In this document: piece after piece, positions 1-62,006 of the stretch
Numbering within the stretch: position 1 is the first letter of the stretch
How the letters are laid out: each line of letters begins with the position of its first letter
Assembly: GCA_041674205.1 (NCBI GenBank)
Contig: JBAYWF010000007.1
Coordinates: forward strand, 1 to 62,006
Length of the DNA stretch: 62,006 bases
Direction of reading: 5' to 3'
Source of the DNA: Parcubacteria group bacterium
Lineage (GTDB): Bacteria > Patescibacteriota > Minisyncoccia > Moranbacterales > UBA2206
Made by a program: the position numbers and the translations under genes
The notes under the pieces: generated by a model
Databases searched by the model: none
What the model was told of the DNA's origin: nothing
The model's input: the letters and a program-made list of their open reading frames with translations, nothing else

Positions 1-1
1 C

Positions 2-652
2 AAATCCGCCGGCTCATCAACCTGGGTAGCTGAAGGCAGCTGTATCGTCACCAATGGCGCCTGCACCTTCACCACCACCCACGCCACCACCTACACAGTC
101 AACGGCGACGGTTCCCTCTCCGGCGAAACCAGCATCAACCAATCGCTGCCGATCGAAGCCACCATCGCCATCACTTGCACTGACGCGATCAACTTGAATC
201 CCATCATCGGTACCGGTATCTCCACGATCGACGCTACCAACGAAGCCACCTGCAACGTCAAGACTAACAACTCCAACGGCTACAAGCTGGAATGGAGCAC
301 CGCCAGCACCGATCTCACCAACGCCAACGCCGATACCATCTCCGGCTACATCCCGACAAATCCCAATACGCCCGAAACTTGGAACTTGGACCAAGCCACT
401 GCGGCTTGGGGCGCCCGCCTCAAATCCACTTCCGCCGACCCAGACACCGACACTTGGGGCTCAAGTGACGGCTACGCCGGCAAATGGCTCAACATCGACA
501 CTAGTGCCTACCAGATCGTTTCCCGTTCCACCGAAACCCTCCAGACCGGTTCAGATGAAATCCTTCAATTCGGTGCTGAGATCGGCTCTAACAAATTCCA
601 ACCAAGCGGCACCTATGCTACGAGCGTGGTGTTGACGGCGACGACGTTGTAG
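2..652 (+). CDS. secreted/surface protein, C-terminal fragment (gene begins upstream of window)
   Basis: Frame 2 is open from the window edge to the TAG at 650-652, so the Met at 194 in the ORF track is internal. Composition is Thr/Ser/Asn/Gly/Asp-rich and low-complexity. No family recognised. Confidence 0.5.
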   Translation, partial: KSAGSSTWVAEGSCIVTNGACTFTTTHATTYTVNGDGSLSGETSINQSLPIEATIAITCTDAINLNPIIGTGISTIDATNEATCNVKTNNSNGYKLEWSTASTDLTNANADTISGYIPTNPNTPETWNLDQATAAWGARLKSTSADPDTDTWGSSDGYAGKWLNIDTSAYQIVSRSTETLQTGSDEILQFGAEIGSNKFQPSGTYATSVVLTATTL

Positions 653-846
653 GGGGATGGGTTGAATTTTTATTTTGAAATAGAAGGCGCTGTTTTTTAA
701 AACGGCGTTTTTATTTGAAACGGAATAGGGCAGTAAGCATTCAAAACAGTCGGTTATTTCCAGTGTTTACTTTTCGAAGGCTAGACATTATACTATGGAT
801 AGGGCATTTTCCAGTCTGATAACTATAAATATTAAATAATAATCCG

Positions 847-1446
847 ATGTCTGAAGTTTTAGAAAGTCTTTTTGGTTCAAGGGAGAGGGCAAGTCTGCTT
901 AGGTTTTTTTTACAAAATCCGGATCAGGAATATACGTATGCTGAAATCGTGCGTCGGAATATGCTGAGGGGCAATGTCAAAGGAGAAGTGGAAAAGCTCA
1001 AAAAAATAAAATTTATTTCACGCCACGTCCATAAAGGGAAAATTTCCTATGTCTTGAACCAGGAATTCAGTTTTTATCCGGAATTGAAAAATCTTATTTC
1101 CAAATCGAACGTTTATCCTCAATGCAAAAGCCTGGCTAACGTGGGGAAAATCGGGAATATAAAATTGGCGGCTATCAGTGGCGTCTTCATTAATTATCAA
1201 AAAGGCAAAGCCGATATGATAATCGTCGGCGATGACATCCGGCGCGCCAAGCTGAAAAATCTGATGTCAAGTTTGGAAGCTGAAATAGGAAAAGAAATCG
1301 ATTTCGTACTGATGAGCGGGGAGGAATTCAAGTACCGTTTGAATATGTTGGATAAATTCATCCTGGAATTCCTGGAAGGACCGCATGAAGAACTGGTCAA
1401 TAAAATCCCGGGACTTAAACATTTTATCGCTAAAAGAAAAGCATAA
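847..1446 (+). CDS. hypothetical protein, winged-helix-like N-terminus (possible transcriptional regulator)
   Basis: 199-aa ORF with ATG start. Its stop overlaps the next start (TAATG). The N-terminal ~70 aa resemble a wHTH. No firm family call. Confidence 0.55.
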   Translation: MSEVLESLFGSRERASLLRFFLQNPDQEYTYAEIVRRNMLRGNVKGEVEKLKKIKFISRHVHKGKISYVLNQEFSFYPELKNLISKSNVYPQCKSLANVGKIGNIKLAAISGVFINYQKGKADMIIVGDDIRRAKLKNLMSSLEAEIGKEIDFVLMSGEEFKYRLNMLDKFILEFLEGPHEELVNKIPGLKHFIAKRKA

Positions 1447-2531
1447 TGACTTATATTTTTCCAATCATCGCCATATTGGCGTTCATAGTTTTCCTCGTAT
1501 GGTTTGTCGGTTTTCTTAGACAGACCCAGGGAAACCGGAGCAACGACACGGTGGCGATAGTCGAGCGTCTGAGGATGCTTTCTGAACAAAATGAGGATTT
1601 GCGCGATATGGTCGATCGGAAATTATCGGAAACCCATCGCACGACGCAAGCCCAAATCAATCAAACGATCCAAACCGTCCAGGGAATCAGCGGGCAATCG
1701 CATAAATTGATAACCGATGTGACGGAGAAATTGACCAAGTTGGACGAGACTAATAAACAAGTGGTCAATTTTTCGGCCCAGCTCCAAAATTTGCAGGATA
1801 TCTTGAAAAATCCGAAACAAAGAGGCGTTTTGGGTGAATATTTCCTGGAAGAAACATTGAAGAATGTTTTGCCGCCGAATTCCTACCAGATGCAACATGT
1901 TTTTTCCGACGGGGTGATCGTGGACGCGGTGGTTTTCGTCAAGGATAAAGTCGTGCCGGTCGATTCGAAGTTTTCCCTGGAGAATTACGAGCGCATTTTA
2001 GGCGCGATGGATATGAAAGAAAAAACCGAGTTGGAAAAAATATTCAAACAGGATTTGAAAAACAGGATCGATGAAACTTCGAAATATATAAAACCGGAAG
2101 AAGGAACGATGGATTTCGCTTTTATGTTCATTCCATCTGAGGCGATCTATTACGACTTGTTGATCAACAAGGTGGGTGCGGTCAAAGTCAATACGCGCGA
2201 CCTGGTGGAATATGCCTTTCGGGACAAGAAAGTCATCATCGTTTCCCCGACGTCCTTCCTGGCCTATCTGCAGACCGTCCTGCAAGGATTGCGCGCTTTC
2301 CAAATCGAAGAAAGCGCTAAGGAAATCCGGGTGAACGTGGAGAAACTCGGAAAGCATATCGTAGCATTCGAGGAATATATGAAAAAAGTGCAAGGAAGTC
2401 TCGGAACGACAGTTAATCATTTTAATACTGCTTATAAGGAGCTTGGAAAAATTGACAAGGATGTTTCCAGAATAACCGAGGTGGAAAAAAGCATTGAACC
2501 GATCATGCTAGACAAGCCAAGCGCAGAATAA
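1446..2531 (+). CDS. rmuC: DNA recombination protein RmuC
   Basis: N-terminal TM helix and a long coiled coil. C-terminal RmuC-like block (GVLGEYFLE, FAFMFIPSEAIYYD, IIVSPTSFLAYL). Confidence 0.85.
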   Translation: MTYIFPIIAILAFIVFLVWFVGFLRQTQGNRSNDTVAIVERLRMLSEQNEDLRDMVDRKLSETHRTTQAQINQTIQTVQGISGQSHKLITDVTEKLTKLDETNKQVVNFSAQLQNLQDILKNPKQRGVLGEYFLEETLKNVLPPNSYQMQHVFSDGVIVDAVVFVKDKVVPVDSKFSLENYERILGAMDMKEKTELEKIFKQDLKNRIDETSKYIKPEEGTMDFAFMFIPSEAIYYDLLINKVGAVKVNTRDLVEYAFRDKKVIIVSPTSFLAYLQTVLQGLRAFQIEESAKEIRVNVEKLGKHIVAFEEYMKKVQGSLGTTVNHFNTAYKELGKIDKDVSRITEVEKSIEPIMLDKPSAE

Positions 2532-2535
2532 TGCC

Positions 2536-2955
2536 GTGGGGAAAATAAAATTAAAACATATCGGATCTTGGATGGTCCAGGGTCCGCGAGCCGGAATCAA
2601 GTCTTTTTTTGCCCAGGAATATTTTAAAAGCCATATAGTTATCTGGCTTTTAATTTTAAGCTTGACGGCTAACCTTGCCAACTGGGTTATCTTGAAAATA
2701 TGGATCCAGCCAGTCGATTTTCCCATCATTTTGCATTATAACGTTTATTTCGGAGTCGATCTGGTAGGCGGCTATCGGCAGGTTTATATTTTGCCGCTGA
2801 TAGGATTCGCCCTGTTCCTGATCAATGTCGCCCTCTCAATTTATTTTTATGGACAAAAAGAGCGGATTGCCAGTTATATCTTGCTGATAGCCGTCCTAAT
2901 GATCCAGTTGAGTCTGGTTGTCGCGTCTGCCAGCGTCATCTTGATTAATTATTAA
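2536..2955 (+). CDS. small integral membrane protein
   Basis: 139-aa ORF with GTG start and about 4 hydrophobic helices. Tightly packed between rmuC and the GT4 gene. Confidence 0.55.
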   Translation: MGKIKLKHIGSWMVQGPRAGIKSFFAQEYFKSHIVIWLLILSLTANLANWVILKIWIQPVDFPIILHYNVYFGVDLVGGYRQVYILPLIGFALFLINVALSIYFYGQKERIASYILLIAVLMIQLSLVVASASVILINY

Positions 2956-2970
2956 CGCGTCGAAACAAGA

Positions 2971-3993
2971 ATGCTAAAGTACCTGATTCCATTCGTAACC
3001 GCTTTCATCATCACGGTATTGCTCGTGCTATTGCTCAAACCTATCGCAAAAAAAATCAATTGGGCCGAGCGCAATTCATTCCGGCATATCCACCAAGGCG
3101 ATGTTTTCCGGATCGGCGGCATAGCGATGGTGATCGCGTTCAATCTGGCCATCTGGTCCAATCAGGATCTTTTCATCACGACGCAATTATATGGGGTGAT
3201 GGCCGCTTCGCTGGTCATTTTAGCGGTAGGCGTTTGGGATGATTTGCGCGAGGTTTTTTGGAAAACCCAGCTTTTCTACCAGGTAGTCGTCGCGATCCTG
3301 GTGTTCATACTCGGTTTGCGGATATATAACGTCGCCAATCCGTTCACAGGAAGCGTCTTGAATTTTGACGCCGGATCTTTTGGCATCATTTTTTCCATCT
3401 TCCTGGTCGTGTTTTGGATCGTAGTGATGATAAATTCAATGAACTGGCTGGATGGTATTGACGGTCTTTCCGGGGGGATTTCTTTCATTTGCGCGATTAC
3501 GATATTCATCTTGAGTTTGCAGCCGGAAGTCAATCAGCCGCCGGTCGCCATATTGGCAGTGATCCTGTCGGGAGCGATTCTCGGATTCGTGTTTTTCAAT
3601 TTCCATCCGTCCCTTGTGCTTGCCGGAACATCCGGTTCGATGTTTATGGGATTCGCCTTGGCAGCATTGGCTATTTTTTCCGGGACCAAAATCGCGACCG
3701 CGATTTTGGTCCTATCTTTGCCGATCATTGATTTCGTCTGGGTGATAGGCGAGCGGATCCGCAATAAAAAATCGGTTTTTATGGCGGATAAGAACCATTT
3801 GCATCATAAATTATTGGAGCTGGGTTGGTCCCAGCGAAAAATCGCCCTGCATTTTTATGGCGTGACCGCCCTGATTGCGATCGTAGCCCTTAATACGCGC
3901 GCTATCGGCAAAAGCATAACTTTGGCGATCACATTCATCATCATAGCGTCCGCCATAGTTTTCATAAATAAGAAACTGGCCCATAAGGGATAG
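2971..3993 (+). CDS. glycosyltransferase family 4 polyprenyl-phosphate sugar-1-phosphate transferase (WecA/TagO/MraY superfamily)
   Basis: Polytopic membrane protein with the NSMNWLDGIDGLSGG and VWDD motifs typical of the family. Confidence 0.85.
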   Translation: MLKYLIPFVTAFIITVLLVLLLKPIAKKINWAERNSFRHIHQGDVFRIGGIAMVIAFNLAIWSNQDLFITTQLYGVMAASLVILAVGVWDDLREVFWKTQLFYQVVVAILVFILGLRIYNVANPFTGSVLNFDAGSFGIIFSIFLVVFWIVVMINSMNWLDGIDGLSGGISFICAITIFILSLQPEVNQPPVAILAVILSGAILGFVFFNFHPSLVLAGTSGSMFMGFALAALAIFSGTKIATAILVLSLPIIDFVWVIGERIRNKKSVFMADKNHLHHKLLELGWSQRKIALHFYGVTALIAIVALNTRAIGKSITLAITFIIIASAIVFINKKLAHKG

Positions 3994-3997
3994 ATAG

Positions 3998-4465
3998 ATG
4001 GAAAAAATAACGATATCATCCGGCATACTGATATTGGCAGCGGTATTGGCGATTTTTTGGATGCATCCTGGAAAAAACAAACCGGAATATCCCGCATCCG
4101 CCTTTGGCAATCCGGTAGTGGAAATGCGGATCGCAGACAATGATTTTAGGGCCGAGGTGGTGTCGGATGAAGAGAAGAGAGAACTGGGTTTGTCCGGGCG
4201 CGAAGAAATGTGCCGGAGCTGCGCGATGCTGTTCGTTTTTCCCAAGCCGGCCCGGTATTCTTTTTGGATGAAGGGTATGCGATTCGATCTCGACATAGTT
4301 TGGATATCCGGTGCGTCGGTAGCAGCTATTGAAAAAAACGTGCCTTTCGCGGAAGGGGAGCGCAAAACGATAAGTCCGGATGTGCCGATTGACAAAGTTT
4401 TGGAAGTCAACGCCGGAGTGAGCGACGAAATCGGTTTGAAAATCGGCGACGAAATCCATTTTTAA
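3998..4465 (+). CDS. DUF192 domain protein
   Basis: N-terminal signal/anchor. FWMKGMRFDLDIVWI and VLEVNAG blocks are typical of DUF192. Confidence 0.7.
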   Translation: MEKITISSGILILAAVLAIFWMHPGKNKPEYPASAFGNPVVEMRIADNDFRAEVVSDEEKRELGLSGREEMCRSCAMLFVFPKPARYSFWMKGMRFDLDIVWISGASVAAIEKNVPFAEGERKTISPDVPIDKVLEVNAGVSDEIGLKIGDEIHF

Positions 4466-4484
4466 GGCGGTTGCCTTCCAAAAC

Positions 4485-4516
4485 GCAAAACCCCCGGAAT
4501 TAATCGGGGGTTTTGC
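4485..4516. terminator. bidirectional intrinsic terminator
   Basis: GCAAAACCCCC-loop-GGGGGTTTTGC hairpin flanked by A-run and T-run, between convergent genes. Confidence 0.6.
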
Positions 4517-4587
4517 TATCAGAAAGTAATATTATACTTGGCTGGATAAAGGAACGGTAGGATTTTTTAATCTATCCCTTGAAAAAA

Positions 4588-5172
4588 TTATGACAGTGAC
4601 GGAACCCGAACGGCATATTTGTGCAGGTTCTGAAGCTGTTTCTCATTCAAGTTCTTTGATTTTTCAATCGCATCCTGGATCAGGCTCTTGGAAAATTCCA
4701 CTGAAGTTCCGACATAGATGCCTCCTTTATGGGAAACATTTTTTCTCAGATAGTCTTCAATGTAAATCTTATGTTCAGGTGTCAGGGCTGAGTCAGGATT
4801 TTTTTCCAGATGGTTCGCAAGCGCCCTGCGGGCCAAGACGGTCAAGCTGTCTCCTCTACCAGCGGTTTCAACGAAAGTGTTTTCCGTTTCCTGGCTGGAT
4901 GCGGCAGGCGCAGTCTTTTTTTCCGTCGTAGCGTTTTCAGTCGCACTGTCGATAGAGGTCGTCGTGTCTTCTTGTGTCATTTCTTCGGCGGTTTCTTGCC
5001 TGTCGGTTGTCGGCGCTTCGGTTCTTTTCGAATAAGAATAGATTCCGCCAGCTATAGCGACTACGATCAGGATGCTGATGATGACGCGCAAGTTGTCTTG
5101 TAACCATTGCCCGGTCGTTTCTTGGTTCGTTTCATCTTCGGTTTTGATTTCATCCTCCATATGTTTTGTCAC
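4588..5172 (-). CDS. hypothetical membrane-anchored protein
   Basis: 194-aa ORF. Acidic N-terminus, one TM helix (VIISILIVVAIAGGIY), a Thr/Glu-rich linker and a conserved-looking C-terminal domain. RBS-like GGAAGGTG lies upstream. Confidence 0.6.
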   Translation of the reverse strand: MTKHMEDEIKTEDETNQETTGQWLQDNLRVIISILIVVAIAGGIYSYSKRTEAPTTDRQETAEEMTQEDTTTSIDSATENATTEKKTAPAASSQETENTFVETAGRGDSLTVLARRALANHLEKNPDSALTPEHKIYIEDYLRKNVSHKGGIYVGTSVEFSKSLIQDAIEKSKNLNEKQLQNLHKYAVRVPSLS

Positions 5173-5283
5173 CTTCCTTTCTATTTTTAATTATTAAGGG
5201 GCTTGCGTTGAAGCTTGTCCGCCTAAGGCGGGCGTTTTACTCCATAAGTTGGAGCATTCCGACCAAATCCTAGTCTGTCTTTA

Positions 5284-5311
5284 AATTCTAGCAAAGCTGG
5301 CGGGGGCGTCA
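5284..5311 (-). promoter_or_regulatory. sigma70-like promoter (TTGACG-16-TAGAAT) for the 4588-5172 gene
   Basis: The reverse complement reads TTGACGcccccgccagctttgcTAGAAT. This implies a ~110-nt 5' UTR. Confidence 0.4.
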
Positions 5312-5644
5312 ACTAGACAAAGGATGTCATTTAGGGCTTAATATCGAGGATAACGGAAACCTTTTGCGTTTAGGATGATCCGAATAAGTCCGGCTGGAAA
5401 ATATGTAATAGAATATATTTTTCCAATCGGCGCTTTCAAAATAATTCCAGACAATAATATTTTTTTAATTTAATTTTAAATTATTTCCAGCGGAATGTTT
5501 TCTTATCCGGCGAATCGATAACAAATTTTAATTTATATCCAGGATTTTTTCGGATATCGCAAGAAATATTTTCCGCGTGATTTTGTAATATGGTTATAGT
5601 CGGTTTATTTTTGTAAAAATTTATCTGTGGATAACTTTTTGCTA

Positions 5645-5672
5645 TTGCAAAATAAATTATATGTTCTATAAT
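5645..5672 (+). promoter_or_regulatory. sigma70-like promoter (TTGCAA-16-TATAAT)
   Basis: Near-consensus hexamers about 135 nt upstream of the lysine-rich ORF. Confidence 0.4.
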
Positions 5673-5806
5673 TTATTCAGCTGGTAAATATTTTTTTTAA
5701 AAAAATATTTTATGCGAAAAGGTCGAAACAAAAATAAATTAAAATATCAGCGCGAGGCTGATCCCGCTAAGCGGGAAAATTAAAATAGAAAGGAAGGTGA
5801 AACAAA

Positions 5807-5950
5807 ATGGCAGCCAAGAAAAAAGCAGTAAAAAAGGCAGTAAAGAAGACTGTGAAAAAAGCAGTAAAGAAGACTGTGAAAAAAGCAGTAAAAAAGGCAG
5901 TAAAAAAAGCAGCTCCAAAGAAGAAGGTAGCAGCTAAGAAAAAGAAATAG
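5807..5950 (+). CDS. 47-aa lysine/alanine-rich basic protein (histone H1-like, probable nucleoid/DNA-binding protein)
   Basis: ATG preceded by GAAAGGAAGGTG. Translation is MAAKKKAVKKAVKKTVKKAVKKTVKKAVKKAVKKAAPKKKVAAKKKK. An intrinsic terminator follows. Too short for the ORF track, whose antisense ORF 5767-6021 is an artefact of this gene. Confidence 0.55.
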   Translation: MAAKKKAVKKAVKKTVKKAVKKTVKKAVKKAVKKAAPKKKVAAKKKK

Positions 5951-6032
5951 TCTTTTTCCGTATAACTTGCCAACTTTTGAATAAATCTGTAAATAAATTC
6001 ATTTAGGGATTTATAAGACAAGGTTGCATATC

Positions 6033-6058
6033 AAAAACCCGCTAACATGCGGGTTTTT
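6033..6058. terminator. bidirectional intrinsic terminator
   Basis: AAAAACCCGC-taacat-GCGGGTTTTT between the lysine-rich ORF (+) and prmC (-). Confidence 0.6.
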
Positions 6059-6070
6059 GATATGTGAAAA

Positions 6071-6976
6071 TCAAAGCGTTATCCGGCATACGCGCCATTT
6101 CCGAGCCAAGTCTTTCAGGAATTCGACGCGGGCTCCAGGCAGGTATTTTTTCAGCAGTTTCGGAAGTTTGGTTTTTTGTTCCGGACTGATTTCCAGAAAA
6201 ATTTCAATCCGCGATCCTTGATCTGCGATTATTTTTTCCAGCTGCTTGAATAATCCTTCATAATGCGCCAGTCCTTCACTTGGACTGTAGAGCGCCGATT
6301 TCGGTTCGTACTTTTTTACGTTCGGCGGAGCGGCGGCATAGATCTCCCGCGAGAGATAGGGAAGGTTGGCGATGATGATGACGGAACGCGGAACGCGGAA
6401 CGCGGAACGTATTTTGATCAGCGGCTCGAGCAAATTTCCGCGCATGAATTTTATTTTTTCCAAAACGCCATTGGATTTGGCATTGCTTCGGGCTATCGAC
6501 AGGGCTTCTTTGGAAATGTCGATGCCGTATAAATTTAAATTCGGAAGTTTGAATTCCGAACCGCTTAAATTTCTTGCGAGGGAAACGATTATATTGCCTG
6601 AACCGGTGCCGATATCGCATACCGTATGGAGCGTCCCGTCTGGAAATCCGGATGTGCGCGTCTCGCGTTCCAATTTTTGCGTTACGAGTTCTACGAGTAA
6701 TTCGGTTTCGGGACGAGGGATGAGGGTGGCAGGCGTGACTTTGAAATCAAAACCGTAGAATTCTTTGTGGCCCAAAATATAGGCCAAGGGCTCGTGTTTG
6801 GCGCGTCTGGCGACGAATGACCGGATCGCAGCCGATTGGGCTTGCAGGAGCTCGTGTTCCGGATGCGACGCGACGAATTCCCGTGATTTTCCGATCGTAT
6901 GCGCGATAATCAATTCCAAATCAAGATAGTCGATTTTTTTAAAATATTTTTTCCGGATGCCGATGATGGTTTGCAT
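6071..6976 (-). CDS. prmC: peptide chain release factor N5-glutamine methyltransferase
   Basis: HemK/PrmC layout with the SAM motif DIGTGSGNI and the substrate motif IANLPY (an NPPY variant). Confidence 0.85.
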   Translation of the reverse strand: MQTIIGIRKKYFKKIDYLDLELIIAHTIGKSREFVASHPEHELLQAQSAAIRSFVARRAKHEPLAYILGHKEFYGFDFKVTPATLIPRPETELLVELVTQKLERETRTSGFPDGTLHTVCDIGTGSGNIIVSLARNLSGSEFKLPNLNLYGIDISKEALSIARSNAKSNGVLEKIKFMRGNLLEPLIKIRSAFRVPRSVIIIANLPYLSREIYAAAPPNVKKYEPKSALYSPSEGLAHYEGLFKQLEKIIADQGSRIEIFLEISPEQKTKLPKLLKKYLPGARVEFLKDLARKWRVCRITL

Positions 6977-7087
6977 AAAATTTGAATGTTCGTAATTTAA
7001 GGATAAAATAAATTTAGCACAAGCCTAGCTGATGTACAATTGGAATCCATACGACCATCCAGGACTCCATTGCCTGAAACTTTTCAA

Positions 7088-7287
7088 AAAAAATAAAAAA
7101 TCCATCGGCTTATAAAAAGAATACTATCTTTTTAGCGATGGATTTTCGTCGGGTTGTCACTGGAGGAGCCTCTTCCTTGATAGGAAGGAACGTGCATGCC
7201 CCTTATGGTCTATGGAACTGCCGAGGCCTTCCTTAACATGCCCTCCGGAGCGGAATCACGCCGGCATAGCGTGAAACCTCATCCCAA
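7088..7287 (-). ncRNA. unclassified ~200-nt structured RNA (or transcribed leader upstream of prmC)
   Basis: Bounded by a consensus promoter and a strong intrinsic terminator (ATCCATCG...CGATGGAT plus a long T-run on the minus strand). Contains several GC-rich stems and no credible ORF. Confidence 0.35.
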
Positions 7288-7293
7288 CATAGG

Positions 7294-7322
7294 AGTATAG
7301 CACATCCTTGACTTTTTGTCAA
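7294..7322 (-). promoter_or_regulatory. consensus sigma70 promoter (TTGACA-17-TATACT)
   Basis: The reverse complement reads TTGACAaaaagtcaaggatgtgcTATACT. Confidence 0.5.
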
Positions 7323-7393
7323 TGACCAGTGCCTATGTTGCTTTTAAAAGGCTCAAATAAGGCTTTTTATGGATTACAAGTGCGATTCGTAAT

Positions 7394-8476
7394 ATGGAAT
7401 GGGTTGTGATACAATCCGGATATGGAACACCTTTTGATTTAGCGGGAATGGGCAATGAAATCGTGGAAAAATATTTCAAGCACGCCAACTTCGCGGATGA
7501 GGAAAAGAGGGCGCTTGCGGAAATAATCGCCAAGACGGACTTCCGGCCGGAGAAGGAGATTTTTCGTGGCCGGATATATGATGATGACAAAGTGGCCAGC
7601 CTGGTTTATAAAGGTGTTTGGCGGGACAGGCCGGCGGTGTTGAAAATCCAAGGGCTTCAGCCAGAGATCGATGAGATCGAGATGATCGGCGCATTCAACG
7701 GACAGAATGGAAGCGCCGTGATCAGACTGCCGGAATTTTACGGCGGTTCGAAGTGGGATGGTCGATCCGGCTATGGCTATCTGCTTTTGGGATATATCGA
7801 TGCGTCTCGGATCTATCAACCGCCTTTAGCCGACCGGGAGCGTATGGATGATTTTTGCTCCTTCTATCAAGAATATAAAACCGGATGCTTGCGCAAGCCA
7901 TTCTTTCCGAAAGAGCCGAATGAACAAAGCAGTTTGGTTTTTACCGCGCAACGCGTTGCGCATTGGGCGAGAATCGCGCAATCCAAGGGGCATCTGACCG
8001 GAGCCGGGGTGAAAAATGTAGAAAGGTTCCTTTCCCTGGCTGGGCGCCATTTGCCTTCGATCGGAATGGAATTTATGCATGGGCATCTTACCAGTGAGGA
8101 TATTTTCAAACTCCCTGATAATGGGTATGTCCTGATGTCAAACCTGTTCTGGTCCTATCGGCCGGAATATTATGATACTACTTTCCATCTCTGGTACGGC
8201 TTGAAGAGCTTGCGCGATCAAAAAATGACTGTCGTACGGATCAAAAGATATTTGCAAGATTGGCTGGAGGCGTATAAAAAAATCCCCGTCATTATGCAAG
8301 ACGCGGATTTCGAAAGGAAATTCGATATGGCGATGGCGGAACGCTGCCTCGGCGCTCTCCTGGTCGACATCCGGAATCAGCATTATGCCGAGGGCCGTGA
8401 AAGATATATCGGGCATCTGACGGGAATATTCCAAGAACTATTCGGATATTTCGCGGACAAATTGGAAAAAATGTAA
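7394..8476 (+). CDS. aminoglycoside/choline-kinase-like phosphotransferase fold protein (possibly non-canonical catalytic loop)
   Basis: 360-aa ORF. The FMHGHLTSEDIF...LMSNLFWSYRPEYYD region resembles the HGDLxxxN...D loop of the APH/ChoK family, with substitutions. Confidence 0.5.
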   Translation: MEWVVIQSGYGTPFDLAGMGNEIVEKYFKHANFADEEKRALAEIIAKTDFRPEKEIFRGRIYDDDKVASLVYKGVWRDRPAVLKIQGLQPEIDEIEMIGAFNGQNGSAVIRLPEFYGGSKWDGRSGYGYLLLGYIDASRIYQPPLADRERMDDFCSFYQEYKTGCLRKPFFPKEPNEQSSLVFTAQRVAHWARIAQSKGHLTGAGVKNVERFLSLAGRHLPSIGMEFMHGHLTSEDIFKLPDNGYVLMSNLFWSYRPEYYDTTFHLWYGLKSLRDQKMTVVRIKRYLQDWLEAYKKIPVIMQDADFERKFDMAMAERCLGALLVDIRNQHYAEGRERYIGHLTGIFQELFGYFADKLEKM

Positions 8477-8538
8477 ACCAGACGGGGGTTTGGCGGATTT
8501 GTGTGGTATAATCAATATAATATAAATCGCGGCTTCAG

Positions 8539-8823
8539 ATGCGCCAGTGGCCATCCGGAATCGCGCGTATAAAAAATATGGATAAAATGGAAAGGTTTAA
8601 TAATTTTGATAGGGGGAATGAAGAAGCGACGGATATGGAGATAGTTATGAATTTGATCGGGCATATCAATAACCCGTATATAGTGGACGAACAAGGGAAT
8701 AGCGCAAGGGAGGTATATATCGAAGAGGCTAGGAATATTTTAGACAAACTTACGAATCCGGAGGCTAGAAAGATGCTTGAGGATGCCATAAAGGAGCATT
8801 CGCCGGAGGACGTGGAAAAATAA
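8539..8823 (+). CDS. hypothetical small acidic protein
   Basis: 94-aa ORF followed by a terminator. Start is uncertain (alternative ATG at 8578). Confidence 0.4.
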   Translation: MRQWPSGIARIKNMDKMERFNNFDRGNEEATDMEIVMNLIGHINNPYIVDEQGNSAREVYIEEARNILDKLTNPEARKMLEDAIKEHSPEDVEK

Positions 8824-8836
8824 GAAGCTGAAAACA

Positions 8837-8864
8837 AAAAGCTCCGGCTAGTCGGAGCTTTTTG
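8837..8864. terminator. bidirectional intrinsic terminator
   Basis: AAAAGCTCCG-gctagt-CGGAGCTTTT between convergent genes. Confidence 0.6.
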
Positions 8865-8873
8865 TATCGAAAG

Positions 8874-9935
8874 TTATTTTTGCATTCTGAGTTTGATATC
8901 TTCTTCGATCAGCGCGTTGATGATGTCATCGAGGCCGCCTTCCAGGATACCGTGGATGTTGCTCCAATTCTGTTTGATGCGATGGTCGGTGATGCGGTCT
9001 TGCGGGAAATTGTAGGTCCGGATCTTCTCACTGCGGTCGCCGGTTCCGATTTGGCTTCTTCTGGCGTCGCCCAATTCTTTACTCCGGCGGTCTTCTTCAA
9101 TCTGTTTGAGGCGCGAGCGCAAAACTTTCATGGCTTTTTCTTTGTTTTTGATCTGGGATTTTTCATCTTGGCAGGAAACGATAAGTCCGGTCGGGATATG
9201 GGTCAGGCGCACGGCGCTTTTGGTGGTATTGACGGACTGTCCGCCGGGACCGGAAGAACAGAAAGTATCCACGCGGATATCGTTGTCATCCAGCTTGAAA
9301 TCCATTTCCTCGGCTTCCGGCAAAACGGCTACGGTCGAAGTGGAAGTGTGGACCCGGCCGTTCTTTTCGGTTTCCGGAATCCTTTGCACCCGGTGGACGC
9401 CCGATTCGAATTTCATTTTGCCATAGGCGCCGAGCCCGTTTATTTCAAAAGTTACTTCCTTGTAGCCGCCGACGCCGGTGACGTTGGAATTGAGAAGTGC
9501 CACGCGCCAGCCGTTTTTTTCGGCGAAGCGGGCGTACATCCGGAAAAGTTCGGTGGAAAACAAAGCGGATTCGTCCCCGCCGGCTCCGGCGCGGATTTCC
9601 ACGATGATGTTCTTATTATCATTTGGATCTTTAGGGATAAGTATCGATTCCAGCTCTTTTTCGAGTTTTTCCTTTTTTTCGGCGAGCCCTATGTTTTCGT
9701 CCATCGCCATTTGTTTCATTTCGGCATCCTCGTCGGTATTGATGATTTCCGCGTTATCTTTCATAGTCGTTTCCATTTTTTCCAGAGCTTCTATCTTGGC
9801 GATAGTGTCGGAAAGTTCCGCTTGCCTTTTGCCCAGTTGGGCCATTTTGGCCATATCGGAAAACAGCTCAGGCGAATTGAGCTGGGCTGATATTCCGGCG
9901 TATTCTTTTTTGATTTCTTCTATGAGGGGATTCAT
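8874..9935 (-). CDS. prfA: peptide chain release factor 1
   Basis: GGQ motif ([11 protein letters not shown]) and an RF1-type block [15 protein letters not shown], which aligns to the PxT tripeptide region. Confidence 0.9.
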
Positions 9936-10045
9936 ATTTTTCGGCCTTGAAAAAAGTTTTACTTCAAAACCTTAGTGTATTATAATGTAGACGCGCGCTA
10001 AAGTCAAAAGGTCCGGGTCGTGATTAATTTTTTTAAATCAAAATT

Positions 10046-10543
10046 ATGGAGAATATGGATAGAGTTGCTTCCAGTGGTTCTAATGGTCTGGAAATCAACG
10101 GGATCATATTGGGGATGGAAAAAGAAAGCTGGAAAAGTTTATCCGATAAGGCTGGCGGATTGAAAAGCGGCAAACCGGCAGAACCGGGGAGCGCCGGTAT
10201 GGATTTGGATTTAAGTATGGAAAACGATATTTTTAATGGGTCTGATGGAGCAAGTAATAGCAGGGCGGATGAATTCGCTTTTAGCAAAGAGGGTCTCGGC
10301 CGTAATTATGAAGAAGAAACGCGGAAAATTTTCAATTTAGTGAATAAGTTGGTGGATTCTTTCGTGTCCGCCATCAAAATAATGGAGGATAAGGAAGCGA
10401 TAAGGGAACGCGGCGGGGAAATCAAGAGGGAATTGTCGAGCCATCTGGAAATTCTAGGGAATGACGAAGATTTTTCGGAAGCGAGGAATAAGATCAATGC
10501 CGGCATCGAACAGATTGAAAAGATGATGCAGTATCGAAATTGA
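10046..10543 (+). CDS. hypothetical protein
   Basis: 165-aa ORF with ATG start and TGA stop, followed by a terminator. No family recognised. Confidence 0.5.
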   Translation: MENMDRVASSGSNGLEINGIILGMEKESWKSLSDKAGGLKSGKPAEPGSAGMDLDLSMENDIFNGSDGASNSRADEFAFSKEGLGRNYEEETRKIFNLVNKLVDSFVSAIKIMEDKEAIRERGGEIKRELSSHLEILGNDEDFSEARNKINAGIEQIEKMMQYRN

Positions 10544-10623
10544 ATAAGCGGACTGGATCAATCCTATCGATTCATGCGTGTCCGTTGGATGGTTTGTACG
10601 GTATCTTGGAAGATTTGCAAAAT

Positions 10624-10657
10624 AAAAAAGGATAATCCGCGCGGACTATCCTTTTTT
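10624..10657. terminator. bidirectional intrinsic terminator
   Basis: AAAAAGGATAaTCCGCGCGGAcTATCCTTTTTT hairpin between convergent genes. Confidence 0.6.
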
Positions 10658-10678
10658 ATTTTTTTCGTGACTGCTTTG

Positions 10679-13600
10679 TCAGGATTCTTTATGTTCGAAA
10701 AGATAATAGAAGATCGGGAAGACCAACAAGGTGAGTAATGTGGAAGCGGTGAGGCCAAAGACGATCGCCCAAGCCAAGCCTTCCCAAACCGGATCGCTGA
10801 CGATCGTGAGCGAGCCGAGGATGGCGGTAAGGGAGGTGAGAATGATCGGCAGAAGACGGATGCGTCCGGTTTCGACCAGCGCGTCTTTGAGCGGCAAACC
10901 TTTCCGGCGGAGCGGTTCCAGATATTCCAGATAAATGATGGCGTTTTTGACCGCCAAGCCTGACAGGGCGATGACGCCGATCATCGAGGTCGCGTTGAAA
11001 TAGGTGCCTTTGATGAATCCCAAGACGGCGAATCCAGGCAAAACTCCGATGAGCGAAAGCGGGATGCTGCCCATAATCAGAAGGGGAACGACTAATGATT
11101 CAGTTTGTGCGGCGACGACGAAATAAATCAGGAACATCACCAAAGCCATCACGATACCTAGGTCGCGGAAAACTTCCAAGGTCAATTTCCACTCGCCATC
11201 GATCATAACGGAATATTGCTCGCCATTTCCCATATCAGTGTAGGTGACTCCGAACGGAGTCCAAGTGGCTTTGGTTTCTTCCGCACCCGGCAATTTATAA
11301 TCCAATAATTTCGGAAAAATATCCAGAACGGCATAGACTACGCTGCGGTTTTCCATCTCAGCTGACAAGGAAACCGTTTTTTGCCGTTCATCGGTATAAA
11401 TCATACTTTCAATTTTGGAATCGGTCGCAACCAGGAGTTCTGAAACGGGAATTGGCGTACCGTCGCTGCTCGGCACTGTCAACCGATTCAAGTCTTCTTG
11501 AAATTTACGGTCTTCTTTATCCAAACGGACTATGATTTGTTCTTCGTCGCTTTCCCGTCCGAGCGTGTTGTCTCGGCGGTTATATAAACCGACAGGCATT
11601 CCGTGCAATTCAAGAGATAGGACTTGGTTGACGCTGGATGGCGCGATGCCCAGCTGTTGGCACTTCTCTGTATTGATGCGGTAAGTGGCGTTGGCGTTTT
11701 GTTCCGGTATGGACGTATCGATATCGACAACGCCTTTTTCTTCGGTGATGGTTTCTCTCAAATCCCGGGCTATAGCGGTGATTTTCTCGGTATTTTCCCC
11801 GTGGACTTTCAGGAATAAGGTAGCCTGGACCGGAGGTCCCGGCGGATCTTCGACGATTTTAATATTGGCATCCGGATGCAGGTTTGAAAAATCTTGGGAA
11901 ATCGTCCTGACTTTGGAAGCGATTTCTTCGCTGGTTGAATCCCTGGACTCAGGCTTGGTCAGATTTATTTTCAAAGTCGCTTGGTTTTCTTGGATGCGGA
12001 ATGAGCTGCCCTTGAAAAGCCCGTTGAAATCGACTACCTGCGACTCTCCGACAAAACTTTCCACGCTCTCAATGTTTTCCTGGGGCAGAATCAATTTTTC
12101 CAATTCCACCGTAAGCGTATCGGTTTTCTCGATAGCCGTTCCGTTCGGAAGATCCAAATATAGATAAAATTGTTCTTTGTCGGCCTTGGGAAGCATACGG
12201 AATTTCACGATCTTAAATAATGGCAATGAAAGGGATATTATGACGGCCAAGGCTGTCCCGGCCAAGAATATCCTCCGAGACTTCGCATTATCAAGTAGAA
12301 ACCCGATCGTTCTGGCATAGACCGATTCGACCCGCTGGATTATCCGGCCGATGATGTTCGGTTTTTCATCTTGCGCTTTCTCTTTGACAAGAAGATGCGC
12401 GAAAAACGGATTGAGCGTAACGGCGAAAAGCAGGGAGGCCGCCAGGGCGACCGGTACGAAAAAAGGAATCGGTCCGATGTATGGTCCCATCATCCCGGTA
12501 ACGAAAGCCATCGGCACGAAAGCCAATATCATAGTGAGCGTCGACATAAAAAGGGCTGAGCCGACTTCATCAACGGCTCGGACTACGGTTTCGGTCTTGC
12601 TGAGCCCGAGTTTCATCCGAAAATAGCGGTTGATGTTTTCCACCACTACGATCGCGTCATCCACCAATAATCCAAGGGAAAGGATGAGGGCGAAAAGGGT
12701 GATGCGGTTGATCGTTTGTCCAAATAGGTCGCCTATCGCAAAAACCGCGAAAAGTATGAGAGGAATGACCAATGAAACGATAAGGGCGCTGCGGAAACCA
12801 AGGATCAGGAAAAGGACCGCACCGACTATGGCGATTGATTTTATAAGTTCGATGGAAAGATTGGTGATTTCCTCATCGGCGGTCGCGCCTTCGTTGCGGA
12901 GGATTTGCGTTTTGATTTCTTGCGGGATTGATGCTTCTTTGGCTTCATCCAATTTTGCGATAATCGCGTTGGCGACAGTGGTGGCATTGGTGCCTTTTAA
13001 TTTAGAAATGGCTATATGGACGACCGGTTTCGCTTCATCGATATTTTCTTTTTCACGCAAACGGACGTAATCGGTTATTTCTCCCGGGCCATAGGTCACG
13101 GTGGCAACATCGGCGACCCGGATGACTGAAGAACCCTGCGCGCGGACTATGATATTTTCCAATTCCTGGGTGTCACTGATGTTTCCATCCACCGTCAAAA
13201 CCGCGTTATAATCGTTGTTTCTAAGCGTGTGTACGCCATAGGTGCCATTGGCGGATTGGATGGCTTGGGTGACTTCGAAGGGGGAAACTTTCAAAGCTAC
13301 CAGTTTTCCGGCTTCAAGATCCACATTAAGATTGTTTATGCGTCCGCCTTTGATTTCGATTTTGGAAGTTCCTGGAACCTGTTTGAGATTGTCGGCGATA
13401 TCATTGGCGGCTTTGCGGAGACCTGCCTCGGAAAATTTATCGGAAGTAAGTCCGATGGAAATTATGGGCACATCTTCCGGATCCATCGTTTGGACTATCG
13501 GATCGGAAGCGCCGGCAGGTTTTAGTTGGGCGTTATCGCGCAGTTTTTGCGTGAGGGTAATTTTGGCCTTTTCCAAATCCGAGCCGACGTAGAACTTTAC

Positions 13601-13912
13601 CATAACCATGCTTTTTCCGCCTGAGAATGATTGGGAAGATATTTCATCCACTTCCGGGATCTCTTTGATAGTATCCTCCATCCGGCGGGTAACCAATTCG
13701 AAGACTTCTTGGCTGGTGGCGTTGGGCAGATCAGTGGAAATGATGAAAGCCGGAGCGACGATTTCAGGATTGTATTGTTTTGGCATCAGGATGAAACTGA
13801 CGATGCCCCAGGCGGCTATGATAAGTATGGAAAGGATGCTCAACTCTCTATTTTTCAGGAAGAGACGCGTTATTTTGCCTGAGATTCCGAGTGTATTTTT
13901 TTCAGTGTCCAT
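10679..13912 (-). CDS. RND superfamily efflux transporter (AcrB/HAE-type inner-membrane pump)
   Basis: 1077 aa with a 12-TM, two-large-loop architecture. Typical AcrB-family TM4/TM10 regions (LGLLVDDAIVVVENI, GLAVKNAIIYLEY). Confidence 0.9.
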   Translation of the reverse strand: MDTEKNTLGISGKITRLFLKNRELSILSILIIAAWGIVSFILMPKQYNPEIVAPAFIISTDLPNATSQEVFELVTRRMEDTIKEIPEVDEISSQSFSGGKSMVMVKFYVGSDLEKAKITLTQKLRDNAQLKPAGASDPIVQTMDPEDVPIISIGLTSDKFSEAGLRKAANDIADNLKQVPGTSKIEIKGGRINNLNVDLEAGKLVALKVSPFEVTQAIQSANGTYGVHTLRNNDYNAVLTVDGNISDTQELENIIVRAQGSSVIRVADVATVTYGPGEITDYVRLREKENIDEAKPVVHIAISKLKGTNATTVANAIIAKLDEAKEASIPQEIKTQILRNEGATADEEITNLSIELIKSIAIVGAVLFLILGFRSALIVSLVIPLILFAVFAIGDLFGQTINRITLFALILSLGLLVDDAIVVVENINRYFRMKLGLSKTETVVRAVDEVGSALFMSTLTMILAFVPMAFVTGMMGPYIGPIPFFVPVALAASLLFAVTLNPFFAHLLVKEKAQDEKPNIIGRIIQRVESVYARTIGFLLDNAKSRRIFLAGTALAVIISLSLPLFKIVKFRMLPKADKEQFYLYLDLPNGTAIEKTDTLTVELEKLILPQENIESVESFVGESQVVDFNGLFKGSSFRIQENQATLKINLTKPESRDSTSEEIASKVRTISQDFSNLHPDANIKIVEDPPGPPVQATLFLKVHGENTEKITAIARDLRETITEEKGVVDIDTSIPEQNANATYRINTEKCQQLGIAPSSVNQVLSLELHGMPVGLYNRRDNTLGRESDEEQIIVRLDKEDRKFQEDLNRLTVPSSDGTPIPVSELLVATDSKIESMIYTDERQKTVSLSAEMENRSVVYAVLDIFPKLLDYKLPGAEETKATWTPFGVTYTDMGNGEQYSVMIDGEWKLTLEVFRDLGIVMALVMFLIYFVVAAQTESLVVPLLIMGSIPLSLIGVLPGFAVLGFIKGTYFNATSMIGVIALSGLAVKNAIIYLEYLEPLRRKGLPLKDALVETGRIRLLPIILTSLTAILGSLTIVSDPVWEGLAWAIVFGLTASTLLTLLVFPIFYYLFEHKES

Positions 13913-13925
13913 AATCTAGGTAAAA

Positions 13926-15071
13926 TTAATAAATTATCGGATTGTTGTCGCTGATTTCATAGATGCCTTGCGTGATTATGGTTTCTCCGGGTTGCAAGCC
14001 TGAAATGATTTCCGTTTTGCTTGCGGCCGTCGCTCCCGTGACGACATTTTTTTTGTGAGCTATGTTGTTCTCAACGGTAAAAACGAAAGAATCGCCGAAT
14101 TCATGCAAGATGGAACTTTCCGGGATTGCCAGAGCTTCCTTCGGTTGGGAGAGCGGGAAATCGGCGCAGACATAATCTCCGATTGAAACGGAAGTTTCTG
14201 CGGGATTTTCCATACGCAAGCGGACGATGCCGTTCGGGCTTCCGAAATTCAAAAAAGGGTTTTTAGCGAAAACGAAACCGATAGTTGCAAGCGAGCCTTT
14301 TTTAGTGATGCTGATTTTTTGATTAGGAGAAAGTTTTTCGATTATCGACTTCGGGGCGCTTAATTCGATTTCAATCGTTCCAGGGGCGGAAAGGGAATAG
14401 ACCGGCATTCCTGCGGAGATGAACGATCCGACGGTCGTATGCTTCTGGGTGATCGTGCCGGAGAAAGGAGCGCGGATAGTTTGTTTTTGGGCATAGCTGC
14501 CGGCCACCAGGCTTTGGCCTTCAGCTCCGGAGACCTGGACGCGGGCCGTGGCTATTTGCAGGTCGCGGGCGCGCTTGGCGCTATCGACAGCTTCTTCAGC
14601 CAACTTGACGTCTTCTTTAGTCGCGTCCCCGCTATCGAAACTCGCTTTGCTTTTTTTGAGGGCGACCTTGGCTTCATCGACTTTCTGCTCATAAAGCTTT
14701 TTGGTGTCGGTATAAATCTTGTTTGAATCCTGGGCTACCTTGGATGAGCTGCTGACTTGCGCGTCAAGGATAGAATTGTCCACGATGGCGACTATTTCTC
14801 CGGCGCGGACAGTTTCACCTTCGTTTTTGAAGAGTTTTTGGACGGTGCCGTTTATTTCAGGCATGATTTCCGCCCGTTGGGCGCCGGTGGCAAACCCGCA
14901 ATAGGGGCTTTGGGGCGAAAAATCCGCAAGGCTGATTTCGGCTACGCTTACTTTTTTGGCGGAATCAGTATCGGCGGCATCCGTGTTTTTGGCGGATGGA
15001 CGCATAAATATAAAAGTGGCGGAAACGGCGGAAACGGCCGCGAGCGTCAGGAAGATTTTCTTCTTCGACAT
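13926..15071 (-). CDS. efflux RND periplasmic adaptor (membrane fusion protein, HlyD family)
   Basis: Signal/anchor, lipoyl-like and coiled-coil segments, beta-barrel C-terminus. Lies 14 nt upstream of the RND pump. Confidence 0.85.
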   Translation of the reverse strand: MSKKKIFLTLAAVSAVSATFIFMRPSAKNTDAADTDSAKKVSVAEISLADFSPQSPYCGFATGAQRAEIMPEINGTVQKLFKNEGETVRAGEIVAIVDNSILDAQVSSSSKVAQDSNKIYTDTKKLYEQKVDEAKVALKKSKASFDSGDATKEDVKLAEEAVDSAKRARDLQIATARVQVSGAEGQSLVAGSYAQKQTIRAPFSGTITQKHTTVGSFISAGMPVYSLSAPGTIEIELSAPKSIIEKLSPNQKISITKKGSLATIGFVFAKNPFLNFGSPNGIVRLRMENPAETSVSIGDYVCADFPLSQPKEALAIPESSILHEFGDSFVFTVENNIAHKKNVVTGATAASKTEIISGLQPGETIITQGIYEISDNNPIIY

Positions 15072-15100
15072 AATGTTTGTTTAGGCTGATTATAAAAAAA

Positions 15101-15382
15101 TTATTTATTCTGCGCGGTGCGGACTATTTTCAATATTTCCGTATGCATCGACTCGAGTTCGCGGCGGGATATTTTTTTATCAGGATCGATATGCTGGTCT
15201 ATGTAACTTTCCAGCATCAGGAGATTGGTGTTTTTCAGGAGTCCGATGATAGCCAGGTTCTGCTGGATGATCAAAAAACAATCCTTTCCCTGGTCAACCA
15301 TCGGGATGATTTTTTCCAGAGAGGCTGACGCTTTTTTCAGGGCGATGGCGATGCGTTCTTTGTTGTTGGTCGATTTTTTCAT
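15101..15382 (-). CDS. metal-sensing transcriptional repressor, CsoR/RcnR (DUF156) family
   Basis: 93-aa all-helical protein with the family layout (LKKASASLEKI..MV..GKDCFLIIQQ..AI.G.L). First gene of the efflux operon. Confidence 0.7.
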   Translation of the reverse strand: MKKSTNNKERIAIALKKASASLEKIIPMVDQGKDCFLIIQQNLAIIGLLKNTNLLMLESYIDQHIDPDKKISRRELESMHTEILKIVRTAQNK

Positions 15383-15403
15383 AATGGGAAGATAAATTAT
15401 TTA

Positions 15404-15430
15404 TATACCTATACCTATGGTGTAGGTATA
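15404..15430. promoter_or_regulatory. palindromic operator candidate TATACCTATACC-TAT-GGTGTAGGTATA
   Basis: 12-bp arms with 1 mismatch, 22 nt upstream of the CsoR-like start. It overlaps a TATAAT on the + strand facing the divergent methyltransferase gene. Confidence 0.45.
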
Positions 15431-15527
15431 ATACTACGGCGGGCGCCGCTTGTCAAATAATCGGCCAAACAGGCCCGGGATGATTGCCGGGATGGCCAGA
15501 AAGAAGGTTTTTTGTTAGGATTGGGGT

Positions 15528-16460
15528 ATGATGGATCATAGGGCAGAAAACAAATTAAGTTTGGAAATATTGGAAAATCCGTTACGAATTTTGGAAAGTG
15601 CGGCTGTTTCAGAAGCGCTGAAAAAACATTGGATCGGCAACCATGAGAATCTCACTCGGCCGGAAAAATTCGTGGCGGAGTTTTTTGCATATCTGGAAGT
15701 TGCCGCCAGACAGGGCGGGATTCCGGCGCAGGAAATCAAAAAATACTATAAAAAGAAACTTAAGGAATATCGGGATGAAGATCTGGCAGCAGAAAAACCG
15801 GGTGATATGTTTTTGGAAATGCTGCAAGGTGACTTGGCGGGAATCGGAACCGTTTTGGATTTCGGTTGCGGCAAACTGGTGTTTCTTAAAAATATGGCCG
15901 AGCAATATGGAAATATCGAAAAAATGATCGGCATCGATCCCAAGAGCCAGCCGGATTTGGATGGCTTGGATCCGCGCATCGGATTCGCGCGGAGCTTGGA
16001 GGTCATTGCGGAGGCGTCGGTGGATTTGGCAGTTATCAAATTGGTTTTGCATCACTTGGATGGCGATCGGGAGGCGCAAACTATCTTTAAAAAACTCAGG
16101 CGGGTCTTGCGGCCAGGCGGCAAACTGGTCGTTTTTGAAGAATCTTTTCCGGCTGCGCCTTGTGAAGCTATGGAAATTGGAAATTATTCAGCCGGATTCA
16201 ATTTGGAAATGGCGGAAGTGACGCAGGATTTTTTAGGATTGTCGGAGGAAGAAAAAATCCATTTTCTTTTCTTGAACGATTGGTTGATGAATCTGCAGAA
16301 CCCCTATATGCCCTGGACGGGTTTATACAAACCAATGGAAGATTGGATTGGACTGATCGAATCGGCCGGCTTTGAAAAACGATCTGCGCATTTTTTGGGC
16401 GCCATAAAACATCGGAAAAGGAAACAGGGAATGACGGCGATGCTGACTTTCTTCCGGTAG
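15528..16460 (+). CDS. class I SAM-dependent methyltransferase
   Basis: Motif I VLDFGCGKL and motif post-II/III LRPGGKLVVFE. Confidence 0.75.
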   Translation: MMDHRAENKLSLEILENPLRILESAAVSEALKKHWIGNHENLTRPEKFVAEFFAYLEVAARQGGIPAQEIKKYYKKKLKEYRDEDLAAEKPGDMFLEMLQGDLAGIGTVLDFGCGKLVFLKNMAEQYGNIEKMIGIDPKSQPDLDGLDPRIGFARSLEVIAEASVDLAVIKLVLHHLDGDREAQTIFKKLRRVLRPGGKLVVFEESFPAAPCEAMEIGNYSAGFNLEMAEVTQDFLGLSEEEKIHFLFLNDWLMNLQNPYMPWTGLYKPMEDWIGLIESAGFEKRSAHFLGAIKHRKRKQGMTAMLTFFR

Positions 16461-16466
16461 GCCAAA

Positions 16467-16491
16467 CAAAAAACTCCTTGCGGAGTTTTTT
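16467..16491. terminator. bidirectional intrinsic terminator
   Basis: AAAAAACTCC-ttgc-GGAGTTTTTT. Confidence 0.6.
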
Positions 16492-16511
16492 GAATATCGC
16501 TCGAAGTAGGA

Positions 16512-16772
16512 TTATTTCTTGTTTTTGGCGACGCGAGGAGCTTTCTTTTTGGCGTCCACTTTTTTAGTGGCGGCTTTTTCAGCCAGTTTTTTGAAGCGGT
16601 CGACCCGGCCGGTCGCATCAAGATTTTTCTTCTTGCCGGTGTAGAAAGGATGGCAAGCGGCGCAAATTTCGACCTTCATTTCCTTCAAAACCGATCCGGT
16701 TTCAACGATGTGGCCGCAAGCGCAGATTATTTTCGCGTCATTATGGTAGTCTGGGTGGATCTTTTTTTTCAT
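16512..16772 (-). CDS. rpmE: 50S ribosomal protein L31 (with Lys-rich C-terminal tail)
   Basis: MKKKIHPDYH...CACGH...CAACHPFYTGK is the L31 signature. The ORF-track start at 16856 is upstream of the conserved N-terminus, so I place the start at the ATG at 16770-16772. Confidence 0.85.
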   Translation of the reverse strand: MKKKIHPDYHNDAKIICACGHIVETGSVLKEMKVEICAACHPFYTGKKKNLDATGRVDRFKKLAEKAATKKVDAKKKAPRVAKNKK

Positions 16773-16893
16773 ATGTCTGAAAATTACGAATCCCGTACGA
16801 ATTTGCAAATTGCAAATATGCCTGTACGGGTTGGAAATTATATTAATAAAAGGCATTTAAATTACTTAGACAATCTAGCATATCCTGCGGGAA

Positions 16894-16922
16894 TTGACAA
16901 GGGGTGAGGGGGCTGATATACT
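16894..16922 (+). promoter_or_regulatory. consensus sigma70 promoter (TTGACA-17-TATACT) of rpsB-tsf
   Basis: Perfect -35 and near-perfect -10 hexamers. This leaves a ~160-nt GC-rich leader before rpsB. Confidence 0.5.
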
Positions 16923-17086
16923 GGCTAGGTATAAAACACATACTTTTCGGGCCTATTCCTGCCTCTCTGCCTTTGGCGGAGCGGATTAAAAGGCCAAATC
17001 GATTCCTGTATCCTGATGGATTATGGGTCGGGCAAACGGGAAGTAGCGGTCCCTTCGGGGAAATAATAATTAAGGATTAAAAAATA

Positions 17087-17941
17087 ATGACAGAGGAACA
17101 AAAGACTGCCGTAGCGCAGGAGGGGGCGGTTGAAACTGGCGCCAAAGAATCAGCTTCAAAAACTGGCAGCGAAGACTATTTCGCTGGTTTTGATTTTGCC
17201 AATTTGGCAGTCGATATGAATATGATGCTCAAAGCCGGCGTCCATTTCGGCCATCAAAAGTCAAGAAGGAATCCGAAAATGGACGAATATATCTTCGGTA
17301 CCAGGAACGGCGTGAATATCATTGACTTGCAGAAAACGGTATCTAAACTGGGTGAAGCCGTCAAATTCATCGAAAAAACCGTTTCGGAGGGACAGGAAAT
17401 ACTTTTTATCGGAACTAAGAAACAAGTCAAAAAATTAGTGGAATCGGGAGCTAAGCGGTGCGGAGCTCCATATGTCATCGATAGATGGTTAGGCGGGACA
17501 TTTACGAATTTCAGCGCCATATCCAGCCGGACGAGATTTTTGCGCGATGGGGAAGAGAAGACGAAGCGGGGCGACTATGACAAATACACCAAGTTCGAAC
17601 AGATGAAAATAGCCGAGGAATTGGAAAGATTGGAGAGAAGGATGGGCGGAATCAAGAATATGATGAAATTGCCAGCTGCGATTTTCGTGACTGGAGTCAT
17701 CGAAGATGATTTGGCGATCAAGGAAGCGATAAAAAGGAATATCCCGATTATCGCTTTCGTGGATACGAATGTCGATCCAAGTATGATCGATTATCCTATT
17801 CCGACAAATGAAGACGCGGTTTCTTCGTTACGCTTGATGATGGCCCACATAGTGAAGGCGGTGCTGTCCGGAAAAGAAAAGGCCATGGTGTTGAAAAATT
17901 CCGCCGCTGCAGTCGCGGTAAAAACGGAAAGTAAAAATTAA
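17087..17941 (+). CDS. rpsB: 30S ribosomal protein S2 (with ~40-aa acidic N-terminal extension)
   Basis: AGVHFGHQKSRRNPKM and DRWLGGTFTNF signatures. Confidence 0.9.
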   Translation: MTEEQKTAVAQEGAVETGAKESASKTGSEDYFAGFDFANLAVDMNMMLKAGVHFGHQKSRRNPKMDEYIFGTRNGVNIIDLQKTVSKLGEAVKFIEKTVSEGQEILFIGTKKQVKKLVESGAKRCGAPYVIDRWLGGTFTNFSAISSRTRFLRDGEEKTKRGDYDKYTKFEQMKIAEELERLERRMGGIKNMMKLPAAIFVTGVIEDDLAIKEAIKRNIPIIAFVDTNVDPSMIDYPIPTNEDAVSSLRLMMAHIVKAVLSGKEKAMVLKNSAAAVAVKTESKN

Positions 17942-18021
17942 TAATAAACAATGGACGCGGCTGACGGCTGACGGAAAATTATCGGTTTCCGGCCGTTGGA
18001 AACCGGCCATTGAAAAAAAAT

Positions 18022-18606
18022 ATGGCTACATTGGAACAGATAAAAAGTTTGCGGGAAAGGACCGGCGCCGGAATCGTAGAGGTTAAGAAGGCGTTGGAAG
18101 AAGCGCAAGGCGACGATCAGAGAGCGATCGAAATTTTGCGCAAGCGCGGCCAGGAAAAGGCTATGAAAAAATCGGACCGGATCGCCGGGGAGGGAGTGAT
18201 AGTCTCATATGTGCACTCCAACGGCCGGATAGGTTCGATTGTGAAGCTTCTTTGTGAGACTGATTTCGTGGGGCGCAATGAGGAATTCAAGGCCTTGGCC
18301 CAGGATATCGCGATGCATATTACAGCGACTAATCCGAAATATCTGAAACCGGAAGATGTTCCGGCTGAAATAGTGGCTAAAGAGAGAGAAATTTGGATGG
18401 CGCAATTGGCTTCTGAGAATAAGCCCAAAGATATTATGGATACCATCCTGGCCGGCAAAGAGAAAAAATTCAGGGAAGAAAATTCCCTTTTGACCCAGTC
18501 GTTCATAAAAGATCCGGACCAAACTATCGGCGGATTGCTAACTGAAAAAATAAGCAAGATGGGGGAAAACATCCAGGTCGGTGAATTTTCCCGGCTTGAA
18601 TTATAA
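18022..18606 (+). CDS. tsf: elongation factor Ts (short form)
   Basis: UBA-like N-terminus LRERTGAGIVEVKKAL and core SYVHSNGRIGSIVKL. The ATG at 18022 is preferred over the in-frame TTG at 18010. Confidence 0.9.
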   Translation: MATLEQIKSLRERTGAGIVEVKKALEEAQGDDQRAIEILRKRGQEKAMKKSDRIAGEGVIVSYVHSNGRIGSIVKLLCETDFVGRNEEFKALAQDIAMHITATNPKYLKPEDVPAEIVAKEREIWMAQLASENKPKDIMDTILAGKEKKFREENSLLTQSFIKDPDQTIGGLLTEKISKMGENIQVGEFSRLEL

Positions 18607-18672
18607 AATGCGGATAGTTGCGAATGTATGTATGGCTTGCCCAGGTACATTTGTTCCTAGAATCGCGATAAT

Positions 18673-19452
18673 TTGCAAATGAAAGTTTTAGTCAGCCTAT
18701 ATTCCTGGGAGAGTCCCAAATTGTACGCGAGCGATTTCAAATTGGAAAAAGGAGATAAAGTTATCGTGGCGACCGAGTATGCCAATGAGATAGGCATCGT
18801 AACCGATGTCGATGTGGACACTAAGGAAGAACCTAAGGAGCGGATCCTGAGGGTCGCTACCGAAAGGGATCGGGATGTTTTTTCACAGAATGAAAAGCAG
18901 AAGCAAGATTGTTTGGAGGCGTGCCGCAGCGAGATAAAGCTGGCTAAGCTGGAAATGAAATTGATCGACGCGCGGATCAGTCTGGACGGCAAACAAATCA
19001 TTTTCGCTTTTACGGCGGACGGACGGATAGATTTCCGGGAATTGGTCAAAAACCTGTCCAGGCAATTCAAGAGGCTGATCCGTATGCAACAGATCGGATC
19101 GCGGGATGAAGCGCGGAAACTGGGAGGATATGGCATTTGCGGACGCGAACTTTGCTGCGTGAGGAATAATGGCAATATGCAAAGCATCACGACGGATATG
19201 GCAAGGGTCCAGCAGATCGCCCATCGGGGGACTGACCGGATATCGGGCTTGTGCGGCCGGTTGATGTGCTGCCTGATTTACGAGGCGCAGCAATACAAGG
19301 AAATGCTGGTGGGTATGCCGGAAGTCCATAGTACGGTGAATACCACTGAGGGAAAGGGGTTCGTGATCGAAGTGAATGCGATTACGCAGGATATAAAAGT
19401 GAAATTGGAAAGCGGGAAATATATATCAGTAAAAAAGGACGCTATAAAATAA
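18673..19452 (+). CDS. PSP1 C-terminal domain protein (YaaT/RicT-like)
   Basis: PSP1 block DGKQIIFAFTADGRIDFRELVK...IRMQQIGSRDEARKLGGYGICGRELCC. Confidence 0.8.
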   Translation: MQMKVLVSLYSWESPKLYASDFKLEKGDKVIVATEYANEIGIVTDVDVDTKEEPKERILRVATERDRDVFSQNEKQKQDCLEACRSEIKLAKLEMKLIDARISLDGKQIIFAFTADGRIDFRELVKNLSRQFKRLIRMQQIGSRDEARKLGGYGICGRELCCVRNNGNMQSITTDMARVQQIAHRGTDRISGLCGRLMCCLIYEAQQYKEMLVGMPEVHSTVNTTEGKGFVIEVNAITQDIKVKLESGKYISVKKDAIK

Positions 19453-19455
19453 ATT

Positions 19456-20208
19456 ATGTTGTATTCTATCATACCTCCGATATTGATAATCCTGAGCCTG
19501 GCCGGAATCATAGTGTTTTTTATGAAAAAGGCCTCGCAAATCGCGAACTTGGGTGATGAGGAGGATTTGGATAGGGAACGCGAGGAATCATTGGCGAAGG
19601 CCGGATTTTTCAAACGGATTTTTATCCGGTTGAAGGGCATTGGTTGGAATGACGCCAAGCATCTGTTCTTGGTGGTTTCGGAAAAAATGACCCGGCGGGC
19701 CAGGATCGTATTTCTGAAACTGGAAAGCAGGTCGCGCAATCTGAATGATTCGATCCGGAATACGAAAAACAAACATAGATTGGGCAATAGCGGTCCGCGG
19801 GATGGCGAAGTGGAAAATATCGGAAAGGATGATATAATAGATAAAGTTAAAAATTACCAGCCGGTCGGTAAGAAAAAATATTTGGCTGGTCCGGGGGCAT
19901 CCGTTTCCCAAGACGGGCTTGAAACAGACAGGGAGGAACGGATAATCAGGCCGACGGTCAGTGACCGGGTAGTTACGCCGAAAGTCCGGATGGAAATGAA
20001 AGATCGCCTGGAAGATTTGTTGATTGAAAGGATCGCGGCCAATCCGAAAGACATCGAAGCCTATGAACGGCTGGGGGAATATTATATGGAAATCGACAGT
20101 ATGAACGACGCCAAAGAATGTTTCAAACAGGTTTTGAAATTGGATCCGAAAAACCGCAATGTGAGATATCGGATGCGGAGGCTGGAAACGATGATGCACA
20201 AACGTTGA
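19456..20208 (+). CDS. membrane-anchored TPR-repeat protein
   Basis: N-terminal TM helix and a C-terminal TPR-like segment (YERLGEYYMEIDSMNDAKECFKQVLKLDPKN). Confidence 0.6.
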   Translation: MLYSIIPPILIILSLAGIIVFFMKKASQIANLGDEEDLDREREESLAKAGFFKRIFIRLKGIGWNDAKHLFLVVSEKMTRRARIVFLKLESRSRNLNDSIRNTKNKHRLGNSGPRDGEVENIGKDDIIDKVKNYQPVGKKKYLAGPGASVSQDGLETDREERIIRPTVSDRVVTPKVRMEMKDRLEDLLIERIAANPKDIEAYERLGEYYMEIDSMNDAKECFKQVLKLDPKNRNVRYRMRRLETMMHKR

Positions 20209-20241
20209 TTCTCCGGAGCCTATTTTTTGAAAACAGCATAA

Positions 20242-20313
20242 GCCGCTTTAGCTCAACGGTAGAGCAACTGTTTTGTAAACAGTAGGTTTTCGGTTCGAAT
20301 CCGAAAAGCGGCT
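20242..20313 (+). tRNA. tRNA-Thr (anticodon TGT)
   Basis: Cloverleaf folded by hand. Acceptor GCCGCTT/AAGCGGC, anticodon arm ACTGT-TTTGTAA-ACAGT, T-arm TTCGG-TTCGAAT-CCGAA. No encoded CCA. Confidence 0.85.
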
Positions 20314-20418
20314 CACGCATTGTAAATTTTAAATTTTAAATTTTAAATCCCGAACGGATTTAAGATGTATAAATTTCGAATTTTCAAATTTGAAATTTGA
20401 GCCCGCAAGGGCGTATAC

Positions 20419-20501
20419 GGGCAAGTGGTAGAGTGGTCAATTACATCAGACTGTAAATCTGACAACTTCGGTTTACGGGGGTTCGAATCCCTCCTTGCCC
20501 A
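20419..20501 (+). tRNA. tRNA-Tyr (anticodon GTA), long variable arm
   Basis: Acceptor GGGCAAG/CTTGCCC, anticodon arm TCAGA-CTGTAAA-TCTGA, long variable arm, T-arm GGGGG-TTCGAAT-CCCTC. Confidence 0.85.
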
Positions 20502-20508
20502 CCGGAAC

Positions 20509-20581
20509 GCCTGGGTAGCTCAGTTGGTAGAGCACATCCTTGGTAGGGATGAGGTCACCGGTTCAATTCCGGTCTCAGGCT
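20509..20581 (+). tRNA. tRNA-Thr (anticodon GGT)
   Basis: Acceptor GCCTGGG/CTCAGGC (one G-U pair), anticodon arm CATCC-TTGGTAG-GGATG, T-arm ACCGG-TTCAATT-CCGGT. Confidence 0.85.
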
Positions 20582-20621
20582 CAGGTCAATCAAGAACAAG
20601 ATAATTAGTAATCCAAATATT

Positions 20622-20786
20622 ATGGCGAAAAAAGGAAATGACAATCTGGCTAAAATGAAATGCGAAGTCTGCAAGACGACCAACTATTTCACGACCCGCA
20701 ACAAGAAGACGTTGAAAGAAAAGCTGGAGATGAAAAAGCATTGTCCGAAATGCAAGGTCCACACGACGCATAAGGAAGCGAAATAA
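20622..20786 (+). CDS. rpmG: 50S ribosomal protein L33
   Basis: 54-aa ORF not in the ORF track: [54 protein letters not shown]. Carries the CxxC...CxxC zinc-ribbon L33 signature. Confidence 0.85.
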
Positions 20787-20931
20787 CATTGGAAATCCTA
20801 ATTTCTAATATCTGATTTCTAAACAAATCCGAATAACCAAAACCCAAATTCTTTAAAAATATTTGGATTTAGGAAATTTGAATTTTGATATTGTTTGGGA
20901 TTTGGATTTTAGAATTTAGGATTTTAATTTT

Positions 20932-21002
20932 GCGGGTGTAGTTTAGCGGTAGAACGGAGGTCTCCAAAACCTTTAGTGAGGGTTCGACTCCTTCCACCCG
21001 TG
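20932..21002 (+). tRNA. tRNA-Trp (anticodon CCA)
   Basis: Acceptor GCGGGTG/CACCCGT (G1-U72), anticodon arm GAGGT-CTCCAAA-ACCTT, T-arm GAGGG-TTCGACT-CCTTC. Confidence 0.8.
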
Positions 21003-21010
21003 CAGACATA

Positions 21011-21037
21011 AAAAGAGGCTTTATTTAGCCTTTTTTT
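21011..21037 (+). terminator. weak intrinsic terminator after the tRNA-Trp gene
   Basis: GAGGCT-ttattt-AGCCTT followed by a T7 run. Confidence 0.4.
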
Positions 21038-21108
21038 GTTTGGGGTAGAAGGAGTTAACTCTGAAATGATGATGCATTGACCTTAGGATATATTTATGCT
21101 AATCTATC

Positions 21109-21510
21109 TTGAAGTATCTTAACAACAAATTTAAACTTCTGGAGGATGGAACATTGAAGATACCACAAATAGCATATACTTTCTACAAACAATTGAATGA
21201 GGCTGCTAAGCGTGAAGATGCAAAATTATCATTAGTTAAAAAAATTAAGGAAGAGGAGGATTTGGAGAGGGCATTTTCCTATGTTTTAGTATTTGAATTT
21301 GCTCAGAGGGGTTTTCGTTTGGGGCAATGGGGAAGTCTTTCTGCGAGTCAATTTATGGGTGATAAAATAATAGCCCTTAAACTACTAGGGATAGAAGTCC
21401 CAGATATTCCCAAAGAAGTGATTACTTTCTTGGAGGTGGAGGGCGCACCTATTACAATGGAGTTGCATGAATTTCTTGAAGAGATGAAAAACTATGATTT
21501 AAGGAAGTAA
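21109..21510 (+). CDS. hypothetical protein (first island cassette)
   Basis: ORF with a TTG at 21109. A more likely start is the in-frame TTG at 21154, preceded by GGAGGA and downstream of a TTGACC-17-TAATCT promoter at 21077-21105. Confidence 0.5.
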   Translation: MKYLNNKFKLLEDGTLKIPQIAYTFYKQLNEAAKREDAKLSLVKKIKEEEDLERAFSYVLVFEFAQRGFRLGQWGSLSASQFMGDKIIALKLLGIEVPDIPKEVITFLEVEGAPITMELHEFLEEMKNYDLRK

Positions 21511-21639
21511 ATATGCCAGTGGCGAGCGAATTCATGGATTCATTTATGTTCGCTTGTCGGATGGCGGATTGGGCAAGTTTTAGTTTCGCAACATCGCGAC
21601 CGGGTAGGTTGGGTTTACATAACCCTCCTGCCCGTTTTT

Positions 21640-21769
21640 TTATTTCATCAACGCCATAGCACGCTCTAACCTCACCTCAATCCTATCCCAATTTTCCAAA
21701 ATATTGTTCCTAGTCGTATCCATAGCCCCGTGCATTCCAGAAACATCGGTCGCGAAAGCCGGTGTTTTT
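21640..21769 (-). repeat. cassette-junction module copy A (mini-ORF MHGAMDTTRNNILENWDRIEVRLERAMALMK at 21640-21735, then hairpin type a)
   Basis: Shares the conserved ~95-bp module ending CCGTGCAT (21730-21735). The hairpin ACATCGG...CCGGTGT plus T-run is identical in type to copy G. Confidence 0.8.
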
Positions 21770-21861
21770 GTTTGCCAGAAGCCTCAAGCACGCGTAAGAT
21801 GGAGGTGGGTAGGGAGATACCCACCTAGATAACCATCTCATAAAAAAACTGACAAAAACAG

Positions 21862-22038
21862 ATGGCTATTCGAAAAACGGAAGAAAAAACTGTTCGCAAA
21901 CTGGCGAAGATCGGCAAATAATCGGTCGGTGTGACATTGCCGATTGAAGAAGTGCGGGCGCTGGGGTGGCGGAAAGGTCAGAAGCTTTACATAAAAAGGA
22001 TCAAGTGCGGATTTGAGGTGAGGGATTGGAGAAAATGA
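21862..22038 (+). pseudogene. AbrB/MazE/SpoVT-family antitoxin-like gene with in-frame TAA
   Basis: MAIRKTEEKTVRKLAKIGK*SVGVTLPIEEVRALGWRKGQKLYIKRIKCGFEVRDWRK. The stop at 21919-21921 interrupts the conserved (G)xSxxVTLP swapped-hairpin motif. Confidence 0.6.
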
Positions 22039-22173
22039 AGGTACCTGACCCCTTCATCTCCCTTCATCCGTGCAAATAGTTAAGAAACGCTTGAATAAGG
22101 CGTTTTTTCCGTTTTTGCTTGCTTTTTAAATCAAAGTAAGTTTATACTAATATGAAATAATAATATCAATAAG

Positions 22174-23136
22174 ATGGCTGAATTTAATCTGGAAAAATAC
22201 ATTTCTCAGATAACCAGAAAACTTAAGAATGATATAAAAAATGAGGCAATTTTGATTGCAGTTTCTGGCGGTGTTGATTCCTCAGTTTCTGCCGCATTAT
22301 TAATTAAGGCAGGATTGAAAGTTAAATTGCTCTTTATAAACACAGGTTTTTTGCGTGATAATGAAAATAATGAAGTCCTTGATTCTTTAAAGAGGGCAAA
22401 TTTTGATGTTGAATATATGGACGCAAGCAGAAAGTTTTATTCAAGATTGAAAAATAAAACTTCTTCAAGCGAAAAGAGAGAAGAATTCAGGAAATTATAT
22501 TTTGAAATATTATCAAAATATGCGGTTAGAGATAATATAACCTATATAGCGCAAGGAACCCAATTTCATAACGGAACTGCAAAGATATATCATAATTGTC
22601 CAACTGAAAAATTTTTGAAAGAGGGATTTAAAAATATAGAGCCGGTAGCGGGATTAAAAAAGGATGAGATAAGATTGCTTGCTGAGAAATTAGGATTGCC
22701 AAGAAGTATAGCACAAAGAATATCATTTCCAGGTCCTGGACTACTGATTAGATTTGGAGGAAAATTTTCTCATGAGAAATTAAAGTTGATACGAGAAGCA
22801 ACTAGCATCGTAGAAAAATTTGTTATTGATAATTTTTCAGAGTTCAAAAATTGCTACCAAATATTTCCTTATTTAAGCTTGGATAACACTGTAACTTTTG
22901 TTGATCAAAACGGAAATGGAAGTAATGGGTTTGTTCTTTTGCTTAGAGTCATTCAGGTTGAAAAAAATGGTAAGGAATTGGCGTACAAACCTTTTTTTAT
23001 TAAACCAAAAACTCAAAATAAACTTGTTGATGAAATTATGTCTAAGTTGCCGATTTCAAGAGTTTGTTTTGATGCGACTTGTAAATATGGTTTTGGTGAT
23101 AAAGTGATGCCGGGAGGCACTATCGAATATGCCTAA
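22174..23136 (+). CDS. PP-loop ATP pyrophosphatase, GMP synthase ATP-PPase-subunit-like
   Basis: SGGVDSS PP-loop at the N-terminus. The C-terminal end (KVMPGGTIEYA) resembles the GMP synthase dimerisation tail. Codon usage is very AT-rich. Confidence 0.7.
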   Translation: MAEFNLEKYISQITRKLKNDIKNEAILIAVSGGVDSSVSAALLIKAGLKVKLLFINTGFLRDNENNEVLDSLKRANFDVEYMDASRKFYSRLKNKTSSSEKREEFRKLYFEILSKYAVRDNITYIAQGTQFHNGTAKIYHNCPTEKFLKEGFKNIEPVAGLKKDEIRLLAEKLGLPRSIAQRISFPGPGLLIRFGGKFSHEKLKLIREATSIVEKFVIDNFSEFKNCYQIFPYLSLDNTVTFVDQNGNGSNGFVLLLRVIQVEKNGKELAYKPFFIKPKTQNKLVDEIMSKLPISRVCFDATCKYGFGDKVMPGGTIEYA

Positions 23137-23140
23137 ATTT

Positions 23141-23275
23141 CTAGATTTGTTTTAACAGTGTATTTGCACGCTCTAATCTAATCTCAATCACATCCCAATT
23201 TTCCAGTATATTCTCTCGAAGCGCATACCCAAGCCCGTGCATGCTAAACAGAGCTCAGTCGAGCTCTGTTTTTGT
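23141..23275 (-). repeat. cassette-junction module copy B (mini-ORF MHGLGYALRENILENWDVIEIRLERANTLLKQI at 23141-23242, then hairpin type b)
   Basis: Conserved module ending CCGTGCAT (23237-23242). Hairpin AAACAGAGCTC-agtc-GAGCTCTGTTT plus T-run. Confidence 0.8.
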
Positions 23276-23363
23276 ATAGAGAAATGAGTCTTCGAACAAA
23301 AAATTATGGATACTTACCATATTTTGTGTTAAAATAGGCATAAATTAAAGTAAATCTAAAAAT

Positions 23364-23858
23364 ATGGAGAAGGAAGTCATTTGTAGCGATATCGAAGGAA
23401 ATGAATTTAATGTGCCAGTAAACGAATTATCTTTTCGCCCTTCTGTTTACGCTCTAATTATTGAAAACGGAAAAATCCTACTTTCAAAACAGTGGGACGG
23501 ATATGATTTTCCAGGAGGAGGAATGGATCTTGGTGAGACTATAGAAGAAGCTTTAAAAAGAGAGGCAATGGGGGAAACTGGTATTGAAGTTCATGTTGGC
23601 AAAGTCATTGCTTGTGAAAATTCATTTTTCAAATTGCCATTTTCAGGTACGCATGTCCACTCGATCCTTATGTATTTTTTATGTAAAAATATTGGAGGAA
23701 TATTAACAACAGATAACTTTACTGAGAACGAAAAGAAATATGCTGATATGCCAGAGTGGGTAGATTTGAATAATATTGTTAAAATTAAGTTTTGTAACTC
23801 GGTTGATAGCGTGAGAATTATTAAAGAAGCAATAAAATTGCAAGCAACGAAGGATTAA
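23364..23858 (+). CDS. NUDIX hydrolase
   Basis: Nudix box GGGMDLGETIEEALKREAMGETGI. Confidence 0.8.
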   Translation: MEKEVICSDIEGNEFNVPVNELSFRPSVYALIIENGKILLSKQWDGYDFPGGGMDLGETIEEALKREAMGETGIEVHVGKVIACENSFFKLPFSGTHVHSILMYFLCKNIGGILTTDNFTENEKKYADMPEWVDLNNIVKIKFCNSVDSVRIIKEAIKLQATKD

Positions 23859-23861
23859 GAT

Positions 23862-23997
23862 CTAAATTTGCTTCATCAAAGCCATCGCACGCTCCAACCT
23901 GATCCCAATCACATCCCAATTTTCCAGCATATTCTCTTGAAGCGCATACTCAAACCTGTGCAGTTTAGCAAAAAAGCGCTTGAAAAAGGCGTTTTTT
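23862..23997 (-). repeat. cassette-junction module copy C (mini-ORF with CTG in place of ATG: LHRFEYALQENMLENWDVIGIRLERAMALMKQI, then hairpin type c)
   Basis: Module ends CTGTGCAG (23958-23963). Hairpin AAAGCGCTT-gaaaaa-GGCGTTTTTT resembles the orphan junction hairpin at 22083-22112. Confidence 0.75.
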
Positions 23998-24087
23998 AGT
24001 TTTAGGGTTGACTTTTGTTTTGTGGATGCTAGATTTCTTATAGTTCTTATTCAAGCGTTTTTAATAAAAAAGCAATCCAGGAGGGAA

Positions 24088-24510
24088 ATGGATATGCCGG
24101 AAAATGACAAGTTGTCTTTAGCGAGGGAGGCGTATGCGAACATGAGAAGGGGTCTAGGAAATGAGGCTTCTCTTGAGGAGGCCTTGGACAACCTGAATGG
24201 CCCTAGGGCGGAGGGCTTAATGGAGTATCTATTGCTGATGGATGGCGGTCGCATAGTCCGTCTGGATGGCAGGCTGGTAATTTTTACCAGCGAGACCAAG
24301 GGGCGGCTGTTTCATACTTTCAGCCGTGCAGGAAGTGATCTGGTGCGGGCTACAAAAGCAGAATTGCTCAAGCAGATAAATCCCGATCTGGAAGTCGTGG
24401 TTGATCCCGGAAGCTCTCCGACAACTTCTCCGGGATCAATGATGGCTCTTTCTGAACTTCCTGCGATGAATGCTTGCATTCATCGCGCGCTTAACATCAA
24501 TCTGAGATAG
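24088..24510 (+). CDS. hypothetical protein
   Basis: The in-frame ATG at 24088 is preceded by AGGAGGG. The upstream part of ORF 23980-24510 overlaps the promoter-like region and is unlikely to be coding. Confidence 0.55.
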   Translation: MDMPENDKLSLAREAYANMRRGLGNEASLEEALDNLNGPRAEGLMEYLLLMDGGRIVRLDGRLVIFTSETKGRLFHTFSRAGSDLVRATKAELLKQINPDLEVVVDPGSSPTTSPGSMMALSELPAMNACIHRALNINLR

Positions 24511-24516
24511 GGGAGG

Positions 24517-24732
24517 ATGAGTATGAATTATCCATTATTGCTTTGTATTTCTTCTATATTATTGGCTGGGAGTGGCGGTCTGAATTTTGGCCTTGCTCCG
24601 TCAGTGGAACAGGAGGGCGGATGGATGATAGCGGCCCTTAGTGGGTTCTTTATCATCGCGGGCTTCTTCGGCATAATGCTGGCTTTCCAATCTTTGTTTA
24701 AGAAAGAAGAAGGTTTGGCGGATATTTCCTGA
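24517..24732 (+). CDS. small membrane protein (2 TM helices)
   Basis: 71-aa ORF with RBS GGGAGG 7 nt upstream. Two hydrophobic helices. Followed by a terminator. Confidence 0.55.
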   Translation: MSMNYPLLLCISSILLAGSGGLNFGLAPSVEQEGGWMIAALSGFFIIAGFFGIMLAFQSLFKKEEGLADIS

Positions 24733-24797
24733 CCTGCCCCAAGCTCGATTGCAATACGAAGGCCAGTGATTTCCAATAGGTTATCGCTGGTCTTTTT

Positions 24798-24924
24798 TTA
24801 TTGCATCAGTGCCATCGCGCGCTCCAATCTAATCCCGATTGTATCCCAATTTTCAATGATATTTGTCCGAATACTATCAAGCGTTCCGTGCATACTAAAC
24901 AGAGCTCAGTTGAGCTCTGTTTTT
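24798..24924 (-). repeat. cassette-junction module copy D (mini-ORF MHGTLDSIRTNIIENWDTIGIRLERAMALMQ at 24798-24893, then hairpin type b)
   Basis: Module ends CCGTGCAT (24888-24893). The hairpin and following promoter-like stretch are homologous to those after copy B. Confidence 0.8.
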
Positions 24925-25010
24925 ATAAAGAGAAATAAAATCTGTGGATATTTGCGATATTTGTGTTAAGCTAGGCATAATAATAAAAAAATAATTTGTA
25001 AAGAAATATT

Positions 25011-25613
25011 ATGAAAAATATTCAGGATAAACTCGATGCGTTTAAAGATATTGTTATAAAGAATATTCAAGGCAATGAAAATTTTCCATACAGGGAATGG
25101 TTTATTGATGATCACTTGATGATCGTTGAACGTATAGCCTTGGAGCTTTGCGACATTTATCCAGATGCCGATAGAAACCTGGTTGAGGCTCTTGTTTGGT
25201 TTCACGATTTTGGAAAACCAATTGACATGGGTAATGAATATGAGACAACTAAAACAAGAGGGGTTGAAGCTATGCGATCTATTGGTTTTGAGGAAAAATT
25301 TATCGAACGTGTTCTTGAACTGTGGGTAACGATGGAAAAAGAACAAGAGATTGATATTTCCAAAGAGGCTATCGAAGTACAGATTATCTGTTCAGCAGAT
25401 GGAGCTTCACATTTCACGGGGTTGTTCTATTCAAGCTATTTTCGCGATGAACGAGGCGAAAGCCTGGAATCGATTAAAAATCGGATTAGGGCGAAGATAA
25501 GAAAAGATTGGGAGAAGAAAATGGTGCTACCAGAAATAAAAAAAACATTTGAAAAACGATATATTAGAGCTTTGGAAATCGTTGGCGAATATCCGAATAA
25601 TTTTATTGTCTAA
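25011..25613 (+). CDS. HD-domain phosphohydrolase
   Basis: H...HD motif (ALVWFHDFGKP) and a downstream D (SADGASHF). Confidence 0.7.
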   Translation: MKNIQDKLDAFKDIVIKNIQGNENFPYREWFIDDHLMIVERIALELCDIYPDADRNLVEALVWFHDFGKPIDMGNEYETTKTRGVEAMRSIGFEEKFIERVLELWVTMEKEQEIDISKEAIEVQIICSADGASHFTGLFYSSYFRDERGESLESIKNRIRAKIRKDWEKKMVLPEIKKTFEKRYIRALEIVGEYPNNFIV

Positions 25614-25667
25614 AATTAATCTAATTACAAAGCTTTGAATCATATAGTGAGCAGCGCCGTGGGGTAA

Positions 25668-25790
25668 TTATATTTTCAAATCAGGAATATAGATATATCC
25701 TTTTGCATTCATAAAAATAGTTCTAACGTCCATGACTACCCCGTGCATGAAAAAATGAGGCTGAAAAAAGCCTCATTTTTGATAGGGGCA
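25668..25790 (-). repeat. cassette-junction module copy E, divergent (mini-ORF MHGVVMDVRTIFMNAKGYIYIPDLKI at 25668-25748, then hairpin type e)
   Basis: Only the CCCCGTGCAT end (25743-25748) and the first ~12 codons resemble copy A. Hairpin AATGAGGCT-gaaaaa-AGCCTCATTTTT. Confidence 0.55.
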
Positions 25791-26042
25791 AATTCATCTT
25801 CGGACACATTTCGATTTTTTTAATAAATTCATAGCATTTTTAGTGTGATGGTGATTTGTTCTTGACCAAGCGTAAAAACGTTGACATCCATTAAATCAAA
25901 TGCTAGGATTGCATATTCTTGATATATTACTAAAATAGTTCCTTGATACAAATAATTGTTATGCAAAAGGCCGCCATTGGCGGTAAACCAGGGTATGCGT
26001 TTTATAAAGCGTGCGCCCAAAACAAAAAAGGAGGTATGCATC

Positions 26043-26981
26043 ATGAAAAAAGATGTGCGCCAGCAAGAAGCTGAAGCAAAAGAAGAAATCGGACGTCGTC
26101 AGGGAGAGCAGTTGATTACAGCCCTGGAAAAGGCTGGGATAACCAAAAGACTCGGGAGCTTGATAGTGGAAAAAGAAGAGTATGCGAGATCCATTGTCCA
26201 TCTGCTTAGTTCTGGATCCCCAAAGATTTTCACAATGGACGATGAATCTTTGAGGAAAGTTTATTGGCATTGTTTCACGGGCATAAAAAGCCCGGAGGAG
26301 CAGGTTGATATTCTTTCCAAAGCATTCAAGGAGTTGGCAGACATACAGCTCAAACCTGGAAATGTTCTCGAAATGGCTGGTCGTATGTTTCCTTATTATC
26401 CCAAGCCGGCTGGTCCAGAAGGAATTCTTATTGTTCCCAAACTATCCTTCGTGATTAAGTGGGGAACTGGTGACTATTGCCTTGGATCAAAGAGGGTTCA
26501 GCGGGTAGTCGAAAGCACTCTCGACTTCTTGCAGTGGAATGTGGAGCCACAAGACAATTTTAATGAGAAGCGCGTGAGGCTTAATGAGAAAACAGAGAAG
26601 TCGCTTAAAAAGGTCGATCTGGAATTTAGTGGCGACTTGGTGGCTATACCCTTTCAGTTTGGAGCGTTACATAGAAGTTGCCCAAACTATGTTGTGGATA
26701 TGAGACTGCAGTGGGACGAATTCAAGTTGCCGACTTATGCAGGCGCTTGTGCGCTTATTACGCATCCAAATCGTCTTCAAATGAAAGGGTGTATCTCTCG
26801 TGACTCCTTGCATCTGGGATGTTCAGGGGATGAATTTTCTAGCAAGGGAGATGGGAATTTTGATGGGTATTGCTTTTACTACATAGGACCTGAAAGGGGC
26901 TATGATGCGAACCTTGGAGTCAGAATGGACGAGGTCGATAAATACCTTCCCAAGTTTGCCCCTATGACCGGATGGTGTTAA
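26043..26981 (+). CDS. hypothetical protein
   Basis: The ATG at 26043 is preceded by AAGGAGG. A TTGACA-17-TAGGAT promoter lies at about 25875-25903. Cys-rich C-terminal half. No family recognised. Confidence 0.6.
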   Translation: MKKDVRQQEAEAKEEIGRRQGEQLITALEKAGITKRLGSLIVEKEEYARSIVHLLSSGSPKIFTMDDESLRKVYWHCFTGIKSPEEQVDILSKAFKELADIQLKPGNVLEMAGRMFPYYPKPAGPEGILIVPKLSFVIKWGTGDYCLGSKRVQRVVESTLDFLQWNVEPQDNFNEKRVRLNEKTEKSLKKVDLEFSGDLVAIPFQFGALHRSCPNYVVDMRLQWDEFKLPTYAGACALITHPNRLQMKGCISRDSLHLGCSGDEFSSKGDGNFDGYCFYYIGPERGYDANLGVRMDEVDKYLPKFAPMTGWC

Positions 26982-27036
26982 GTCGTAAGTAATATTTCAA
27001 AGACAGGAGAGCCGAGGCTTTCTCTCCTGTCTTTTT

Positions 27037-27164
27037 TTATTTCATCAAAGCCATCGCTCGCTCTGATCTGATTTCAACTTTATCCAAATTCTCAAGGATA
27101 TTTGTCCGAATACTATCAAGCGTTCTGTGCATTCAAGAAGCAAGGCTTATTCGAGCCTTGCTTT
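27037..27164 (-). repeat. cassette-junction module copy F (mini-ORF MHRTLDSIRTNILENLDKVEIRSERAMALMK at 27037-27132, then hairpin type f)
   Basis: Module ends TCTGTGCAT (27127-27132). Hairpin GCAAGGCT-tattcg-AGCCTTGC plus T-run is the same type as in copy H. Confidence 0.8.
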
Positions 27165-27237
27165 TGCGTAGGGGTGGTGGGAATTAGAGCTGAATAATGA
27201 GATTGACATGGTTTCAGCAATGATATAAAATTTAAAT

Positions 27238-27621
27238 ATGAACAAGGACAATGCGACAAAACAAGAAGTAACCTTGGGTGACTTAGCAGCGATGGTGCGA
27301 GATGGTTTTGTCAATTCAGAAAAGGCGACGGACAAAAAAATCGATGACTTAGCAGCGATGGTGCGAGATGGCTTTGTCAATTCAGAAAAGGCGACGGACA
27401 AAAAAATCGATGACTTAGCGGCGATGGTACAAGAAGGTTTTTTGAGTGTGGAAAAAAGAATGGATGGTCTTGAGTCAAATATGAATGAGATTAAAACCGA
27501 TCTTTCGATTGTGAAATCCGATGTGTGCGAGGTCAAGGCTGAGCTGAATAAAAAAGTGGACAAGTTTGAACACAAAGACTTGGAATATCGTGTGGAAAAA
27601 TTAGAAAAGAAATTCGCCTAG
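27238..27621 (+). CDS. coiled-coil protein with 22-aa tandem repeats
   Basis: DLAAMVRDGFVNSEKATDKKID repeated about 2.5 times (66-bp DNA period, 27280-27440). TTGACA-17-TATAAA promoter upstream. Confidence 0.6.
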   Translation: MNKDNATKQEVTLGDLAAMVRDGFVNSEKATDKKIDDLAAMVRDGFVNSEKATDKKIDDLAAMVQEGFLSVEKRMDGLESNMNEIKTDLSIVKSDVCEVKAELNKKVDKFEHKDLEYRVEKLEKKFA

Positions 27622-27665
27622 AAATTCACGAAGTATTTAAAAAATGCGGAGGTAGTCCGCTTTTT

Positions 27666-27832
27666 TTATTTGCTCATTAAGGCTCTAGTTCGCTCCAATC
27701 TAATCCCAATCACATCCCAATTTTCCAGTATATTCTCTCGAAGCGCATACCCAATTTTTCAAAATATTGTTCCAGGTCATATCCATGACCTCGTGCATTC
27801 CAGAAACATCGGCCGCGAAAGCCGGTGTTTTT
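27666..27832 (-). repeat. cassette-junction module copy G, chimeric (B-type 3' part fused out of frame to an A-type 5' part), then hairpin type a
   Basis: 27666-27750 matches copies B/H. 27751-27798 matches copy A (ATATTGTTCC...GTGCAT). The downstream 27799-27940 is homologous to 21736-21860 but lacks the AbrB-like gene. Confidence 0.75.
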
Positions 27833-28012
27833 GTTTGCCAGAAGCTTCAAGCAAGCGTAAAATGTAGGTGGTAAGAGGATATCCATCTATAAACACTCTT
27901 CCTCATAAAAAACTAACAATAAAAAAGGTACCTGACCCAAATAACTTTTTTTCAAAGGCGGATTTGAAAGCATAGATTGGAGTGGATAAATATTATATTA
28001 TAATGAAAAAAT

Positions 28013-28462
28013 ATGGCAGAGGAATTTGAATTTTTTATGATTGGGCAGAAAGCCGCTCTTATCAGGGATGGAAAATGCTTGATCATTGAAATGGCAAGTA
28101 GGCCTGGTTTTTGGGAGCTGCCTGGCGGAAGAATAAACAAAGGCGAACTCAGAGAACAAGCTTTACGGAGAGAAATAAAAGAAGAGCTTGGATTGGATGA
28201 TTTTGAAATTTTGGGCGTGGTTGACTATGATGTCTGGCATCACAAAGGTGATGGCACGCCGTTTTGCGCTACTGTGCATTTGATAAAAAATGATTTTGAC
28301 AAGATTATTTTAAGCGATGAAAGTCTGCGATATGAATGGATCGCAGAAAATGAAATAGATAATTACAAATATTTTTGGGAAGCTTCACCGAAATTTATAA
28401 AAAATGGATTCAAATCGTATGGATTTATGAAAAAAGATCGGGAAATAGAGAAAGATGCCTGA
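28013..28462 (+). CDS. NUDIX hydrolase
   Basis: Nudix box GGRINKGELREQALRREIKEELGL. Confidence 0.8.
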   Translation: MAEEFEFFMIGQKAALIRDGKCLIIEMASRPGFWELPGGRINKGELREQALRREIKEELGLDDFEILGVVDYDVWHHKGDGTPFCATVHLIKNDFDKIILSDESLRYEWIAENEIDNYKYFWEASPKFIKNGFKSYGFMKKDREIEKDA

Positions 28463-28496
28463 CTCCTTTTTTCCATAATTATAATAGCCAAAAGTG

Positions 28497-28928
28497 ATGA
28501 AGCTAGAGAGGGCAACAATTGAAGATATCCAGGTGCTTTTGGAAATTGAAAAAACAACGGTGGGATTGAAGGTATATTCTGGATATTTCAATGAGAAAGA
28601 AATCGAGGGGTGGATTAAAAATGATGTCGTCTATCTTATCAAAAATGGGGAAAAAATTGCCGGCAGTATTTCATATGAAATAAAAGGCAAGGATCATGCA
28701 TATATAAGCGGATTAGTGATAAAGCCGGAATTTCAAAAACAGGGACTGGCCAAACAGGCGATGGAGTCGCTTTTTGGGGAATTGAAAGGCTTCGAAAAAA
28801 TAAGTCTCGTAGTCCACCCCGATAATCACGCAGCCAGGTTGTATGAATCATTTGGATTTGTGATTGAATCGCGCAAGGAAAACTATTTCGGTGATGGCGA
28901 GCCTCGCGTAGTTATGGTCAAACGCTAA
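28497..28928 (+). CDS. GNAT family N-acetyltransferase
   Basis: Acetyl-CoA motif A (VIKPEFQKQGLAKQAM) and YESFGF. The ATG at 28497 is preferred to the GTG at 28494. Confidence 0.75.
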   Translation: MKLERATIEDIQVLLEIEKTTVGLKVYSGYFNEKEIEGWIKNDVVYLIKNGEKIAGSISYEIKGKDHAYISGLVIKPEFQKQGLAKQAMESLFGELKGFEKISLVVHPDNHAARLYESFGFVIESRKENYFGDGEPRVVMVKR

Positions 28929-29065
28929 AGTTTAACGCTATTCATCAGAGCCATCGCACGCTCCAATCTAATCTCAATCACATCCCAATTTTCCAGTATA
29001 TTCTCTCGAAGCGCATACCCAAGCCCGTGCTGATTAAAACAAGGCTTATTCGAGCCTTGTTTTTG
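28925..29065 (-). repeat. cassette-junction module copy H (B-type mini-ORF lacking ATG; core GTGCTG), then hairpin type f
   Basis: Nearly identical to copy B across the module. It overlaps the GNAT stop codon. The hairpin AACAAGGCT-tattcg-AGCCTTGTT plus T-run matches copy F. Confidence 0.8.
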
Positions 29066-29243
29066 TATGAGTGCTTGACAAAAAAATGACTATGACAGAT
29101 AGTATTCTTAGAGTTCTAATTGGAAAAGTAGCCACACTTCTTATTAGGTCTTTGAAAATTATCATCAGGTAGTTTTCAGATCTTGAGATACTTATCTCAG
29201 GGAAATGTAGTTCTTATTATTTTTGCAAGAGGAGGTATAAATC

Positions 29244-29333
29244 ATGAAGTCCATTGTAAAAATCGAAAACATCGTTCTCCCGCCTGATTTCGTTTTTGAT
29301 GAAATCAGGCAACTCAACTCGGGCTCGGGCTGA
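29244..29333 (+). CDS. 29-aa candidate RiPP precursor/leader peptide (MKSIVKIENIVLPPDFVFDEIRQLNSGSG)
   Basis: Strong RBS (AGAGGAGG, 8 nt spacer), ATG start, TGA stop. Lies 135 nt upstream of a radical SAM/SPASM gene, with a hairpin+T-run attenuator in between. Confidence 0.45.
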   Translation: MKSIVKIENIVLPPDFVFDEIRQLNSGSG

Positions 29334-29414
29334 AGCATCAAATTTAATCACTCGGAGAGTGATACCTGCCGTATCTGCTGCGATTAAACTGGGCGAAGTG
29401 AGTCACTAAAACCA

Positions 29415-29453
29415 GCGGGGCGGGCTCATTTAGAGCTTTCCCCGCATTTTTTT
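29415..29453 (+). terminator. intrinsic terminator/attenuator between peptide ORF and radical SAM gene
   Basis: GCGGGG-19 nt-CCCCGC followed by ATTTTTTT. Confidence 0.5.
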
Positions 29454-29467
29454 AAGGAGGACTTGAG

Positions 29468-30466
29468 ATGGATCTTCGAGATGTGATAGATAGTTGTCAA
29501 ATTGATTTAACTAAAAATTGCAATTTGACCTGTTCGTTTTGTCGGCAAACCAACGAATCGGACTTGCCGGACAGCATGAGTTTCGTTCAATGGTCTTCGG
29601 TAATAGACCAGTTGCGCGGAATGAGCTGTAAGATGGTGGCTCTTGCGGGAGGTGAACCTTTGATGCATAAAGATTTCTTTTCAATTCTCGGTCTAGCAAC
29701 CGACATGATTGAGGATGTCTATGTGTTATCAAACGGAACATTGATCACGCAAAAAATTGCTACGCAGTTGGCCGAGAAGAAAATCAAGGGGTTGCAAATA
29801 TCCCTAGATGCTCTCAACCCAGTTTTGCATGATAAAATAAGGGGCAAGGTTGGCACTTGGGAGAAGGCCACGAGAGGAATGCGGTATGCGATAGACGCTG
29901 GAATCCCGGTAACTATCCGTACTACTGTTTATCGTGAGAACGTGCAAGAGGCAATGTCTCTCTTAGAATTCGCGCATGATATTGGGGCGAGAATCTATGG
30001 GATTAGGCGTGTGGTCCCGACAGGAAGGGGTGGATCGGTGGATTTGCTGAAGCCGGATGAATTGCATACATTGTTCGTGGCTTTGGCTAATAGAGCCAGT
30101 GAACTGAAGATGCGTCTTTCTTTGGGTGATCCATTTTCCCGTTCATTGCTGAATGAGCAATCATTTGTTGAAGGTAAGATAGGTGGATGTTCTGTTGGGC
30201 TGAATATTATGTATATAGCCCAAGACGGTTCGGTCTTGTTGTGTCCATGTCTCCCGGTGTATTGCGGAGATGTGAAACAGGATTCTGTGAAATCCATCTG
30301 GAGCGATGCAAAAGCTTATTCTGTTGCCAGATCTTTGCGATCAAATTTGCAGGGCAGGTGTGGAGAATGCAAGTACAAATTCCAATGCGGGGGCTGTAGG
30401 GCATCAGCTTTCTACTCATCTGGTAATATTTGCGGCGAGGATCCGGGTTGCTGGTACAAGCCTTGA
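29468..30466 (+). CDS. radical SAM protein with C-terminal SPASM domain (peptide-modifying maturase-like)
   Basis: CNLTCSFC (CX3CX2C) at residues 18-25, and GGEPL. The C-terminus has GGCSVG...CPC and CGECKYKFQCGGC...C auxiliary-cluster cysteines. Confidence 0.85.
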   Translation: MDLRDVIDSCQIDLTKNCNLTCSFCRQTNESDLPDSMSFVQWSSVIDQLRGMSCKMVALAGGEPLMHKDFFSILGLATDMIEDVYVLSNGTLITQKIATQLAEKKIKGLQISLDALNPVLHDKIRGKVGTWEKATRGMRYAIDAGIPVTIRTTVYRENVQEAMSLLEFAHDIGARIYGIRRVVPTGRGGSVDLLKPDELHTLFVALANRASELKMRLSLGDPFSRSLLNEQSFVEGKIGGCSVGLNIMYIAQDGSVLLCPCLPVYCGDVKQDSVKSIWSDAKAYSVARSLRSNLQGRCGECKYKFQCGGCRASAFYSSGNICGEDPGCWYKP

Positions 30467-30516
30467 GAGTGAGGGGGACGAATTTATTTAAAAAATCCCC
30501 CTTACTCTGAAATATT

Positions 30517-30948
30517 ATGAATAAAATTAATTTAGAAATTTTTGATAAAAAATATATTCCCACTTTGATGGGTTGGTATTCCAATCCTAATAATAGGAAA
30601 TACATGCTAACGCAAACTACTACGGAGGAGAATGCTTTTAAAATGATTCGGAATGATGAGAATAGAAAGTGCTATTGTATTGAGTTGGATAATCTGCCAA
30701 TCGGGTATATTGTGCTTATGAATATTCAATCTAAAATCGGAAGAGTTGTCATGATGATTGATGAACCATTTACCAAAAAAGGATATGGATTTCAATCGCT
30801 TGTCATTTTGGAAAAGGAGGCTGTAAAATTGGGGGTGGAAAGATTAACTTTGGAGGTTCGCACGGATAATGTCGCCGCTATTTCTCTTTATAAAAAATTC
30901 GGATTTGGTTTGAAGTATATCGAAGCAGTAATGGAAAAAGAAATATAA
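30517..30948 (+). CDS. GNAT family N-acetyltransferase (RimJ/RimL-like)
   Basis: 143 aa with KKGYGFQSL and YKKFGF motifs. No terminator between it and the radical SAM gene. Confidence 0.7.
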   Translation: MNKINLEIFDKKYIPTLMGWYSNPNNRKYMLTQTTTEENAFKMIRNDENRKCYCIELDNLPIGYIVLMNIQSKIGRVVMMIDEPFTKKGYGFQSLVILEKEAVKLGVERLTLEVRTDNVAAISLYKKFGFGLKYIEAVMEKEI

Positions 30949-31079
30949 AAATAAGTGCTTCATTGGATCCCATTTCTTTATTTTGAAATATTAAAGCGCA
31001 TTGGCAGTATTATATAATGGGTATATATTCATAATATATGCTTAGTTTAAAATCTAAAATAGAAAGGTGGGTGATAAAT

Positions 31080-31328
31080 ATGCCACAACAAGATACGACG
31101 GGACCGATGGGAATGGGACCTATGACCGGAAGAGGCGCGGGTTCTTGCGGAAAAGGATCCGGCTTAGGAATGGGCAGGGGTTATGGCAGGGCGATGTGTG
31201 GATGGTTTTATCAAAAATACCAGGCTATGCCGAAAAATGAAAGAAAAGACATGCTAAAATCGGAAATTGAAGATTTGAAACAAGAAATGCGAATGGTGGA
31301 GGAAGAACTGGAAGAACTGGAAAAGTAA
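31080..31328 (+). CDS. DUF5320 family protein (Gly/Met-rich N-terminus, coiled-coil C-terminus)
   Basis: MPQQDTTGPMGMGPMTGRGAGSCGKG... is the characteristic DUF5320 N-terminus. The ATG at 31080 is preceded by AGGTGG, and a terminator follows. Confidence 0.7.
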   Translation: MPQQDTTGPMGMGPMTGRGAGSCGKGSGLGMGRGYGRAMCGWFYQKYQAMPKNERKDMLKSEIEDLKQEMRMVEEELEELEK

Positions 31329-31412
31329 CCATTTCTATCATGAGCAGTCTTTCTCCTTCTTTGTCCAGTAAAGAGGGAGGAGATTGTTTTTGATAGCAGG
31401 ATTAATCAGCTA

Positions 31413-31700
31413 ATGAATAAATTTATGGTAAGGCCAAGAATGTTTCGCAGGCTTCGTTTCAGGCCCGAAAGTCACTATTTCAAACCCCAGGGAATTCCTA
31501 TGCATCAACTGGAGGAAGTGATCTTGACTAAAGAAGAAATGGAAGCGATAAAGCTGAAAGATTTTGACGGATTGGAACAGATTGAAGCTTCGGAAAAAAT
31601 GAATACTTCGCAAAGCACTTTTCAGCGGATCCTAACTTCGGCTAGAATTAAAATCGCCGAGGCGATTGTCAAGAGCAAATCATTAAAAATCGAAGAATAA
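31413..31700 (+). CDS. DUF134 (UPF0251) family putative DNA-binding protein
   Basis: FKPQGIP...LTKEEMEAIKLKDFDGLEQIEASEKMNTSQSTFQRIL matches the DUF134 HTH layout. Confidence 0.75.
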   Translation: MNKFMVRPRMFRRLRFRPESHYFKPQGIPMHQLEEVILTKEEMEAIKLKDFDGLEQIEASEKMNTSQSTFQRILTSARIKIAEAIVKSKSLKIEE

Positions 31701-31794
31701 CAACTTAAATAATATGCAAGTTACATAGTAATAAGGCTAAATCAAGCCTTATTTTAGGTGTAGTATCTTTGATTGCCGGGTCGCTACATCAATA

Positions 31795-31823
31795 TTGACA
31801 AGAAATCAAATTAATAGTATAAT
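31795..31823 (+). promoter_or_regulatory. perfect-consensus sigma70 promoter (TTGACA-17-TATAAT)
   Basis: Read directly from the sequence. Lies 60 nt upstream of the 499-aa ORF, which has RBS GGGAGGA. Confidence 0.55.
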
Positions 31824-31884
31824 GGCAAGTTCGTTTCCAATTTAATATATACAGAAAAATCAGAAAAACCATATCCTGGGAGGA

Positions 31885-33384
31885 ATGGCTATGAAAAAAA
31901 ATGAAATTATCGCGTCTGCGAAGAAAGTCCCTTTTTTATCAGGATGGAAACTGGATGAAGCAAAGAAGAGGATCGTTAGTTTCATCCTTAAAAACAATAA
32001 TTCTGAGCAGATAATGGGGAGGATAAGTCTGATTGCCAGCGCTCTCCATAGCGTAAGGGATCGGAACAAGGCAAAGAGCGATGGCGTATGGAGGTTGCTG
32101 ATAGAAACGCTTTTCGCGCAAAAAAAACAAGATGTGTTGCTGGATGGCTATTGGTGCACCAGACACTTTTTGGTGAATAATGGTAATGGGGAGAATGCCG
32201 GACTTAATAGGCTGATGATAGAGTTTTTCAAATTTTTGGGAGGCTCTGTTGACAACTCAATTATTTTTTGCCTGTATCTTTTTGAAATTTTCCATAAACA
32301 ATTCGTAGAGAGCAATACGATAGAGAAAATTTCTACGGCAAAATTGATCATTGATGAAAGGTTTTCTGTGGCGTATGATTTTATCGCGCTAAGCGTGGCT
32401 CTTCCGGAAAGAGCGGAATTTCCTCAATCCCTATGGTTTCACAATCTTATGAGAGCCGCTCAAAGCAATAAGGCTGCTATGGAAGTATTCCGTTCTATCA
32501 TAGCAGTTATTTCCGATGGGGGAAGTCAGGAAATAAAATTTATGGATTTCAGCAAGGCGACTTCCAATGAGTGTGTCCAATTCCTCAGCGGTCTTACGGT
32601 GGATTATAAAAACATCGTATTCGCCATTTCCTCAGAAGAGGACCGTATGTTGACTAAAAAATTGATGGAAGGGGAATCTTCTGATGCGCTTCGCATATTG
32701 AAAAATGGTCAGAAAGCTTATTCCTGGTTTCTTGAAAACAGGAATGAATTGATGATTAAAAAGAAAAGGAAATGCGAGGAGATTATGGAGAAGCCTTCGA
32801 GGGGGTTGAGATCCAATGGGGCTGATCATATCAAGATAGCCGTAAGCACGCTTTACGCTTCCGGAATAAAGGCCGTGGTTTTCCATCCCGAGGGCTATCA
32901 GTTTCCCGATATGAAAGTCAGGGTCATGGTATCAAAGTGGACGCCTCATTTCCTGTCTTTCGAGGGTGAGCTGAGAGGATTTGAGTTGATTGTTAAGGAG
33001 ATGCTCTTCGTCAATGGATGGTTTAAAAACTATACCGTTCTCAAAGAGATGCTGGAATGTATAATTATCGATGCGTTGCATCGTATAGTCGTCGTCCAGC
33101 GGGAGGAAATGAAGAATAGCGGAGGAACTAAAAAAACAAGCAGGAGTGCATCTGCCTGCGAAAAGGAGCGGGTCAGCGAAGTCCGTCCCCATTTCAGGAA
33201 GTTGCCGGAAGGATGGCAAGCCAGTGAGGAGGCCAAGGCCTGGGCTGAATCCCAGCAGGGTTGGAAACTGCCCCCGGGAAGGACTTTCGTAAGAGGCCAT
33301 TACCGGAATGGTCAAATCGATTATGGCGTTGAAACCGAACCCATAATCATATATGATGATGAGTTTTTGTGGGAGCTGATATAA
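31885..33384 (+). CDS. hypothetical 499-aa protein (orphan; basic C-terminal tail)
   Basis: Long ORF with good RBS, promoter and terminator. No family recognised. The C-terminus has a duplicated VRxH(F/Y)R motif (VRPHFRKLPEGW...TFVRGHYRNG). Confidence 0.65.
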   Translation: MAMKKNEIIASAKKVPFLSGWKLDEAKKRIVSFILKNNNSEQIMGRISLIASALHSVRDRNKAKSDGVWRLLIETLFAQKKQDVLLDGYWCTRHFLVNNGNGENAGLNRLMIEFFKFLGGSVDNSIIFCLYLFEIFHKQFVESNTIEKISTAKLIIDERFSVAYDFIALSVALPERAEFPQSLWFHNLMRAAQSNKAAMEVFRSIIAVISDGGSQEIKFMDFSKATSNECVQFLSGLTVDYKNIVFAISSEEDRMLTKKLMEGESSDALRILKNGQKAYSWFLENRNELMIKKKRKCEEIMEKPSRGLRSNGADHIKIAVSTLYASGIKAVVFHPEGYQFPDMKVRVMVSKWTPHFLSFEGELRGFELIVKEMLFVNGWFKNYTVLKEMLECIIIDALHRIVVVQREEMKNSGGTKKTSRSASACEKERVSEVRPHFRKLPEGWQASEEAKAWAESQQGWKLPPGRTFVRGHYRNGQIDYGVETEPIIIYDDEFLWELI

Positions 33385-33630
33385 CAGTAGCAGTTCCCAA
33401 AAAGGGATGCGGGGTATTTTTCTACCCTCCATCCCTTTTTTATTACGCGTGCTGGATGAGTAGGCAAAAAAATGAAGAATCTGCCTATGACGGCGATTTA
33501 ATATCGCCGTGTCCGAAGGTCCGACCTTCGGAATTTTTGCATCCGGGAGTATAATTGAATCGCAGGTCTATCATGTTTGCGATATGCAAAAAACAAAACC
33601 CGAGTATTTCATAATACGCGACTAAATGGA

Positions 33631-34203
33631 ATGAAAATAACAACGCTCGAAAACCAGATAGTCCAGAACGAGGACTGGTCAGGCAGGAAACCGGATCTTC
33701 TGGAAATTTATAATTGTAAATTTTCCAATTGTGATTTTTCCGATACCAGATTTCTCGGGACTAAATTCATAGATTGCCGGTTTTCGGCATGCAATTTTTC
33801 CAACACGGAAGTGCTGAACTGCAGTTTCCAAAACGTGGTTTTTAAAGACTGCAAAATGGTCGGTGTCGTGTTCAGCTTGGTCAATAAATTCCTGTTGGCG
33901 TGGGAATTCGAAGGCTGCGCCTTGACCCTGTGCAACTTCAGCAATTTGGACATCAAGAAATCTAAATTTTCAGATTGCTTGATCCGGAGCACGGATTTTA
34001 TCGATGTCGACCTGTCCGGATCGGATTTTTTAAATTGCGATTTGCAGGAAAGTAAATTTCAGAATGCCGACCTGCGGCACGCCGATTTTTCCGGTTCCCG
34101 CAATTACCGCATCAATCCGCTCAGCAACAAGATCGCGAAAGCCAAATTTTCCGCCGACGAGGTCATCTCGCTTCTCGGAGCTTTCGATATTATAATAACC
34201 TGA
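33631..34203 (+). CDS. pentapeptide-repeat protein
   Basis: Continuous A(D/N)LXX-type repeats (CKFSNCDFSDTRFLGTKFIDCRFSACNFSNTEVLNCSFQNVVFKDC...). The ATG at 33631 is preferred. Confidence 0.8.
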   Translation: MKITTLENQIVQNEDWSGRKPDLLEIYNCKFSNCDFSDTRFLGTKFIDCRFSACNFSNTEVLNCSFQNVVFKDCKMVGVVFSLVNKFLLAWEFEGCALTLCNFSNLDIKKSKFSDCLIRSTDFIDVDLSGSDFLNCDLQESKFQNADLRHADFSGSRNYRINPLSNKIAKAKFSADEVISLLGAFDIIIT

Positions 34204-34341
34204 TGGCCCATCTCTGATTTTTTGGCAAAGACAGAAAGCCTTTGTGGCATTAAAAATCCTGGCATCCTGGATTGCCTCGCGCACCGATAAAAAACAATCC
34301 CGAATGCCCGGGATTGTTTCGATGTCGATGGATTTTCACTT

Positions 34342-34584
34342 CTAGCGGCGCACGGCCCGCACAATCGCGATCAGCACGACGGCGCCGAGCAACGCCACGA
34401 GGAAACTATAGAGATTGAAACCGGTAACGCCTGAGCCTCCGGCGAAGCTTATGATCCATCCGCCTAGCACCGCACCGATGATGCCGACGACGATGTCCCA
34501 AATCAAACCGCCGCTGGATCCCATAACCATAGAGGCCACCCAGCCCACCAGGGCTCCGAAGATGACCCAGATAAGTATGCTCAT
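34342..34584 (-). CDS. GlsB/YeaQ/YmgE family stress-response membrane protein
   Basis: 80 aa with Gly-rich TM helices (GALVGWVASMV, VGIIGAVLGGWI). Confidence 0.8.
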   Translation of the reverse strand: MSILIWVIFGALVGWVASMVMGSSGGLIWDIVVGIIGAVLGGWIISFAGGSGVTGFNLYSFLVALLGAVVLIAIVRAVRR

Positions 34585-34856
34585 TTTTTTAAAAAATTAA
34601 TAATTATAACTATTTCGTAATACACTGGCCGGCGGTTTATATTTCGTGTGATTTTTAACCGGCAGCTGTTTCTGATCATGCTGTCCCGGTGGCACATACT
34701 GAAAAAGGCCGGGAAAAATTTAAAAAAACGGAACAATGGAGAGTCAGAATCGGAACCGGCTGGCCATATTGACAAAACATTCCAAATGTGACAAGATGCA
34801 CAGTTGGCTGGTGAGGAGGATAAACCTTCTTTTACAATATAACAGAGGTGCGGAAT

Positions 34857-35738
34857 ATGGTTAAAGACGTATCGTCAGGTTGCTGTATGGAGTTAGATGA
34901 ATTGAAAAGCTTTCTTGATAACGCCCATGATTTGTTCCAGGGCGTAGATGGGGAAGGAAAAATAGTATATGTCAACAAGGCTTGGCTTGACAGCCTTGAA
35001 TATGATAAAGAAGAAGTCATGGGTAAAAATATTTTCACGTTTATCGCTCCGGACTCATTGGATCATTGCTTGAAAAAATTCGAGCATTTGATGAATGGCG
35101 GGAAACTTGTGAATCTGGAGGTGACGTTTCTGACGAAATCCGGAGGAAGGATTATTGCAGAGGGAAACGTGGTCCTGATTCACAGGGCGGACGGATCATT
35201 TTTTACCCGCGGAATCTTCCGCGACATAACGGAGCGGCGGGAATTGGAAAAAAATATTTTCCATCTCGCTACCCATGACGCATTGACGGACTTGATGAAT
35301 CGTCACGCATTCATGGATTGTTTGGCTAAGGATATGGAATATGCCAAACGTTATGGACAAAAAATAGCCATCGTTTATTTCGACCTGGATAGGTTCAAGC
35401 AGATCAATGATAGTTTTGGCCATGCTGCCGGGGACGCTGTCCTGGTGGCGGTGGCAAACAGGCTGAAGGCCTATATGCGCGGCAGCGATTATGCCGTTCG
35501 TTTCGGTGGCGATGAATTCGGGCTGGCGATAAAGTCTATCAGTAGCCAGGAAATATCCGTGGTGGTAAATAGGCTGACCGAAGCCGTTACGGAACCGATC
35601 ATTTTCAGCGGTCACACGCTGACCGTGGGTATGAGCGTCGGTCTGGCCATCTATCCGGATGACGCTCAAAAGGCGGAGGAATTGATAAGATTGGCCGATG
35701 CCAAGATGTATGGGAATAAGGCACGGCAAAGGGATTGA
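34857..35738 (+). CDS. PAS-domain diguanylate cyclase (GGDEF)
   Basis: PAS N-terminus and a GGDEF domain with RFGGDEFG. Confidence 0.85.
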   Translation: MVKDVSSGCCMELDELKSFLDNAHDLFQGVDGEGKIVYVNKAWLDSLEYDKEEVMGKNIFTFIAPDSLDHCLKKFEHLMNGGKLVNLEVTFLTKSGGRIIAEGNVVLIHRADGSFFTRGIFRDITERRELEKNIFHLATHDALTDLMNRHAFMDCLAKDMEYAKRYGQKIAIVYFDLDRFKQINDSFGHAAGDAVLVAVANRLKAYMRGSDYAVRFGGDEFGLAIKSISSQEISVVVNRLTEAVTEPIIFSGHTLTVGMSVGLAIYPDDAQKAEELIRLADAKMYGNKARQRD

Positions 35739-35750
35739 GCATGCGCTCGG

Positions 35751-35785
35751 AGGGGTTGTAAAAAATTACAACCCTTTTTTTTGTA
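35751..35785 (+). terminator. intrinsic terminator
   Basis: GGGTTGTA-aaaaat-TACAACCC followed by a T8 run. Confidence 0.6.
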
Positions 35786-35991
35786 TTTTTTATCGTGGCG
35801 CATGGATTCGGATATGCCTTGACCGGAATGGTACCAGGCGAAAACGCGTCAATCAGCTTGTGAAACGATTGTGGATTGAAGCTGGAATCTTGAAAAACGG
35901 CATAAACGACGCTATCGCCTGAAAATGTAGAATAAAAATAAAAATAAATTGTAATTAGATGCAGTGGCGCATAAATGATTGATAAAAAATT

Positions 35992-36423
35992 ATGATACAA
36001 AAAGCATATTTGGCGATGGGTTGTTTTTGGGGGCCGGATGAATTCTTCTCCGATTTGCCGGGTGTTTTCAGGACACGCGTCGGATATAGCGGAGGAGGGA
36101 AAGCCAATCCGACGTATAACGATTTAGATGGGCATTCCGAGACTGTCGAAATCGAGTTTGACCCTGGAAAAATGCCGTACGCGGAGATTCTAAAATATTT
36201 TTTCAGCGAGCAGGATCCCGGAAGCCGGGAAGAAACACGGTATCGCTCAGCTATTTTTTATTTGGATGATGCGCAAAAAGAGATCGCCGAAGCGGCCAAA
36301 AAAGAAGCGGAAAAAGAATATGGTCCGATTGCGACCTCTATCGAGCCTTTTGGAAAATTTTATCCAGCCGAAGGATACCATCAAAAATATCTGCAAAAAT
36401 TAAAAGCTGAAAAAATGCTATGA
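35992..36423 (+). CDS. msrA: peptide-methionine (S)-S-oxide reductase
   Basis: GCFWG active-site motif and GYHQKY. Confidence 0.9.
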   Translation: MIQKAYLAMGCFWGPDEFFSDLPGVFRTRVGYSGGGKANPTYNDLDGHSETVEIEFDPGKMPYAEILKYFFSEQDPGSREETRYRSAIFYLDDAQKEIAEAAKKEAEKEYGPIATSIEPFGKFYPAEGYHQKYLQKLKAEKML

Positions 36424-36830
36424 TTGAGAAAATAAACAAAAGTTCGGACGAATGGAAAAAAATCCTGACTCCGGATGTTTATGCGATTACGCGTGGCAAC
36501 GGAACCGAACCGGCTTTCAAAAATGCCTATTGGAACAATGAAAAAGAAGGATTATATAAATGCTCCAATTGCCAGCTTGTACTTTTCAGTTCCGAACATA
36601 AATTCGATTCCGGAACCGGCTGGCCGAGTTTTTGGAGGTCCTATAAAGAAGAAAATGTGGTTTTCCATACCGATCGTTCACAGGGCATGGTTCGGAAAGA
36701 AGCCCGTTGCGCCCGTTGCGGTTCGCACTTGGGGCATGTTTTTGAAGATGGTCCGGTGCCGACAGGTTTGCGGTTCTGTATGAATTCCGCCGCGCTTATT
36801 TTTGAACAGGATCTACCCGATGAAATTTGA
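36420..36830 (+). CDS. msrB: peptide-methionine (R)-S-oxide reductase
   Basis: CxxC...CxxC zinc site, GHVF and RFCMNS motifs. The start overlaps the msrA stop (ATGA). Confidence 0.9.
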   Translation: MIEKINKSSDEWKKILTPDVYAITRGNGTEPAFKNAYWNNEKEGLYKCSNCQLVLFSSEHKFDSGTGWPSFWRSYKEENVVFHTDRSQGMVRKEARCARCGSHLGHVFEDGPVPTGLRFCMNSAALIFEQDLPDEI

Positions 36831-36970
36831 AGCAGGTCCATCCGAGGTTTTGACGCAAACAGCTAGAATGAAGCCATTTGAAGTCCGGCCGTTTTGATGT
36901 TAATGTTTTTTTAATATACGTCTGCTAAACTGAAGTTGTACAGGCAAATAATCCGTTATCTAATAAAAAT

Positions 36971-37636
36971 ATGCGCATTTTAGTCGTAGAAGACGAACCG
37001 GCAATCGTGAGAATAATCAAAAACGGCTTGCAACAAAGCGGGCATATAGTCGATACCGTGGAAGATGGAGGTGAAGCGAAGAGCCGCGTGGAGATTTATG
37101 ACTACAATGTCATAATTTTGGACATAATGCTGCCGGGAGCTGACGGGCTCGAGATATGTAGCTATATCAGGAAATTGGAGCTGGATTCTAAAATAATAAT
37201 GCTTACCGCCAGGGATGATATCGATAACAAAGTTTCCTGCTTGAACGCGGGCGCTGACGATTATATGACCAAGCCTTTTTCCATCGTGGAACTGGAAGCC
37301 CGCGTCCGGGCGGTCGGCCGTCGGGAACGGATCGCTTGCGGGACGAAATTGGAAATGAAAACTTTGAAAATCGACCCGCTTACCAAAGCGGTTTTCGTGA
37401 AAGGCAAACCCATCAAGACATCCTTGACCGAATACCGCCTTTTGGAATATCTTTTGCGCCACCGGAATGAAATCTGCACCCGGACGATGCTGGGCGAGAA
37501 CGTTTGGGGCGACAAGGAGCATGTTTCCAACGTGATAGACGTCACTATCAGCAAATTGCGGAAAAAACTGAAAAAAGCCAACGACGATATGGACATAATC
37601 CACACGATTCCGAAATCCGGGTACAGGGTCTATTAA
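36971..37636 (+). CDS. OmpR-family response regulator
   Basis: Receiver domain (VEDE...ILDIMLPGADG...K) plus a C-terminal winged-helix trans_reg_C domain. Confidence 0.9.
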   Translation: MRILVVEDEPAIVRIIKNGLQQSGHIVDTVEDGGEAKSRVEIYDYNVIILDIMLPGADGLEICSYIRKLELDSKIIMLTARDDIDNKVSCLNAGADDYMTKPFSIVELEARVRAVGRRERIACGTKLEMKTLKIDPLTKAVFVKGKPIKTSLTEYRLLEYLLRHRNEICTRTMLGENVWGDKEHVSNVIDVTISKLRKKLKKANDDMDIIHTIPKSGYRVY

Positions 37637-37650
37637 AAGTTTCAATTAAA

Positions 37651-38808
37651 ATGGATATGGATAAATTGAACGAACTGAATAAACGGATTTTGGATAGCGC
37701 GCCTATCAGTATCATAACCATAGATAAGAATGGGAATATAACTTCGGCTAATAAGTATTATCAAAATTTTTCCGAAAACAAGAATTATCAAAATTGCAAT
37801 ATATTCACCAATGACTTTTTCATAAGAGAAGGGTTGTTGAAAGATTATAGGAGACTGCTGGATAAAGGCGTAGCGTTCAGGAAAGAAAATTGTTATGAAC
37901 GGAATAACAAAGGTGAAGATAAATACTTCAAAATTATCGCGGTACCATTGCGCGATAAGAATGGGAATGTAGATGGCGCTTTATCTATGGCGGTAGATAC
38001 CACTGACGCCGTGCTGTTCAAGAATGAATTGGAAAAATTGAACAGGGAATTGGAGGCTAAGGTAAAACTGAGAACCATCAAATTGAATGACGCCAATAAA
38101 AAACTAAATAAGGTTCTTGAATTGAAATCTACGTTTATGTCCGATATATCCCACGAGCTTCGGACCTCGCTGGCAATTATCCAAGGCAACGTCGAATTGT
38201 CCGTCAATTGTTTGGGTATTAAGGTTGATGATCTGGAATCTTGCAAACAGGTCACTCTGGAAATCAAGCGGATGTCGTCTATGCTGTCAGATTTGACTTT
38301 GTTGTCCAATTCCAGCGCGTCCGAACAAAAATTGAAATTTGAAAAATTCAATTTGGATGATCTGATCAAATCCACACTCAAGGCATTAAAGGCGGTGGCC
38401 CGAGAAAAAAACGTCAAGTTGCGACACAAAAAAAACGAAGCTTCCTTGGAAATAAAGGCCGATTATGACAAGTTGGAAAGATTATTGATTAATCTGATCA
38501 GAAATGCTATACGTTATAATAAGCCAAATGGCTGGGTGGATGTCTGGGCTGAAGAGGTAGGGGATAATATCGTCCTGAAAGTGAAGGATAATGGCATCGG
38601 GATACCCAAGGAGCATCTATCTAACGTTTTCGAACGTTTTTATCGGGTAGACAAGGCCCGATCAAGGCGTGAAGGCGGTTCCGGTCTGGGCCTGGCCATT
38701 TGCAAATGGGTTGCGGAAGCGCATAATGGCCAAATAGATGTTTCCAGTGAAGTCGGAAAAGGCACTCTTTTCACGGTGCGTTTGCCGAAGAAACTGAAAA
38801 AACAATGA
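37651..38808 (+). CDS. cytoplasmic PAS sensor histidine kinase
   Basis: ATG at 37651; the longer ORF from 37504 overlaps the RR gene. PAS domain, H-box SHELRTSL, N/G boxes NAIRYN, DNGIGI, GGSGLGLAI. No TM segments seen. Confidence 0.85.
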   Translation: MDMDKLNELNKRILDSAPISIITIDKNGNITSANKYYQNFSENKNYQNCNIFTNDFFIREGLLKDYRRLLDKGVAFRKENCYERNNKGEDKYFKIIAVPLRDKNGNVDGALSMAVDTTDAVLFKNELEKLNRELEAKVKLRTIKLNDANKKLNKVLELKSTFMSDISHELRTSLAIIQGNVELSVNCLGIKVDDLESCKQVTLEIKRMSSMLSDLTLLSNSSASEQKLKFEKFNLDDLIKSTLKALKAVAREKNVKLRHKKNEASLEIKADYDKLERLLINLIRNAIRYNKPNGWVDVWAEEVGDNIVLKVKDNGIGIPKEHLSNVFERFYRVDKARSRREGGSGLGLAICKWVAEAHNGQIDVSSEVGKGTLFTVRLPKKLKKQ

Positions 38809-38872
38809 ACATGGAAGTTTAAAAGAGGCGTATGGATCCTAAATGATCTTTAAAAACCAATGAGGTGATGAG

Positions 38873-40198
38873 ATGGAAAAAAATGAGAAGTTAAAAGTTC
38901 TGATTGTGGATGACAGCCACTTTGATCTCACTCTCATTGCCAATCAGCTTGACGGCAGTGAGTTCGAGGTTTTTTTGGCCCAGGATGTCAATGAGGCGGT
39001 GGAGGCAATGCGGAACAATCATTTCTCCCTGGCAATGATTGACATCAATCTGGGAGTGGAGGATGGCTCCCAGGTCGGAAGGGCTTTGCAGGAAGCCGAT
39101 CCTGCAATGGCAACCATCTTGATGACCGGGGCGGTCGGAAACTTCCGCGAAGCCTTCGAGGGCTTTGACGAATATATCGTCAAGGGGTGTTGCGAAGAAG
39201 ATTTATTGCGGATAATCCGAAACACTTTATATAGGCATATGATGCCTCGCGAAATAAGGTTTCGGAGGCTGGAATTGTTATACAATCTTCAGCCATGCAA
39301 AGAATTGCTTTCGGGCGTGTATCGCAGGATAATTTCCGAGCCTGCTGGCGACCTCGAAAAGATGGTCGGAAAACTGTCCAAGGATAAAAAATTTATTTCT
39401 TGGAACGTATATAGGCTCATGACAAGTCCTAATGCGTTTACGACCAGTTGTGTTTCAACGGTCGGATGCATCGGCCGTTGCCGTTTTTGCGTGCACGGTC
39501 GGGACTATCTTGTCCGGCTTCTGGACTGGCAGGAGATAGTCGCCCAAGTCCTGTATTCCCTGGACAGTCTATTGGCCAAAGGGGTTTTTGAACCAGACAT
39601 GGTTTTGCAGCCTAAGCTCAACTTTACGGGTATGGGCGAACCCCTTTCCAATCTTAAAAATGTTAATCTGGCTATTCGTAGGTTAGCCGCCATCAAGGAT
39701 CTTGACTTCAGGTTCATAATTACGACCATCGGTCGTGAACTCGATTTGAAAATGTTTGTCAATAGCCTTGATAATCTAGATATGGATCTCTCGAGATTGA
39801 GATTGTATCTGTCAATCAATTTCATGGATCCGGAAATGCGAAAAAAGATGATGCCGGCCACTAAGAACCAGAATCTGGCGGCAATCCGGGACTGGGCTCT
39901 CAAGTTCGGAGAGAAAACCGGAAACACCACTACGGCGTCGTTCATCTTGGTTCCTGGAATGAATGACGGTGATGCCGAAGGTATGGTCAGGGATTGGGGC
40001 GAGTTCGATATAAAATTGCAAGCTTTTGCCTCGTCTCCGGGCTTCAAGCCGTTAAAAACGGCCAGCAAGTCCCAGTTGGAAGAATTCAGGGAAAAGCTGG
40101 TCCAGGCCGGTGCGAAAAATGTCCGCATCCGGACCGTGATCGGCAGCTCTCGGAATGCTGGTTGCGGTTCAAATTCACCAGATCGGGAATTGTTTTGA
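38873..40198 (+). CDS. receiver (REC) domain fused to RlmN/Cfr-family radical SAM methyltransferase
   Basis: Residues 1-120 are CheY-like (VDDS, MIDINL). The C-terminal part has SCVSTVGCIGRCRFC, GMGEPLSN, SINFMDPEMRKKMMP, ILVPGMND and a terminal NAGCG. These are collinear with RlmN/Cfr motifs, including both mechanistic cysteines. Confidence 0.75.
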   Translation: MEKNEKLKVLIVDDSHFDLTLIANQLDGSEFEVFLAQDVNEAVEAMRNNHFSLAMIDINLGVEDGSQVGRALQEADPAMATILMTGAVGNFREAFEGFDEYIVKGCCEEDLLRIIRNTLYRHMMPREIRFRRLELLYNLQPCKELLSGVYRRIISEPAGDLEKMVGKLSKDKKFISWNVYRLMTSPNAFTTSCVSTVGCIGRCRFCVHGRDYLVRLLDWQEIVAQVLYSLDSLLAKGVFEPDMVLQPKLNFTGMGEPLSNLKNVNLAIRRLAAIKDLDFRFIITTIGRELDLKMFVNSLDNLDMDLSRLRLYLSINFMDPEMRKKMMPATKNQNLAAIRDWALKFGEKTGNTTTASFILVPGMNDGDAEGMVRDWGEFDIKLQAFASSPGFKPLKTASKSQLEEFREKLVQAGAKNVRIRTVIGSSRNAGCGSNSPDRELF

Positions 40199-40603
40199 TT
40201 TCAAAAGGATAGCTGGCGCGATATCGCATCGGCTATCCTTTTTTTAATGGATTTTTAATCCATAAATATTGATATTTGCTTTATTTAAGGAGAATATCGT
40301 TTTTTAATAAATATTTAATAGGTTAATTTGGTATTATGGTAATACCTTTCGGGATATTCCATAATGGAGTATGGGAGGATCAGACGACGGCTATTTGTTG
40401 GTCCGATAAAAAAATCGGCCGATAGCCGAAAAAATTATGCCCGAAGCGATCGTCGCGGTCCGACAAAAAATAATTTTCTTTCGATAAAAAATCCGGATTA
40501 CTCCGGATTTTTGCCGGGCTTGACTCCTTTTTTCCGGCGGATGGATCGCGAAGTTTTTTTGAGGTCAGTTCCAGCGGACGCTTTTTTGTGGTAGGATTTA
40601 CGT

Positions 40604-41770
40604 ATGGAAAATAAAACATATTTGCCGGACTATCGGGGTGGGAGTATCGTCAATCTGATAAGTTCAATTAAGAAAGCTTTCGGAGGGAGTTCACAGTATG
40701 AACCGCTCAAGGATTTTGATGTTTCAGGTTTTGCGAAAAAAAGCATAGTGATAATCGTCATAGATGGATTGGGTTATGAATATTTGGTCAGATACGGCCA
40801 AGGCAGTTTTTTGCGTGAAAATCTGAAAGGCCGGATGACTTCGGTTTTTCCGGCGACAACCGCCGCGGCGATGACGAGCCTCCTATCCGGCGTCGCTCCG
40901 CAGCAACACGCCTTGACGGGCTGGTTTATGTATTTGAAGGAAATCGGGATACTTTCGGTGGTTATTAGATTTGCCTCTAGAGCTGGTAGGATTAATTTAT
41001 GCAAAAGCAGGATAAGCTTTGGTGATGTTTACGGACAGGAAAGTCTTTTTGAAAAATTGGATGCGGTTTCATTTTTGGTCAAGCGCAAGGATTATATCGG
41101 CAAGGCATATTCCCTTGCGACTTCCCGGGGAGCGGAGCGATTGGGCTACGTGACTTTGAACGGATTTTTCCGGCAGATACACAGGGCTTTGGATGGCAAT
41201 CGGAGCAGGAAATACGTATTCGCGTATTGGGACAGGTTCGATAACGTATGTCACAAAAAAGGGACGGATAGCCGGGAGGCGGAAAAACATTTCAGGGAGC
41301 TGGATAAGAAAATAGCGTCATTAGCCAAATCATTGGAAAACGAAAACACGGCGATTATCGTCACGGCCGACCATGGTTTGATTGACACGAAGGAGAGCGA
41401 TAGGATCATCGAATTGAAAAACCATCCGGAATTCGCCGCGACATTGTCGATGCCGCTGGCTGGAGAATTGCGGGCCGCCTATTGCTACGTGAAGCCGGAT
41501 ATGATCGGACAATTCGAGGATTATGTCAAGAGAAATTTCAACCAGTATTGCGATATGCATAAAAGCGCGGATCTGATCGAAAAAAATTATTTCGGTCTCT
41601 ATGGGCCGGATAGTAGGTTGGCAGATCGGATCGGCGATTACACTCTCATAATGAAAGAAAATTATATCATAAAGGATTCGGTTTTGGGTGAGGAGTATAA
41701 AATTTTTATCGGCAACCATGGTGGGACCAGCAAGGAGGAAATGTTCGTGCCGCTGGTCGTCATAGGATAG
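40604..41770 (+). CDS. alkaline-phosphatase superfamily phosphodiesterase/pyrophosphatase-like protein
   Basis: VIDGLGYEY, FPATTAAAMTSLLSG (nucleophile Thr) and IVTADHG metal-site motifs. Confidence 0.7.
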   Translation: MENKTYLPDYRGGSIVNLISSIKKAFGGSSQYEPLKDFDVSGFAKKSIVIIVIDGLGYEYLVRYGQGSFLRENLKGRMTSVFPATTAAAMTSLLSGVAPQQHALTGWFMYLKEIGILSVVIRFASRAGRINLCKSRISFGDVYGQESLFEKLDAVSFLVKRKDYIGKAYSLATSRGAERLGYVTLNGFFRQIHRALDGNRSRKYVFAYWDRFDNVCHKKGTDSREAEKHFRELDKKIASLAKSLENENTAIIVTADHGLIDTKESDRIIELKNHPEFAATLSMPLAGELRAAYCYVKPDMIGQFEDYVKRNFNQYCDMHKSADLIEKNYFGLYGPDSRLADRIGDYTLIMKENYIIKDSVLGEEYKIFIGNHGGTSKEEMFVPLVVIG

Positions 41771-41972
41771 GGGTCAATATGGCCGGTAATCGGAAAGTTA
41801 CCCTATTTTTTGCGGAAGACCGACTGGGTCCGTGCAGTATCGTGCGTGGCAATTTATCCGTAGTGGATCAAATCAAGAATCGTAAATACATATTATTCCA
41901 GCTGTCGCTATGATGGCAGAATAAAAACCACCAGCTTGTCCGCCGGTGGTTTTTTTATCCGTTGCGATATTA

Positions 41973-43208
41973 TCAGTTGATGAAAGTCAAAGCAGTCCCG
42001 GTTTTGTCAGCGCGACCGGTCCGGCCGATACGGTGGATGTAGTCTTCATAGCTGGCTGGCAGATCGAAGTTGATGACATGGCTGACGTTTGGGATATCTA
42101 ATCCGCGGGCGGCGACATCGGTAGCGACCAGGATATCTATGCGGCCGTTCTTGAATTGCTGCAATGAGTGTTGGCGCTGGTAGTGCGATTTATCGCCATG
42201 GATCGATTCCGCTTTGAAACCTAACTTAGCGAGGGCTTGGGAAAGTTTTTCCGCTCCGCGCTTGGTGCGGGTAAAAATCAGGATTTTTTGGAAATGCGAT
42301 TGGATGAGCAGTTTGCGCAGGACTTCCACTTTGTCTTCATCTTTGCCGACACGCACGATATCTTGGTCGACTTGGGCCGAAGTCTCGCGCGACTTGATGG
42401 AAATCCGGATCGGATCAGTCAGGAATTGTTGGACTAAAGCTTCGATCTCCTTGGAAAGCGTGGCGGAGAAAAGCAATGTGTGCCGCGGACTGGACAAAAG
42501 TGACATCAATAATTTGACATCATTGATAAAGCCCATATCTAACATCCGGTCGGCTTCGTCCAATACGACATTAGTGAAAGTTTCCAGTTTCAAATCTTTG
42601 CGGTTGATGAGGTCTTTGAGCCGTCCGGGCGTACCGATGACGACATTGTGTCGCGAACGCAGGCGTTGGATCTGTGGACGGATATTGGCACCGCCGACCG
42701 CTACGACCGCCTGGATGCGGAGCCCTTCGGTAAAAGCGATGAATTCTTCTTGGATCTGGATGGCAAGTTCGCGGGTCGGAACGACAATTAGCAGTTTCTG
42801 TTTTGGATCGTGGATGATCTTATCGATCATCGGCAACAAGAAAGCGCCGGTCTTGCCGGTGCCGGTATTAGCCAGTCCGATGACATCTTTGCCAGCCAGG
42901 ATGTGGGGGATAGTTTTAGCTTGGATGTCGGTAGGATGCTCAAATCCGCGTTTTTCAATCGCGCGTTTCAAAAGGCTATCGAGGGCGAGATCGGCAAAAA
43001 GCGATTTTACGGTATGGACCGTTTCCGCTTGCGCCGGCTCGGCTTTGTTGATGAACATCTTCGGGTCGATATAGGCGCCGGTAAATCCGCCTTTGCGGCT
43101 TCCGCCGGAACTTTTACGGCTATTGGCGGTTTTTACGCCTCTGAATCTTGAATTTTGGGCAGGCCGTCCTGTCGGGGCGGAATTGCGCCTCGGGTTTCTA
43201 TTGTACAT
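41973..43208 (-). CDS. DEAD-box ATP-dependent RNA helicase
   Basis: Q-motif, AxTGTGKT, DEAD, SAT and HRIGRTGR motifs. Arg/Gly/Ser-rich N-terminal tail. Confidence 0.9.
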   Translation of the reverse strand: MYNRNPRRNSAPTGRPAQNSRFRGVKTANSRKSSGGSRKGGFTGAYIDPKMFINKAEPAQAETVHTVKSLFADLALDSLLKRAIEKRGFEHPTDIQAKTIPHILAGKDVIGLANTGTGKTGAFLLPMIDKIIHDPKQKLLIVVPTRELAIQIQEEFIAFTEGLRIQAVVAVGGANIRPQIQRLRSRHNVVIGTPGRLKDLINRKDLKLETFTNVVLDEADRMLDMGFINDVKLLMSLLSSPRHTLLFSATLSKEIEALVQQFLTDPIRISIKSRETSAQVDQDIVRVGKDEDKVEVLRKLLIQSHFQKILIFTRTKRGAEKLSQALAKLGFKAESIHGDKSHYQRQHSLQQFKNGRIDILVATDVAARGLDIPNVSHVINFDLPASYEDYIHRIGRTGRADKTGTALTFIN

Positions 43209-43393
43209 CTGGTTGAAACATAAAAATTAAAAATTTTATGTCTCAACTCGACTAGAAGAAGCTATCCGTGAAGTATTAACATAAAAAGCCAGTATACCAG
43301 CTTGCGGAAGGTTTGTCAATAGGCCGGGCCGGATGTTATAATAAAAGAAGAAAAATATCGGGACACATAAGCCTTAAATCTAAGTAAAAAAAT

Positions 43394-44221
43394 ATGGCAA
43401 TGGAAACTGAAATCCAACCGGAAGCGGTCCGACCACGGGCTGAAAAGATGTTCCTCCTGGTTTTTGTCCTGCTGATAGCCGGTTCGATAGGCGTAACCTA
43501 TTGGAAGATAATGGTCAAGCGCGATTATGTGATTATGGCGCAAGCCGATTGTGATCCATATGAGGAAAAATGTTTCGTGCATATTTGCGATCCGGATCCG
43601 GCTGCAGACGGGGAGTGGTGCACGGGCGATCCGGAAGAGGATACTTGGTATACGAAAAACATCCGTCGTATGGCCTATAATATTCCGGATTGCGATCCGA
43701 ATGACGAGGATTGCGCGGCTCTGGTTTGCGAAGAAGGGGAGGAAAATTGTTCCTATGAATATTGCGACGGAACAAATGTTCCGGAAGGCGACACTTGCAA
43801 CGATCCGGTGCGATATGCTATAGATAATCCGGCGGAGGATGAAGAAGCTGAATGTGATCCGGAAACGGAAGAAGATTGCGTCATTGAAGAGGGGGTGGAA
43901 TGTGATCCGGAGACCGATGATTGCGCGGCCAGCGAAGGAACTGAGTGCGATCCGGCCACTGAGGATTGCAACGTCGAAGAGAATCCAGCCGCATGCGATC
44001 CGGAAACGGAAGATTGCGCGGTGGATGGAACCGCTGAATGTGATCCGGCTACGGAAGATTGTAGTGCTGGGGATGCTGCTGAGTGCGATCCAACCACGGA
44101 GGATTGCGGCGCGGATGGGAATTCTGCGGCTGGCGAAAGCCTTTCGGTTTCAGATGGCATAAATGCGGATAGTTCCTGCCAAAGCGATGCTGACGGAGTA
44201 TGTCCGCTGGGAAAAGAATAG
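43394..44221 (+). CDS. membrane-anchored acidic Cys-rich repeat protein (CDPxTEDC repeats)
   Basis: One N-terminal TM helix, then 11 CDP motifs including 7 tandem ~14-aa units of xECDPxTEDCxxxx. Confidence 0.65.
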   Translation: MAMETEIQPEAVRPRAEKMFLLVFVLLIAGSIGVTYWKIMVKRDYVIMAQADCDPYEEKCFVHICDPDPAADGEWCTGDPEEDTWYTKNIRRMAYNIPDCDPNDEDCAALVCEEGEENCSYEYCDGTNVPEGDTCNDPVRYAIDNPAEDEEAECDPETEEDCVIEEGVECDPETDDCAASEGTECDPATEDCNVEENPAACDPETEDCAVDGTAECDPATEDCSAGDAAECDPTTEDCGADGNSAAGESLSVSDGINADSSCQSDADGVCPLGKE

Positions 44222-44263
44222 ATAAGACAGGTGTTTTTTGAAGGCTGATATCATAATTAATCT

Positions 44264-45079
44264 ATGGATCCGTTGTATATTCTTAAAATCGGGGGAAGCG
44301 TGGCGACTCACAAGGACAGAGAGGGTGTTTCGGTGCGGACGGACTTGCTTGGAAAAATCGCCCGTTCCATCAAAAGGGCGCAAGCCAAAAAAAAATTCGA
44401 CCTCATCCTGATACATGGTGCCGGGGCGGCCGGACATCAAATGGCGAAAAAATACGGCTTGGAAAACGGATCGGTGGGCGATAGCGGGAAATTCAAAGGC
44501 TCCCTGCTGTGCAACCTGGAAATCCAAAAATTGGATAATGCGGTGCTGGAGGTTTTTGTGTCCAATGGAATGGAAGTTTTTCCTATCCGCACTTCTTCGG
44601 TCATCGTCCAAAAAAACAAAGGGATAGGGTATTTCGATACGCGGATGATCGAAGAGTCCCTCAATCGCGGCTGCCCCCCGATGCTTTATGGCGAGATGGT
44701 TTTCGATTCCGAGCTGGATATGTCCGCTTGTTCCGGCGATACGATCGCCGTTTTTTTAGCCCGGAAAATGAAGGCGGAAAAGATATTTTTCGCTTCCGAT
44801 ATCGATGGGATTTTCGACCGGGATCCGCACAGACATAGTGACGCGAAATTGGTAGAAAATATAGGATTAAAAGAAATCTTGAATAGCGACAAGATAAAAA
44901 TTTCCGGTTCGCATAGCGTGGATGTCACGGGCGGCCTGGGGGGAAAAATAAAAAGCCTCGGCTTGAAACACGGAAGCCATTTGAAGACTGTGGAAATTTT
45001 CAACGGTTTGGAAGGAAAGAATTTTGAAAATGTCTTGTTGGGTAAAAATTTCCCCCATACGGTGATAAAAATAAAATAA
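44264..45079 (+). CDS. isopentenyl phosphate kinase (amino-acid kinase family)
   Basis: ILKIGGSVATHKD, LILIHGAGAAGH..AKKYGL and VDVTGGLGGKI are collinear with archaeal IPK signatures. Confidence 0.7.
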   Translation: MDPLYILKIGGSVATHKDREGVSVRTDLLGKIARSIKRAQAKKKFDLILIHGAGAAGHQMAKKYGLENGSVGDSGKFKGSLLCNLEIQKLDNAVLEVFVSNGMEVFPIRTSSVIVQKNKGIGYFDTRMIEESLNRGCPPMLYGEMVFDSELDMSACSGDTIAVFLARKMKAEKIFFASDIDGIFDRDPHRHSDAKLVENIGLKEILNSDKIKISGSHSVDVTGGLGGKIKSLGLKHGSHLKTVEIFNGLEGKNFENVLLGKNFPHTVIKIK

Positions 45080-45124
45080 GGGCGGTCCAAATATGGATCG
45101 CCCGTTTTGATGGGGGTGATGGAA

Positions 45125-45577
45125 TCAGGCGAAATCCGCCTGTATCCGTAGAGTGAAATCCTCTAAGATGGGTCGGACTTCTACCCGCCGGGGATCCGCT
45201 TCATATAGGCATGTTGGAGTCAACCAACCAAAGATTTCAACGTTGGTACTTTCCGGTTGGAACGTCCGATGAGGGTCTCCGAGAAAACTGGCTGCGCCAT
45301 AATAGATGCGAATGTCTTCTCTTTTTGGAATGGGATTGAAAATCTTCGGACATATTCCCCAGATTTTCACCTCTTTTTTGGATAGTCCCAGTTCTTCTTT
45401 CAGAAGACGGACTAGGGTGCCTTTGGTATTCCTGTCTTCCTTTTCGAAAGTTTCAAAAGGGAAAGAAAGCATTCCGACTTGTTTGTGGTACTGGGGTTTG
45501 TTTTCCAATTCCCGGACTGTTAATATTTGTCCTCTTGAAAAAAGTAGTAAACCGACTCCTACGACGATGTCGCCCAT
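45125..45577 (-). CDS. NUDIX-like hydrolase (degenerate Nudix box)
   Basis: GMLSFPFETFEKEDRNTKGTLVRLLKEELGL approximates GX5EX7REUXEEXGU. Confidence 0.5.
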   Translation of the reverse strand: MGDIVVGVGLLLFSRGQILTVRELENKPQYHKQVGMLSFPFETFEKEDRNTKGTLVRLLKEELGLSKKEVKIWGICPKIFNPIPKREDIRIYYGAASFLGDPHRTFQPESTNVEIFGWLTPTCLYEADPRRVEVRPILEDFTLRIQADFA

Positions 45578-45770
45578 CGTTTCCTCCTTGACGTATGTTT
45601 TTTTGATTGATTTTCTGTAAGGTACTAAAAGATGCTAGCACGAAAAAACGTCCGGTGCAAGGCAGGTGAGGTCCTAGGCGGCTATTTATTTAGGTGTAGG
45701 CTGGATTTATTGCGGTTTAAGGCATATAATAGTGATTGAAAACAAGCTAATCGGTTAATATAATAAAAAT

Positions 45771-46823
45771 ATGAAAAAATATCTTTCCCGGGTAGTTAAA
45801 GTCGGACCATATAAATTAGGCGGCAAGAATCCGGTGCGCGTGCAATCGATGTGCAACACGGATACGCGCGACGTGGATGCGACGGTCAAACAGATTTTGG
45901 CTTTGGAAAAAGAGGGTTGTGAAATCGTGCGGGTAGCGGTTTTGGATATGGAAGCGGCCAAGGCGATCGGCGCGATCAAAAAAAGAATCCACATCCCGCT
46001 GGTGGCGGACATCCATTTTGATCACAAATTGGCGCTGGAAGTGATTGCGCAAGGCATCGACAAGGTGCGCATCAATCCGGGCAATATCGGTTCGGAAGAA
46101 AAAACGAAAGCGGTGGTGATGGCCTGCAAAAAGAAAAAGATTCCGATCCGCATCGGCATCAATGGCGGGTCGTTGGAAAAAGACATTTTGAAAAAATATA
46201 AAAACAAAGTGACGGCTGAGGGGATGGTCGAATCGGCGATGCGCCATATCCGTATTTTGGAGAAATATAAATTCAAAGACATTTTGGTTTCCTTGAAAGC
46301 GTCCGATATCGAAAGGACGGTTGAAGCCTACCGTCTGCTGTCCAAAAAGGTGGATTACCCGCTGCATATCGGCGTTACGGAGGCTGGAACGGCTTTCCGC
46401 GGCACGATTATGTCTTCAATCGGACTGGGTATCCTGCTCTATGACGGCATCGGCGCGACGTTGCGCGTTTCGTTGACGGCCGATCCGCTGGATGAAATCG
46501 GCGTGGCGTGGGAAATCCTGAAATCTTTGAAGTTGAGGAAGAGAGGCGTGACCATCACGAGCTGTCCGACTTGCGGACGCACGCAAATCGCCCTGATCGA
46601 GCTGGTGAAAAAAGTGGAGGAGGCGACCAAAGATATCGACAAGGATATCCATATTTCCGTAATGGGTTGCGTAGTGAACGGTCCGGGCGAAGCACGGGAG
46701 TCCGATATCGGGGTGGCGGGCGGCAAGGGGATGGGAGCGATTTTCCGCAAAGGCAAAGTCATCAAATCGGTCAAGGAAGATGAAATCCTCGCCAGTCTTT
46801 TGGAGGAAATCGATAAATTATAA
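45771..46823 (+). CDS. ispG: 4-hydroxy-3-methylbut-2-en-1-yl diphosphate synthase
   Basis: GcpE family: VQSMCNTDT, ADIHFD, RINPGN and a C-terminal CPTCGR...GCVVNGPGE cluster. Confidence 0.9.
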   Translation: MKKYLSRVVKVGPYKLGGKNPVRVQSMCNTDTRDVDATVKQILALEKEGCEIVRVAVLDMEAAKAIGAIKKRIHIPLVADIHFDHKLALEVIAQGIDKVRINPGNIGSEEKTKAVVMACKKKKIPIRIGINGGSLEKDILKKYKNKVTAEGMVESAMRHIRILEKYKFKDILVSLKASDIERTVEAYRLLSKKVDYPLHIGVTEAGTAFRGTIMSSIGLGILLYDGIGATLRVSLTADPLDEIGVAWEILKSLKLRKRGVTITSCPTCGRTQIALIELVKKVEEATKDIDKDIHISVMGCVVNGPGEARESDIGVAGGKGMGAIFRKGKVIKSVKEDEILASLLEEIDKL

Positions 46824-46844
46824 ATCAAATAAACCTGAAAAAAT

Positions 46845-47258
46845 ATGGATCAAGAAGGGATTTTAGAAATGACCCATTTCGGCGAGCATCTGACTATCGA
46901 CGGCTATGGCGGCGACTTGGCTAAACTCGGTGATAAGCAGAATGTTTTCGATGTGGTCAATGAATTGCCGAATCTTCTCAAGATGAAAAAATTGAGCACG
47001 CCGGCGGTTTTCTTCGCGCCGGAAAACGGGGAAAAAGATCCGGGCGGCTGGCGCGGTTTCGTGGTAGTGGCGGAAAGCCATATCGCCTTGCATACTTTTC
47101 CAGCCCGCGGTTTCGTGAGCGCCGATATCTATACTTGCCGCAACGGCTTGCAAGTCGGTTTCGTGGTGGACTATTTCAAGGAAAAATTCAAGCTTAAGGA
47201 TATCGAAACCAATTTGATCCGGCGCGGGATGAAATATCCGGCCAAGAATATCTATTAG
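46845..47258 (+). CDS. speH: S-adenosylmethionine decarboxylase proenzyme (small prokaryotic type)
   Basis: VAESHIALHTFPARGF (self-cleavage ES site) and DIYTC. Confidence 0.8.
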   Translation: MDQEGILEMTHFGEHLTIDGYGGDLAKLGDKQNVFDVVNELPNLLKMKKLSTPAVFFAPENGEKDPGGWRGFVVVAESHIALHTFPARGFVSADIYTCRNGLQVGFVVDYFKEKFKLKDIETNLIRRGMKYPAKNIY

Positions 47259-47280
47259 GATGGGCGGTTGGAGCGCGGAT

Positions 47281-47312
47281 AAAACAAAAAACAGCCTAGG
47301 CTGTTTTTTTTG
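47281..47312. terminator. bidirectional intrinsic terminator
   Basis: AAAAAACAGCCTAGGCTGTTTTTTTT between the convergent AdoMetDC paralogues. Confidence 0.6.
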
Positions 47313-47355
47313 CATCGCCGCAAGCGGCACAGTTTATCGAATTTTTCCGAAGGGC

Positions 47356-47748
47356 TTATTTTCTCAATAAGATATTGACTTTGGACGATTCGGCTTTGAA
47401 AAATTTTTTGCAGAAGTCCGCCGTGACTTGGGGGTCGAAATATTTGCAACTGAAGACGTCGATGAAAGCCCGGTTTTCCGGTTCGTCGAAATGGGCCGTG
47501 ATGGACGAAGTTTCGATGAATTGCATAAAGGAGTAACCTTCCAGGGTGCCGTCTCCGAAGCGGTCAATCAGGGTTTCCCCGTGGCGCGTCATTTTGATTT
47601 CTTGGCAAAGCGCTTTTACGAAAGCGCGGATATCATCCGGATTGCTGATCATTTTCGGATCGCAGCCGTAAAGGTCGACGGAAGCGAGAAGCCCCCAATA
47701 GTTTTGCTCCGTGAATTGCCGTTCACTGAGGACAGGTTGTTCATTCAT
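47356..47748 (-). CDS. AdoMetDC-family pyruvoyl decarboxylase paralogue
   Basis: DLYGC...FIETSSITAHF...IDVFSC is collinear with the family but diverged from the neighbour. Confidence 0.7.
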   Translation of the reverse strand: MNEQPVLSERQFTEQNYWGLLASVDLYGCDPKMISNPDDIRAFVKALCQEIKMTRHGETLIDRFGDGTLEGYSFMQFIETSSITAHFDEPENRAFIDVFSCKYFDPQVTADFCKKFFKAESSKVNILLRK

Positions 47749-48029
47749 TTCTTTTTTCGTGTAAGTTGGATTAAAATTTAAACAATGAATTTATTATACT
47801 AACTTGTCGGATAATACACAAGATTAAACCGGCGGTGAAACGGATAAATCTGATGATAGGGCAAAAATGACATTTTTAAGTTTAATCCGGTTATCCTGGT
47901 TTGTCCAGAAATCCTATTTTTGCTAGAATAGGCTTATGAAAATCGGATGACAGGGCACATCGATATTTCAATGATTTTTTCAACTAGGGATTTGTCGGGG
48001 CATAGGGGAAAAAATAAAAAAACAGGCGT

Positions 48030-48057
48030 TTGACAAGTTTTCCGGATTTGCTAAAAT
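48030..48057 (+). promoter_or_regulatory. sigma70-like promoter (TTGACA-16-TAAAAT)
   Basis: Read directly from the sequence, at the start of a long non-coding stretch. Confidence 0.45.
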
Positions 48058-48063
48058 GGGAAC

Positions 48064-48272
48064 AAGCTTAACAATTTCAAAGCCTGCAAATCGGATCCCG
48101 TTGCCTGAAAAAGCGATGGGGTTGGGTCCGGTTTATCCCGCCAGTCGGGAAAGGCGGTTTCTGCGCTAGTGGAAACCCGGCATCCTCCGTAACCATAGGA
48201 TAATCGATCATCATTCCGCTCGGCGGGATTGAGTCGATGAGTGGGAATCTGGTCCGCCCCGGCGGATTTTTT
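48064..48272 (+). ncRNA. unclassified ~210-nt structured RNA/leader ending in an intrinsic terminator
   Basis: GC-rich stems (CCGCC-10 nt-GGCGG; long-range ATCGGATCCCG / CGGGATtgagtCGAT). Terminator TCCGCC-cc-GGCGGA plus T6. No ORF. Confidence 0.3.
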
Positions 48273-48403
48273 ATTTCCAGAAAAAAGGTGGCAACCCGAA
48301 GCGGTCTAAGACTCTTCGTCCTTTTGCATGATTTTTATCGTGTGAAAAGACGGGGAGTTTTTTTGTTTTTTTCGATGGACTTTAACAAGAGAGGCGTATC
48401 GTG

Positions 48404-48592
48404 ATGAATAAGAGCATATGTTGTTTCGCGGATGTAAATCGTCTGGATGGTAAGGATTTTTGTTCGAAATGCGGGCAGGAAATCGCCGTACGGATAACGC
48501 CTGCGGACAAACAGTCCGAACCGAAGCGGGTTATCATCGATAATCCGGAAAAAACGGCAAAAATCAGATCAGTCGGCTGGGGAACCACCTAA
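48404..48592 (+). CDS. small zinc-ribbon protein
   Basis: 62 aa with CC...CxxC (MNKSICCFADVNRLDGKDFCSKCGQ), followed by a strong terminator (11-bp stem, 48618-48653). Confidence 0.4.
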   Translation: MNKSICCFADVNRLDGKDFCSKCGQEIAVRITPADKQSEPKRVIIDNPEKTAKIRSVGWGTT

Positions 48593-48652
48593 AGATTGAT
48601 TGGCAAAAAACCAACCCTAGGGGTGTCACGATGTGGCACCCCTCTATTTTTT

Positions 48653-48825
48653 TTGACAAAATTTATCAAAATGCTATGATAAGGGTATGAATAATTTCAA
48701 ATGCACAAATTCAATCCCGGCAGATCCGCATCCTAGACAATTAGGCTGCTTATGTGTGTTTGAAATCAACAGGTAAAAAAGATTTTAGATAGACACGGGA
48801 CAGCCTAATGGATAGGCTGTTTTTT
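48653..48825 (+). promoter_or_regulatory. promoter (TTGACA-16-TATGAT) plus ~140-nt leader with terminator/antiterminator alternative upstream of proB-like gene
   Basis: Terminator ACAGCCT-aatggat-AGGCTGT plus T5 (48800-48825). The upstream TTAGGCTG (48741-48748) can pair with the terminator's 5' arm plus 2 nt (CAGCCTAA, 48801-48808). Confidence 0.45.
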
Positions 48826-48863
48826 AGTTCTTTGTTTAATCTTAGAAAAAGGGGAAAACCAAG

Positions 48864-49661
48864 ATGGAAAAAAAGAGAATCATCGGTATCAAGTTGGGAT
48901 CAGCTACTTTGGTTTCTGAGGAGAAAATCAACCGGCAGTTTATCCGGCGGGTCTGCAAGCAGATCGCGGCACTCGTCCAAGACGGCAATGGGGTTTTCGT
49001 CGTAACTTCCGGAGCGATCGCCAGTGACCCGAGCGAAAAACGTTCCAGAAACCTGCGTTCGGCAGTCGGGCAGATCCGGATCGTGAACCGCTACGCCATG
49101 GAGCTGGAAAAGCTGGGCATCGATGCGGCACAGATGTTGCTTACGGATGACTATTTGTTTGACGCGAAAAATAATCCGAAGACGTGTCTGACAAAAAAGA
49201 TCATGCTGGAAGCTTTCGCGGCCGGCGTGGTTCCGGTCATCAACGCCAACGACGTGATTGACAACGAAGAAATCAAAGCGTTGGAACATTGCGCGGACAA
49301 TGACCGGCTGTTCAAATTGATGTGCCTTTTGGTCGGAGCGGACATTGCGATTATCGGCTTTGACCAACCGGGCTTCCTCAATCGAGAAGGAAAAGTGATG
49401 CATCGCGTCAATGTTTCCGAAATTGAAACGGTGTTGGAATGTGCCAAGGGCGGAAGCGTTTTGGGGCACGGCAACAACGGTATGCGGACCAAAGTGCTGG
49501 TCTTGGCTGAGCTGGCGCAAGCCGGCACGCAAGCGCATCTGGCGCCGGCCAAGGAAAATAATTTCATCCTGCGGACCATCCTGTGGGAAAAAAATTTCGG
49601 AACCCAGTTCTATATCAATGATGTGGAGCCGGCAAATCATCGGGAATATATGTTTTTTTAG
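48864..49661 (+). CDS. proB: glutamate 5-kinase-like amino-acid kinase (no PUA domain)
   Basis: IGIKLGSATL, VFVVTSGAIA, VPVINANDV and CADNDRLFKL..VGADIAII are collinear with ProB. Confidence 0.7.
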   Translation: MEKKRIIGIKLGSATLVSEEKINRQFIRRVCKQIAALVQDGNGVFVVTSGAIASDPSEKRSRNLRSAVGQIRIVNRYAMELEKLGIDAAQMLLTDDYLFDAKNNPKTCLTKKIMLEAFAAGVVPVINANDVIDNEEIKALEHCADNDRLFKLMCLLVGADIAIIGFDQPGFLNREGKVMHRVNVSEIETVLECAKGGSVLGHGNNGMRTKVLVLAELAQAGTQAHLAPAKENNFILRTILWEKNFGTQFYINDVEPANHREYMFF

Positions 49662-49810
49662 ATGCATCCCGAATGCATAGGAAAAGGAAGGGCATTGCAA
49701 ATACACGTACAATGCCCTTCCTAAAAATAATTAAAGCATAGCTCTTGTTTGGCATAAAATTTGGCAAAAGAAGCTTTTTGTAATAGACTTATAATATTAA
49801 AATAAACCGC

Positions 49811-51049
49811 ATGAAACAATCGCAACTATTCACCAAAACCCAGAAAGACGCCTTGAAAGACGAAGTGAGCGTGAACGCCCAGCTTTTGATCCGGGCCGGA
49901 TTCGTCGACAAGGAAATGGCCGGAGTCTATACGATCTTGCCGCTGGGATTGCGCGTGATGAACAAAATTGAGAATATCATCCGGGAGGAAATCAACGCTT
50001 TGGGCGGACAGGAAATCTTTATGCCGTCGATGCAACCGAAAGAAAATTGGCTGAAGACCGGACGCTGGGACAGTATGGATGATTTGTACAAAGTGAAGGA
50101 CGCCAGCGGGCGCGAGGCGGCGCTGGGACCGACCCATGAAGAAATCGTGGTGCCGTTGGCGCAGAAATTCATCAACTCGTATAAAGATCTGCCTTTTTCC
50201 GTCTATCAGTTCCAGAACAAATTCCGGATGGAATTGCGCGCCAAATCGGGCATCTTGCGCGGGCGGGAATTCATTATGAAAGATTTGTATTCTTTCCATT
50301 TGGATGAAGCGGATCTGGATGCGTATTATGAAAAATCCAAAAGCGCTTATTTCAAAATTTTCGAGCGTGCCGGTCTCAAGGACGTGACGCATCTGACTTT
50401 CGCTTCGGGTGGATCTTTTTCCAAATATTCGCACGAATTCCAAGCTATCACGCCGGCCGGAGAGGATATCATCTATGTCTGTGAAAAATGTGGTTTGGCG
50501 GTCAATAAAGAAATCAAGGCGGAAGTGGTGGAATGTCCGGAATGTAAAAATACCGATTTTAAGGAAGAAAAGGCGATCGAAGTGGGCAACATTTTCAAAT
50601 TGATGACCAAATACACGCAGCCTTTCGGTCTGACCGTTAAAAACGAAAAAGGCGAGACCAAAGAAATTTTGATGGGATGCTATGGCATCGGCTTGGGCCG
50701 GCTGATGGGCACGGTCGTGGAAGTACATCATGATGAAAAGGGAATGGTTTGGCCAGAAACAGTGGCGCCGTTCCAGGTCCATTTGCTGAGCCTGAACCAG
50801 AATGAGAAAGCGGAAGAAATTTATAACGCGCTGGTCGGAGCCGGAATCGAGGTTTTGTTCGACGATCGCGACGTGAACGCGGGCGTGAAATTCGCCGATG
50901 CGGACCTGATCGGCTTGCCGCACCAATTGGTAGTCAGTGAAAAAAATATGCGGGATAACCGCGTGGAAATTAAAAACAGAAAAAACGGCGCAGTGGAATA
51001 TGTGTCTTGGGACAGTTCGGAGATAATCAAATATTTCCGGAACGAATAG
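49811..51049 (+). CDS. proS: prolyl-tRNA synthetase (compact, INS editing domain replaced by a CxxC...CxxC mini-insert)
   Basis: Bacterial-type N-terminus (QLLIRAGFV..AGVYTILPLGLRV), class II motifs and an anticodon-binding C-terminus (LFDDRDVNAGVKFADADLIGLP). Confidence 0.85.
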   Translation: MKQSQLFTKTQKDALKDEVSVNAQLLIRAGFVDKEMAGVYTILPLGLRVMNKIENIIREEINALGGQEIFMPSMQPKENWLKTGRWDSMDDLYKVKDASGREAALGPTHEEIVVPLAQKFINSYKDLPFSVYQFQNKFRMELRAKSGILRGREFIMKDLYSFHLDEADLDAYYEKSKSAYFKIFERAGLKDVTHLTFASGGSFSKYSHEFQAITPAGEDIIYVCEKCGLAVNKEIKAEVVECPECKNTDFKEEKAIEVGNIFKLMTKYTQPFGLTVKNEKGETKEILMGCYGIGLGRLMGTVVEVHHDEKGMVWPETVAPFQVHLLSLNQNEKAEEIYNALVGAGIEVLFDDRDVNAGVKFADADLIGLPHQLVVSEKNMRDNRVEIKNRKNGAVEYVSWDSSEIIKYFRNE

Positions 51050-51119
51050 TCCGAGAGAAGATTCCGCCGCTCCGCTAAAACGGAGCGGTTATTTATTTAG
51101 TGTGTTAAAATAAGGGAGT

Positions 51120-52919
51120 ATGGGCCAAGAAAAAAAACAGGAGTTTTCAGCGGAAAAGATCAAGGGATATGATATCCACGGTTTTTGGTCGCGCATTTGG
51201 AAATTATTGAAACCTTCGCACGTTCAGATCAGGCGGCTTTTGACAGTAACATTCTGTCTGGAACTGATGCGCCTGGGCGGGCCGTATATTTTGAAATTGA
51301 TCATCGATCTGGTGACGAATTTTTCAGCCGCCGACGTCAGCCTGTTGCTGGCGTATGTGGCGGGGATGTTTTTGGCCAACCAGGCTACGTCGCTTTTGGC
51401 TTTCCTGCAGGATAGGAAAATCTTCAAGATATTGGTCGATGTCGAAGTATACCTGTATGGCGACGCTTTCAAAAAGATGATGTCTTTGAGCTTGGGCTAT
51501 CATGAAAAAGAAAATACCGGCAACAAAATCACCAAGATCCAAAGGGGCTTGACCAAAATCGACGAACTTCTGGGCAATTTTTTCTGGGAAGTGGCGCCGA
51601 CCAGCCTGCAGTTGGTCTTTACGGCAATCACGCTGTTTGTCATCGATTGGCGTTTCGGCCTGGTAATCGTGGTTTTTGCCATAATCTTCGTGTTGCTGAC
51701 AATCGCGATCAATAAGGCTGTCTATCCGTTTCGCAAAGCCAGGTTCAAGATGGAAGAGGAAGCTTCGGGCAATATGACGCAGGCGATCATCAATATCAAC
51801 GCCGTCAAATCATTCGTGCAGGAAGATCGGGAAATCGGATTTTTCGGAATGATCCGCGACAAGATACGCAAGCAAATTTTGTTCGAATTCGGCAAAATTA
51901 TGCGGCAAAACCTAAAAAGAAATTTGATAATCGACTCAGGCCGGGCTTTTATCCTAATTTCCGGGATGTATCTCATCTACCAAGGCAACATCACGATCGG
52001 TACGATGGTTTTTGTCTATACCATTTCAGAAAAAGCCTTGCTGTCGCTCTATCGCATCTCCAGATTGTATGACCGCATAATGGAAAGCGCTGAGGCGGTG
52101 GACCGCCTGTACTATCTGTCATTGGAAAAATCCGATATCAAAAATCCCAAGCACGGTTTGAAACCCGAATCTTTGCGCGGGGAAATCGAATTCAAGGGGG
52201 TGGATTTCGCATATGCCGACAGCTCGCTCAAAGCGCTGGACGGAGTCAATTTGAAAATACAATCCGATTGCGTGACAGCCCTGGCGGGTCCGTCGGGCGG
52301 CGGCAAAACTACGGTGGTCAGGATGGCCTACCGGCACTATGATCCGACCAAGGGTGAAATATTGCTGGATGGCAAAAATATCAAGGATTATGATTTGAAA
52401 GGCTTCCGTAAATTTATGGCGATCGTGCCGCAGGACGTGGAAATTTTCAGCGCTTCGATCCGCGACAATATCAGTTATGCGAAGCCGGACGCGACCGATC
52501 GGGAAATCCGGGCGGCGGCGCGCGTGGCTAACGCGGAAGAATTCATCGCGCAATTCCCTGACGGCTATGGAACGCTGGCCGGGGAGCGCGGCATCAAATT
52601 GTCCGGCGGGCAAAGGCAAAGGATCGGCATCGCGCGCGCCATTTTGGCTAATCCGAAAATTTTGATTTTTGATGAAGCGACCAGCAATCTGGATTCGCAA
52701 AGCGAACGGCTCATCCAGGACGCGATGGACAAAATCTGCAAGAACCGCACCGTAATCCTGATCGCGCACCGCTTGAGCACTATCCGCAAGGCTGACAAGA
52801 TCATCGTCCTGGAAAAGGGCAAGGTCATCGAATCCGGCAGCCATCACGAACTGGCCAAAATGGACGGCGGCCTCTATCAGAAATTATTGCAATTGCAACA
52901 GGTGGGCGACGTGGACTAA
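51120..52919 (+). CDS. ABC transporter, fused permease/ATPase exporter (MsbA-like)
   Basis: 6-TM N-domain, Walker A GPSGGGKTT, signature LSGGQRQR, Walker B ILIFDEATS. Confidence 0.9.
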   Translation: MGQEKKQEFSAEKIKGYDIHGFWSRIWKLLKPSHVQIRRLLTVTFCLELMRLGGPYILKLIIDLVTNFSAADVSLLLAYVAGMFLANQATSLLAFLQDRKIFKILVDVEVYLYGDAFKKMMSLSLGYHEKENTGNKITKIQRGLTKIDELLGNFFWEVAPTSLQLVFTAITLFVIDWRFGLVIVVFAIIFVLLTIAINKAVYPFRKARFKMEEEASGNMTQAIININAVKSFVQEDREIGFFGMIRDKIRKQILFEFGKIMRQNLKRNLIIDSGRAFILISGMYLIYQGNITIGTMVFVYTISEKALLSLYRISRLYDRIMESAEAVDRLYYLSLEKSDIKNPKHGLKPESLRGEIEFKGVDFAYADSSLKALDGVNLKIQSDCVTALAGPSGGGKTTVVRMAYRHYDPTKGEILLDGKNIKDYDLKGFRKFMAIVPQDVEIFSASIRDNISYAKPDATDREIRAAARVANAEEFIAQFPDGYGTLAGERGIKLSGGQRQRIGIARAILANPKILIFDEATSNLDSQSERLIQDAMDKICKNRTVILIAHRLSTIRKADKIIVLEKGKVIESGSHHELAKMDGGLYQKLLQLQQVGDVD

Positions 52920-52973
52920 AAAATAATCCTAAAGCCGAGTTTCGGGACGGGTCAAAAACATTAATTTAAATAT

Positions 52974-53960
52974 ATGATCCCAAAAAAAATTAAAGTTGGT
53001 GATGAAATAAGGATTATTGCTCCGTCAAGAAGTCTGGGAATAGTTTCGCAGGAAACCAGGAAATTTGCTGAGGAAGCATTGGCGGGTATGGGGCTTCGGA
53101 TTTCATATGCAAAAAATTCGGAAGAAATCGATGGCTTCCGATCATCTTCAATTGAATCGCGAGTAGCTGATCTGCATGAAGCGTTTTCCGATAAGGACGT
53201 GAAGGGAATCCTGACGGTTATCGGCGGTTTTAATGTCAATCAGATTTTAAAATATTTGGATTATGACCTTATAAAAAATAATCCAAAAATTATTTGTGGC
53301 TATTCGGATATAACAGCTCTTTCCAATGCGATTTATGCGAAAACCGGATTGACTACGTATTCAGGACCGCACTTTTCAACTTTTGGCATGACCAAAGGCA
53401 TAGAATACACAAGTGCATATTTCGAGAAATGTTTGATGCGGGAAGGCTCATTTGAAATTATGTCGTCGGATAAATGGAGTGACGACGCCTGGTATCTGGA
53501 CCAGGAAAACAGAGAGTTTATTAAAAATGAAGGATTTTATGCGATTAACGCCGGCGAGGCGACAGGAATAATTATCGGCGGGAATCTTTGCACTCTTAAT
53601 CTATTGCAAGGTACGGAATTTATGCCTAGCCTGAAAGATGCGATATTGTTTTTAGAAGATGATGATATGAATGGAAAAATGTTTCCGGTAAATTTCGATC
53701 GTGATTTGCAATCACTCATCTATCAGCCAGGATTTAAGGATGTTCAAGGGATTATCATTGGAAGATTTCAGAAAGGTGCTGATATGACTAAGGACAAACT
53801 TGACAAAATCATTAAGTCTAAGAAAGAACTCTCAAAAATCCCAATTATTGCCGGAGTGGACTTCGGGCATACGACTCCTCAAATCACCTTTCCTATCGGA
53901 GGTACGATTAGATTGGCGGCTAAGGATGGAAAAGTGAAATTAGAAATTATCGAACATTAA
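52974..53960 (+). CDS. LD-carboxypeptidase (peptidase S66, LdcA/MccF-like)
   Basis: GYSDITAL nucleophile motif and a C-terminal GHTTPQITFPIG. Confidence 0.8.
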   Translation: MIPKKIKVGDEIRIIAPSRSLGIVSQETRKFAEEALAGMGLRISYAKNSEEIDGFRSSSIESRVADLHEAFSDKDVKGILTVIGGFNVNQILKYLDYDLIKNNPKIICGYSDITALSNAIYAKTGLTTYSGPHFSTFGMTKGIEYTSAYFEKCLMREGSFEIMSSDKWSDDAWYLDQENREFIKNEGFYAINAGEATGIIIGGNLCTLNLLQGTEFMPSLKDAILFLEDDDMNGKMFPVNFDRDLQSLIYQPGFKDVQGIIIGRFQKGADMTKDKLDKIIKSKKELSKIPIIAGVDFGHTTPQITFPIGGTIRLAAKDGKVKLEIIEH

Positions 53961-54018
53961 AATATTAAATTATTTCCTGATTCCTAAAACTTCGTTGTAG
54001 GAATCAGGTGTAAAAAAT

Positions 54019-54900
54019 ATGAAAATCACATTGAGCCAATTTGCGGGGTTTTGCGACGGGGTGCGCCGGGCTTTTGAAATCGTGGATAATCTGGAATCTG
54101 ACAAGGTGAAAAAACCCGTCTATGTGTTGGGATCCCTGGTGCATAACCAGGATGTGGTCAGGAAAATCGAAGAAAAAGGCATCCGGAAAATCGATTTGGA
54201 AACCTTCGCCAAAGCTGAATCGGGCGAAATCGGCACATTGATCATTACGGCGCACGGTGCCGGCCCGCAGATCTACGAAATGGCGCGGGAGAAAAATATC
54301 GATGTCGTCGATACGACCTGTCCGAAAGTCATCAAAGTCCAGCGTTTGGCGCAGGCCTATTCCAAGCGTGGCTATGCTGTCGTATTGGTGGGGGACAAGG
54401 ATCATAAGGAAGTGAAAAGCATCTTCGAATGGGGAAATGGCCAGGCAACCGTCATCTCCAACCGTGAGGATTTGAAAAATATCGATTTGGCGCAGTCGGA
54501 AAAAATCATCATCCTCTCGCAGACCACCCAGAGCCGGGATTTCGTAGACGAAGTATACGGATTCGTGAAAGAAAAATATCCGGCCGCTGAAATCGCGGAT
54601 ACTATCTGTTTGGCGACCAACCAACGGCAAGGCGAGGTCAAAGAAATAGCCCGTGAAAATGATGCCGTGGTAGTGATCGGATCTCCGGAAAGCGCCAATT
54701 CGACGCGTTTGTACGAAATCGCCAAAAGCCTTAATGATAAGGCGGTTTTTGTCGAGAACGACGAGGCTATGCCGGAATGCGGATTTTTTAAGGGAATGGA
54801 AAAGGTGGCGGTGACGGCCGGCGCTTCCACACCGGATTGGATAATTGAGAGGGTGATCGCGCGCCTGGAAGGTTGTAAAAATAGCTTGAATGCTGTATGA
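54019..54900 (+). CDS. ispH: 4-hydroxy-3-methylbut-2-enyl diphosphate reductase
   Basis: LytB family: GFCDGVRRA, HN..V, TCP.V.KV, SNS.RL. Confidence 0.9.
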   Translation: MKITLSQFAGFCDGVRRAFEIVDNLESDKVKKPVYVLGSLVHNQDVVRKIEEKGIRKIDLETFAKAESGEIGTLIITAHGAGPQIYEMAREKNIDVVDTTCPKVIKVQRLAQAYSKRGYAVVLVGDKDHKEVKSIFEWGNGQATVISNREDLKNIDLAQSEKIIILSQTTQSRDFVDEVYGFVKEKYPAAEIADTICLATNQRQGEVKEIARENDAVVVIGSPESANSTRLYEIAKSLNDKAVFVENDEAMPECGFFKGMEKVAVTAGASTPDWIIERVIARLEGCKNSLNAV

Positions 54901-54927
54901 TTTAAAAATAAACTTATTTTCTAAGCT

Positions 54928-55293
54928 ATGGCTAAAATCATTATCGTCGAAGATAATCCGATGATCGCTGAAATATACCTGAAAAAATTTTCCAATTCGG
55001 GATTTGAGGTTTTTCCGGCGACCACGGCTGAGCAAGCTCTCAGTATCGCCAAGATAGAAAAAATAGACGTGCTTATGACCGATCTGATTATGCCGAAAAT
55101 GGACGGTTTCCAGCTGATCGAAGAATTGCGGAATGGAAAATACGATCCAGCTATGAAAATAATCGTGGCAAGTAATTTGAGTCAGAAGGAGGATCGGGAC
55201 AAGGCTATCCAGCTGGGAGCCGACGGTTTCGTGGCTAAATCCGAATTCAGTCCGAGCGAACTGGTGGTGGAAATCAAGAAATTTCTATCCTAA
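54928..55293 (+). CDS. single-domain response regulator (CheY-like receiver)
   Basis: IVEDN, LMTDLIMPKMDG and a K-containing receiver fold. No output domain. Confidence 0.85.
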   Translation: MAKIIIVEDNPMIAEIYLKKFSNSGFEVFPATTAEQALSIAKIEKIDVLMTDLIMPKMDGFQLIEELRNGKYDPAMKIIVASNLSQKEDRDKAIQLGADGFVAKSEFSPSELVVEIKKFLS

Positions 55294-55367
55294 CGCCAAT
55301 AGTCTGTAAAATCAAGCGTAAAGAGCTAAAATTTAAATAAGGTTAAATAATTCGAGGAAATAAATTT

Positions 55368-56687
55368 ATGCAAAGAATTTTAATCGATGAGACGCCGAAA
55401 CTGATCGGCCAAGTCGTGAAACTGCAGGGCTGGGTCAGTATCCGCCGCGACCACGGCAAGCTTATTTTTATCGATTTGCGCGATCGGAGCGGGAAGATCC
55501 AGATGGTTATCATTCCGGATAAGGAAGATGCCTACAAGGCTGCCAAGGAAATCCGCAGCGAATGTATCATCGAAGTCGAAGGGCTGGTGAAAGCGCGGCC
55601 GGGCGGAGCGAAGAATGAGAAAATTCCGACTGGCGGAGTGGAAATCGAAGTGGAGAAGTTGGATGTGATTTCCAAACCGGAGGTGGAGCTGCCGGTCGAC
55701 ATATCGGTCGAAGGGCTTAACTTGAACTTGGATACGCTTCTGGACAATCGGACACTGACCTTGAGGAATGAAAAAATCAAAGCTATTTTCAAGATTTATG
55801 CTGAGATGATCGGTGCTTATGCGCGTATCGCGAAACAGGAGGGATTTTTGGAAATCAAGACTCCCAAAATCCTTGATTCGGCCACCGAAGGCGGAGCTAA
55901 TTTTTTCAAAATCAAATATTTCGATAAGGATGCCTATTTGGCTCAAAGTCCGCAATTTTACAAACAAGCGGGCGTAGGGATTTTTGAAAGGGTCTTCGAA
56001 GTCGGCTCGGTATTCCGGGCGGAACCGCATTACACTACCCGGCACGTCAATGAATACATCGGGCTGGATGCTGAAATGGGTTTTATTGAAAACTTCGAGG
56101 ATGTGATGGTTGAATTGGAAAAGGTTATGACATATGTGATGAGGGAAGTTTCCCAAAATTGCCAGAGTGAATTGGAATCATATGGCGCACAAATTTTGCC
56201 AGTGGAAAAAATTCCTCGGATGAAATTGACCGAAGCGTTGGATATTCTTGATAAGGAATATGGCAAGAAAATGGACGAAGTCGACATCGATGCCGAAGGC
56301 GAGCGTCTGATTTGCGAATGGGTCAAGAAAAATCATAATTCCGATTTCGTATTTTTGACGCACTACCCGGCTGCTATCCGGCCATTCTATTCCATGCCAA
56401 GTCCTGACCCGCAATATACGGACACATTCGATCTTTTGTTTATGGGCGTGGAAATTGCCAGCGGCGGCCAGCGTATCCATGATTACGGCCAATTGGTGGC
56501 CAATATGAAAAAGCATAAGTTGAATCCAGAAGAATTCAGCCATTATTTGGATATCTTCAAATATGGCATCCCGCCGCATGGCGGTTGGGGCCTGGGTTCC
56601 GAGCGGATCGTGCAAAAAATCCTCGGTTTAGGCAGTATCAAGGAAGCGATCCTGTTTCCGCGCGACGTAAAGAGATTGACCCCGTAA
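55368..56687 (+). CDS. aspS: aspartyl-tRNA synthetase, archaeal/eukaryotic-type (class IIb)
   Basis: OB-fold N-domain (FIDLRDRSGKIQ), QSPQFYKQ, FRAEPHYTTRHVNEYIGLDAEM, GGWGLGSERI. Confidence 0.85.
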   Translation: MQRILIDETPKLIGQVVKLQGWVSIRRDHGKLIFIDLRDRSGKIQMVIIPDKEDAYKAAKEIRSECIIEVEGLVKARPGGAKNEKIPTGGVEIEVEKLDVISKPEVELPVDISVEGLNLNLDTLLDNRTLTLRNEKIKAIFKIYAEMIGAYARIAKQEGFLEIKTPKILDSATEGGANFFKIKYFDKDAYLAQSPQFYKQAGVGIFERVFEVGSVFRAEPHYTTRHVNEYIGLDAEMGFIENFEDVMVELEKVMTYVMREVSQNCQSELESYGAQILPVEKIPRMKLTEALDILDKEYGKKMDEVDIDAEGERLICEWVKKNHNSDFVFLTHYPAAIRPFYSMPSPDPQYTDTFDLLFMGVEIASGGQRIHDYGQLVANMKKHKLNPEEFSHYLDIFKYGIPPHGGWGLGSERIVQKILGLGSIKEAILFPRDVKRLTP

Positions 56688-56788
56688 CGGCTTTAAGATA
56701 AATATAAAAATAAAAAATCACCCATCCGGATTTAGCGGTGTCGCGTTGGAGCAGCGGTTTTCCAGATTGGGTGTTTGGAAAAAAATAG

Positions 56789-58003
56789 ATGGAAAAAAAC
56801 AAGCATAATGAGCAATTGGATGAAACCCGGCTCCGTTTGTCGAGTTTCGTGACTTTCCTGATGGGCTTTTCACAGGCGGTCCTGATTTATGTGATGTCTT
56901 CGTATTTTGAATTGGCCACCGGTATGCGGAATGTCGGGGTTTTTTACGCGGCTTCCTATGGGATATTCCTGTTGATTCTGTTCAATCTGCATAAATTGGT
57001 CCGGCTTTGGGGCAAATCGAATGTTTTCTATTTTTCCCTATTGGCTAATATCATCGTGATCACCTTGCTTATCTTCGCCCAGCCGTCGATGGTCGGCGTC
57101 TTGCTTCTGATGCTCTATATAATTTTGGGCCATATCCAATGGGTGGCGTTGGATGTGATAGTGGAAAGTTTTTCAGTGGACAGGATGTCCGGACGGATCC
57201 GCGGTTTGCATTTGACCATCCTTAATGCCGGCTTTATGTTCGGACCGTTCGCTTCGACCTATATCCTGGACCGGATGGATTTCCAGGGGATTTTTATTTT
57301 CGCCTTGATTTTCAATTGTTTCGTGTTTATCTTCGCCTTGATCGGTTTCAGGAACATTAACCATAAATTCGAGCAAAAACTGAGAGTGATGGATATCTTG
57401 CGGAAAGTGCGCCGCAAGGCGGATATCATGCGGATATATTATATTTCATTCGTTTTGGAATTTTTCTATGCCTTGATGATAATCTATACTCCGATTTATC
57501 TGCGTGATCTGGGATATTCCTGGGAGAATATCGGTTGGATTTTTACGGCTATGTTGGTGCCTTTCGTGGTTTTACAGTACCCGATGGGGATTTTGGCGGA
57601 CAAGAAAACCGGTGAGAAGGAGTTTTTGATCGTGGCGCTTTTGCTGATGGCTTGTTCGACTTCGGCTGTCTATTTCATCGGAACCGGCACGGCGGCTATT
57701 TGGGCGACAGTCCTGTTCGCTACCAGGATCGGGGCGGCGCTGATAGAAATCCTGCGCGATTCGTATTTCTTCAAGAAAATCGACGCGACCGACGTGGATC
57801 TTATCAATTTCTTCCGAACATCCGTGCCGGTAGCCAACATCATGGCTGCGGCCCTTTCGTCCGTGGTGTTGATTTTCGCACCGATCAAATTCACCTTCAT
57901 CTTGACCGGACTGGTCGTCCTGTCGGCCCTCTATCCGGCGTTTAAGCTGGTGGATAACGCGAGTGAGAAGGAACTGCGCGCCAAGGCGGCCGCCAGGGCT
58001 TGA
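56789..58003 (+). CDS. MFS transporter
   Basis: 12 predicted TM helices with an MFS-like loop 2-3 motif (DRMSGRIRG). Confidence 0.75.
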   Translation: MEKNKHNEQLDETRLRLSSFVTFLMGFSQAVLIYVMSSYFELATGMRNVGVFYAASYGIFLLILFNLHKLVRLWGKSNVFYFSLLANIIVITLLIFAQPSMVGVLLLMLYIILGHIQWVALDVIVESFSVDRMSGRIRGLHLTILNAGFMFGPFASTYILDRMDFQGIFIFALIFNCFVFIFALIGFRNINHKFEQKLRVMDILRKVRRKADIMRIYYISFVLEFFYALMIIYTPIYLRDLGYSWENIGWIFTAMLVPFVVLQYPMGILADKKTGEKEFLIVALLLMACSTSAVYFIGTGTAAIWATVLFATRIGAALIEILRDSYFFKKIDATDVDLINFFRTSVPVANIMAAALSSVVLIFAPIKFTFILTGLVVLSALYPAFKLVDNASEKELRAKAAARA

Positions 58004-58120
58004 TCGGAGCGAGGCATCCGGACGTTTTTTTTGTTTGAAAAAAATAATAATCAGTGATAGTATGTAAGAAGTCGATCCAGTGGTTTTAATAGCGGCGGAC
58101 GAGAGGATAATGTTTGAAAT

Positions 58121-58837
58121 ATGGCGTATAATGTAAAAATAGAGAAATTCGAGGGGCCGATGGATTTGTTGTTGGAACTGATCGAGAAGGAGAAATTGAA
58201 CATCACCGAGCTGAGTTTGGCGCATGTGGCGGATCAATATTTGGACTATATCAAGGCTAATGATGATATCAAATTGGAAAATTTGGCTGAATTCCTGTCG
58301 GTGGCGGCCAAATTGATTTTGATTAAATCGCGCGCGCTTTTGCCGCTTTTGCAATTCACGGAAGAGGAGGAAGAGGAAATCAAGGACTTGGCTAAGCAAC
58401 TGGAAGAATATAAAAAATTCAAGGAAGCTTCAATCGTGTTGGGAAAACTGGCGGAAGCCGGCAGGATCAGTTATGCGCGGCCGGGCTATGCCGGAGTGCA
58501 AACCATCTTCTATCCGCCCGAGGATATCAATGTTTATGATTTTCGGAAATATTTCCAATTCGTCCTGGCGGAAATTCCGGTCGTAGAACAGCTGGATGAG
58601 GAAGTGGTCCGGGAGGTCATCACGCTGGAGGAGAAAATCAACGATTTACAAAATACCTTGCGCCAGCGGGTCGAGATGTCATTTTCCGAATTGACAACCG
58701 GAGCGACGGACAAGATCGATGTGATACTTTCATTTCTAGCTATGCTGGAGATGGTGAAACAGCGGATTATCGATGTTGAACAGGGCGAGTTATTCGAAGA
58801 AATCCGATTGAAAAATAAGACGACAAGCCAATTTTAA
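58121..58837 (+). CDS. scpA: segregation and condensation protein A
   Basis: FEGPMDLLLELIEKEKLNITELSLAHVADQYL N-terminus typical of ScpA. Followed by scpB. Confidence 0.85.
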   Translation: MAYNVKIEKFEGPMDLLLELIEKEKLNITELSLAHVADQYLDYIKANDDIKLENLAEFLSVAAKLILIKSRALLPLLQFTEEEEEEIKDLAKQLEEYKKFKEASIVLGKLAEAGRISYARPGYAGVQTIFYPPEDINVYDFRKYFQFVLAEIPVVEQLDEEVVREVITLEEKINDLQNTLRQRVEMSFSELTTGATDKIDVILSFLAMLEMVKQRIIDVEQGELFEEIRLKNKTTSQF

Positions 58838-58861
58838 ATGTAGGTTTTAAAATTTTATATT

Positions 58862-59404
58862 ATGGAACAAGAAAAATTAAAATCGGCCATCGAAAGCATC
58901 CTGTTTGTCAGTGGAGAACCGGTAGCCGTGGCTAAAATCGCCAAAGTGACTGAATCTTCGCTTGAGGATGTCGAACGGTCCGTAGCGGTTTTGCAGGAAG
59001 AATATTCCGCGGCGAAAAGAGGGATGGTCATCATCAGGAAAGAGAATGAATTCCAGCTGGCGACCAATCCTGAGAACGCGGTTGTCGTCGAACAATTGGT
59101 AAAAAGCGAGATCCAAGAAAATTTGAGCAAAGCCGGTTTGGAAGTGTTGGCGATAATAGCATATCGCGGACCGATTACGAGAGTCGAAGTCGAAGCGATC
59201 CGGGGAGTCAATTGCAGCTTCACCGTCCGCTCCCTGCTGATGCGCGGACTTTTGGAGCGGATCGAAAACCCCAAGGATAACCGAGGATATTTATATAAAA
59301 TTTCATTCGATTTCCTGAAGAAATTGGGAATCGACAGTATCGAAAAATTGCCGGACTATGAAACATTGTCTAAGGATGATAGGATTGATAGTATAATAAC
59401 GTAA
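58862..59404 (+). CDS. scpB: segregation and condensation protein B
   Basis: ESILFVSGEPV and LEVLAIIAYRGPITRVEVEAIRGV winged-helix motifs. Confidence 0.85.
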   Translation: MEQEKLKSAIESILFVSGEPVAVAKIAKVTESSLEDVERSVAVLQEEYSAAKRGMVIIRKENEFQLATNPENAVVVEQLVKSEIQENLSKAGLEVLAIIAYRGPITRVEVEAIRGVNCSFTVRSLLMRGLLERIENPKDNRGYLYKISFDFLKKLGIDSIEKLPDYETLSKDDRIDSIIT

Positions 59405-59431
59405 TTATGAGTAAGCTTTAATGGTTTTCCT

Positions 59432-60490
59432 ATGTTGAACCTGATTATCACATTTTTAATAATACCGTTCGCCCCGATTTGGTTTTACGGGGATATGGCC
59501 GGCAGTATGCGAGGAACGGAAGTGTCGATGCCCAGCGTTTCTTGCCAAGCGGAAGCGGACGTTTGCGGTTTGCCTCCGTCAGGCAAAGAGGATGCCTTCG
59601 ATGGTTTTGATGCGAAAAAAAATGAAAAATATAGCATCTTTCCAGTGGACCCGGTGATGGCTTCCGGGCTTGTACCGACACGCAAACAAGGAGTCTCGGA
59701 TCTTAAAATCTGGGCCGGTTCATCCGTGGCTATCGATGCCGATAGCGGCACGATCATCCATTATGATAACGGACGCAAGCGGACCCAAATCGCCTCACTG
59801 ACGAAGATGATGACAGCGATTTTGGCTATAGAAAATATAGAAAATCTGGATGAGGAAGTGCTCATCACCAAAGAAGCGTTGCGGGTGGACGGGACCGTCG
59901 TGGGTTGTCCGACCAGCGTTTTTTGCAATGGCAATCAGATGTTTGTCGGGGAGAAAGTCCGTGCCAAGGACCTTATGCGGGCGATGTTGATGAATAGCGC
60001 GAATGATTCGGCTACGGCGCTCGGCATCCACATCGCCGGATCTCCGGAAAAGTTTGTGGATATGATGAATAAGAAGGCTAAGGATATGGGGCTGAAAGAA
60101 TCGAATTTTTGCACCCCTTCGGGGCTTGAAATCGACGATCATGAGGATCAATGCTATTCGACGGCCTATGATATCGCCCGGATCGCCGCGTATTCTTTGA
60201 AATATGAAACCATCTGGAATATCATGATGGTTCCTGACGGAAGATTCTATTCCGCGGACGGAAAATATATGCATGAGCTTAAAAATACCGATATGTTGCT
60301 GGCGACGATGCCGAATTGTATCGGCGGCAAGACCGGCTTCACGCCTTTGGCGGGAAAGTCGCTGATGATGGGCGCCGAGGATCCGGCCGGCAAGCATCGG
60401 ATAATCGCGGTCCTTTTGAATGACGAACAGCGTTGGGACGATATGAAAACGCTGGTAGATTGGATTTTTAATAATCATACTTGGCAATAA
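59432..60490 (+). CDS. D-alanyl-D-alanine carboxypeptidase (peptidase S11, PBP5/6-like)
   Basis: SLTK (SxxK), SAND (SxN) and KTGFT (KTG) motifs. Confidence 0.85.
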   Translation: MLNLIITFLIIPFAPIWFYGDMAGSMRGTEVSMPSVSCQAEADVCGLPPSGKEDAFDGFDAKKNEKYSIFPVDPVMASGLVPTRKQGVSDLKIWAGSSVAIDADSGTIIHYDNGRKRTQIASLTKMMTAILAIENIENLDEEVLITKEALRVDGTVVGCPTSVFCNGNQMFVGEKVRAKDLMRAMLMNSANDSATALGIHIAGSPEKFVDMMNKKAKDMGLKESNFCTPSGLEIDDHEDQCYSTAYDIARIAAYSLKYETIWNIMMVPDGRFYSADGKYMHELKNTDMLLATMPNCIGGKTGFTPLAGKSLMMGAEDPAGKHRIIAVLLNDEQRWDDMKTLVDWIFNNHTWQ

Positions 60491-60491
60491 T

Positions 60492-61601
60492 ATGGGCTTG
60501 GCACAGATACAAAACATCCCGTTGGTCGTGAATGTCATCAAGGTTTTTTCGACCGGCTTTATCGCTTTTGTGTTAGCCTTTTTGTTTACGCCGCTCTTGA
60601 CCAATTTCCTGTATAAAAAACGTATCGGCATACGGATCAAACAGAATTCCGTCGATGGGGAAAAACTCACCTATGTGAGCCAGTTGCACAAAGATAAGAG
60701 TGGAACCCCGACGATGGGCGGAATCCTGGTTTGGGCGACCGTATTGGTCCTGATTTTCACTTCACACTACGTTTTCCCCTGGCTGGCCGAGATGTTTGAC
60801 ACTAATTTTATCGCACGCCTGGATTTTTTGAGCCGTTCGCAGACTTGGCTGCCGCTTTTCGCTTTGATTTCCGCCGGGATTTTGGGATTGTTCGATGATT
60901 GGATGAGCGTGCGGGGCATCGGAAAAAATAAGGGCGGCGGTATGCGCTTTGCGATGCGTTTCGGCTGGCTGATCGTGATCGCCATAGCCGGGGCTTGGTG
61001 GTTCTATTATAAATTGGAAATAGACAGCATCCATATTCCGGCGATGGGCAACTTTGAAATCGGACTTTGGTATCTTCCACTTTTCATTTTCGTCATCTTG
61101 TTCACTGCTATCTCGTCGAATGAAACTGACGGATTGGACGGGCTCAATGGCGGAATTATGCTGATCGCCTTCAGTTCTTTCGCCCTCATCTCTTTTTTCC
61201 ATAACAAGATGGACATCGCGGCTTTTTGCGCGGCCATCGCCGGAGCGCTGCTGGCTTTTTTGTGGTTCAATATCTATCCCGCCCGGTTTTTTATGGGCGA
61301 TACCGGAGCGGTGGCATTGGGCACAACTTTGGGAGTGGTGGCGATGCTGACCAATTCCGTCATCGCCTTGTTTATCATCGTCTTTATCTATGTCATCGAG
61401 TCGGGTTCGGTCTGTATCCAACTGGCTTCAAAAAAAATATTCAAACGCAAAGTCTTTTTAGCGGCGCCGATCCACCATCATTTCGAGGCCAAAGGCTGGC
61501 CGGAAACCAAGGTGACGATGCGGGCTTGGATCTTCACTTTGGTGACGGCGATGATCGGGGTGATTATCGCGGTGTTGGGGATGGGGAGAGGGAATTTTTA
61601 G
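60492..61601 (+). CDS. mraY: phospho-N-acetylmuramoyl-pentapeptide transferase
   Basis: 10-TM protein with NETDGLDGL, GDTG and HHHFE motifs. Confidence 0.9.
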   Translation: MGLAQIQNIPLVVNVIKVFSTGFIAFVLAFLFTPLLTNFLYKKRIGIRIKQNSVDGEKLTYVSQLHKDKSGTPTMGGILVWATVLVLIFTSHYVFPWLAEMFDTNFIARLDFLSRSQTWLPLFALISAGILGLFDDWMSVRGIGKNKGGGMRFAMRFGWLIVIAIAGAWWFYYKLEIDSIHIPAMGNFEIGLWYLPLFIFVILFTAISSNETDGLDGLNGGIMLIAFSSFALISFFHNKMDIAAFCAAIAGALLAFLWFNIYPARFFMGDTGAVALGTTLGVVAMLTNSVIALFIIVFIYVIESGSVCIQLASKKIFKRKVFLAAPIHHHFEAKGWPETKVTMRAWIFTLVTAMIGVIIAVLGMGRGNF

Positions 61602-61629
61602 ATTATTCATCGTCTTATTTTTTTAAATT

Positions 61630-62006
61630 GCAGCGCTAGTGCGGTTCGCCATTTTCTTTGGCGGCAAAGAAAGTGGCAAAAAGAAACCGCCGGCACCGGC
61701 TCGTGCTGTCTAAATTCCTAGCTTGGTCGCTAAAATTTTTAATGCGGCCACAAGAGGCGTAAAAATTTCTTAACGCTCCCGCGCTGGAATTTAGAAACGC
61801 ACTACGCCAAGGTGCGGATTTGTTTTTTAGCGTCAAAACTATTCCCGCACTAGCGGAATACCAAGCTACAAATTGAGATTTAGGAGCGTAAAAAAATACT
61901 GGTCCGCCGCGGGGCAACCGGTATTTTTTAGCGAATAAATTGAAAATTTGTCTTGGTATCCAGCCGTGCGGCCTTTTTCTTTTTTGCCACTTTTCTTTTG
62001 GGAAAA
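61630..62006. repeat. inverted-repeat-dense non-coding element, truncated by window end
   Basis: About 40-bp imperfect terminal inverted repeats (61664-61705 vs 61963-62002, core AAAGAAAGTGGCAAAAAGAAA / TTTCTTTTTTGCCACTTTTCTTT). Nested IRs CGCTAGTGCGG/CCGCACTAGCG, CTAAATTCC/GGAATTTAG and TAGCTTGGT/ACCAAGCTA. Confidence 0.45.

Follow-up and report, generated by a model that had tools for sequence, protein, structure and literature searches.

In staphylococci, SCCmec and composite SCC elements at rlmH (orfX) are inserted by Ccr large serine recombinases (LSRs) at the 3' end of a conserved gene, and their tandem arrays include recombinase-less pseudo-SCC units bounded by short direct repeats. 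The target there is protein-coding, the units measure many kilobases, the ccr genes do not span the att site and the repeats are ~15 bp long. Tycheposons in Prochlorococcus are integrase-carrying elements that target the 3' part of tRNA genes; as further elements integrate at the same site, older ones are pushed into an island that contains partial tRNAs, fragmented integrases, and accessory and defence cargo (Hackl et al., bioRxiv 10.1101/2020.12.28.424599). Tyrosine recombinases are present in 910 of 937 tycheposons (bioRxiv 10.1101/2020.12.28.424599). The 'suicidal' integrase genes of SSV1, pTN3 and pT26-2 contain the att site, so that integration into a tRNA splits the gene and leaves its parts at opposite ends of the element; these enzymes are tyrosine recombinases (PF16795), stated to occur only in Archaea, and the split near the N-terminus yields two inactive pseudogenes (PMC8371274).

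Here we describe an array in 62,006 nucleotides of DNA from a Parcubacteria group bacterium (the window, the whole stretch analysed), in which eight copies of a module and a ninth, core-only junction lie between same-strand gene cassettes directly downstream of tRNA-Trp. The region is very probably a genomic island that grew at the tRNA-Trp 3' end through repeated site-specific insertion of one LSR element family that carries attP inside the 3' end of its LSR gene, the module being the tail of this gene plus the core. It resembles the Prochlorococcus islands in its tRNA 3' target, serial insertion and accessory-gene cargo. In contrast to tycheposons, the elements here are found in Patescibacteria, have integrase-gene tails instead of partial tRNAs as their repeats and carry attP within the LSR gene, and most units consist of one gene with a promoter and terminator of its own. 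As with the 'suicidal' integrases, the attachment site falls within the integrase ORF and the gene is partitioned on integration, but the enzyme is a bacterial serine recombinase and not an archaeal tyrosine recombinase, and only the last 31-33 codons are exchanged, with the catalytic and DNA-binding domains intact. Unlike SCC, the target is a tRNA gene and the repeat is a 93-nt gene fragment.

Results

An nhmmer profile made from the module copies recovers the modules of c1-c4, c6 and c8 (Table 1) with E values of 1e-22 to 1e-26, together with a chimeric copy at 27672-27798, and no further copies in the 62 kb. In the chimera, a c1-type tail contributes its 5' half (27750-27798), which joins a c2-type tail (27672-27752) at AATTGGG with a change of frame, and the right arm of this junction has 90% identity with the c1 right arm. 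The first-pass annotation had reported this repeated module and hairpin, and both recur as described, including the ninth junction (core 22068-22075, hairpin 22082-22108); what it listed as a divergent copy at 25668-25748 is real (25669-25748) but belongs to a second sequence family. Each copy follows the preceding plus-strand gene by 7-70 nt, is always oriented against that gene and always has the tRNA core at its end, which bears out the proposed same-strand cassettes bounded by a recombination-related repeat beside a tRNA. A stable hairpin with a T-run stands 3-10 nt past each copy (dG <= -8 kcal/mol at 27 of 33 junctions over all loci, mean z -3.8), usually followed by a sigma-70-like promoter recognized by consensus match only, such as TTGACA-17-TAAAAT at 27203. 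The module DNA itself is without self-complementarity (fold z-scores 0.08-1.05, both strands) and is, as first noted, not palindromic; its best-conserved part consists of three ATTGG repeats at 11 bp spacing, 40-75 bp from the core. Equally, no recombinase family (Phage_integrase or other) was detected among the larger ORFs of the window, two of which (7394-8476 and 43394-44221) have no Pfam family match, and neither an LSR gene nor a clear LSR remnant was found in the 62 kb.

Table 1 Coordinates of the island features in the window
Feature	Position	Strand	Remarks
tRNA-Trp(CCA), integration target	20932..21003	+	ARAGORN, Rfam; core at every junction formed by terminal bases CCACCCGTGC (with A at 21004)
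attL-like right arm (P')	21005..21050	.	terminator hairpin 21010-21037 and TTTTTTTG-TTTGGGGTAG; layout as right side of every module
Cassette 1 gene	21109..21510	+	133 aa, no Pfam family
Junction c1	21643..21770	-	module 21643-21735, LSR tail MHGAMDTTRNNILENWDRIEVRLERAMALMK and stop; core 21728-21735; hairpin ~21741-21769
Cassette 2, AbrB/SpoVT-like	21863..22038	+	in-frame TAA (pseudogene); read by eye from the sequence
Junction 9	22037..22112	.	core CCGTGCA 22068-22074; hairpin 22082-22108; without LSR tail
Cassette 3 gene	22174..23136	+	PP-loop ATPase (tRNA_Me_trans / ThiI / QueC-like)
Junction c2	23150..23274	-	module 23150-23242, MHGLGYALRENILENWDVIEIRLERANTLLKQI and stop; core 23235-23242; hairpin 23246-23273
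Cassette 4 gene	23364..23858	+	NUDIX hydrolase
Junction c3	23871..23998	-	module 23871-23963, CTG in place of ATG; core 23956-23963; hairpin 23971-23998
Cassette 5 genes	24088..24732	+	140 aa, function unknown; 71-aa ORF 24517-24732, small membrane protein-like by eye
Junction c4	24801..24924	-	module 24801-24893, MHGTLDSIRTNIIENWDTIGIRLERAMALMQ and stop; core 24886-24893; hairpin 24897-24924
Cassette 6 gene	25011..25613	+	HD-domain protein
Junction c5	25669..25781	-	second-family LSR tail 25669-25748, MHGVVMDVRTIFMNAKGYIYIPDLKI and stop; core 25741-25748; hairpin 25750-25781
Cassette 7 gene	26043..26981	+	312 aa, no Pfam family; own terminator ~27000-27036
Junction c6	27040..27166	-	module 27040-27132, MHRTLDSIRTNILENLDKVEIRSERAMALMK and stop; core 27125-27132; hairpin 27138-27166
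Cassette 8 gene	27238..27621	+	127-aa ORF; internal 66-bp tandem repeats; coiled-coil-like by eye
Junction c7, chimeric	27672..27832	-	hairpin 27804-27832
Cassette 9 genes	28013..28928	+	NUDIX 28013-28462; GNAT acetyltransferase 28494-28928
Junction c8	28940..29064	-	module 28940-29032, CAG in place of ATG; core 29025-29031; hairpin 29037-29064
Last island segment, probable	29065..34285	+	ends at degenerate core CGCGCAC, ~34275
Hairpin, common to convergent GlsB/Transgly_assoc-like gene	34290..34320	.	right flank of the island, conserved in L001, L010, L025

The 7-8-nt core CCGTGCA(T) that closes every module is identical to the last bases of tRNA-Trp in the window and in four other loci (L004, L009, L020 and L027). 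Cassettes begin directly past tRNA-Trp in the window, L004, L009 and L020, with different genes at each. CCGTGCA is thus shared by the tRNA end and all junctions, like the short core that the hybrid sites around an LSR integrative element share with the target. At junction 9, the tRNA-Trp 3' end is matched at 14 of the 17 positions ahead of the hairpin (p about 0.01), and this junction may be a partial tRNA copy.

The cognate recombinase family sits at tRNA-Trp in other genomes. In five related Patescibacteria genomes, all metagenome-assembled, an LSR gene with Resolvase, Recombinase and zinc-ribbon domains (Zn_ribbon_recom in L027) lies at the end of the insert and abuts tRNA-Trp: L027 and the homologues at 72-84% identity in L031-L034. 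The end of more distant homologues falls within tRNA-Gln and tRNA-Asp. At all five tRNA-Trp loci the LSR ORF runs across the hairpin and then the core as ATG-CAC-GGG, in the codons and frame of the module, and at 7/7 loci it extends 13-61 nt into the tRNA, which places the att site within the ORF of the integrase. The L027/L001 and L034 islands have a correctly oriented module at their far end, ~10.8 kb from the tRNA. P0018, an intact full-length LSR on a contig without a tRNA (L037), ends in a c5-type C-terminal tail (90% nucleotide identity, E 2e-23), and the C-terminus of another full-length LSR, P0049, is ILGNWELVEAKLERTRALLAQR, the main module type (module profile E 4.4e-6). No LSR more than 70% identical was found with a main-type tail, and the support comes from a 55% homologue and the second tail family. 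At junction c1 in the window, translating upstream in frame gives QTKTPAFATDVSG-MHG, which is similar to KTKTAPSRETVSI-MHG of the LSR. Many module loci are too short to show a tRNA or an LSR.

On its opposite strand the module is an open frame of 31-33 codons, MHG..NILENWD..RLERA..ALMKQI and a stop. None of 28 copies has a stop within this frame, where 13.2 would be expected from random mutation and 2.35 from column shuffling, and differing codons score +1.58 in BLOSUM62 versus -1.2 to +0.74 in the other frames; pN/pS is only 0.59 in unconstrained codons, not an improvement on a neighbouring frame.

Homology endpoints between loci cluster at the core, with 17 of 47 between -10 and +9 and none in the adjacent bins. 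The same Fic, GNAT and NUDIX units are found again, at ~80% identity, in other genomes and at other places in the array, and their breakpoints lie <=8 nt from the core, so cassettes are shared between genomes in the module-bounded manner that the first-pass annotation had considered. The Fic cassette is first past the tRNA in L004 and L026 and internal in L007 and L016, the entire cassette 4 (23246-23933) is 81% identical to L022 2597-1910, and the GNAT gene and module of cassette 9 are common to L010 (80%), L006/L015/L021 (72%) and L008 (75%). One LSR-free right arm (TTTTTGTATAGAGAAATGAG.CTTCGAAC) recurs before unrelated genes and directly at tRNA-Trp in L009, and the c2 right arm TTTTTGTATAGAGAAATGAGTCTTCGAAC is nearly identical to the L009 sequence after tRNA-Trp. 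Neither excised circles nor empty sites were observed, and no directionality factor, the component that sets the direction of attP x attB recombination in LSR elements, was identified.

Judged from sequence, the island probably reaches about 34,285; in L010, module and core are joined straight to a homologue of window 34288-34482. In its last segment lie genes for a small peptide (29245-29334) and a radical-SAM/SPASM protein (29468-30466), GNAT, DUF5320 and DUF134 genes and two genes of unknown function. The hairpin beyond it is a candidate for the original right arm (B') of the tRNA-Trp site. The first-pass annotation mentioned neither the minus-strand open frame, nor the fact that the module closes with the same 7-8 nt as tRNA-Trp, nor the probable extension to ~34,285.

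Discussion

The organisation is that of a known process, the tandem integration of site-specific elements at a tRNA gene. In the proposed mechanism, the LSR gene reads through the terminator-like hairpin (encoding ..KTKTAP.RE.VS.), then through the core, where the tRNA-Trp end CCCGTGCAT in reverse complement gives ATG CAC GGG (Met-His-Gly), and continues for 28-30 codons past it. The layout of the LSR loci shows what recombination with tRNA-Trp yields: the bulk of the LSR gene beside the tRNA with a substitute tail from the tRNA antisense strand, and the native tail at the far end of the element. This displaced native tail plus the core is the module, which had been taken for an undescribed recombinase-less site and instead is the 3'-terminal 31-33 LSR codons with a 7-8-nt core equal to the tRNA-Trp 3' end. 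Each insertion at the tRNA-proximal site would push older units outward, and every internal junction would be attP-like, with P (tail), core and P' (hairpin/terminator) followed by the promoter of the next cassette. Such serial insertion would explain why module and hairpin subtypes reassort independently; c4 and c2 are 92% identical in hairpin and flank and only 65% alike in their modules. The hairpin would terminate transcription of the tRNA or the preceding cassette and so insulate each own-promoter cassette. The nine short LSR-less units would be either what deletion has left of full elements or mini-elements that lack a recombinase and are mobilised in trans by an LSR whose gene lies elsewhere, and because the window has no LSR gene, we infer the enzyme acting on its array from other genomes. 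Further points count against an LSR-built island. Canonical LSRs recombine only attP with attB, which would leave the entry of a second element into a site that is already attL/attR hard to explain, and the conserved ATTGG part falls outside a typical 25-bp LSR half-site.

A substantial possibility, though one we do not favour, is that the array is a graveyard, in which successive full-size LSR elements were each deleted to 1-2 genes, the short units are immobile, and sharing reflects inheritance or homologous recombination between junctions. LSR fragments do persist beside some junctions (L004, L026 and L015), copies have recombined homologously with each other, as seen from the c7 chimera and the duplicated c1/c7 flank, frameshifts or loss of the Met codon affect several tails, and pairs of attP-like sites are no substrate for canonical LSRs. 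Most junctions nevertheless run straight from hairpin to promoter with no LSR trace, and deletion alone sits poorly with the LSR-free right arm found both before unrelated genes and at tRNA-Trp in L009 and with the Fic, GNAT and NUDIX units that break so close to the core in different genomes and positions.

That the module is an independent small gene for a 31-33-aa protein, such as a type I toxin, antitoxin or regulator accompanying accessory genes, is very unlikely. The frame and its stop are conserved, substitutions are conservative and gene callers occasionally call it, but no promoter or Shine-Dalgarno site was found for it, a bidirectional terminator lies 2-10 nt upstream, and ATG is present in only 52% of copies (CAG, ACG, TCG, CGG or TGG in the others). 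The search for an independent longer or shorter protein family gave only 8-15 short spurious ORF matches among billions of proteins. The frame is continuous with the LSR ORF in 5/5 loci and intact LSRs end in module sequences.

Equally improbable is a new integron-like site, an attC analogue of a recombinase unrelated to the LSR, despite the uniform orientation, the 1-2 genes per unit, the adjacent tRNA and a window without a recombinase. The array is like an integron in its fixed insertion point, its one-directional run of small cassettes and a recombination site at the cassette 3' end, and to this extent the integron-like label holds by analogy, but no integron-defining feature is present. 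Related loci have a serine recombinase and not an IntI-type tyrosine recombinase adjacent to the array; neither strand has the predicted structure of attC-type foldable palindromes; and in place of promoterless cassettes under Pc, each unit brings a terminator hairpin and then a sigma-70-like site (consensus matches only). The core is the tRNA end, and linkage to the LSR accounts for the sequence, frame and position of the module. Least credible of all is a plus-strand 3'-UTR element or small RNA (C-rich, unstructured and terminator-ended) or a REP/MITE-type repeat: the module is transcribed with the upstream gene where no terminator intervenes and has UCCC/CUCC motifs, which we take to resemble anti-Shine-Dalgarno seed regions, but it has no Rfam match and no significant fold, for half of the copies the gene ahead already has a terminator of its own, substitutions follow a pattern that favours coding on the other strand, and, unlike a scattered REP/MITE family with terminal inverted repeats or a REP hairpin, all copies in the 62 kb lie within one array, end in the tRNA core, lack terminal inverted repeats and have no match in phage, plasmid or viral collections.

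In all likelihood, then, the array is a record of repeated LSR insertions and not a new kind of integron. A bolder reading, which we consider possible but unlikely, is integron-like gene capture in Patescibacteria run by a serine recombinase: minimal circles of terminator, promoter, 1-2 genes and recombinase tail would enter and leave tRNA-Trp through a recombinase acting in trans, and the C-terminal tail exchanged at each integration would be a built-in switch of activity or direction. Such a switch would be akin to what is proposed for the archaeal 'suicidal' integrases, namely that the intact gene serves as its own directionality factor. What is new here is a self-splitting integrase of the serine type in Bacteria, given that earlier reports concern only archaeal tyrosine recombinases.

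Results

The array begins directly to the right of a tRNA-Trp gene, which is preceded by tRNA-Thr, tRNA-Tyr and tRNA-Thr genes and the L33 gene. A repeat of about 93 nt, the module, follows the cassette genes, with copies c1-c8 along the array (Table). A profile built from six of the copies finds those same six with E values of 1e-22 to 1e-26, along with the chimeric copy c7, and no further match in the rest of the 62-kb window; a divergent copy and a ninth junction with only the core are also present. The repeat with a hairpin after same-strand genes that the first-pass annotation had described is thus real. A plus-strand gene precedes each copy, and a hairpin with a T-run comes no more than a few bases after it, then usually a promoter-like site. 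Over all loci the hairpin has a dG of -8 kcal/mol or lower at 27 of 33 junctions (mean z, -3.8). By Pfam, the cassette genes encode a PP-loop ATPase, two NUDIX hydrolases, an HD protein, a GNAT acetyltransferase and several ORFs without a match; an AbrB-like pseudogene among them was recognised by eye. The AbrB/SpoVT-like antitoxin-type gene is broken by an in-frame TAA, and its flanks recur in degraded form after junction c7, a sign that a segment of the array was duplicated.

Read from the minus strand, each copy shows (A/N)TG CAC GG. and an open frame of 31-33 codons, MHG..D..R.NILENWD.IE.RLERA.ALMK(QI)*. Pattern scans located the unit also in 7 genome contigs, nearly all from Patescibacteria MAGs, and 20 metagenome contigs. 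The total comes to 49 copies; a locus has between one and three of them, and the same hairpin lies 2-10 nt upstream of each. None of 28 distinct in-frame copies contains a stop codon, compared with 13.2 +/- 2.6 copies expected under random mutation and 2.35 under column shuffling, where zero was reached in 35 of 2,000 shuffles. The BLOSUM62 score of differing codons is +1.58, whereas the five other frames range from -1.2 to +0.74, and 23 of 29 copies have their stop at codon 32 or 34. These stop and substitution measures told more about the frame than did pN/pS, which was weak (0.59 versus 0.63 in codons left free by the search patterns). The first codon is ATG in only 52% of copies (CAG, ACG, TCG, CGG or TGG elsewhere), no Shine-Dalgarno sequence precedes the frame, and immediately upstream of it is a bidirectional terminator. 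Among 5.8 billion and 1.84 billion proteins, profile searches matched only 8 and 15 short ORFs (29-104 aa), in each of which the peptide is the C-terminal end. The frame looks like coding sequence, but it is not a gene in its own right, nor does a longer gene begin there. A small peptide gene or an N-terminal remnant of a larger gene, both suggested by ATG-CAC-GGG, were rejected, given that the 8-15 short ORFs are spurious and the frame is continuous with a large serine recombinase (LSR) gene.

Every module also carries three direct ATTGG repeats exactly 11 bp apart in three different codon phases (peptide strand ATTGGGATGTG, ATTGGGATTAG and ATTGGAGCGTG), and GAA AAT TGG GAT is near-invariant, synonymous sites included. 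The repeats could be a protein-binding array on one helix face, and the pattern is more than coding alone explains; arm-type sites of a tyrosine integrase, which the repeats had suggested, were discarded, as no tyrosine recombinase was found anywhere. The variable part of some tails holds a short GC-rich palindrome (translated ..LPTGRQA..; loci L012 and L020, proteins P0007 and P0008), as if a miniature repeat element had inserted.

The LSR in question is a 542-aa Resolvase, Recombinase and zinc-ribbon protein encoded against tRNA-Trp on a 557-kb Parcubacteria contig (L027, with locus L001 on the same contig), and it belongs to a large Patescibacteria family. Four homologues with 72-84% identity (L031-L034) all lie at tRNA-Trp by the S2-EF-Ts-PSP1-TPR-L33 block, as in the window. 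The LSR ORF does not stop at the hairpin in any of the seven loci but reads on, on the strand opposite the tRNA, into 13-61 nt of the tRNA gene. At each of the five tRNA-Trp loci its passage over the core reads ...FAL.KTKTAP.RE.VS(I/L) ATG CAC GGG, with codons and frame the same as in the module. Some 10.8 kb from the tRNA, at their far ends, the islands of L027/L001 and L034 each have a module in the correct orientation. Two full-length family members have module-type tails in place of tRNA-antisense tails. P0018, from a contig without a tRNA (L037), ends in ...APSREAVPI-MHGVVNDVRTIFMNKKEYIYIPDLT*, and the last 72 nt of its gene are 90% identical to window copy c5 (E 2e-23); P0049 ends in ...ILGNWELVEAKLERTRALLAQR*, and its final 21 residues match the main module profile (E 4.4e-6). 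Hence, the module is the native 3' end of a recombinase gene. There are two tail families, the c5 type occurring also in L022 (three copies), L025, L001 and L002. The proposal of a new integron-like element without an integrase holds only in part: none of the larger ORFs of the window encodes a detectable recombinase, and the hairpin-encoded residues at c1 and c7 are the only remnant of one, but the repeat derives from an LSR gene, and the array has none of the defining features of integrons. Neither module nor parent element was found in two pattern scans of viral contigs or by BLAST of phage and plasmid collections, and a phage or plasmid as its carrier was rejected on these grounds. Two distant LSR relatives end inside other tRNA genes (Table); it looks as though the family changed its tRNA target but kept the layout of gene over attP.

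At its right end the module has CCCGTGCA(T), the very bases with which tRNA-Trp ends in the window, L004, L009, L020 and L027. Module-bearing cassettes start directly after tRNA-Trp in four genomes (window, L004, L009 and L020), with different genes in each, and the L009 DNA after tRNA-Trp (hairpin and TTTTTGTATAGAGAAATGAGCCTTCGAAC) is almost the same as the window DNA after module c2. This is what tandem site-specific integration at the tRNA 3' end predicts. The element's own site, attP, lies inside the LSR gene, and integration cuts the tail off from the remainder. The left end would then read tRNA-core-P' and every internal junction P-core-P', where P is the tail and P' the hairpin onward. 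Tandem integration also accounts for the mosaic junctions of the window, with the left part from one cassette and the right part from the next: c2 and c4 are 92% identical in hairpin and flank but just 65% in their modules, and the pairs c6/c8 and c1/c7 follow the same pattern. The module as a degenerate tRNA-Trp copy was rejected, given that only its last 7-8 nt match, junction 9 perhaps excepted.

In L010, a hairpin and a GlsB/Transgly_assoc-like gene, both with homologues in the window, come straight after a module and its core. L001 and L025 share that right flank, which probably sets the end of the window island. Its last 5.2 kb hold a small peptide gene, radical-SAM/SPASM, GNAT, DUF5320, DUF134 and two unknown-function genes and end in a degenerate core. 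A 29-aa peptide ORF (MKSIVKIENIVLPPDFVFDEIRQLNSGSG) lies just upstream of the radical-SAM/SPASM enzyme and GNAT, which together look like a small RiPP-type locus. A 1.8-kb contig labelled 'uncultured Bdellovibrionales' (L003, CAZMNQ010000147.1) is 100% identical to part of L009, which has a Patescibacteria-type tRNA/L33 block; by this identity, the contig is probably mis-binned.

LSR fragments lie beside junctions in L004 and L026 (between tRNA-Trp and the Fic gene), and L015 has about 30 tail codons in frame with the module plus an internal LSR fragment. Decay of elements combined with homologous recombination is a possible, if less likely, origin of such an array. Homologous recombination does occur, as the chimerism of copy c7 and the duplication of the c1/c7 flank show. 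However, the core is where long homologies between loci stop, in five or more independent comparisons of GNAT, NUDIX and Fic units (17 of the 47 endpoints within 130 nt of it fall between -10 and +9, and 0 in neighbouring bins), and the Fic cassette heads the array behind the tRNA in L004 and L026 but is internal in L007 and L016. Both findings favour cassette-level insertion. Given that canonical serine integrases recombine only attP with attB, the route of array growth is one that we infer.

For a comparison of strains, an exact protein look-up returned only the window's own contig and one contig breaking at the array edge. An independent assembly of the same strain (L030) ends at the array edge, and short-read assemblies will often break up or lose arrays of this kind.

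Coordinates of the array, its repeats and related features
Feature	Sequence	Position	Remark
AT-rich direct repeats	window	20861-20932	short, ATTTGGATTT.., between L33 gene and tRNA-Trp
tRNA-Trp	window	20932-21003	
Island	window	21004 to ~34285	probable extent
Module c1	window	21643-21735	
ATTGG repeats	window	21683-21717	equivalent positions in every module
AbrB/SpoVT-like gene	window	21863-22038	
Junction 9	window	22068-22112	core only
Module c2	window	23150-23242	
Module c3	window	23871-23963	
Module c4	window	24801-24893	
Module c5	window	25669-25748	divergent
Module c6	window	27040-27132	
Three 66-bp tandem repeats	window	27279-27476	98% and 78% identical; inside 127-aa cassette 8 gene
Module c7	window	27672-27798	chimeric
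AbrB/SpoVT-like flanks	window	27870-27985	degraded
Module c8	window	28940-29032	
29-aa peptide ORF and radical-SAM/SPASM gene	window	29245-30466	
Hairpin and GlsB/Transgly_assoc-like homologues	window	34290-34480	
LAGLIDADG-type homing-endonuclease-like ORF	L009	1247-1858	within Thr-Tyr-Thr tRNA cluster; absent from window
Same	L020	3790-4422	
Same	L031	3397-4206	
Palindromic insertion	L012	445-510, 1880-1945	
Same	L020	2079-2145	
IS200/IS605-type Y1 transposase gene (PF01797)	L019	1082-2077	cassette gene immediately after module junction
Distant LSR relative (58% identity)	L035	5699-7312	ends 14 nt inside tRNA-Gln
Distant LSR relative (50% identity)	L036	10001-11634	ends 28 nt inside tRNA-Asp
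Same-strain contig (Logan SRR6484325)	L030	1-467	breaks 467 nt upstream of radical-SAM gene

Discussion

The array is probably an island built at tRNA-Trp by elements of one serine-recombinase family, each insertion being marked by an orphaned integrase tail. It resembles composite SCC islands, which are built by serine recombinases. Step-by-step island building at tRNA genes is shared with the tycheposon islands of Prochlorococcus, where integrase-carrying elements enter at tRNA genes, newer ones displace older ones outward, and partial tRNAs and integrase fragments stay (bioRxiv 10.1101/2020.12.28.424599). An integrase gene split by integration is also the hallmark of the 'suicidal' self-splitting integrases, but these are tyrosine recombinases and, according to a review, exclusive to Archaea (PMC8371274), whereas the present enzyme is a serine recombinase from Bacteria, and the exchange affects its last 31-33 codons only. 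We found no description of this arrangement in the literature on Patescibacteria cassettes or on serine recombinases at tRNAs.

For annotation, the array is a warning that conserved 3'-end repeats with a hidden open frame on the opposite strand can be integrase-gene fragments. Serine integrases are widely used genome-engineering tools, and if exchange of the C-terminal tail alters activity, it would constitute a new directional control of these enzymes. The result would widen the range of self-splitting integrases to include Bacteria and serine recombinases. Genes of accessory and defence type (NUDIX, GNAT, HD, Fic, PP-loop and restriction-modification) are collected at tRNA-Trp, and the island offers a concrete, testable route by which the ultra-small, streamlined Patescibacteria acquire genes at this one hot spot.

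What the first reader, a model, noticed from the sequence alone, without database searches (positions are those of the whole stretch)
21640..29032. The junction module reads as a ~31-aa antisense mini-ORF under apparent protein-level selection
The reverse complement of each module is an ORF starting at the ATGCAC core and ending at a stop in the same place. A is MHGAMDTTRNNILENWDRIEVRLERAMALMK and B is MHGLGYALRENILENWDVIEIRLERANTLLKQI. D is MHGTLDSIRTNIIENWDTIGIRLERAMALMQ and F is MHRTLDSIRTNILENLDKVEIRSERAMALMK. Copies differ preferentially at third codon positions. Arg9 is AGG/CGA/CGG/AGA, Arg22 is AGG/AGA, Arg25 is CGT/CGC/CGA, Ala26 is GCT/GCA/GCG, and Ile/Leu codons are ATT/ATA/ATC and TTG/CTG/CTT. 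This pattern is not expected for a purely DNA- or RNA-level signal. No SD sequence precedes the ATG, and a hairpin abuts it. Three copies (C, G, H) have lost the start or frame. It may be a tiny helical protein, a relic of a donor gene's terminus used as a recombination target, or a translated regulatory element.
Basis: seen in the sequence. Interest (0 to 1): 0.7.

Follow-up and report, generated by a model that had tools for sequence, protein, structure and literature searches.

The report
Orphaned tail of an integrase gene
The repeated ~31-codon "mini-ORF" is not a gene of its own: it is the last ~30 codons of a large serine recombinase (integrase) gene, cut off when mobile elements inserted at the end of the tRNA-Trp gene, and it now marks the joints of an 8-kb stack of accessory-gene cassettes.

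Summary
Eight same-orientation copies of a ~96-nt module lie between 21.6 and 29.0 kb. Their minus-strand frame evolves like protein: pN/pS is 0.37 in the window and 0.38 over 31 copies from about 30 other Patescibacteria contigs.

It is not a self-standing ORF.
- Only 15 of 36 copies have ATG, and ten full-length copies have no usable start codon.
- Conservation begins at GCACGG. This is the reverse complement of CCCGTGC, the 3' end of the tRNA-Trp gene that heads the array.
- Large serine recombinase (LSR) genes in relatives sit directly against tRNA-Trp. In 5 of 5 contexts their ORF runs through the same hairpin and into "MHG" in the same frame.
- In two complete elements of about 10.8 and 10.9 kb, the module lies at the far end on the LSR strand.
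- Three LSRs carry a module-type tail contiguously (hhalign E 3e-6; copy E is 87.5% identical).

So the module is the LSR C-terminal tail plus one arm of an attachment site (attP) that lies inside the gene. Integration splits the gene.

The window has no LSR and holds LSR-less cassettes. The closest known analogues are Mx8 IntP and the archaeal SSV "suicidal" integrases, but those are tyrosine recombinases. I rate this a new variant of a known kind.

The parts
20932..21003 (+). tRNA-Trp (CCA) gene. Its 3' end CCCGTGC (20997-21003) is the attB-like core that heads the cassette array.
   Evidence: ARAGORN and Rfam. The same ...CCCGTGC|A end followed by a hairpin is found in 8 related loci.
21010..21038 (.). 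Hairpin with flanking A and T runs immediately after tRNA-Trp. It has the same architecture as the hairpin after every module.
21640..21735 (-). Module A, MHGAMDTTRNNILENWDRIEVRLERAMALMK*. Core GTGC at 21730-21733.
21741..21770 (.). Hairpin plus T-run after module A.
23141..23242 (-). Module B, MHGLGYALRENILENWDVIEIRLERANTLLKQI*.
   Evidence: tblastn to the P0043 tail.
23246..23277 (.). Hairpin (11-bp stem) plus T-run after module B. It is the only stable fold in this junction.
   Evidence: (family D5).
23862..23963 (-). Module C, with CTG in place of ATG: LHRFEYALQENMLENWDVIGIRLERAMALMKQI*.
23970..23997 (.). Hairpin after module C.
24798..24893 (-). Module D, MHGTLDSIRTNIIENWDTIGIRLERAMALMQ*.
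24897..24928 (.). Hairpin after module D.
25668..25748 (-). Module E, a variant tail type: MHGVVMDVRTIFMNAKGYIYIPDLKI*. It is followed by a hairpin at 25750-25780.
   Evidence: 87.5% identical over 24 aa to the contiguous C-terminus of recombinase P0012, E 1e-7.
27037..27132 (-). Module F, MHRTLDSIRTNILENLDKVEIRSERAMALMK*. It is followed by a hairpin at 27138-27169.
27666..27798 (-). Module G, a composite. A B-type body (27666-27752) is fused at TTGGG to a second, A-type N-half (27750-27798), so the frame is broken. A hairpin follows at about 27804-27835.
28925..29032 (-). Module H, with CAG in place of ATG: QHGLGYALRENILENWDVIEIRLERAMALMNSVKL*. It is followed by a hairpin at 29037-29068. This is the last junction of the array.
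   Evidence: Homology of the GNAT cassette to other genomes ends exactly at this core.
21109..28928 (+). Cargo genes of the eight cassettes, all on the + strand and each ending just before a module. They are: unknown (21109-21510), PP-loop ATPase (22174-23136), NUDIX (23364-23858), unknown plus small membrane protein (24094-24732), HD (25011-25613), unknown (25956-26981), repeat protein (27238-27621), and NUDIX plus GNAT (28013-28928).
   Evidence: ORFs, Pfam.

Best explanation
Each module is the detached 3' end of a large serine recombinase (LSR) gene, made of the last ~30 codons and the stop. At the same time it is one arm of that recombinase's attachment site (attP).

In this LSR clade of Patescibacteria the crossover site lies inside the recombinase ORF. 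On the tRNA strand the core is CCCGTGC. In the recombinase frame it reads x-His-Gly.

In the free, circular element the ORF runs in this order: catalytic and DNA-binding domains, a ~45-aa linker that contains a hairpin, the 'MHG' core, and then a ~30-aa tail that ends in an amphipathic helix.

Integration into the 3' end of tRNA-Trp splits the gene.
- At the tRNA side (attL) the recombinase now ends in a few residues translated from the antisense of the tRNA. The in-ORF hairpin comes to lie just downstream of the tRNA, where it looks like a terminator.
- At the far side (attR) the orphan tail lies antisense, directly behind the last cargo gene.

Repeated insertion next to the tRNA, followed by loss of the recombinase genes (or capture of recombinase-less cassettes in trans), leaves the array seen in the window. 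That array is tRNA-Trp followed by eight cargo cassettes, each ending in an orphan tail, the core and a hairpin.

The protein-like substitution pattern is that of a real coding sequence, the recombinase tail. It is not that of a 31-aa gene.

Shown: the homology, the frame, the position and the element ends. Inferred: the order of accretion, the exact crossover dinucleotide, what the tail does, and whether orphan copies are still selected.
For: 1. The core equals the tRNA end. tRNA-Trp ends ...CCCGTGC|A and is followed by a hairpin. Every module ends the same way, in the window and in 8 related loci.

2. In L033, L038, L039, L040 and L041 an LSR gene (Resolvase + Recombinase + Zn_ribbon_recom) abuts tRNA-Trp at the same S2-Tsf-PSP1-TPR-tRNA-L33 locus as the window. 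In 5 of 5 the ORF crosses the core in the MHG frame and stops inside the tRNA antisense.

3. In L033 and L040 a module lies about 10.8 and 10.9 kb away, on the LSR strand. In-silico excision therefore joins ...VSIMHG to ...NILENWD...* in frame.

4. Contiguous tails exist.
- P0043 ends ...LTYEGILGNWELVEAKLERTRALLAQR*. hhalign of the module profile against it gives probability 88% and E 3e-6, aligned to its last 25 residues. hmmsearch gives E 4e-6. tblastn of the tail hits modules A, B, C, G and H.
- P0054 ends ...ILENRELAEIETDRIKALLAQR*.
- P0012 ends with the E-type tail of window copy E.

5. Of 114 LSR homologues, about 95 end in tRNA-antisense tails or stop no more than 4 aa after the core, as expected for integrated copies.

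6. There is no start-codon conservation, and ten intact copies lack any start. Conservation begins at GCAC.

7. Shared cassettes break at the core. GNAT ends at +0 to +9, Fic starts at -6/-7, and NUDIX starts at +5.

8. An AlphaFold model of P0043 shows a well-folded body, a low-confidence linker at 500-549, and a terminal helix at 550-566 with pLDDT of about 75-79.
Against: - The window has no LSR gene (Pfam; tblastn). For this locus the link rests on relatives.
- No LSR of the closest (MHG) subclade was found with the helical module contiguous. The contiguous examples are 54-55% identical subclades (P0043, P0054) or carry the E-type tail (P0012). A profile search of 5.8 billion proteins with the module found only 9 short ORFs.
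- LSRs are not expected to recombine attP with attL, so how tandem arrays form is unexplained.
- DNA similarity between LSR 3' ends and the sequence to the right of the window's modules is weak.
- Two cassette breakpoints fall 28 nt inside the module rather than at the core.
Confidence: 0.85

Rival explanations
1. The module is an independent, translated ~31-aa helical micro-protein gene, present once per cassette.
For: The open frame has a conserved stop position, pN/pS of about 0.37, and a heptad-like hydrophobic pattern. Gene callers have occasionally called short ORFs that end in it.
Against: - ATG is present in only 15 of 36 copies. CAG, TGG, TCG and ACG variants have no upstream in-frame start.
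- The first two bases of the 'start codon' lie outside the conserved block.
- No promoter-like sequence is conserved, and a hairpin with a T-run lies 2-10 nt upstream. In types A, D, F and G another hairpin lies downstream.
- The N-terminal third is often frameshifted, replaced, or interrupted by a GC-rich insertion.
- The sequence is contiguous with 550-aa recombinase ORFs.
Confidence: 0.04
2. The module is purely a DNA-level recombination site, an attC-like or arm-type binding region. On this view its codon-like variation is incidental, for example a product of transition bias and hexamer periodicity.
For: - The N-half (28 nt next to the core) shows no coding signal (pN/pS 0.66) and assorts independently. 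This is consistent with a protein-binding half-site.
- The opposite-strand wobble-sharing frame scores almost as well (0.53).
- In-window statistics alone are weak.
Against: - Codons 11-31 keep Leu, Arg and Ala through family-switching and four-fold synonymous changes, with no indel in 44 copies.
- The same stretch is translated as the end of intact LSR ORFs and is predicted to be a helix.
- An LSR half-site needs only about 25 bp, not 96.
Confidence: 0.07
3. The array is a classical integron, and the modules are attC sites.
For: There is a same-orientation array of small accessory genes (GNAT, NUDIX, Fic in relatives), each followed by a conserved ~100-nt element.
Against: - No IntI or other tyrosine recombinase was found in 62 kb.
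- The module does not fold into a long imperfect hairpin. Only the adjacent 11-bp terminator stem is stable on either strand.
- By inspection there are no R''/R' boxes.
- Cassettes carry their own promoter-like and terminator-like signals.
Confidence: 0.02

Closest known systems
Myxophage Mx8 IntP (attP inside the int gene; integration changes the C-terminus of the integrase)
   Same: The integrase ORF extends across attP, so integration replaces the protein's C-terminal end. [quoted passage not shown] From my own knowledge, Mx8 integrates into a tRNA gene.
   Different: Mx8 IntP is a tyrosine recombinase of a temperate phage of a myxobacterium. Here the enzyme is a large serine recombinase on ~11-kb cargo islands in Patescibacteria, and the orphan tails accumulate as a multi-cassette array.
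SSV-type (type I) 'suicidal' integrases of archaeal viruses and plasmids
   Same: attP lies within the integrase ORF. Integration splits the gene into two parts that flank the element. The att sequence is translated as part of the protein. Tandem or hybrid events can rebuild the gene (PMC7253208). From my own knowledge, the targets are tRNA genes.
   Different: Those are tyrosine recombinases, described as 'so far restricted to archaea' (PMC7253208). Their split yields two inactive pseudogenes. Here only the last ~30 of ~545 codons are removed, and all recognisable catalytic and DNA-binding domains stay intact.
tRNA-gene-targeting genomic islands and their tandem arrays (the Islander signature)
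   Same: An intact tRNA gene lies at one end, a repeat of its 3' end lies at the other, cargo lies between, and the integrase gene lies next to the tRNA (seen in relatives).
   Different: [quoted passage not shown] The displaced tRNA fragment here is only the 7-8-nt core. The long repeat is integrase coding sequence, not tRNA.
Integron cassette arrays
   Same: The layout is functionally similar: a fixed entry point followed by many single-gene accessory cassettes, each ending in a family-specific recombination element. The same cassette is found with different neighbours in different genomes.
   Different: There is no IntI, no folded attC, and no common Pc promoter. The junction element is a fragment of a recombinase gene.

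Membership tests
Integrative element of a large serine recombinase (attP x attB) | An LSR gene (Resolvase + Recombinase + Zn-ribbon domains) lies on the element, next to an att site. | tested here: not met
   There is none in the 62-kb window (Pfam; tblastn). The feature is met in related loci L033 and L038-L041 at the same tRNA-Trp locus. The window therefore holds LSR-less remnants or cassettes, not a complete element.
Integrative element of a large serine recombinase (attP x attB) | The element is bounded by att sites that share a short common core with the target. | tested here: met
   CCCGTGC occurs at the tRNA-Trp end and at the end of every module. Cassette homology breaks at the core.
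Integrative element of a large serine recombinase (attP x attB) | Strand exchange at a central dinucleotide, catalysed by the LSR. | not testable with these tools
   This needs excision-junction reads or a recombination assay.
Integrases whose ORF spans attP (Mx8 IntP, SSV 'suicidal' type) | The att core lies inside the integrase ORF and is translated. | tested here: met
   The ORF crosses the core in one frame in 5 of 5 genomic contexts, and in all listed close homologues. Tails are contiguous in P0043, P0054 and P0012.
Integrases whose ORF spans attP (Mx8 IntP, SSV 'suicidal' type) | Integration leaves the two gene parts at opposite ends of the element. | tested here: met
   This holds for the L033 (~10.8 kb) and L040 (~10.9 kb) elements.
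Integrases whose ORF spans attP (Mx8 IntP, SSV 'suicidal' type) | Tyrosine-recombinase fold and chemistry. | tested here: not met
   Pfam finds Resolvase, Recombinase and Zn_ribbon_recom, which define the serine family. The system works like these integrases but is not a member of those families.
Integron | An IntI tyrosine recombinase next to attI. | tested here: not met
   No recombinase of any kind was found in the window.
Integron | attC folds as a long imperfect hairpin with R''/L''/L'/R' boxes. | tested here: not met
   ssDNA folds of both strands of two junctions show only the 11-bp terminator stem.
Independent small-protein gene (sORF) | A conserved start codon and translation or transcription signals. 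| tested here: not met
   ATG occurs in 15 of 36 copies, and ten intact copies have no start. No conserved promoter was seen in the upstream sequences (by inspection), and a consensus scan found nothing above background.
   There was no Pfam hit at E <= 1 for four peptides.

The most novel reading that the evidence does not exclude
Patescibacteria may run an integron-like gene-capture platform powered by a serine recombinase rather than a tyrosine recombinase. On this reading, tRNA-Trp acts as the fixed entry site. Recombinase-less single-gene cassettes that end in a recombinase-tail/attP-like site are inserted and shuffled in trans. The recombinase's own C-terminal helix is swapped on and off by integration, serving as a built-in directionality or 'state' switch.
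Probability: 0.3. Interest if true: 0.8.

Novelty: new variant of a known kind. Interest (0 to 1): 0.6.

Why it matters
1. It resolves an apparent paradox: protein-level selection on an ORF that has no start codon, no promoter and a terminator at its head. It is also a caution for small-ORF hunting, because dN/dS-type signals can come from detached gene ends at mobile-element junctions.

2. It points to a clade of large serine recombinases that target a tRNA gene and carry attP inside their own ORF. The papers I could search describe these traits only for tyrosine integrases (Mx8, and SSV 'so far restricted to archaea'). [quoted passage not shown]

3. It identifies a conserved hotspot (tRNA-Trp) where the small genomes of Patescibacteria stack accessory and defence-type genes, with sequence landmarks that make such islands easy to find.

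4. An LSR with a short natural attB in a universal gene, and a possible built-in state switch, could interest genome engineers.

Tried and rejected
- Integron/attC. No recombinase is nearby, and the module does not fold (the first fold attempt failed on length).
- Known RNA families. Rfam found only the four tRNAs.
- Pfam on the peptides. There was no hit.
- A parent protein found directly with a module profile. Only 9 short hypothetical ORFs came back, with unrelated N-terminal parts. I first read this as 'no parent gene'. The parent was found only after I noticed the tRNA-end identity and the recombinase in L033.
- + strand coding, or a C-terminal extension of the cargo proteins. The wobble-sharing + frame is open, but it has no start, it runs through the hairpin, it needs radical replacements where the minus frame is silent, and cassette types A, D, F and G have a terminator in front of it.
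- Diversity-generating retroelement (DGR) variable repeat, tmRNA-like tag template, antisense 'sponge', and type I toxin. I considered these from the anatomy and dropped them. There is no reverse transcriptase or adenine-specific variation, no tRNA-like domain, no target gene, and the peptide is hydrophilic.
- A promoter for the minus strand. Nothing is conserved. The ~30-nt conserved segment upstream of the hairpin instead corresponds in position, and loosely in sequence, to the recombinase's ...NLRTRDFAL... codons. Direct blastn support is weak.
- The third large protein search, with the P0043 C-terminal 114 aa, returned nothing and was wasted.
- Literature searches for integrons or serine recombinases in Patescibacteria gave nothing specific.


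Full report
WHAT IS THERE

Between 21.6 and 29.0 kb the window holds a family of ~96-nt direct repeats, all in one orientation. There are seven full copies and one partial copy, with nhmmer E-values from 1e-10 to 5e-42.

Each copy sits immediately 3' of a + strand gene. These genes are a PP-loop ATPase, a NUDIX, an unknown protein, a small membrane protein, an HD protein, another unknown, a repeat protein, and a NUDIX plus GNAT pair. On the + strand, 2-10 nt after each copy, comes a GC-rich hairpin with flanking A and T runs.

G is a hybrid of two copies joined at a TTGGG microhomology. A ninth junction, copy E at 25668-25748, has a different tail: MHGVVMDVRTIFMNAKGYIYIPDLKI.

IS THE CODING SIGNAL REAL?

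Within the window the signal is suggestive only. Variable columns by codon position are 18/13/22, and pN/pS is 0.37 against 0.52-2.2 in the other frames.

I recovered more copies with one degenerate-pattern scan of genome contigs and one of metagenome contigs, then ran nhmmer on the fetched loci. This gave 46 unique copies, 36 of them near full length. The genome-contig hits carry Patescibacteria, Parcubacteria or Moranbacteria titles, apart from one unnamed bacterium, one uncultured bacterium and one bin labelled Bdellovibrionales; the metagenome contigs carry no taxonomy.

The frame has no stop in 31 non-redundant full-length copies, and pN/pS is 0.38. In codons 26-31, which the search patterns did not constrain, pN/pS is 0.36. 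Leu29 uses TTG, TTA, CTG, CTA and CTT. Arg9 uses CGA, CGG, CGT, AGG and AGA. Ala26 and Ala28 use three or four codons each.

Two caveats apply. Codons 2-10 show no coding signal (0.66). The + strand frame that shares the wobble positions is almost as open (3 stops, 0.53). The minus frame wins on silent first-position Leu/Arg changes and on milder replacements. So protein-level constraint is real, but it concerns codons ~11-31.

WHY IT IS NOT A MINI-GENE

- Codon 1 is ATG in only 15 of 36 copies. The rest are CAG, CTG, ACG, TTG, TGG, GTG, TCG and others. Ten otherwise intact copies have no in-frame start anywhere upstream.
- In a junction alignment, conservation starts abruptly at G-CAC-GG. The two bases before it vary freely.
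- Upstream lies a hairpin with a T-run, terminator-like in both directions. In the A, D, F and G type another hairpin follows the stop. No promoter-like sequence is conserved.
- Pfam finds nothing for the peptides.
- A profile search of 5.8 billion proteins found only nine short 'hypothetical' ORFs. Their only common part is the module at their C-terminus.

THE KEY OBSERVATION

The array starts right after tRNA-Trp (20932-21003). The tRNA ends ...CCACCCGTGC|A and is followed by a spacer, a hairpin and a T-run. CCCGTGCAT is the reverse complement of ATGCACGGG.

So the 'start codon plus His-Gly' of the module is a copy of the tRNA acceptor end. Everything to the right of a module looks like what lies to the right of the tRNA. 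The same holds in eight related loci. Several of these share the window's synteny of S2, Tsf, PSP1, a TPR protein, tRNAs, L33 and tRNA-Trp.

THE PARENT GENE

In L033, directly after tRNA-Trp and on the opposite strand, lies a 542-aa large serine recombinase (LSR) with Resolvase, Recombinase and Zn_ribbon_recom domains. Its ORF runs on through the hairpin, which codes ...TKTAPSRETVS... It then crosses the core as I-M-H-G and stops 20 codons into the antisense of the tRNA.

About 10.8 kb further on, on the recombinase's strand, lies a module: QHGGLDDLRTNILENWDKVEIRLERAMVLLKQN*.

Homologues of this LSR are numerous, with 3162 hits at E < 1e-30. The hits that carry a name are from Moranbacteria or Parcubacteria. 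Their C-termini are conserved up to ...NLRTRDFALxETKTAPxRETVSxMHG and then diverge.
- About 66 of 114 continue with tRNA-antisense peptides, such as WKELNPRQSFWRAPFYR or [VW][RQ]ESNPR...
- About 29 stop within four residues. For example, MHGM* is the antisense of the other tRNA-Trp variant, CCTACATCCCGTGC.
- Three continue into a module-type tail.

The three contiguous cases are as follows.
- P0043 ends ...LTYEGILGNWELVEAKLERTRALLAQR*. hhalign of the module profile against it gives probability 88% and E 3e-6 over its last 25 residues. hmmsearch gives E 4e-6. tblastn hits modules A, B, C, G and H.
- P0054 ends ...ILENRELAEIETDRIKALLAQR*. In its contig a convergent gene overlaps its end by 26 nt, exactly the module/cargo arrangement.
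- P0012 ends MHGVVNDVRTIFMNKKEYIYIPDLT*, the E-type tail of the window (87.5% identity, E 1e-7).

Four further genomic contexts (L038-L041) show the LSR ORF ending inside tRNA-Trp at the same locus, always in the MHG frame. In L040 the far-end module, MHGAMDRTRNNILENWDRIDVRLQRAQALLRQI*, lies 9.3 kb upstream of the LSR start on the same strand.

An AlphaFold model of P0043 has a confident body, a disordered linker at 500-549, and a terminal helix at 550-566.

INTERPRETATION

attP lies inside the recombinase gene, about 30 codons before its stop. Integration at the tRNA-Trp 3' end splits the gene.

At attL the recombinase acquires a short tail encoded by the tRNA antisense. Its in-ORF hairpin comes to lie behind the tRNA. 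At attR the true tail is orphaned behind the last cargo gene.

The module therefore carries the substitution pattern of a genuine coding sequence without being an ORF in its present place. The N-half, 28 nt next to the core, behaves like a DNA site. It comes in discrete types, shows no coding signal, and assorts independently. It is probably the P-arm half-site (inference).

The window itself has no LSR. It holds eight LSR-less cassettes.

Shared cassettes in other genomes break at the core. GNAT ends at +0 to +9, Fic starts at -6/-7, and NUDIX starts at +5. The Fic cassette sits directly beside tRNA-Trp without an LSR in two genomes. This suggests cassette-wise movement. Whether that is trans-mobilisation or decay after serial integration cannot be decided here. 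Two breakpoints at -28 point to additional homologous exchange within the conserved ILENWD-coding stretch.

COMPARISON WITH KNOWN SYSTEMS

Integrase ORFs that span attP are known for Mx8 IntP, where integration alters the C-terminus, and for SSV-type 'suicidal' integrases. Both are tyrosine recombinases, and the latter are described as restricted to archaea (PMC4383910, PMC7253208).

The Islander paper states that serine integrases are not known to target tRNA genes (PMC4383910, 2014). I found nothing later that contradicts this, but my search was limited to the held library.

The system works like those integrases but fails their membership test on recombinase family. It is not an integron: it has no IntI and no folding attC. 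I therefore rate it a new variant of a known kind.

OPEN POINTS

- How do arrays grow, given that LSRs normally do not use attL as a target?
- What does the tail helix do? A switch that reports integration state or sets direction is my speculation.
- Why are orphan tails so well preserved? The options are recent origin, a role in trans-mobilisation, or homogenisation.
- What is the status of the E-type tail?

Noticed in passing
window 25668-25748 (-); L035 2351-2428; L028 148-219, 2596-2667, 3949-4015: There is a second, unrelated-looking tail or module family: xHG[VL]xx[DE]VRTIFM[NQ]..E..YIP... It is conserved at the amino-acid level. It occurs once in the window (copy E), is contiguous with recombinase P0012, and occurs three times in L028.
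   Followed up: partly
L024 ~2000-2080, L011 ~1311-1400, L012 (two copies), L005 ~2100; proteins P0005 and P0007: A GC-rich palindromic insertion of roughly 80 nt (GCCTGCCTGCC...GGCAGGGTAGGCAGGG) replaces or interrupts the N-half of modules in several genomes. It looks like a small MITE that targets this site.
   Followed up: no
window 27279-27455: Three tandem 66-nt repeats (98% and 78% identical to the reference copy) lie inside ORF 27238-27621. They give a 22-aa protein repeat, DDLAAMVRDGFVNSEKATDKKI.
   Followed up: no
window 21687-21808 vs 27750-27871; 21931-22038; 27952-27982: The sequence to the right of module A is repeated at 90% identity to the right of module G. Next to it is a 35-aa ORF, MTLPIEEVRALGWRKGQKLYIKRI..., which looks like an AbrB/SpoVT-type antitoxin fragment. 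That is my reading and was not tested. A weaker copy lies at 27952-27982.
   Followed up: no
L039 3397-4206; L009 1247-1858; L024 3790-4422; L027 6465-7103; L033 1212-1802: Relatives carry an extra gene inside the tRNA-Thr/Tyr/Thr cluster upstream of tRNA-Trp. In L039 it is a LAGLIDADG_3 homing endonuclease. In the others it is a ~200-aa ORF with no Pfam hit. The window lacks it.
   Followed up: partly
LSR homologues P0035-P0129: The tripeptide at the predicted crossover differs between recombinase subclades (MHG, VSG, MRG, LLG, RLG, KLG). The tails that follow still look like tRNA antisense (..RDSNP..). This suggests that related LSRs target other tRNA genes in the same way.
   Followed up: no
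window 46845-47258 (+) and 47356-47748 (-): Two convergent paralogous S-adenosylmethionine decarboxylase (AdoMet_dc) genes lie next to each other.
   Followed up: no
window 10679-15071, 34848-40198: The window encodes an AcrB/HlyD efflux pair, a PAS-GGDEF protein and two-component systems. I would not have expected this gene content from a typical minimal Patescibacteria genome. The synteny and the repeat family nevertheless tie the window to Moranbacteria and Parcubacteria MAGs.
   Followed up: no

Follow-up and report, generated by a model that had tools for sequence, protein, structure and literature searches.

The sequence C(C/T)GTGC(A) is probably the attachment (att) core used by a clade of large serine recombinases (LSRs) in Patescibacteria/CPR, and the region at 21.0–29.1 kb of the window is likewise probably a tandem stack of nine recombinase-less cassettes, the window being the whole stretch of 62,006 nt analysed here (Parcubacteria group bacterium, GCA_041674205.1, contig JBAYWF010000007.1, positions 1–62,006, forward strand). 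It is most likely that a serine recombinase of these ultra-small (CPR) bacteria stacked the nine cassettes one after another. Such a locus would represent integron-like gene capture built with a different enzyme class, a form of tRNA-anchored island building that can be likened to integrons and SCC arrays. In the proposed mechanism, LSRs of Patescibacteria/CPR would insert DNA at the 3' end of tRNA-Trp. An autonomous element would have the order core, LSR gene (antisense, with its 3' end across the core), cargo, module and core, with the attachment site lying within the 3' end of the recombinase gene. Integration would sever the last ~31 LSR codons, which have been called a mini-ORF, and take them to the far end of the element, and the truncated LSR gene would read through into antisense tRNA-Trp. 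Each junction would consist of a module (the left att arm, kept by the upstream cassette), the core and a terminator hairpin (the right att arm, which goes with the downstream cassette), and since the module stays upstream and the hairpin downstream, their types would be unlinked and similarity would switch at the core. The hairpin would be encoded in the last ~15 codons 5' of the core (..KTKTAPxRETVSxMHG) and would also end the transcript of the tRNA or the preceding cassette, and each cassette would provide its own promoter.

The array is headed by a tRNA-Trp gene with a CCA anticodon (20932–21003; ARAGORN, Rfam), which serves as its chromosomal attachment site. It holds eight ~96-nt modules and one orphan, each ending in C(C/T)GTGC; a repeat search finds seven copies of a 96-nt unit (D1) in the window, and nhmmer confines the module copies to 21.6–29.1 kb of the 62 kb. 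The cassettes are 0.3–1.4 kb in size, and all features of the array lie on the plus strand. Cassette 0 (21004–21735) consists of a terminator hairpin (~21010–21040), a 133-aa ORF without a Pfam match (21109–21510), a terminator and module A (21640–21735, core at 21728–21735). Cassette 1 (21736–22075) is decayed, with hairpin a (~21741–21773), a promoter-like site at 21772, a frameshifted MazE/AbrB-like pseudogene (21863–22038) and an orphan core (22068–22075) that lacks a module. Cassette 2 (22076–23242) contains a hairpin (22082–22108), a PP-loop ATPase gene (22174–23136) and module B of type 1 (23141–23242). Cassette 3 (23243–23963), which is 82% identical to a cassette with different neighbours in L020, contains hairpin b, a promoter-like site at 23307, a NUDIX gene (23364–23858) and module C, of type 1 with CTG as its first codon (23862–23963). 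Cassette 4 (23964–24893) has hairpin c, a promoter-like site at 24008, two ORFs with no assigned function (24088–24510 and 24517–24732), a terminator and module D of type 2 (24798–24893); the second of these ORFs is hydrophobic by the look of its sequence. Cassette 5 (24894–25748) carries hairpin b', an HD-domain gene (25011–25613) and module E (25668–25748), and cassette 6 (25749–27132) carries hairpin e, a promoter-like site at 25881, a 312-aa ORF with no assigned function (26043–26981), a terminator and module F of type 2 (27037–27132). Cassette 7 (27133–27798) is formed by hairpin f, a promoter (TTGACA-17-TAAAAT, at 27203), a repeat-containing ORF (27238–27621), a terminator and the chimeric module G (27670–27798). 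Cassette 8 (27799–29032) contains hairpin a', which is a copy of the left end of cassette 1, a NUDIX gene (28013–28462), a GNAT gene (28494–28928) and module H, of type 1 with CAG as its first codon (28934–29032). The GNAT gene and module of cassette 8 show 73–81% identity to cassettes of L013, L007/L016/L019 and L011, and the homology stops at the core. Hairpin f' (29033–29068) lies past the last module and represents either the left end of one more unit or what originally lay 3' of the tRNA, and no module is found beyond it in the 62-kb window. All eight window hairpins that come after modules A–H have a promoter-like site behind them on the plus strand, and none is listed after the hairpins of the tRNA-Trp gene and the orphan core.

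A preliminary description of this DNA proposed that module and hairpin types are reassorted exactly at a short core. The nine cores that it listed are all present at their positions, and GTGCAT is found in six of them (A, B, D, E, F and G), whereas C has GTGCAG, H has GTGCTG and the orphan has GTGCAA. The list was incomplete: the 3' end of tRNA-Trp (...CACCCGTGCA, about 20996–21005) bears the same core as all cassette junctions, with a hairpin of that kind behind it. The hairpin classes hold up: the sequences right of the core are 90% identical between B and D, 82% between F and H, and 90% over 122 nt between A and G, and the four combinations of module and hairpin, namely 1b (B), 1f (H), 2b (D) and 2f (F), are found. 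Module E, wrongly placed in type 3, is a member of a second family of modules (MHGVVxDVRTIF..YIYIPDL), which is also present in L001, L005, L020, L024 and L026. The reassortment of flanks at the core stands overall, except for the A/G pair and the chimera in G, which are driven by homology or microhomology. Since the A and G junctions are alike across the core, they are a segmental duplication rather than a crossover, and module G consists of two modules fused through the microhomology CCCAA, where type 1 is joined to the core-proximal half of type 3.

The 8-mer alone is weakly enriched (7 matches compared with 2.5 expected, a number reached in 2 of 100 shuffles), and the signal is in its context, not in the motif count. 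In a set of 37 distinct junctions, taken from the window and from 20+ public CPR contigs, sequence identities left and right of GTGC are uncorrelated (r = -0.04 for 666 junction pairs). The left flank is at least 85% identical in 65 pairs, just two of which also have a right flank at least 85% identical, and the right flanks are alike in 11 pairs, just two of which have left flanks that are also alike. With the flanks unlinked in this larger set, the spread of breakpoints across the module, which the preliminary description named as contrary evidence, is not seen. Cassette homology between genomes starts or stops within 2–3 nt of GTGC at left ends and 3–7 nt at right ends. Strong hairpins are present at 35 of the 37 junctions (median MFE of -15.4 kcal/mol, z = -4.2). 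The minus strand of the window at 21727–21783 reads GFWQTKTPAFATDVSGMHG, which resembles LSR C-termini, and this similarity is kept in frame in hairpin a; most hairpins lack significant similarity to LSR C-termini. The hairpin comes, at least in part, from recombinase coding sequence just 5' of the core.

About 40 module copies are present in other CPR contigs, all with a YYGTGC end and then a hairpin, and none is found in viral contigs. Arrays lie 3' of tRNA-Trp on the same strand in six genomes (the window, L001/L008, L005, L018, L023 and L024). Right flanks that come after tRNA-Trp in one genome recur, unchanged or almost so, after a module in a second genome. From the core on, L005 and L022 have 653 nt in common at 97% identity, whereas their tRNAs are 87% identical; cassette Y directly follows tRNA-Trp in L005, whereas the order in L022 is tRNA-Trp, cassette X, module and cassette Y. 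This pair resembles a comparison of occupied and unoccupied sites. Cassette X of L022 has a match in L010 as well.

The 62-kb window has about 50 ORFs, and no recombinase of any kind is found among them. The cassettes are thus derivatives without an LSR that were moved in trans or have decayed, and we infer the acting enzyme from relatives. The gene that comes after tRNA-Trp in L023 encodes an LSR of 542 aa (Resolvase + Recombinase + Zn_ribbon_recom). Read in the MHG frame, its ORF crosses the hairpin and ATGCACGG and ends within the antisense tRNA. This element is 10.8 kb long, lacks an internal core and has a module and core at its end, and its circularisation in silico lets the LSR ORF gain ..MHGGLDDLRTNILENWDKVEIRLERAMVLLKQN*. 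L027 has the same LSR/tRNA-Trp arrangement in a chromosomal neighbourhood matching that of the window. An in-frame [M/V]HG is present near the C-terminus of 25 of the closest LSR homologues, and any tail that extends more than a residue or two past it is an antisense-tRNA tail; 12 of the 25 end one residue past it (MHGM*/MHGR*/MHGV*), an ending shown to be antisense tRNA-Trp for P0013 in L027 only. The LSR ORF of P0011 is fused in frame to a C-terminal E-type module, which is 90% identical to module E of the window, and its similarity to the L023 LSR ends at the core; the tail of the LSR gene in L026 has 90% identity to module E. LSR 3' remnants (P0004 and P0001) are joined in frame to the M-type tail, and the distant LSRs P0042 and P0053 have homologous tails at the C-terminus. 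No full-length LSR of the tRNA-Trp clade with an M-type tail is found by a word-indexed search or among 1.84 billion representative proteins, a set clustered at 50% identity that could hide such forms. In-silico circularisation, in-frame remnants and distant LSRs together suggest the link between the M-type tail and the LSR. This LSR is distant from characterised ones, the closest solved structure being that of SPbeta integrase (E = 6e-14). The identity of the core with the tRNA-Trp end, the bounds of homology at GTGC and the LSR candidate in relatives support both a fixed short crossover core and a cassette made of hairpin, promoter, gene(s) and module, as originally proposed. It is plausible that the LSR acts on the small cassettes and moves them in trans, that new units enter through the tRNA-proximal junction, and that the tail swap alters recombinase activity. 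To our knowledge, canonical LSRs carry out attP x attB recombination only. Re-insertion at an occupied tRNA junction, or excision between junctions, would need non-canonical LSR behaviour, of which CcrAB is an example. No circular intermediates have been observed.

The mini-ORF bears a coding signature. In its frame, 37% of differing codons are synonymous, compared with 5–12% in four other frames and 31% in the mirror frame, and differences at third codon positions outnumber those at second positions (3572 versus 1642). These coding-type substitutions, a constant length of 31–34 codons, a conserved stop codon and a terminator after the stop in several copies would fit an independent small-protein gene (e.g., a regulator or an antitoxin-like peptide), with the similarity break at its start codon. 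Such a gene is highly improbable, because 10 of 24 distinct copies have CTG, CAG, TTG, GTG or TGG in place of ATG, inspection finds no GGAGG-like ribosome-binding site 5' of the start in a genome whose genes have strong ones, a terminator hairpin lies just 3–10 nt 5' of the start, the tRNA sequence dictates the first three codons, the same peptide families form the C-terminal end of LSR ORFs, and gene callers recorded no free-standing 31–34 aa genes with exactly these sequences. Most likely, the mini-ORF is the ~31-codon end cut off from an LSR gene, an origin that would explain the codon-like conservation, the missing ribosome-binding site and the frequent loss of ATG. The chance that the locus is an integron-like or tyrosine-integrase island, with modules as attC-like folded sites or integrase arm sites, is close to nil. 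No tyrosine recombinase is found in the window or beside tRNA-Trp in the fetched relatives, the modules have no single-strand structure (DNA folding z of -0.5 to +0.6 on both strands), synonymous positions differ within the sole candidate for an internal inverted repeat (GCACG/CGTGC), and the promoter-like sites are carried by the cassettes themselves. What speaks for such an island is the co-orientation of the cassettes, the conserved ~100-nt element that ends each of them, with crossover at its extreme end, and the status of tRNA genes as classic tyrosine integrase targets.

Localised homologous recombination or gene conversion among modules and hairpins, without a site-specific enzyme, would require more than the 7–8 nt that tRNA-Trp and the modules have in common, yet both are followed by the same right flanks. 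In addition, M- and E-type modules are little alike past the core and first codons but are found together within arrays, the switch always falls at GTGC instead of being spread through the module, and the LSR gene physically overlaps the core in relatives. Since junctions cluster at the core in the larger set, this process is refuted as the main cause and is improbable as an overall explanation, even though ~100-nt direct repeats of 65–100% identity are good substrates and the module G fusion and the A/G likeness across the core are what it would produce. Another reading keeps the same core and enzyme but takes each cassette as the remnant of a full-size LSR element that integrated at tRNA-Trp and whose recombinase and most of whose cargo were later deleted; arrays would change solely by full-size integrations, deletions and homologous recombination between modules, and cassettes would never move as units. 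This reading is possible but rather doubtful. It draws on L023 and L027, where full-size LSR elements adjoin the tRNA and, in L023, small cassettes lie distal to the element, on the decay seen in the window (the MazE-like pseudogene, the orphan core, the chimeric module and the ATG-less copies), and on homologous genes with differing module types (cassette X of L010/L022 and the NUDIX gene of the window and L020), as module recombination predicts. However, LSR-less cassettes are very compact and retain both att arms, a clean terminator and their own promoter, the same small cassette remains 97% identical at differing array positions where the tRNA-Trp genes have diverged, and a motif at cassette left ends is common to 9 of 36 junctions with unrelated cargo, compared with a 2% background.

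The proposed stacking of cassettes by an LSR has parallels in known systems. SCC elements (SCCmec and pseudo-SCC) of staphylococci are integrated at the 3' end of rlmH (orfX) by the LSRs CcrAB or CcrC. As is probable for the array described here, a serine recombinase targets a conserved gene at its 3' end and leaves the gene functional, tandem elements are parted by short direct repeats of the target end, and arrays hold recombinase-less units that are movable in trans. Unlike SCC, the target here is tRNA-Trp and the hosts are CPR bacteria, the units are far smaller, each with a ~100-nt end module and a terminator hairpin, and the recombinase gene itself spans the attachment site. In SSV1-type integrases of Sulfolobus fuselloviruses, attP lies inside int, and integration into a tRNA gene partitions int. 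The att site is likewise in the recombinase's own gene, which integration splits, sending one piece to the other end, but the SSV enzymes come from archaeal viruses and belong to the tyrosine recombinases, and little of their gene survives the split, whereas here just the last ~31 codons, past the conserved LSR fold, are swapped for an antisense-tRNA tail. Because the swap is limited in this way, a complete catalytic protein is probably still made from the integrated gene.

Integrons share with this locus co-oriented arrays of small one- or two-gene cassettes, a platform at a fixed chromosomal site and a conserved recombination element almost wholly at the cassette 3' end; in both, crossover at the extreme end of this element lets adjacent cassette ends reassort. 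Integrons use the tyrosine recombinase IntI, attI and attC, whereas here a serine recombinase is implicated with no integrase adjoining the array, the modules lack single-strand folding, cassettes have their own promoters and terminators, and insertion occurs at a tRNA gene rather than attI. Prochlorococcus tycheposons form islands by tRNA genes through successive site-specific integrations that push older elements inward; they have a lineage-specific tyrosine recombinase and replication modules and leave partial tRNA copies, and among 937 integrase-carrying elements 910 have a tyrosine recombinase and the rest an LSR (bioRxiv 10.1101/2020.12.28.424599). Degenerate remnants and repeated tRNA ends are common to both, as are streamlined genomes without other routes of horizontal gene transfer. 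The repeat here, in contrast, is just 7–8 nt of tRNA plus a ~96-nt recombinase-gene tail, the ORF of the LSR extends across the att site, and the units are for the most part minimal cassettes.

The array begins immediately 3' of the tRNA-Trp gene (20932-21003), and the G+C content falls from about 0.47 to 0.34-0.42 across 21.0-29.1 kb of the window. Behind the 3' end of the tRNA gene, ...CACCCGTGCA, there is a hairpin like those at the other junctions, and the core here takes in the end of the acceptor stem, the discriminator base and one or two bases of the trailer. The repeated unit of about 96 nt (module) ending in the core C(C/T)GTGC forms family D1 with seven copies, to which a diverged eighth copy (module E) and an orphan core are added, making nine in all. 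In an nhmmer profile search, the rest of the 62-kb window gave no convincing further copy (E < 0.5). Each unit contains a minus-strand ORF (mini-ORF) of 26-33 codons, such as MHGLGYALRENILENWDVIEIRLERAMALMK and its variants, that of module E being MHGVVMDVRTIFMNAKGYIYIPDLKI. A hairpin with the order A-run, stem, loop, stem and T-run always lies 3-10 nt past GTGC, and a plus-strand promoter-like site is present 3' of the hairpin behind each of the eight modules A-H, with the terminator ahead of it. These promoter-like sites are consensus matches only, with a total count not above that of shuffled controls. One or two plus-strand genes come next in each cassette, and this cargo comprises a PP-loop ATPase, two NUDIX proteins, one HD protein, one GNAT protein and several unknowns. 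With PADLOC, no cargo gene was assigned convincingly to defence; candidate family PDC-S07 is matched by the NUDIX genes, and there is a weak match to QueC. The Rfam matches in the window are four tRNAs and nothing else.

Cassette 1, which ends in the orphan core, contains a frameshifted pseudogene of an AbrB/MazE-type antitoxin (21863-22038) that, with one base hypothetically repaired, matches MazE_antitoxin (E = 1.5e-5), and a further-deleted copy of the left end of this cassette lies at 27799-27940. Inside the 127-aa ORF of cassette 7, a 66-nt tandem duplication (27279-27410, 98% identical) repeats a 22-residue segment (DLAAMVRDGFVNSEKATDKKID). Directly past the last module, 29244-30948 encodes a 29-aa ORF, a radical SAM/SPASM enzyme and a GNAT protein; the set looks like a small RiPP-type cluster, and it could either be a further, module-less unit or belong to the native flank.

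The preliminary description had proposed that module types and hairpin types are reassorted at the core, which would make the core a candidate crossover site. The units end in C(C/T)GTGC exactly where it had placed them (21730-21735, 23237-23242, 23958-23963, 24888-24893, 25743-25748, 27127-27132, 27793-27798 and 29027-29032, with the orphan core at 22070-22075); all nine are confirmed, and a tenth copy, at the 3' end of tRNA-Trp, had been overlooked. Comparisons of repeats and junctions uphold the hairpin classes, and the four combinations of module types 1 and 2 with hairpin types b and f are all present (B = 1b, H = 1f, D = 2b and F = 2f). The placing of module E in type 3 was wrong, since E belongs to a second module family (E-type, as distinct from M-type) that is also found on contigs L001, L005, L020, L024 and L026. 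In module G, a type 1 module is joined to the core-proximal half of type 3 at a CCCAA microhomology. The junctions of A and G are 90% identical over 122 nt that extend across the core. The G fusion and the shared A/G junction are homology-driven events and not core crossovers.

The same array is present on the ENA metagenome contig L002. Of the named relatives, a Candidatus Moraniibacteriota MAG (L001/L008) is the nearest; the genes behind its tRNA-Trp are entirely different from those of the window despite flanks that are 87-90% identical. A back-translated module pattern, run against GTDB genomes and JGI metagenomes, gave 20 loci, and these plus profile searches yielded about 40 module copies. 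Every intact copy, on more than 20 other contigs, ends in YYGTGC followed by a hairpin, and the YYGTGC core is likewise present at the 3' end of tRNA-Trp and at all nine window junctions. Strong hairpins are found in 35 of 37 distinct junctions, with a median MFE of -15.4 kcal/mol and a median z of -4.2. In six genomes, namely the window, L001/L008, L005, L018, L023 (= L004) and L024, tRNA-Trp has the modules downstream of it on its own strand. At a tRNA-Trp locus of the named relative (L001:10306-10713), a GIY-YIG endonuclease gene lies between a partial 5' tRNA-Trp copy, in which a small hairpin is inserted, and the intact tRNA-Trp that comes after it, an arrangement that looks like a homing-endonuclease or intron-type insertion at this same gene.

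When the 40 nt to the left and the 40 nt to the right of the core were compared among the 37 distinct junctions (666 pairs), left and right flank identities were uncorrelated (r = -0.04). With at least 85% identity counted as alike, 65 pairs are alike on the left and 11 on the right, and only 2 of each set are alike on both sides. Right-flank families are common to tRNA-Trp, M-type and E-type module junctions. All-against-all BLAST places the bounds of cassette homology within 2-3 nt (left ends) and 3-7 nt (right ends) of GTGC. Most clearly, one cassette, Y, lies directly behind tRNA-Trp in L005 and behind the module of another cassette, X, in L022, the two copies being 97% identical over 653 nt with homology from the core onward; this comparison of an occupied with an unoccupied site is between different lineages (tRNA-Trp genes 87% identical) and not a strict isogenic pair. 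Cassette X, which is directly behind tRNA-Trp in L022, recurs behind a module in L010 and is bounded by cores in both. Breakpoint mapping over the junctions from the window and related genomes therefore puts the switch at the core and not throughout the module, and the unlinked flanks and core-bounded cassettes support the proposed crossover site. Since tRNA-Trp and the modules share just 7-8 nt, the exchange at the core is not homologous recombination. The sequence confines the exchange to the invariant CCGTGC block, within which our guess for the crossover dinucleotide is GT or TG.

No recombinase Pfam domain was found in the approximately 50 ORFs of the window. In the relatives L023, L027 and L026, a large serine recombinase (LSR) gene is present beside the att site, and the window units are LSR-less derivatives and not autonomous LSR-type elements. 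In the Parcubacteria contig L023, a 542-aa LSR with Resolvase, Recombinase and Zn_ribbon_recom domains is encoded behind tRNA-Trp on the opposite strand. Its frame traverses the hairpin, which encodes ..ETKTAPSRETVSI, continues through ATGCACGG in the MHG frame and stops within antisense tRNA-Trp. This element is 10.8 kb long, carries restriction-modification genes, ends in an M-type module and a core, and has no internal core; in silico joining of its ends lengthens the LSR ORF by MHGGLDDLRTNILENWDKVEIRLERAMVLLKQN. The LSR of L027 likewise enters antisense tRNA-Trp, ending in '..MHGM', and its neighbourhood is that of the window (Tyr/Thr-tRNA, PSP1, EF-Ts and S2). Among 2843 LSR homologues, the closest 25 or so have ..KTKTAPxRExVSx[M/V]HG near the C-terminus; [M/V]HG is followed by the antisense-tRNA tail wherever the tail runs on, and 12 end one residue later. 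More distant LSR clades run into other tRNAs (..GRRDSNP..).

The full-length LSR P0011, encoded on L026, continues in frame into a fused E-type module with 90% identity to module E of the window, and its similarity to the LSR gene of L023 (84%) ends exactly at the core; its accession series is that of the window's ENA contig. The LSR-related proteins P0004 and P0001 are in-frame LSR 3' remnants with an M-type tail, and the distant LSRs P0042 and P0053 have C-termini with homologous ..ILxNWEL..LER..ALLAQR tails, the contig of P0042 (L029) stopping right past the LSR stop codon. A search of 1.84 billion representative proteins with a chimeric profile for a full-length LSR of the tRNA-Trp clade with an M-type tail returned short ORFs only, and back-translated patterns gave zero M-type matches and one chance E-type match in viral contigs. 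The closest solved structure is the SPbeta integrase (E = 6e-14), and since the alignment covers residues 11-471, the att core lies about 40 codons past the conserved fold. Phage integrases share about 26% identity with the LSR, which by these alignments is a true, if distant, serine integrase. The full-size LSR elements carry methylase N6_N4, ResIII and a UvrD-type helicase in L023:2659-13449, and Eco57I, a DNA methylase, RE_Alw26IDE, an S24 peptidase and an HTH_17 protein in L025:3518-10904; the autonomous elements at the tRNA-Trp site appear to be defence islands.

From these comparisons, the module is best read as the last 31 or so codons, now detached, of a recombinase gene that extends across its attachment site. 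The synonymous share of differing codons is 37% in the ORF frame as against 5-12% in four other frames and 31% in the mirror frame, and third-position differences outnumber second-position differences (3572 vs 1642). The stop codon is fixed, with a terminator next in several copies, and the peptide is not hydrophobic. A free-standing small-protein gene, such as a type I toxin or small regulator, was also considered for the mini-ORF and rejected, as neither the start nor a ribosome-binding site is conserved: ATG is absent from 10 of 24 distinct module copies, and by inspection no GGAGG-like site precedes the frame, the terminator hairpin being 3-10 nt upstream. A detached LSR tail accounts for the coding-type substitutions and the fixed stop as well as for the absent ribosome-binding site and the missing ATG. 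Exact look-ups of mini-ORFs A and D in a gene-position index gave zero matches because they were never called as genes. Two other features of the module were set aside: a likeness to the tRNA-Trp body (ATTCTCTC) occurs in type 1 modules only and with different spacing, and is by inspection probably due to chance, and the left copy of a GCACG...CGTGC inverted repeat, considered as an R''/R' analogue, varies at synonymous codon positions.

On the other side of the core, hairpin a of the window keeps GFWQTKTPAFATDVSGMHG in frame, resembling LSR C-termini. Since an HMM of the LSR C-terminus is significant for a few cassette left ends only and not for most hairpins, we do not claim that every hairpin is an LSR remnant. 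Of 36 distinct cassette left ends, 9 have the motif TAG(G/A)G(G/A)-N(8-14)-CTTCG(A/G)AC just past the hairpin, compared with 2% of random 70-nt windows; its sites are at 23272-23300 and 25776-25806 in the window and also in L004, L010, L011, L020, L022, L024 and L025, and looser variants are found behind the window tRNA-Trp hairpin and hairpin f. The motif may bind a protein, or it may be what is left of the FEP..FA part of a recombinase 3' end that has decayed. By eye, a TTCGA/TCCGA/TTCTA-like element lies about 20-24 nt left of GTGC in both module families (e.g. 23213-23218 and 24864-24870), and the T-arm TTCGA of tRNA-Trp (20984-20988) lies about 21 nt left of GTGC. The attP and attB arms of LSRs differ by an offset of a few bp, and the spacing in modules and tRNA-Trp might reflect similar half-site recognition.

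We infer the identity of the enzyme from the relatives and not from the window. An LSR of the tRNA-Trp clade would swap DNA inside the invariant CCGTGC block, and the tRNA 3' end would be retained after integration. The incoming unit would bring a terminator directly behind the tRNA, followed by its own promoter and cargo, and its module would stay at the far end. The next unit would insert at the junction nearest the tRNA, or possibly at any of them, displacing older units outward; entry next to the tRNA is consistent with the LSR-bearing elements of L023 and L027, which adjoin it. Each internal junction would then be module, core and hairpin, an attP-like site built from two different units, which would explain why module and hairpin types are unlinked. 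The nine window units without a recombinase may have been mobilised in trans or may be decay products of larger elements. The compact and uniform cassettes, their occurrence at different array positions in distant genomes and the shared left-end motif speak for a possible mobility at the level of units; neither circular forms nor isogenic pairs of occupied and empty sites were seen.

A bolder reading, which we hold only tentatively and think rather improbable, is that CPR/Patescibacteria have an LSR-run, integron-like capture platform, in which minimal cassettes moved in trans and reusable junctions are combined with a tail swap that switches activity or directionality. In such a platform, the minimal cassette of terminator, promoter, gene and module of about 100 nt would be excised and re-inserted at tRNA-Trp, and every junction would be a reusable att site, against the strict attP x attB rule for LSRs; to our knowledge, canonical LSRs are inactive on product sites. 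Since attP would lie inside the LSR gene, integration would trade the last 31 or so residues for an antisense-tRNA tail.

The window units share with LSR-type integrative elements the direct core repeats matching the target but lack an LSR gene of their own next to the att site. Whereas IntI and attI lie beside an integron array, there is no Phage_integrase match in the window and the array starts at a tRNA gene. An attC-like fold was sought in four modules as single-stranded DNA of both strands and rejected (z -0.5 to +0.6). Integron cassettes are mostly promoterless and driven from the platform promoter Pc; in the window a promoter-like site, by consensus match and in numbers not above shuffled controls, is behind each of the eight module hairpins. 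Ccr serine recombinases (ccrAB or ccrC) build SCC arrays by acting on the 3' end of rlmH; the target of the present array is tRNA-Trp, and the likeness is functional only. The likeness of the split LSR gene to SSV1-type integrase gene partition is also functional. Tycheposons are defined by a lineage-specific tyrosine recombinase and hallmark replication genes (bioRxiv 10.1101/2020.12.28.424599). The enzyme associated with the present array is an LSR, and the cassettes carry no replication genes. The tandem accretion of nine units behind tRNA-Trp, with just 7-8 nt of the tRNA repeated, is functionally like the tRNA-anchored islands built by tycheposons. In function the locus is like integron cassette arrays as well as the SCC, SSV1-type and tycheposon systems, yet it is a member of none of these four: there is no tyrosine recombinase and no folded attC, and target and element design differ. 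Full-text literature searches turned up no account of LSR cassette arrays in Patescibacteria/CPR, and our verdict is a site-specific, tRNA-anchored island building of a variant not described before.

CPR bacteria have tiny genomes and few recognised gene-exchange routes, and a hypervariable stack of cassettes behind a single tRNA gene would give accessory genes a main way into the group. The LSR clade would have three unusual properties: targeting of a tRNA 3' end, a gene laid across its own attachment site, which makes the LSR C-terminus depend on the integration state, and reusable products. The products appear to remain usable as targets, permitting serial stacking. They would amount to a landing pad that regenerates after each insertion, a property missing from the serine integrases currently used by genome engineers.

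Elsewhere in the window, five to six repeats of 45-48 nt with an acidic, Cys-containing motif (..ECDPETED..) lie at 43687-44136 within a 275-aa ORF (43394-44221) with no Pfam match, and a run of 12-nt repeats at 5818-5919 (GAAAAAAGCAGTAAAAAAGGCAGT...) is a lysine-rich low-complexity stretch.
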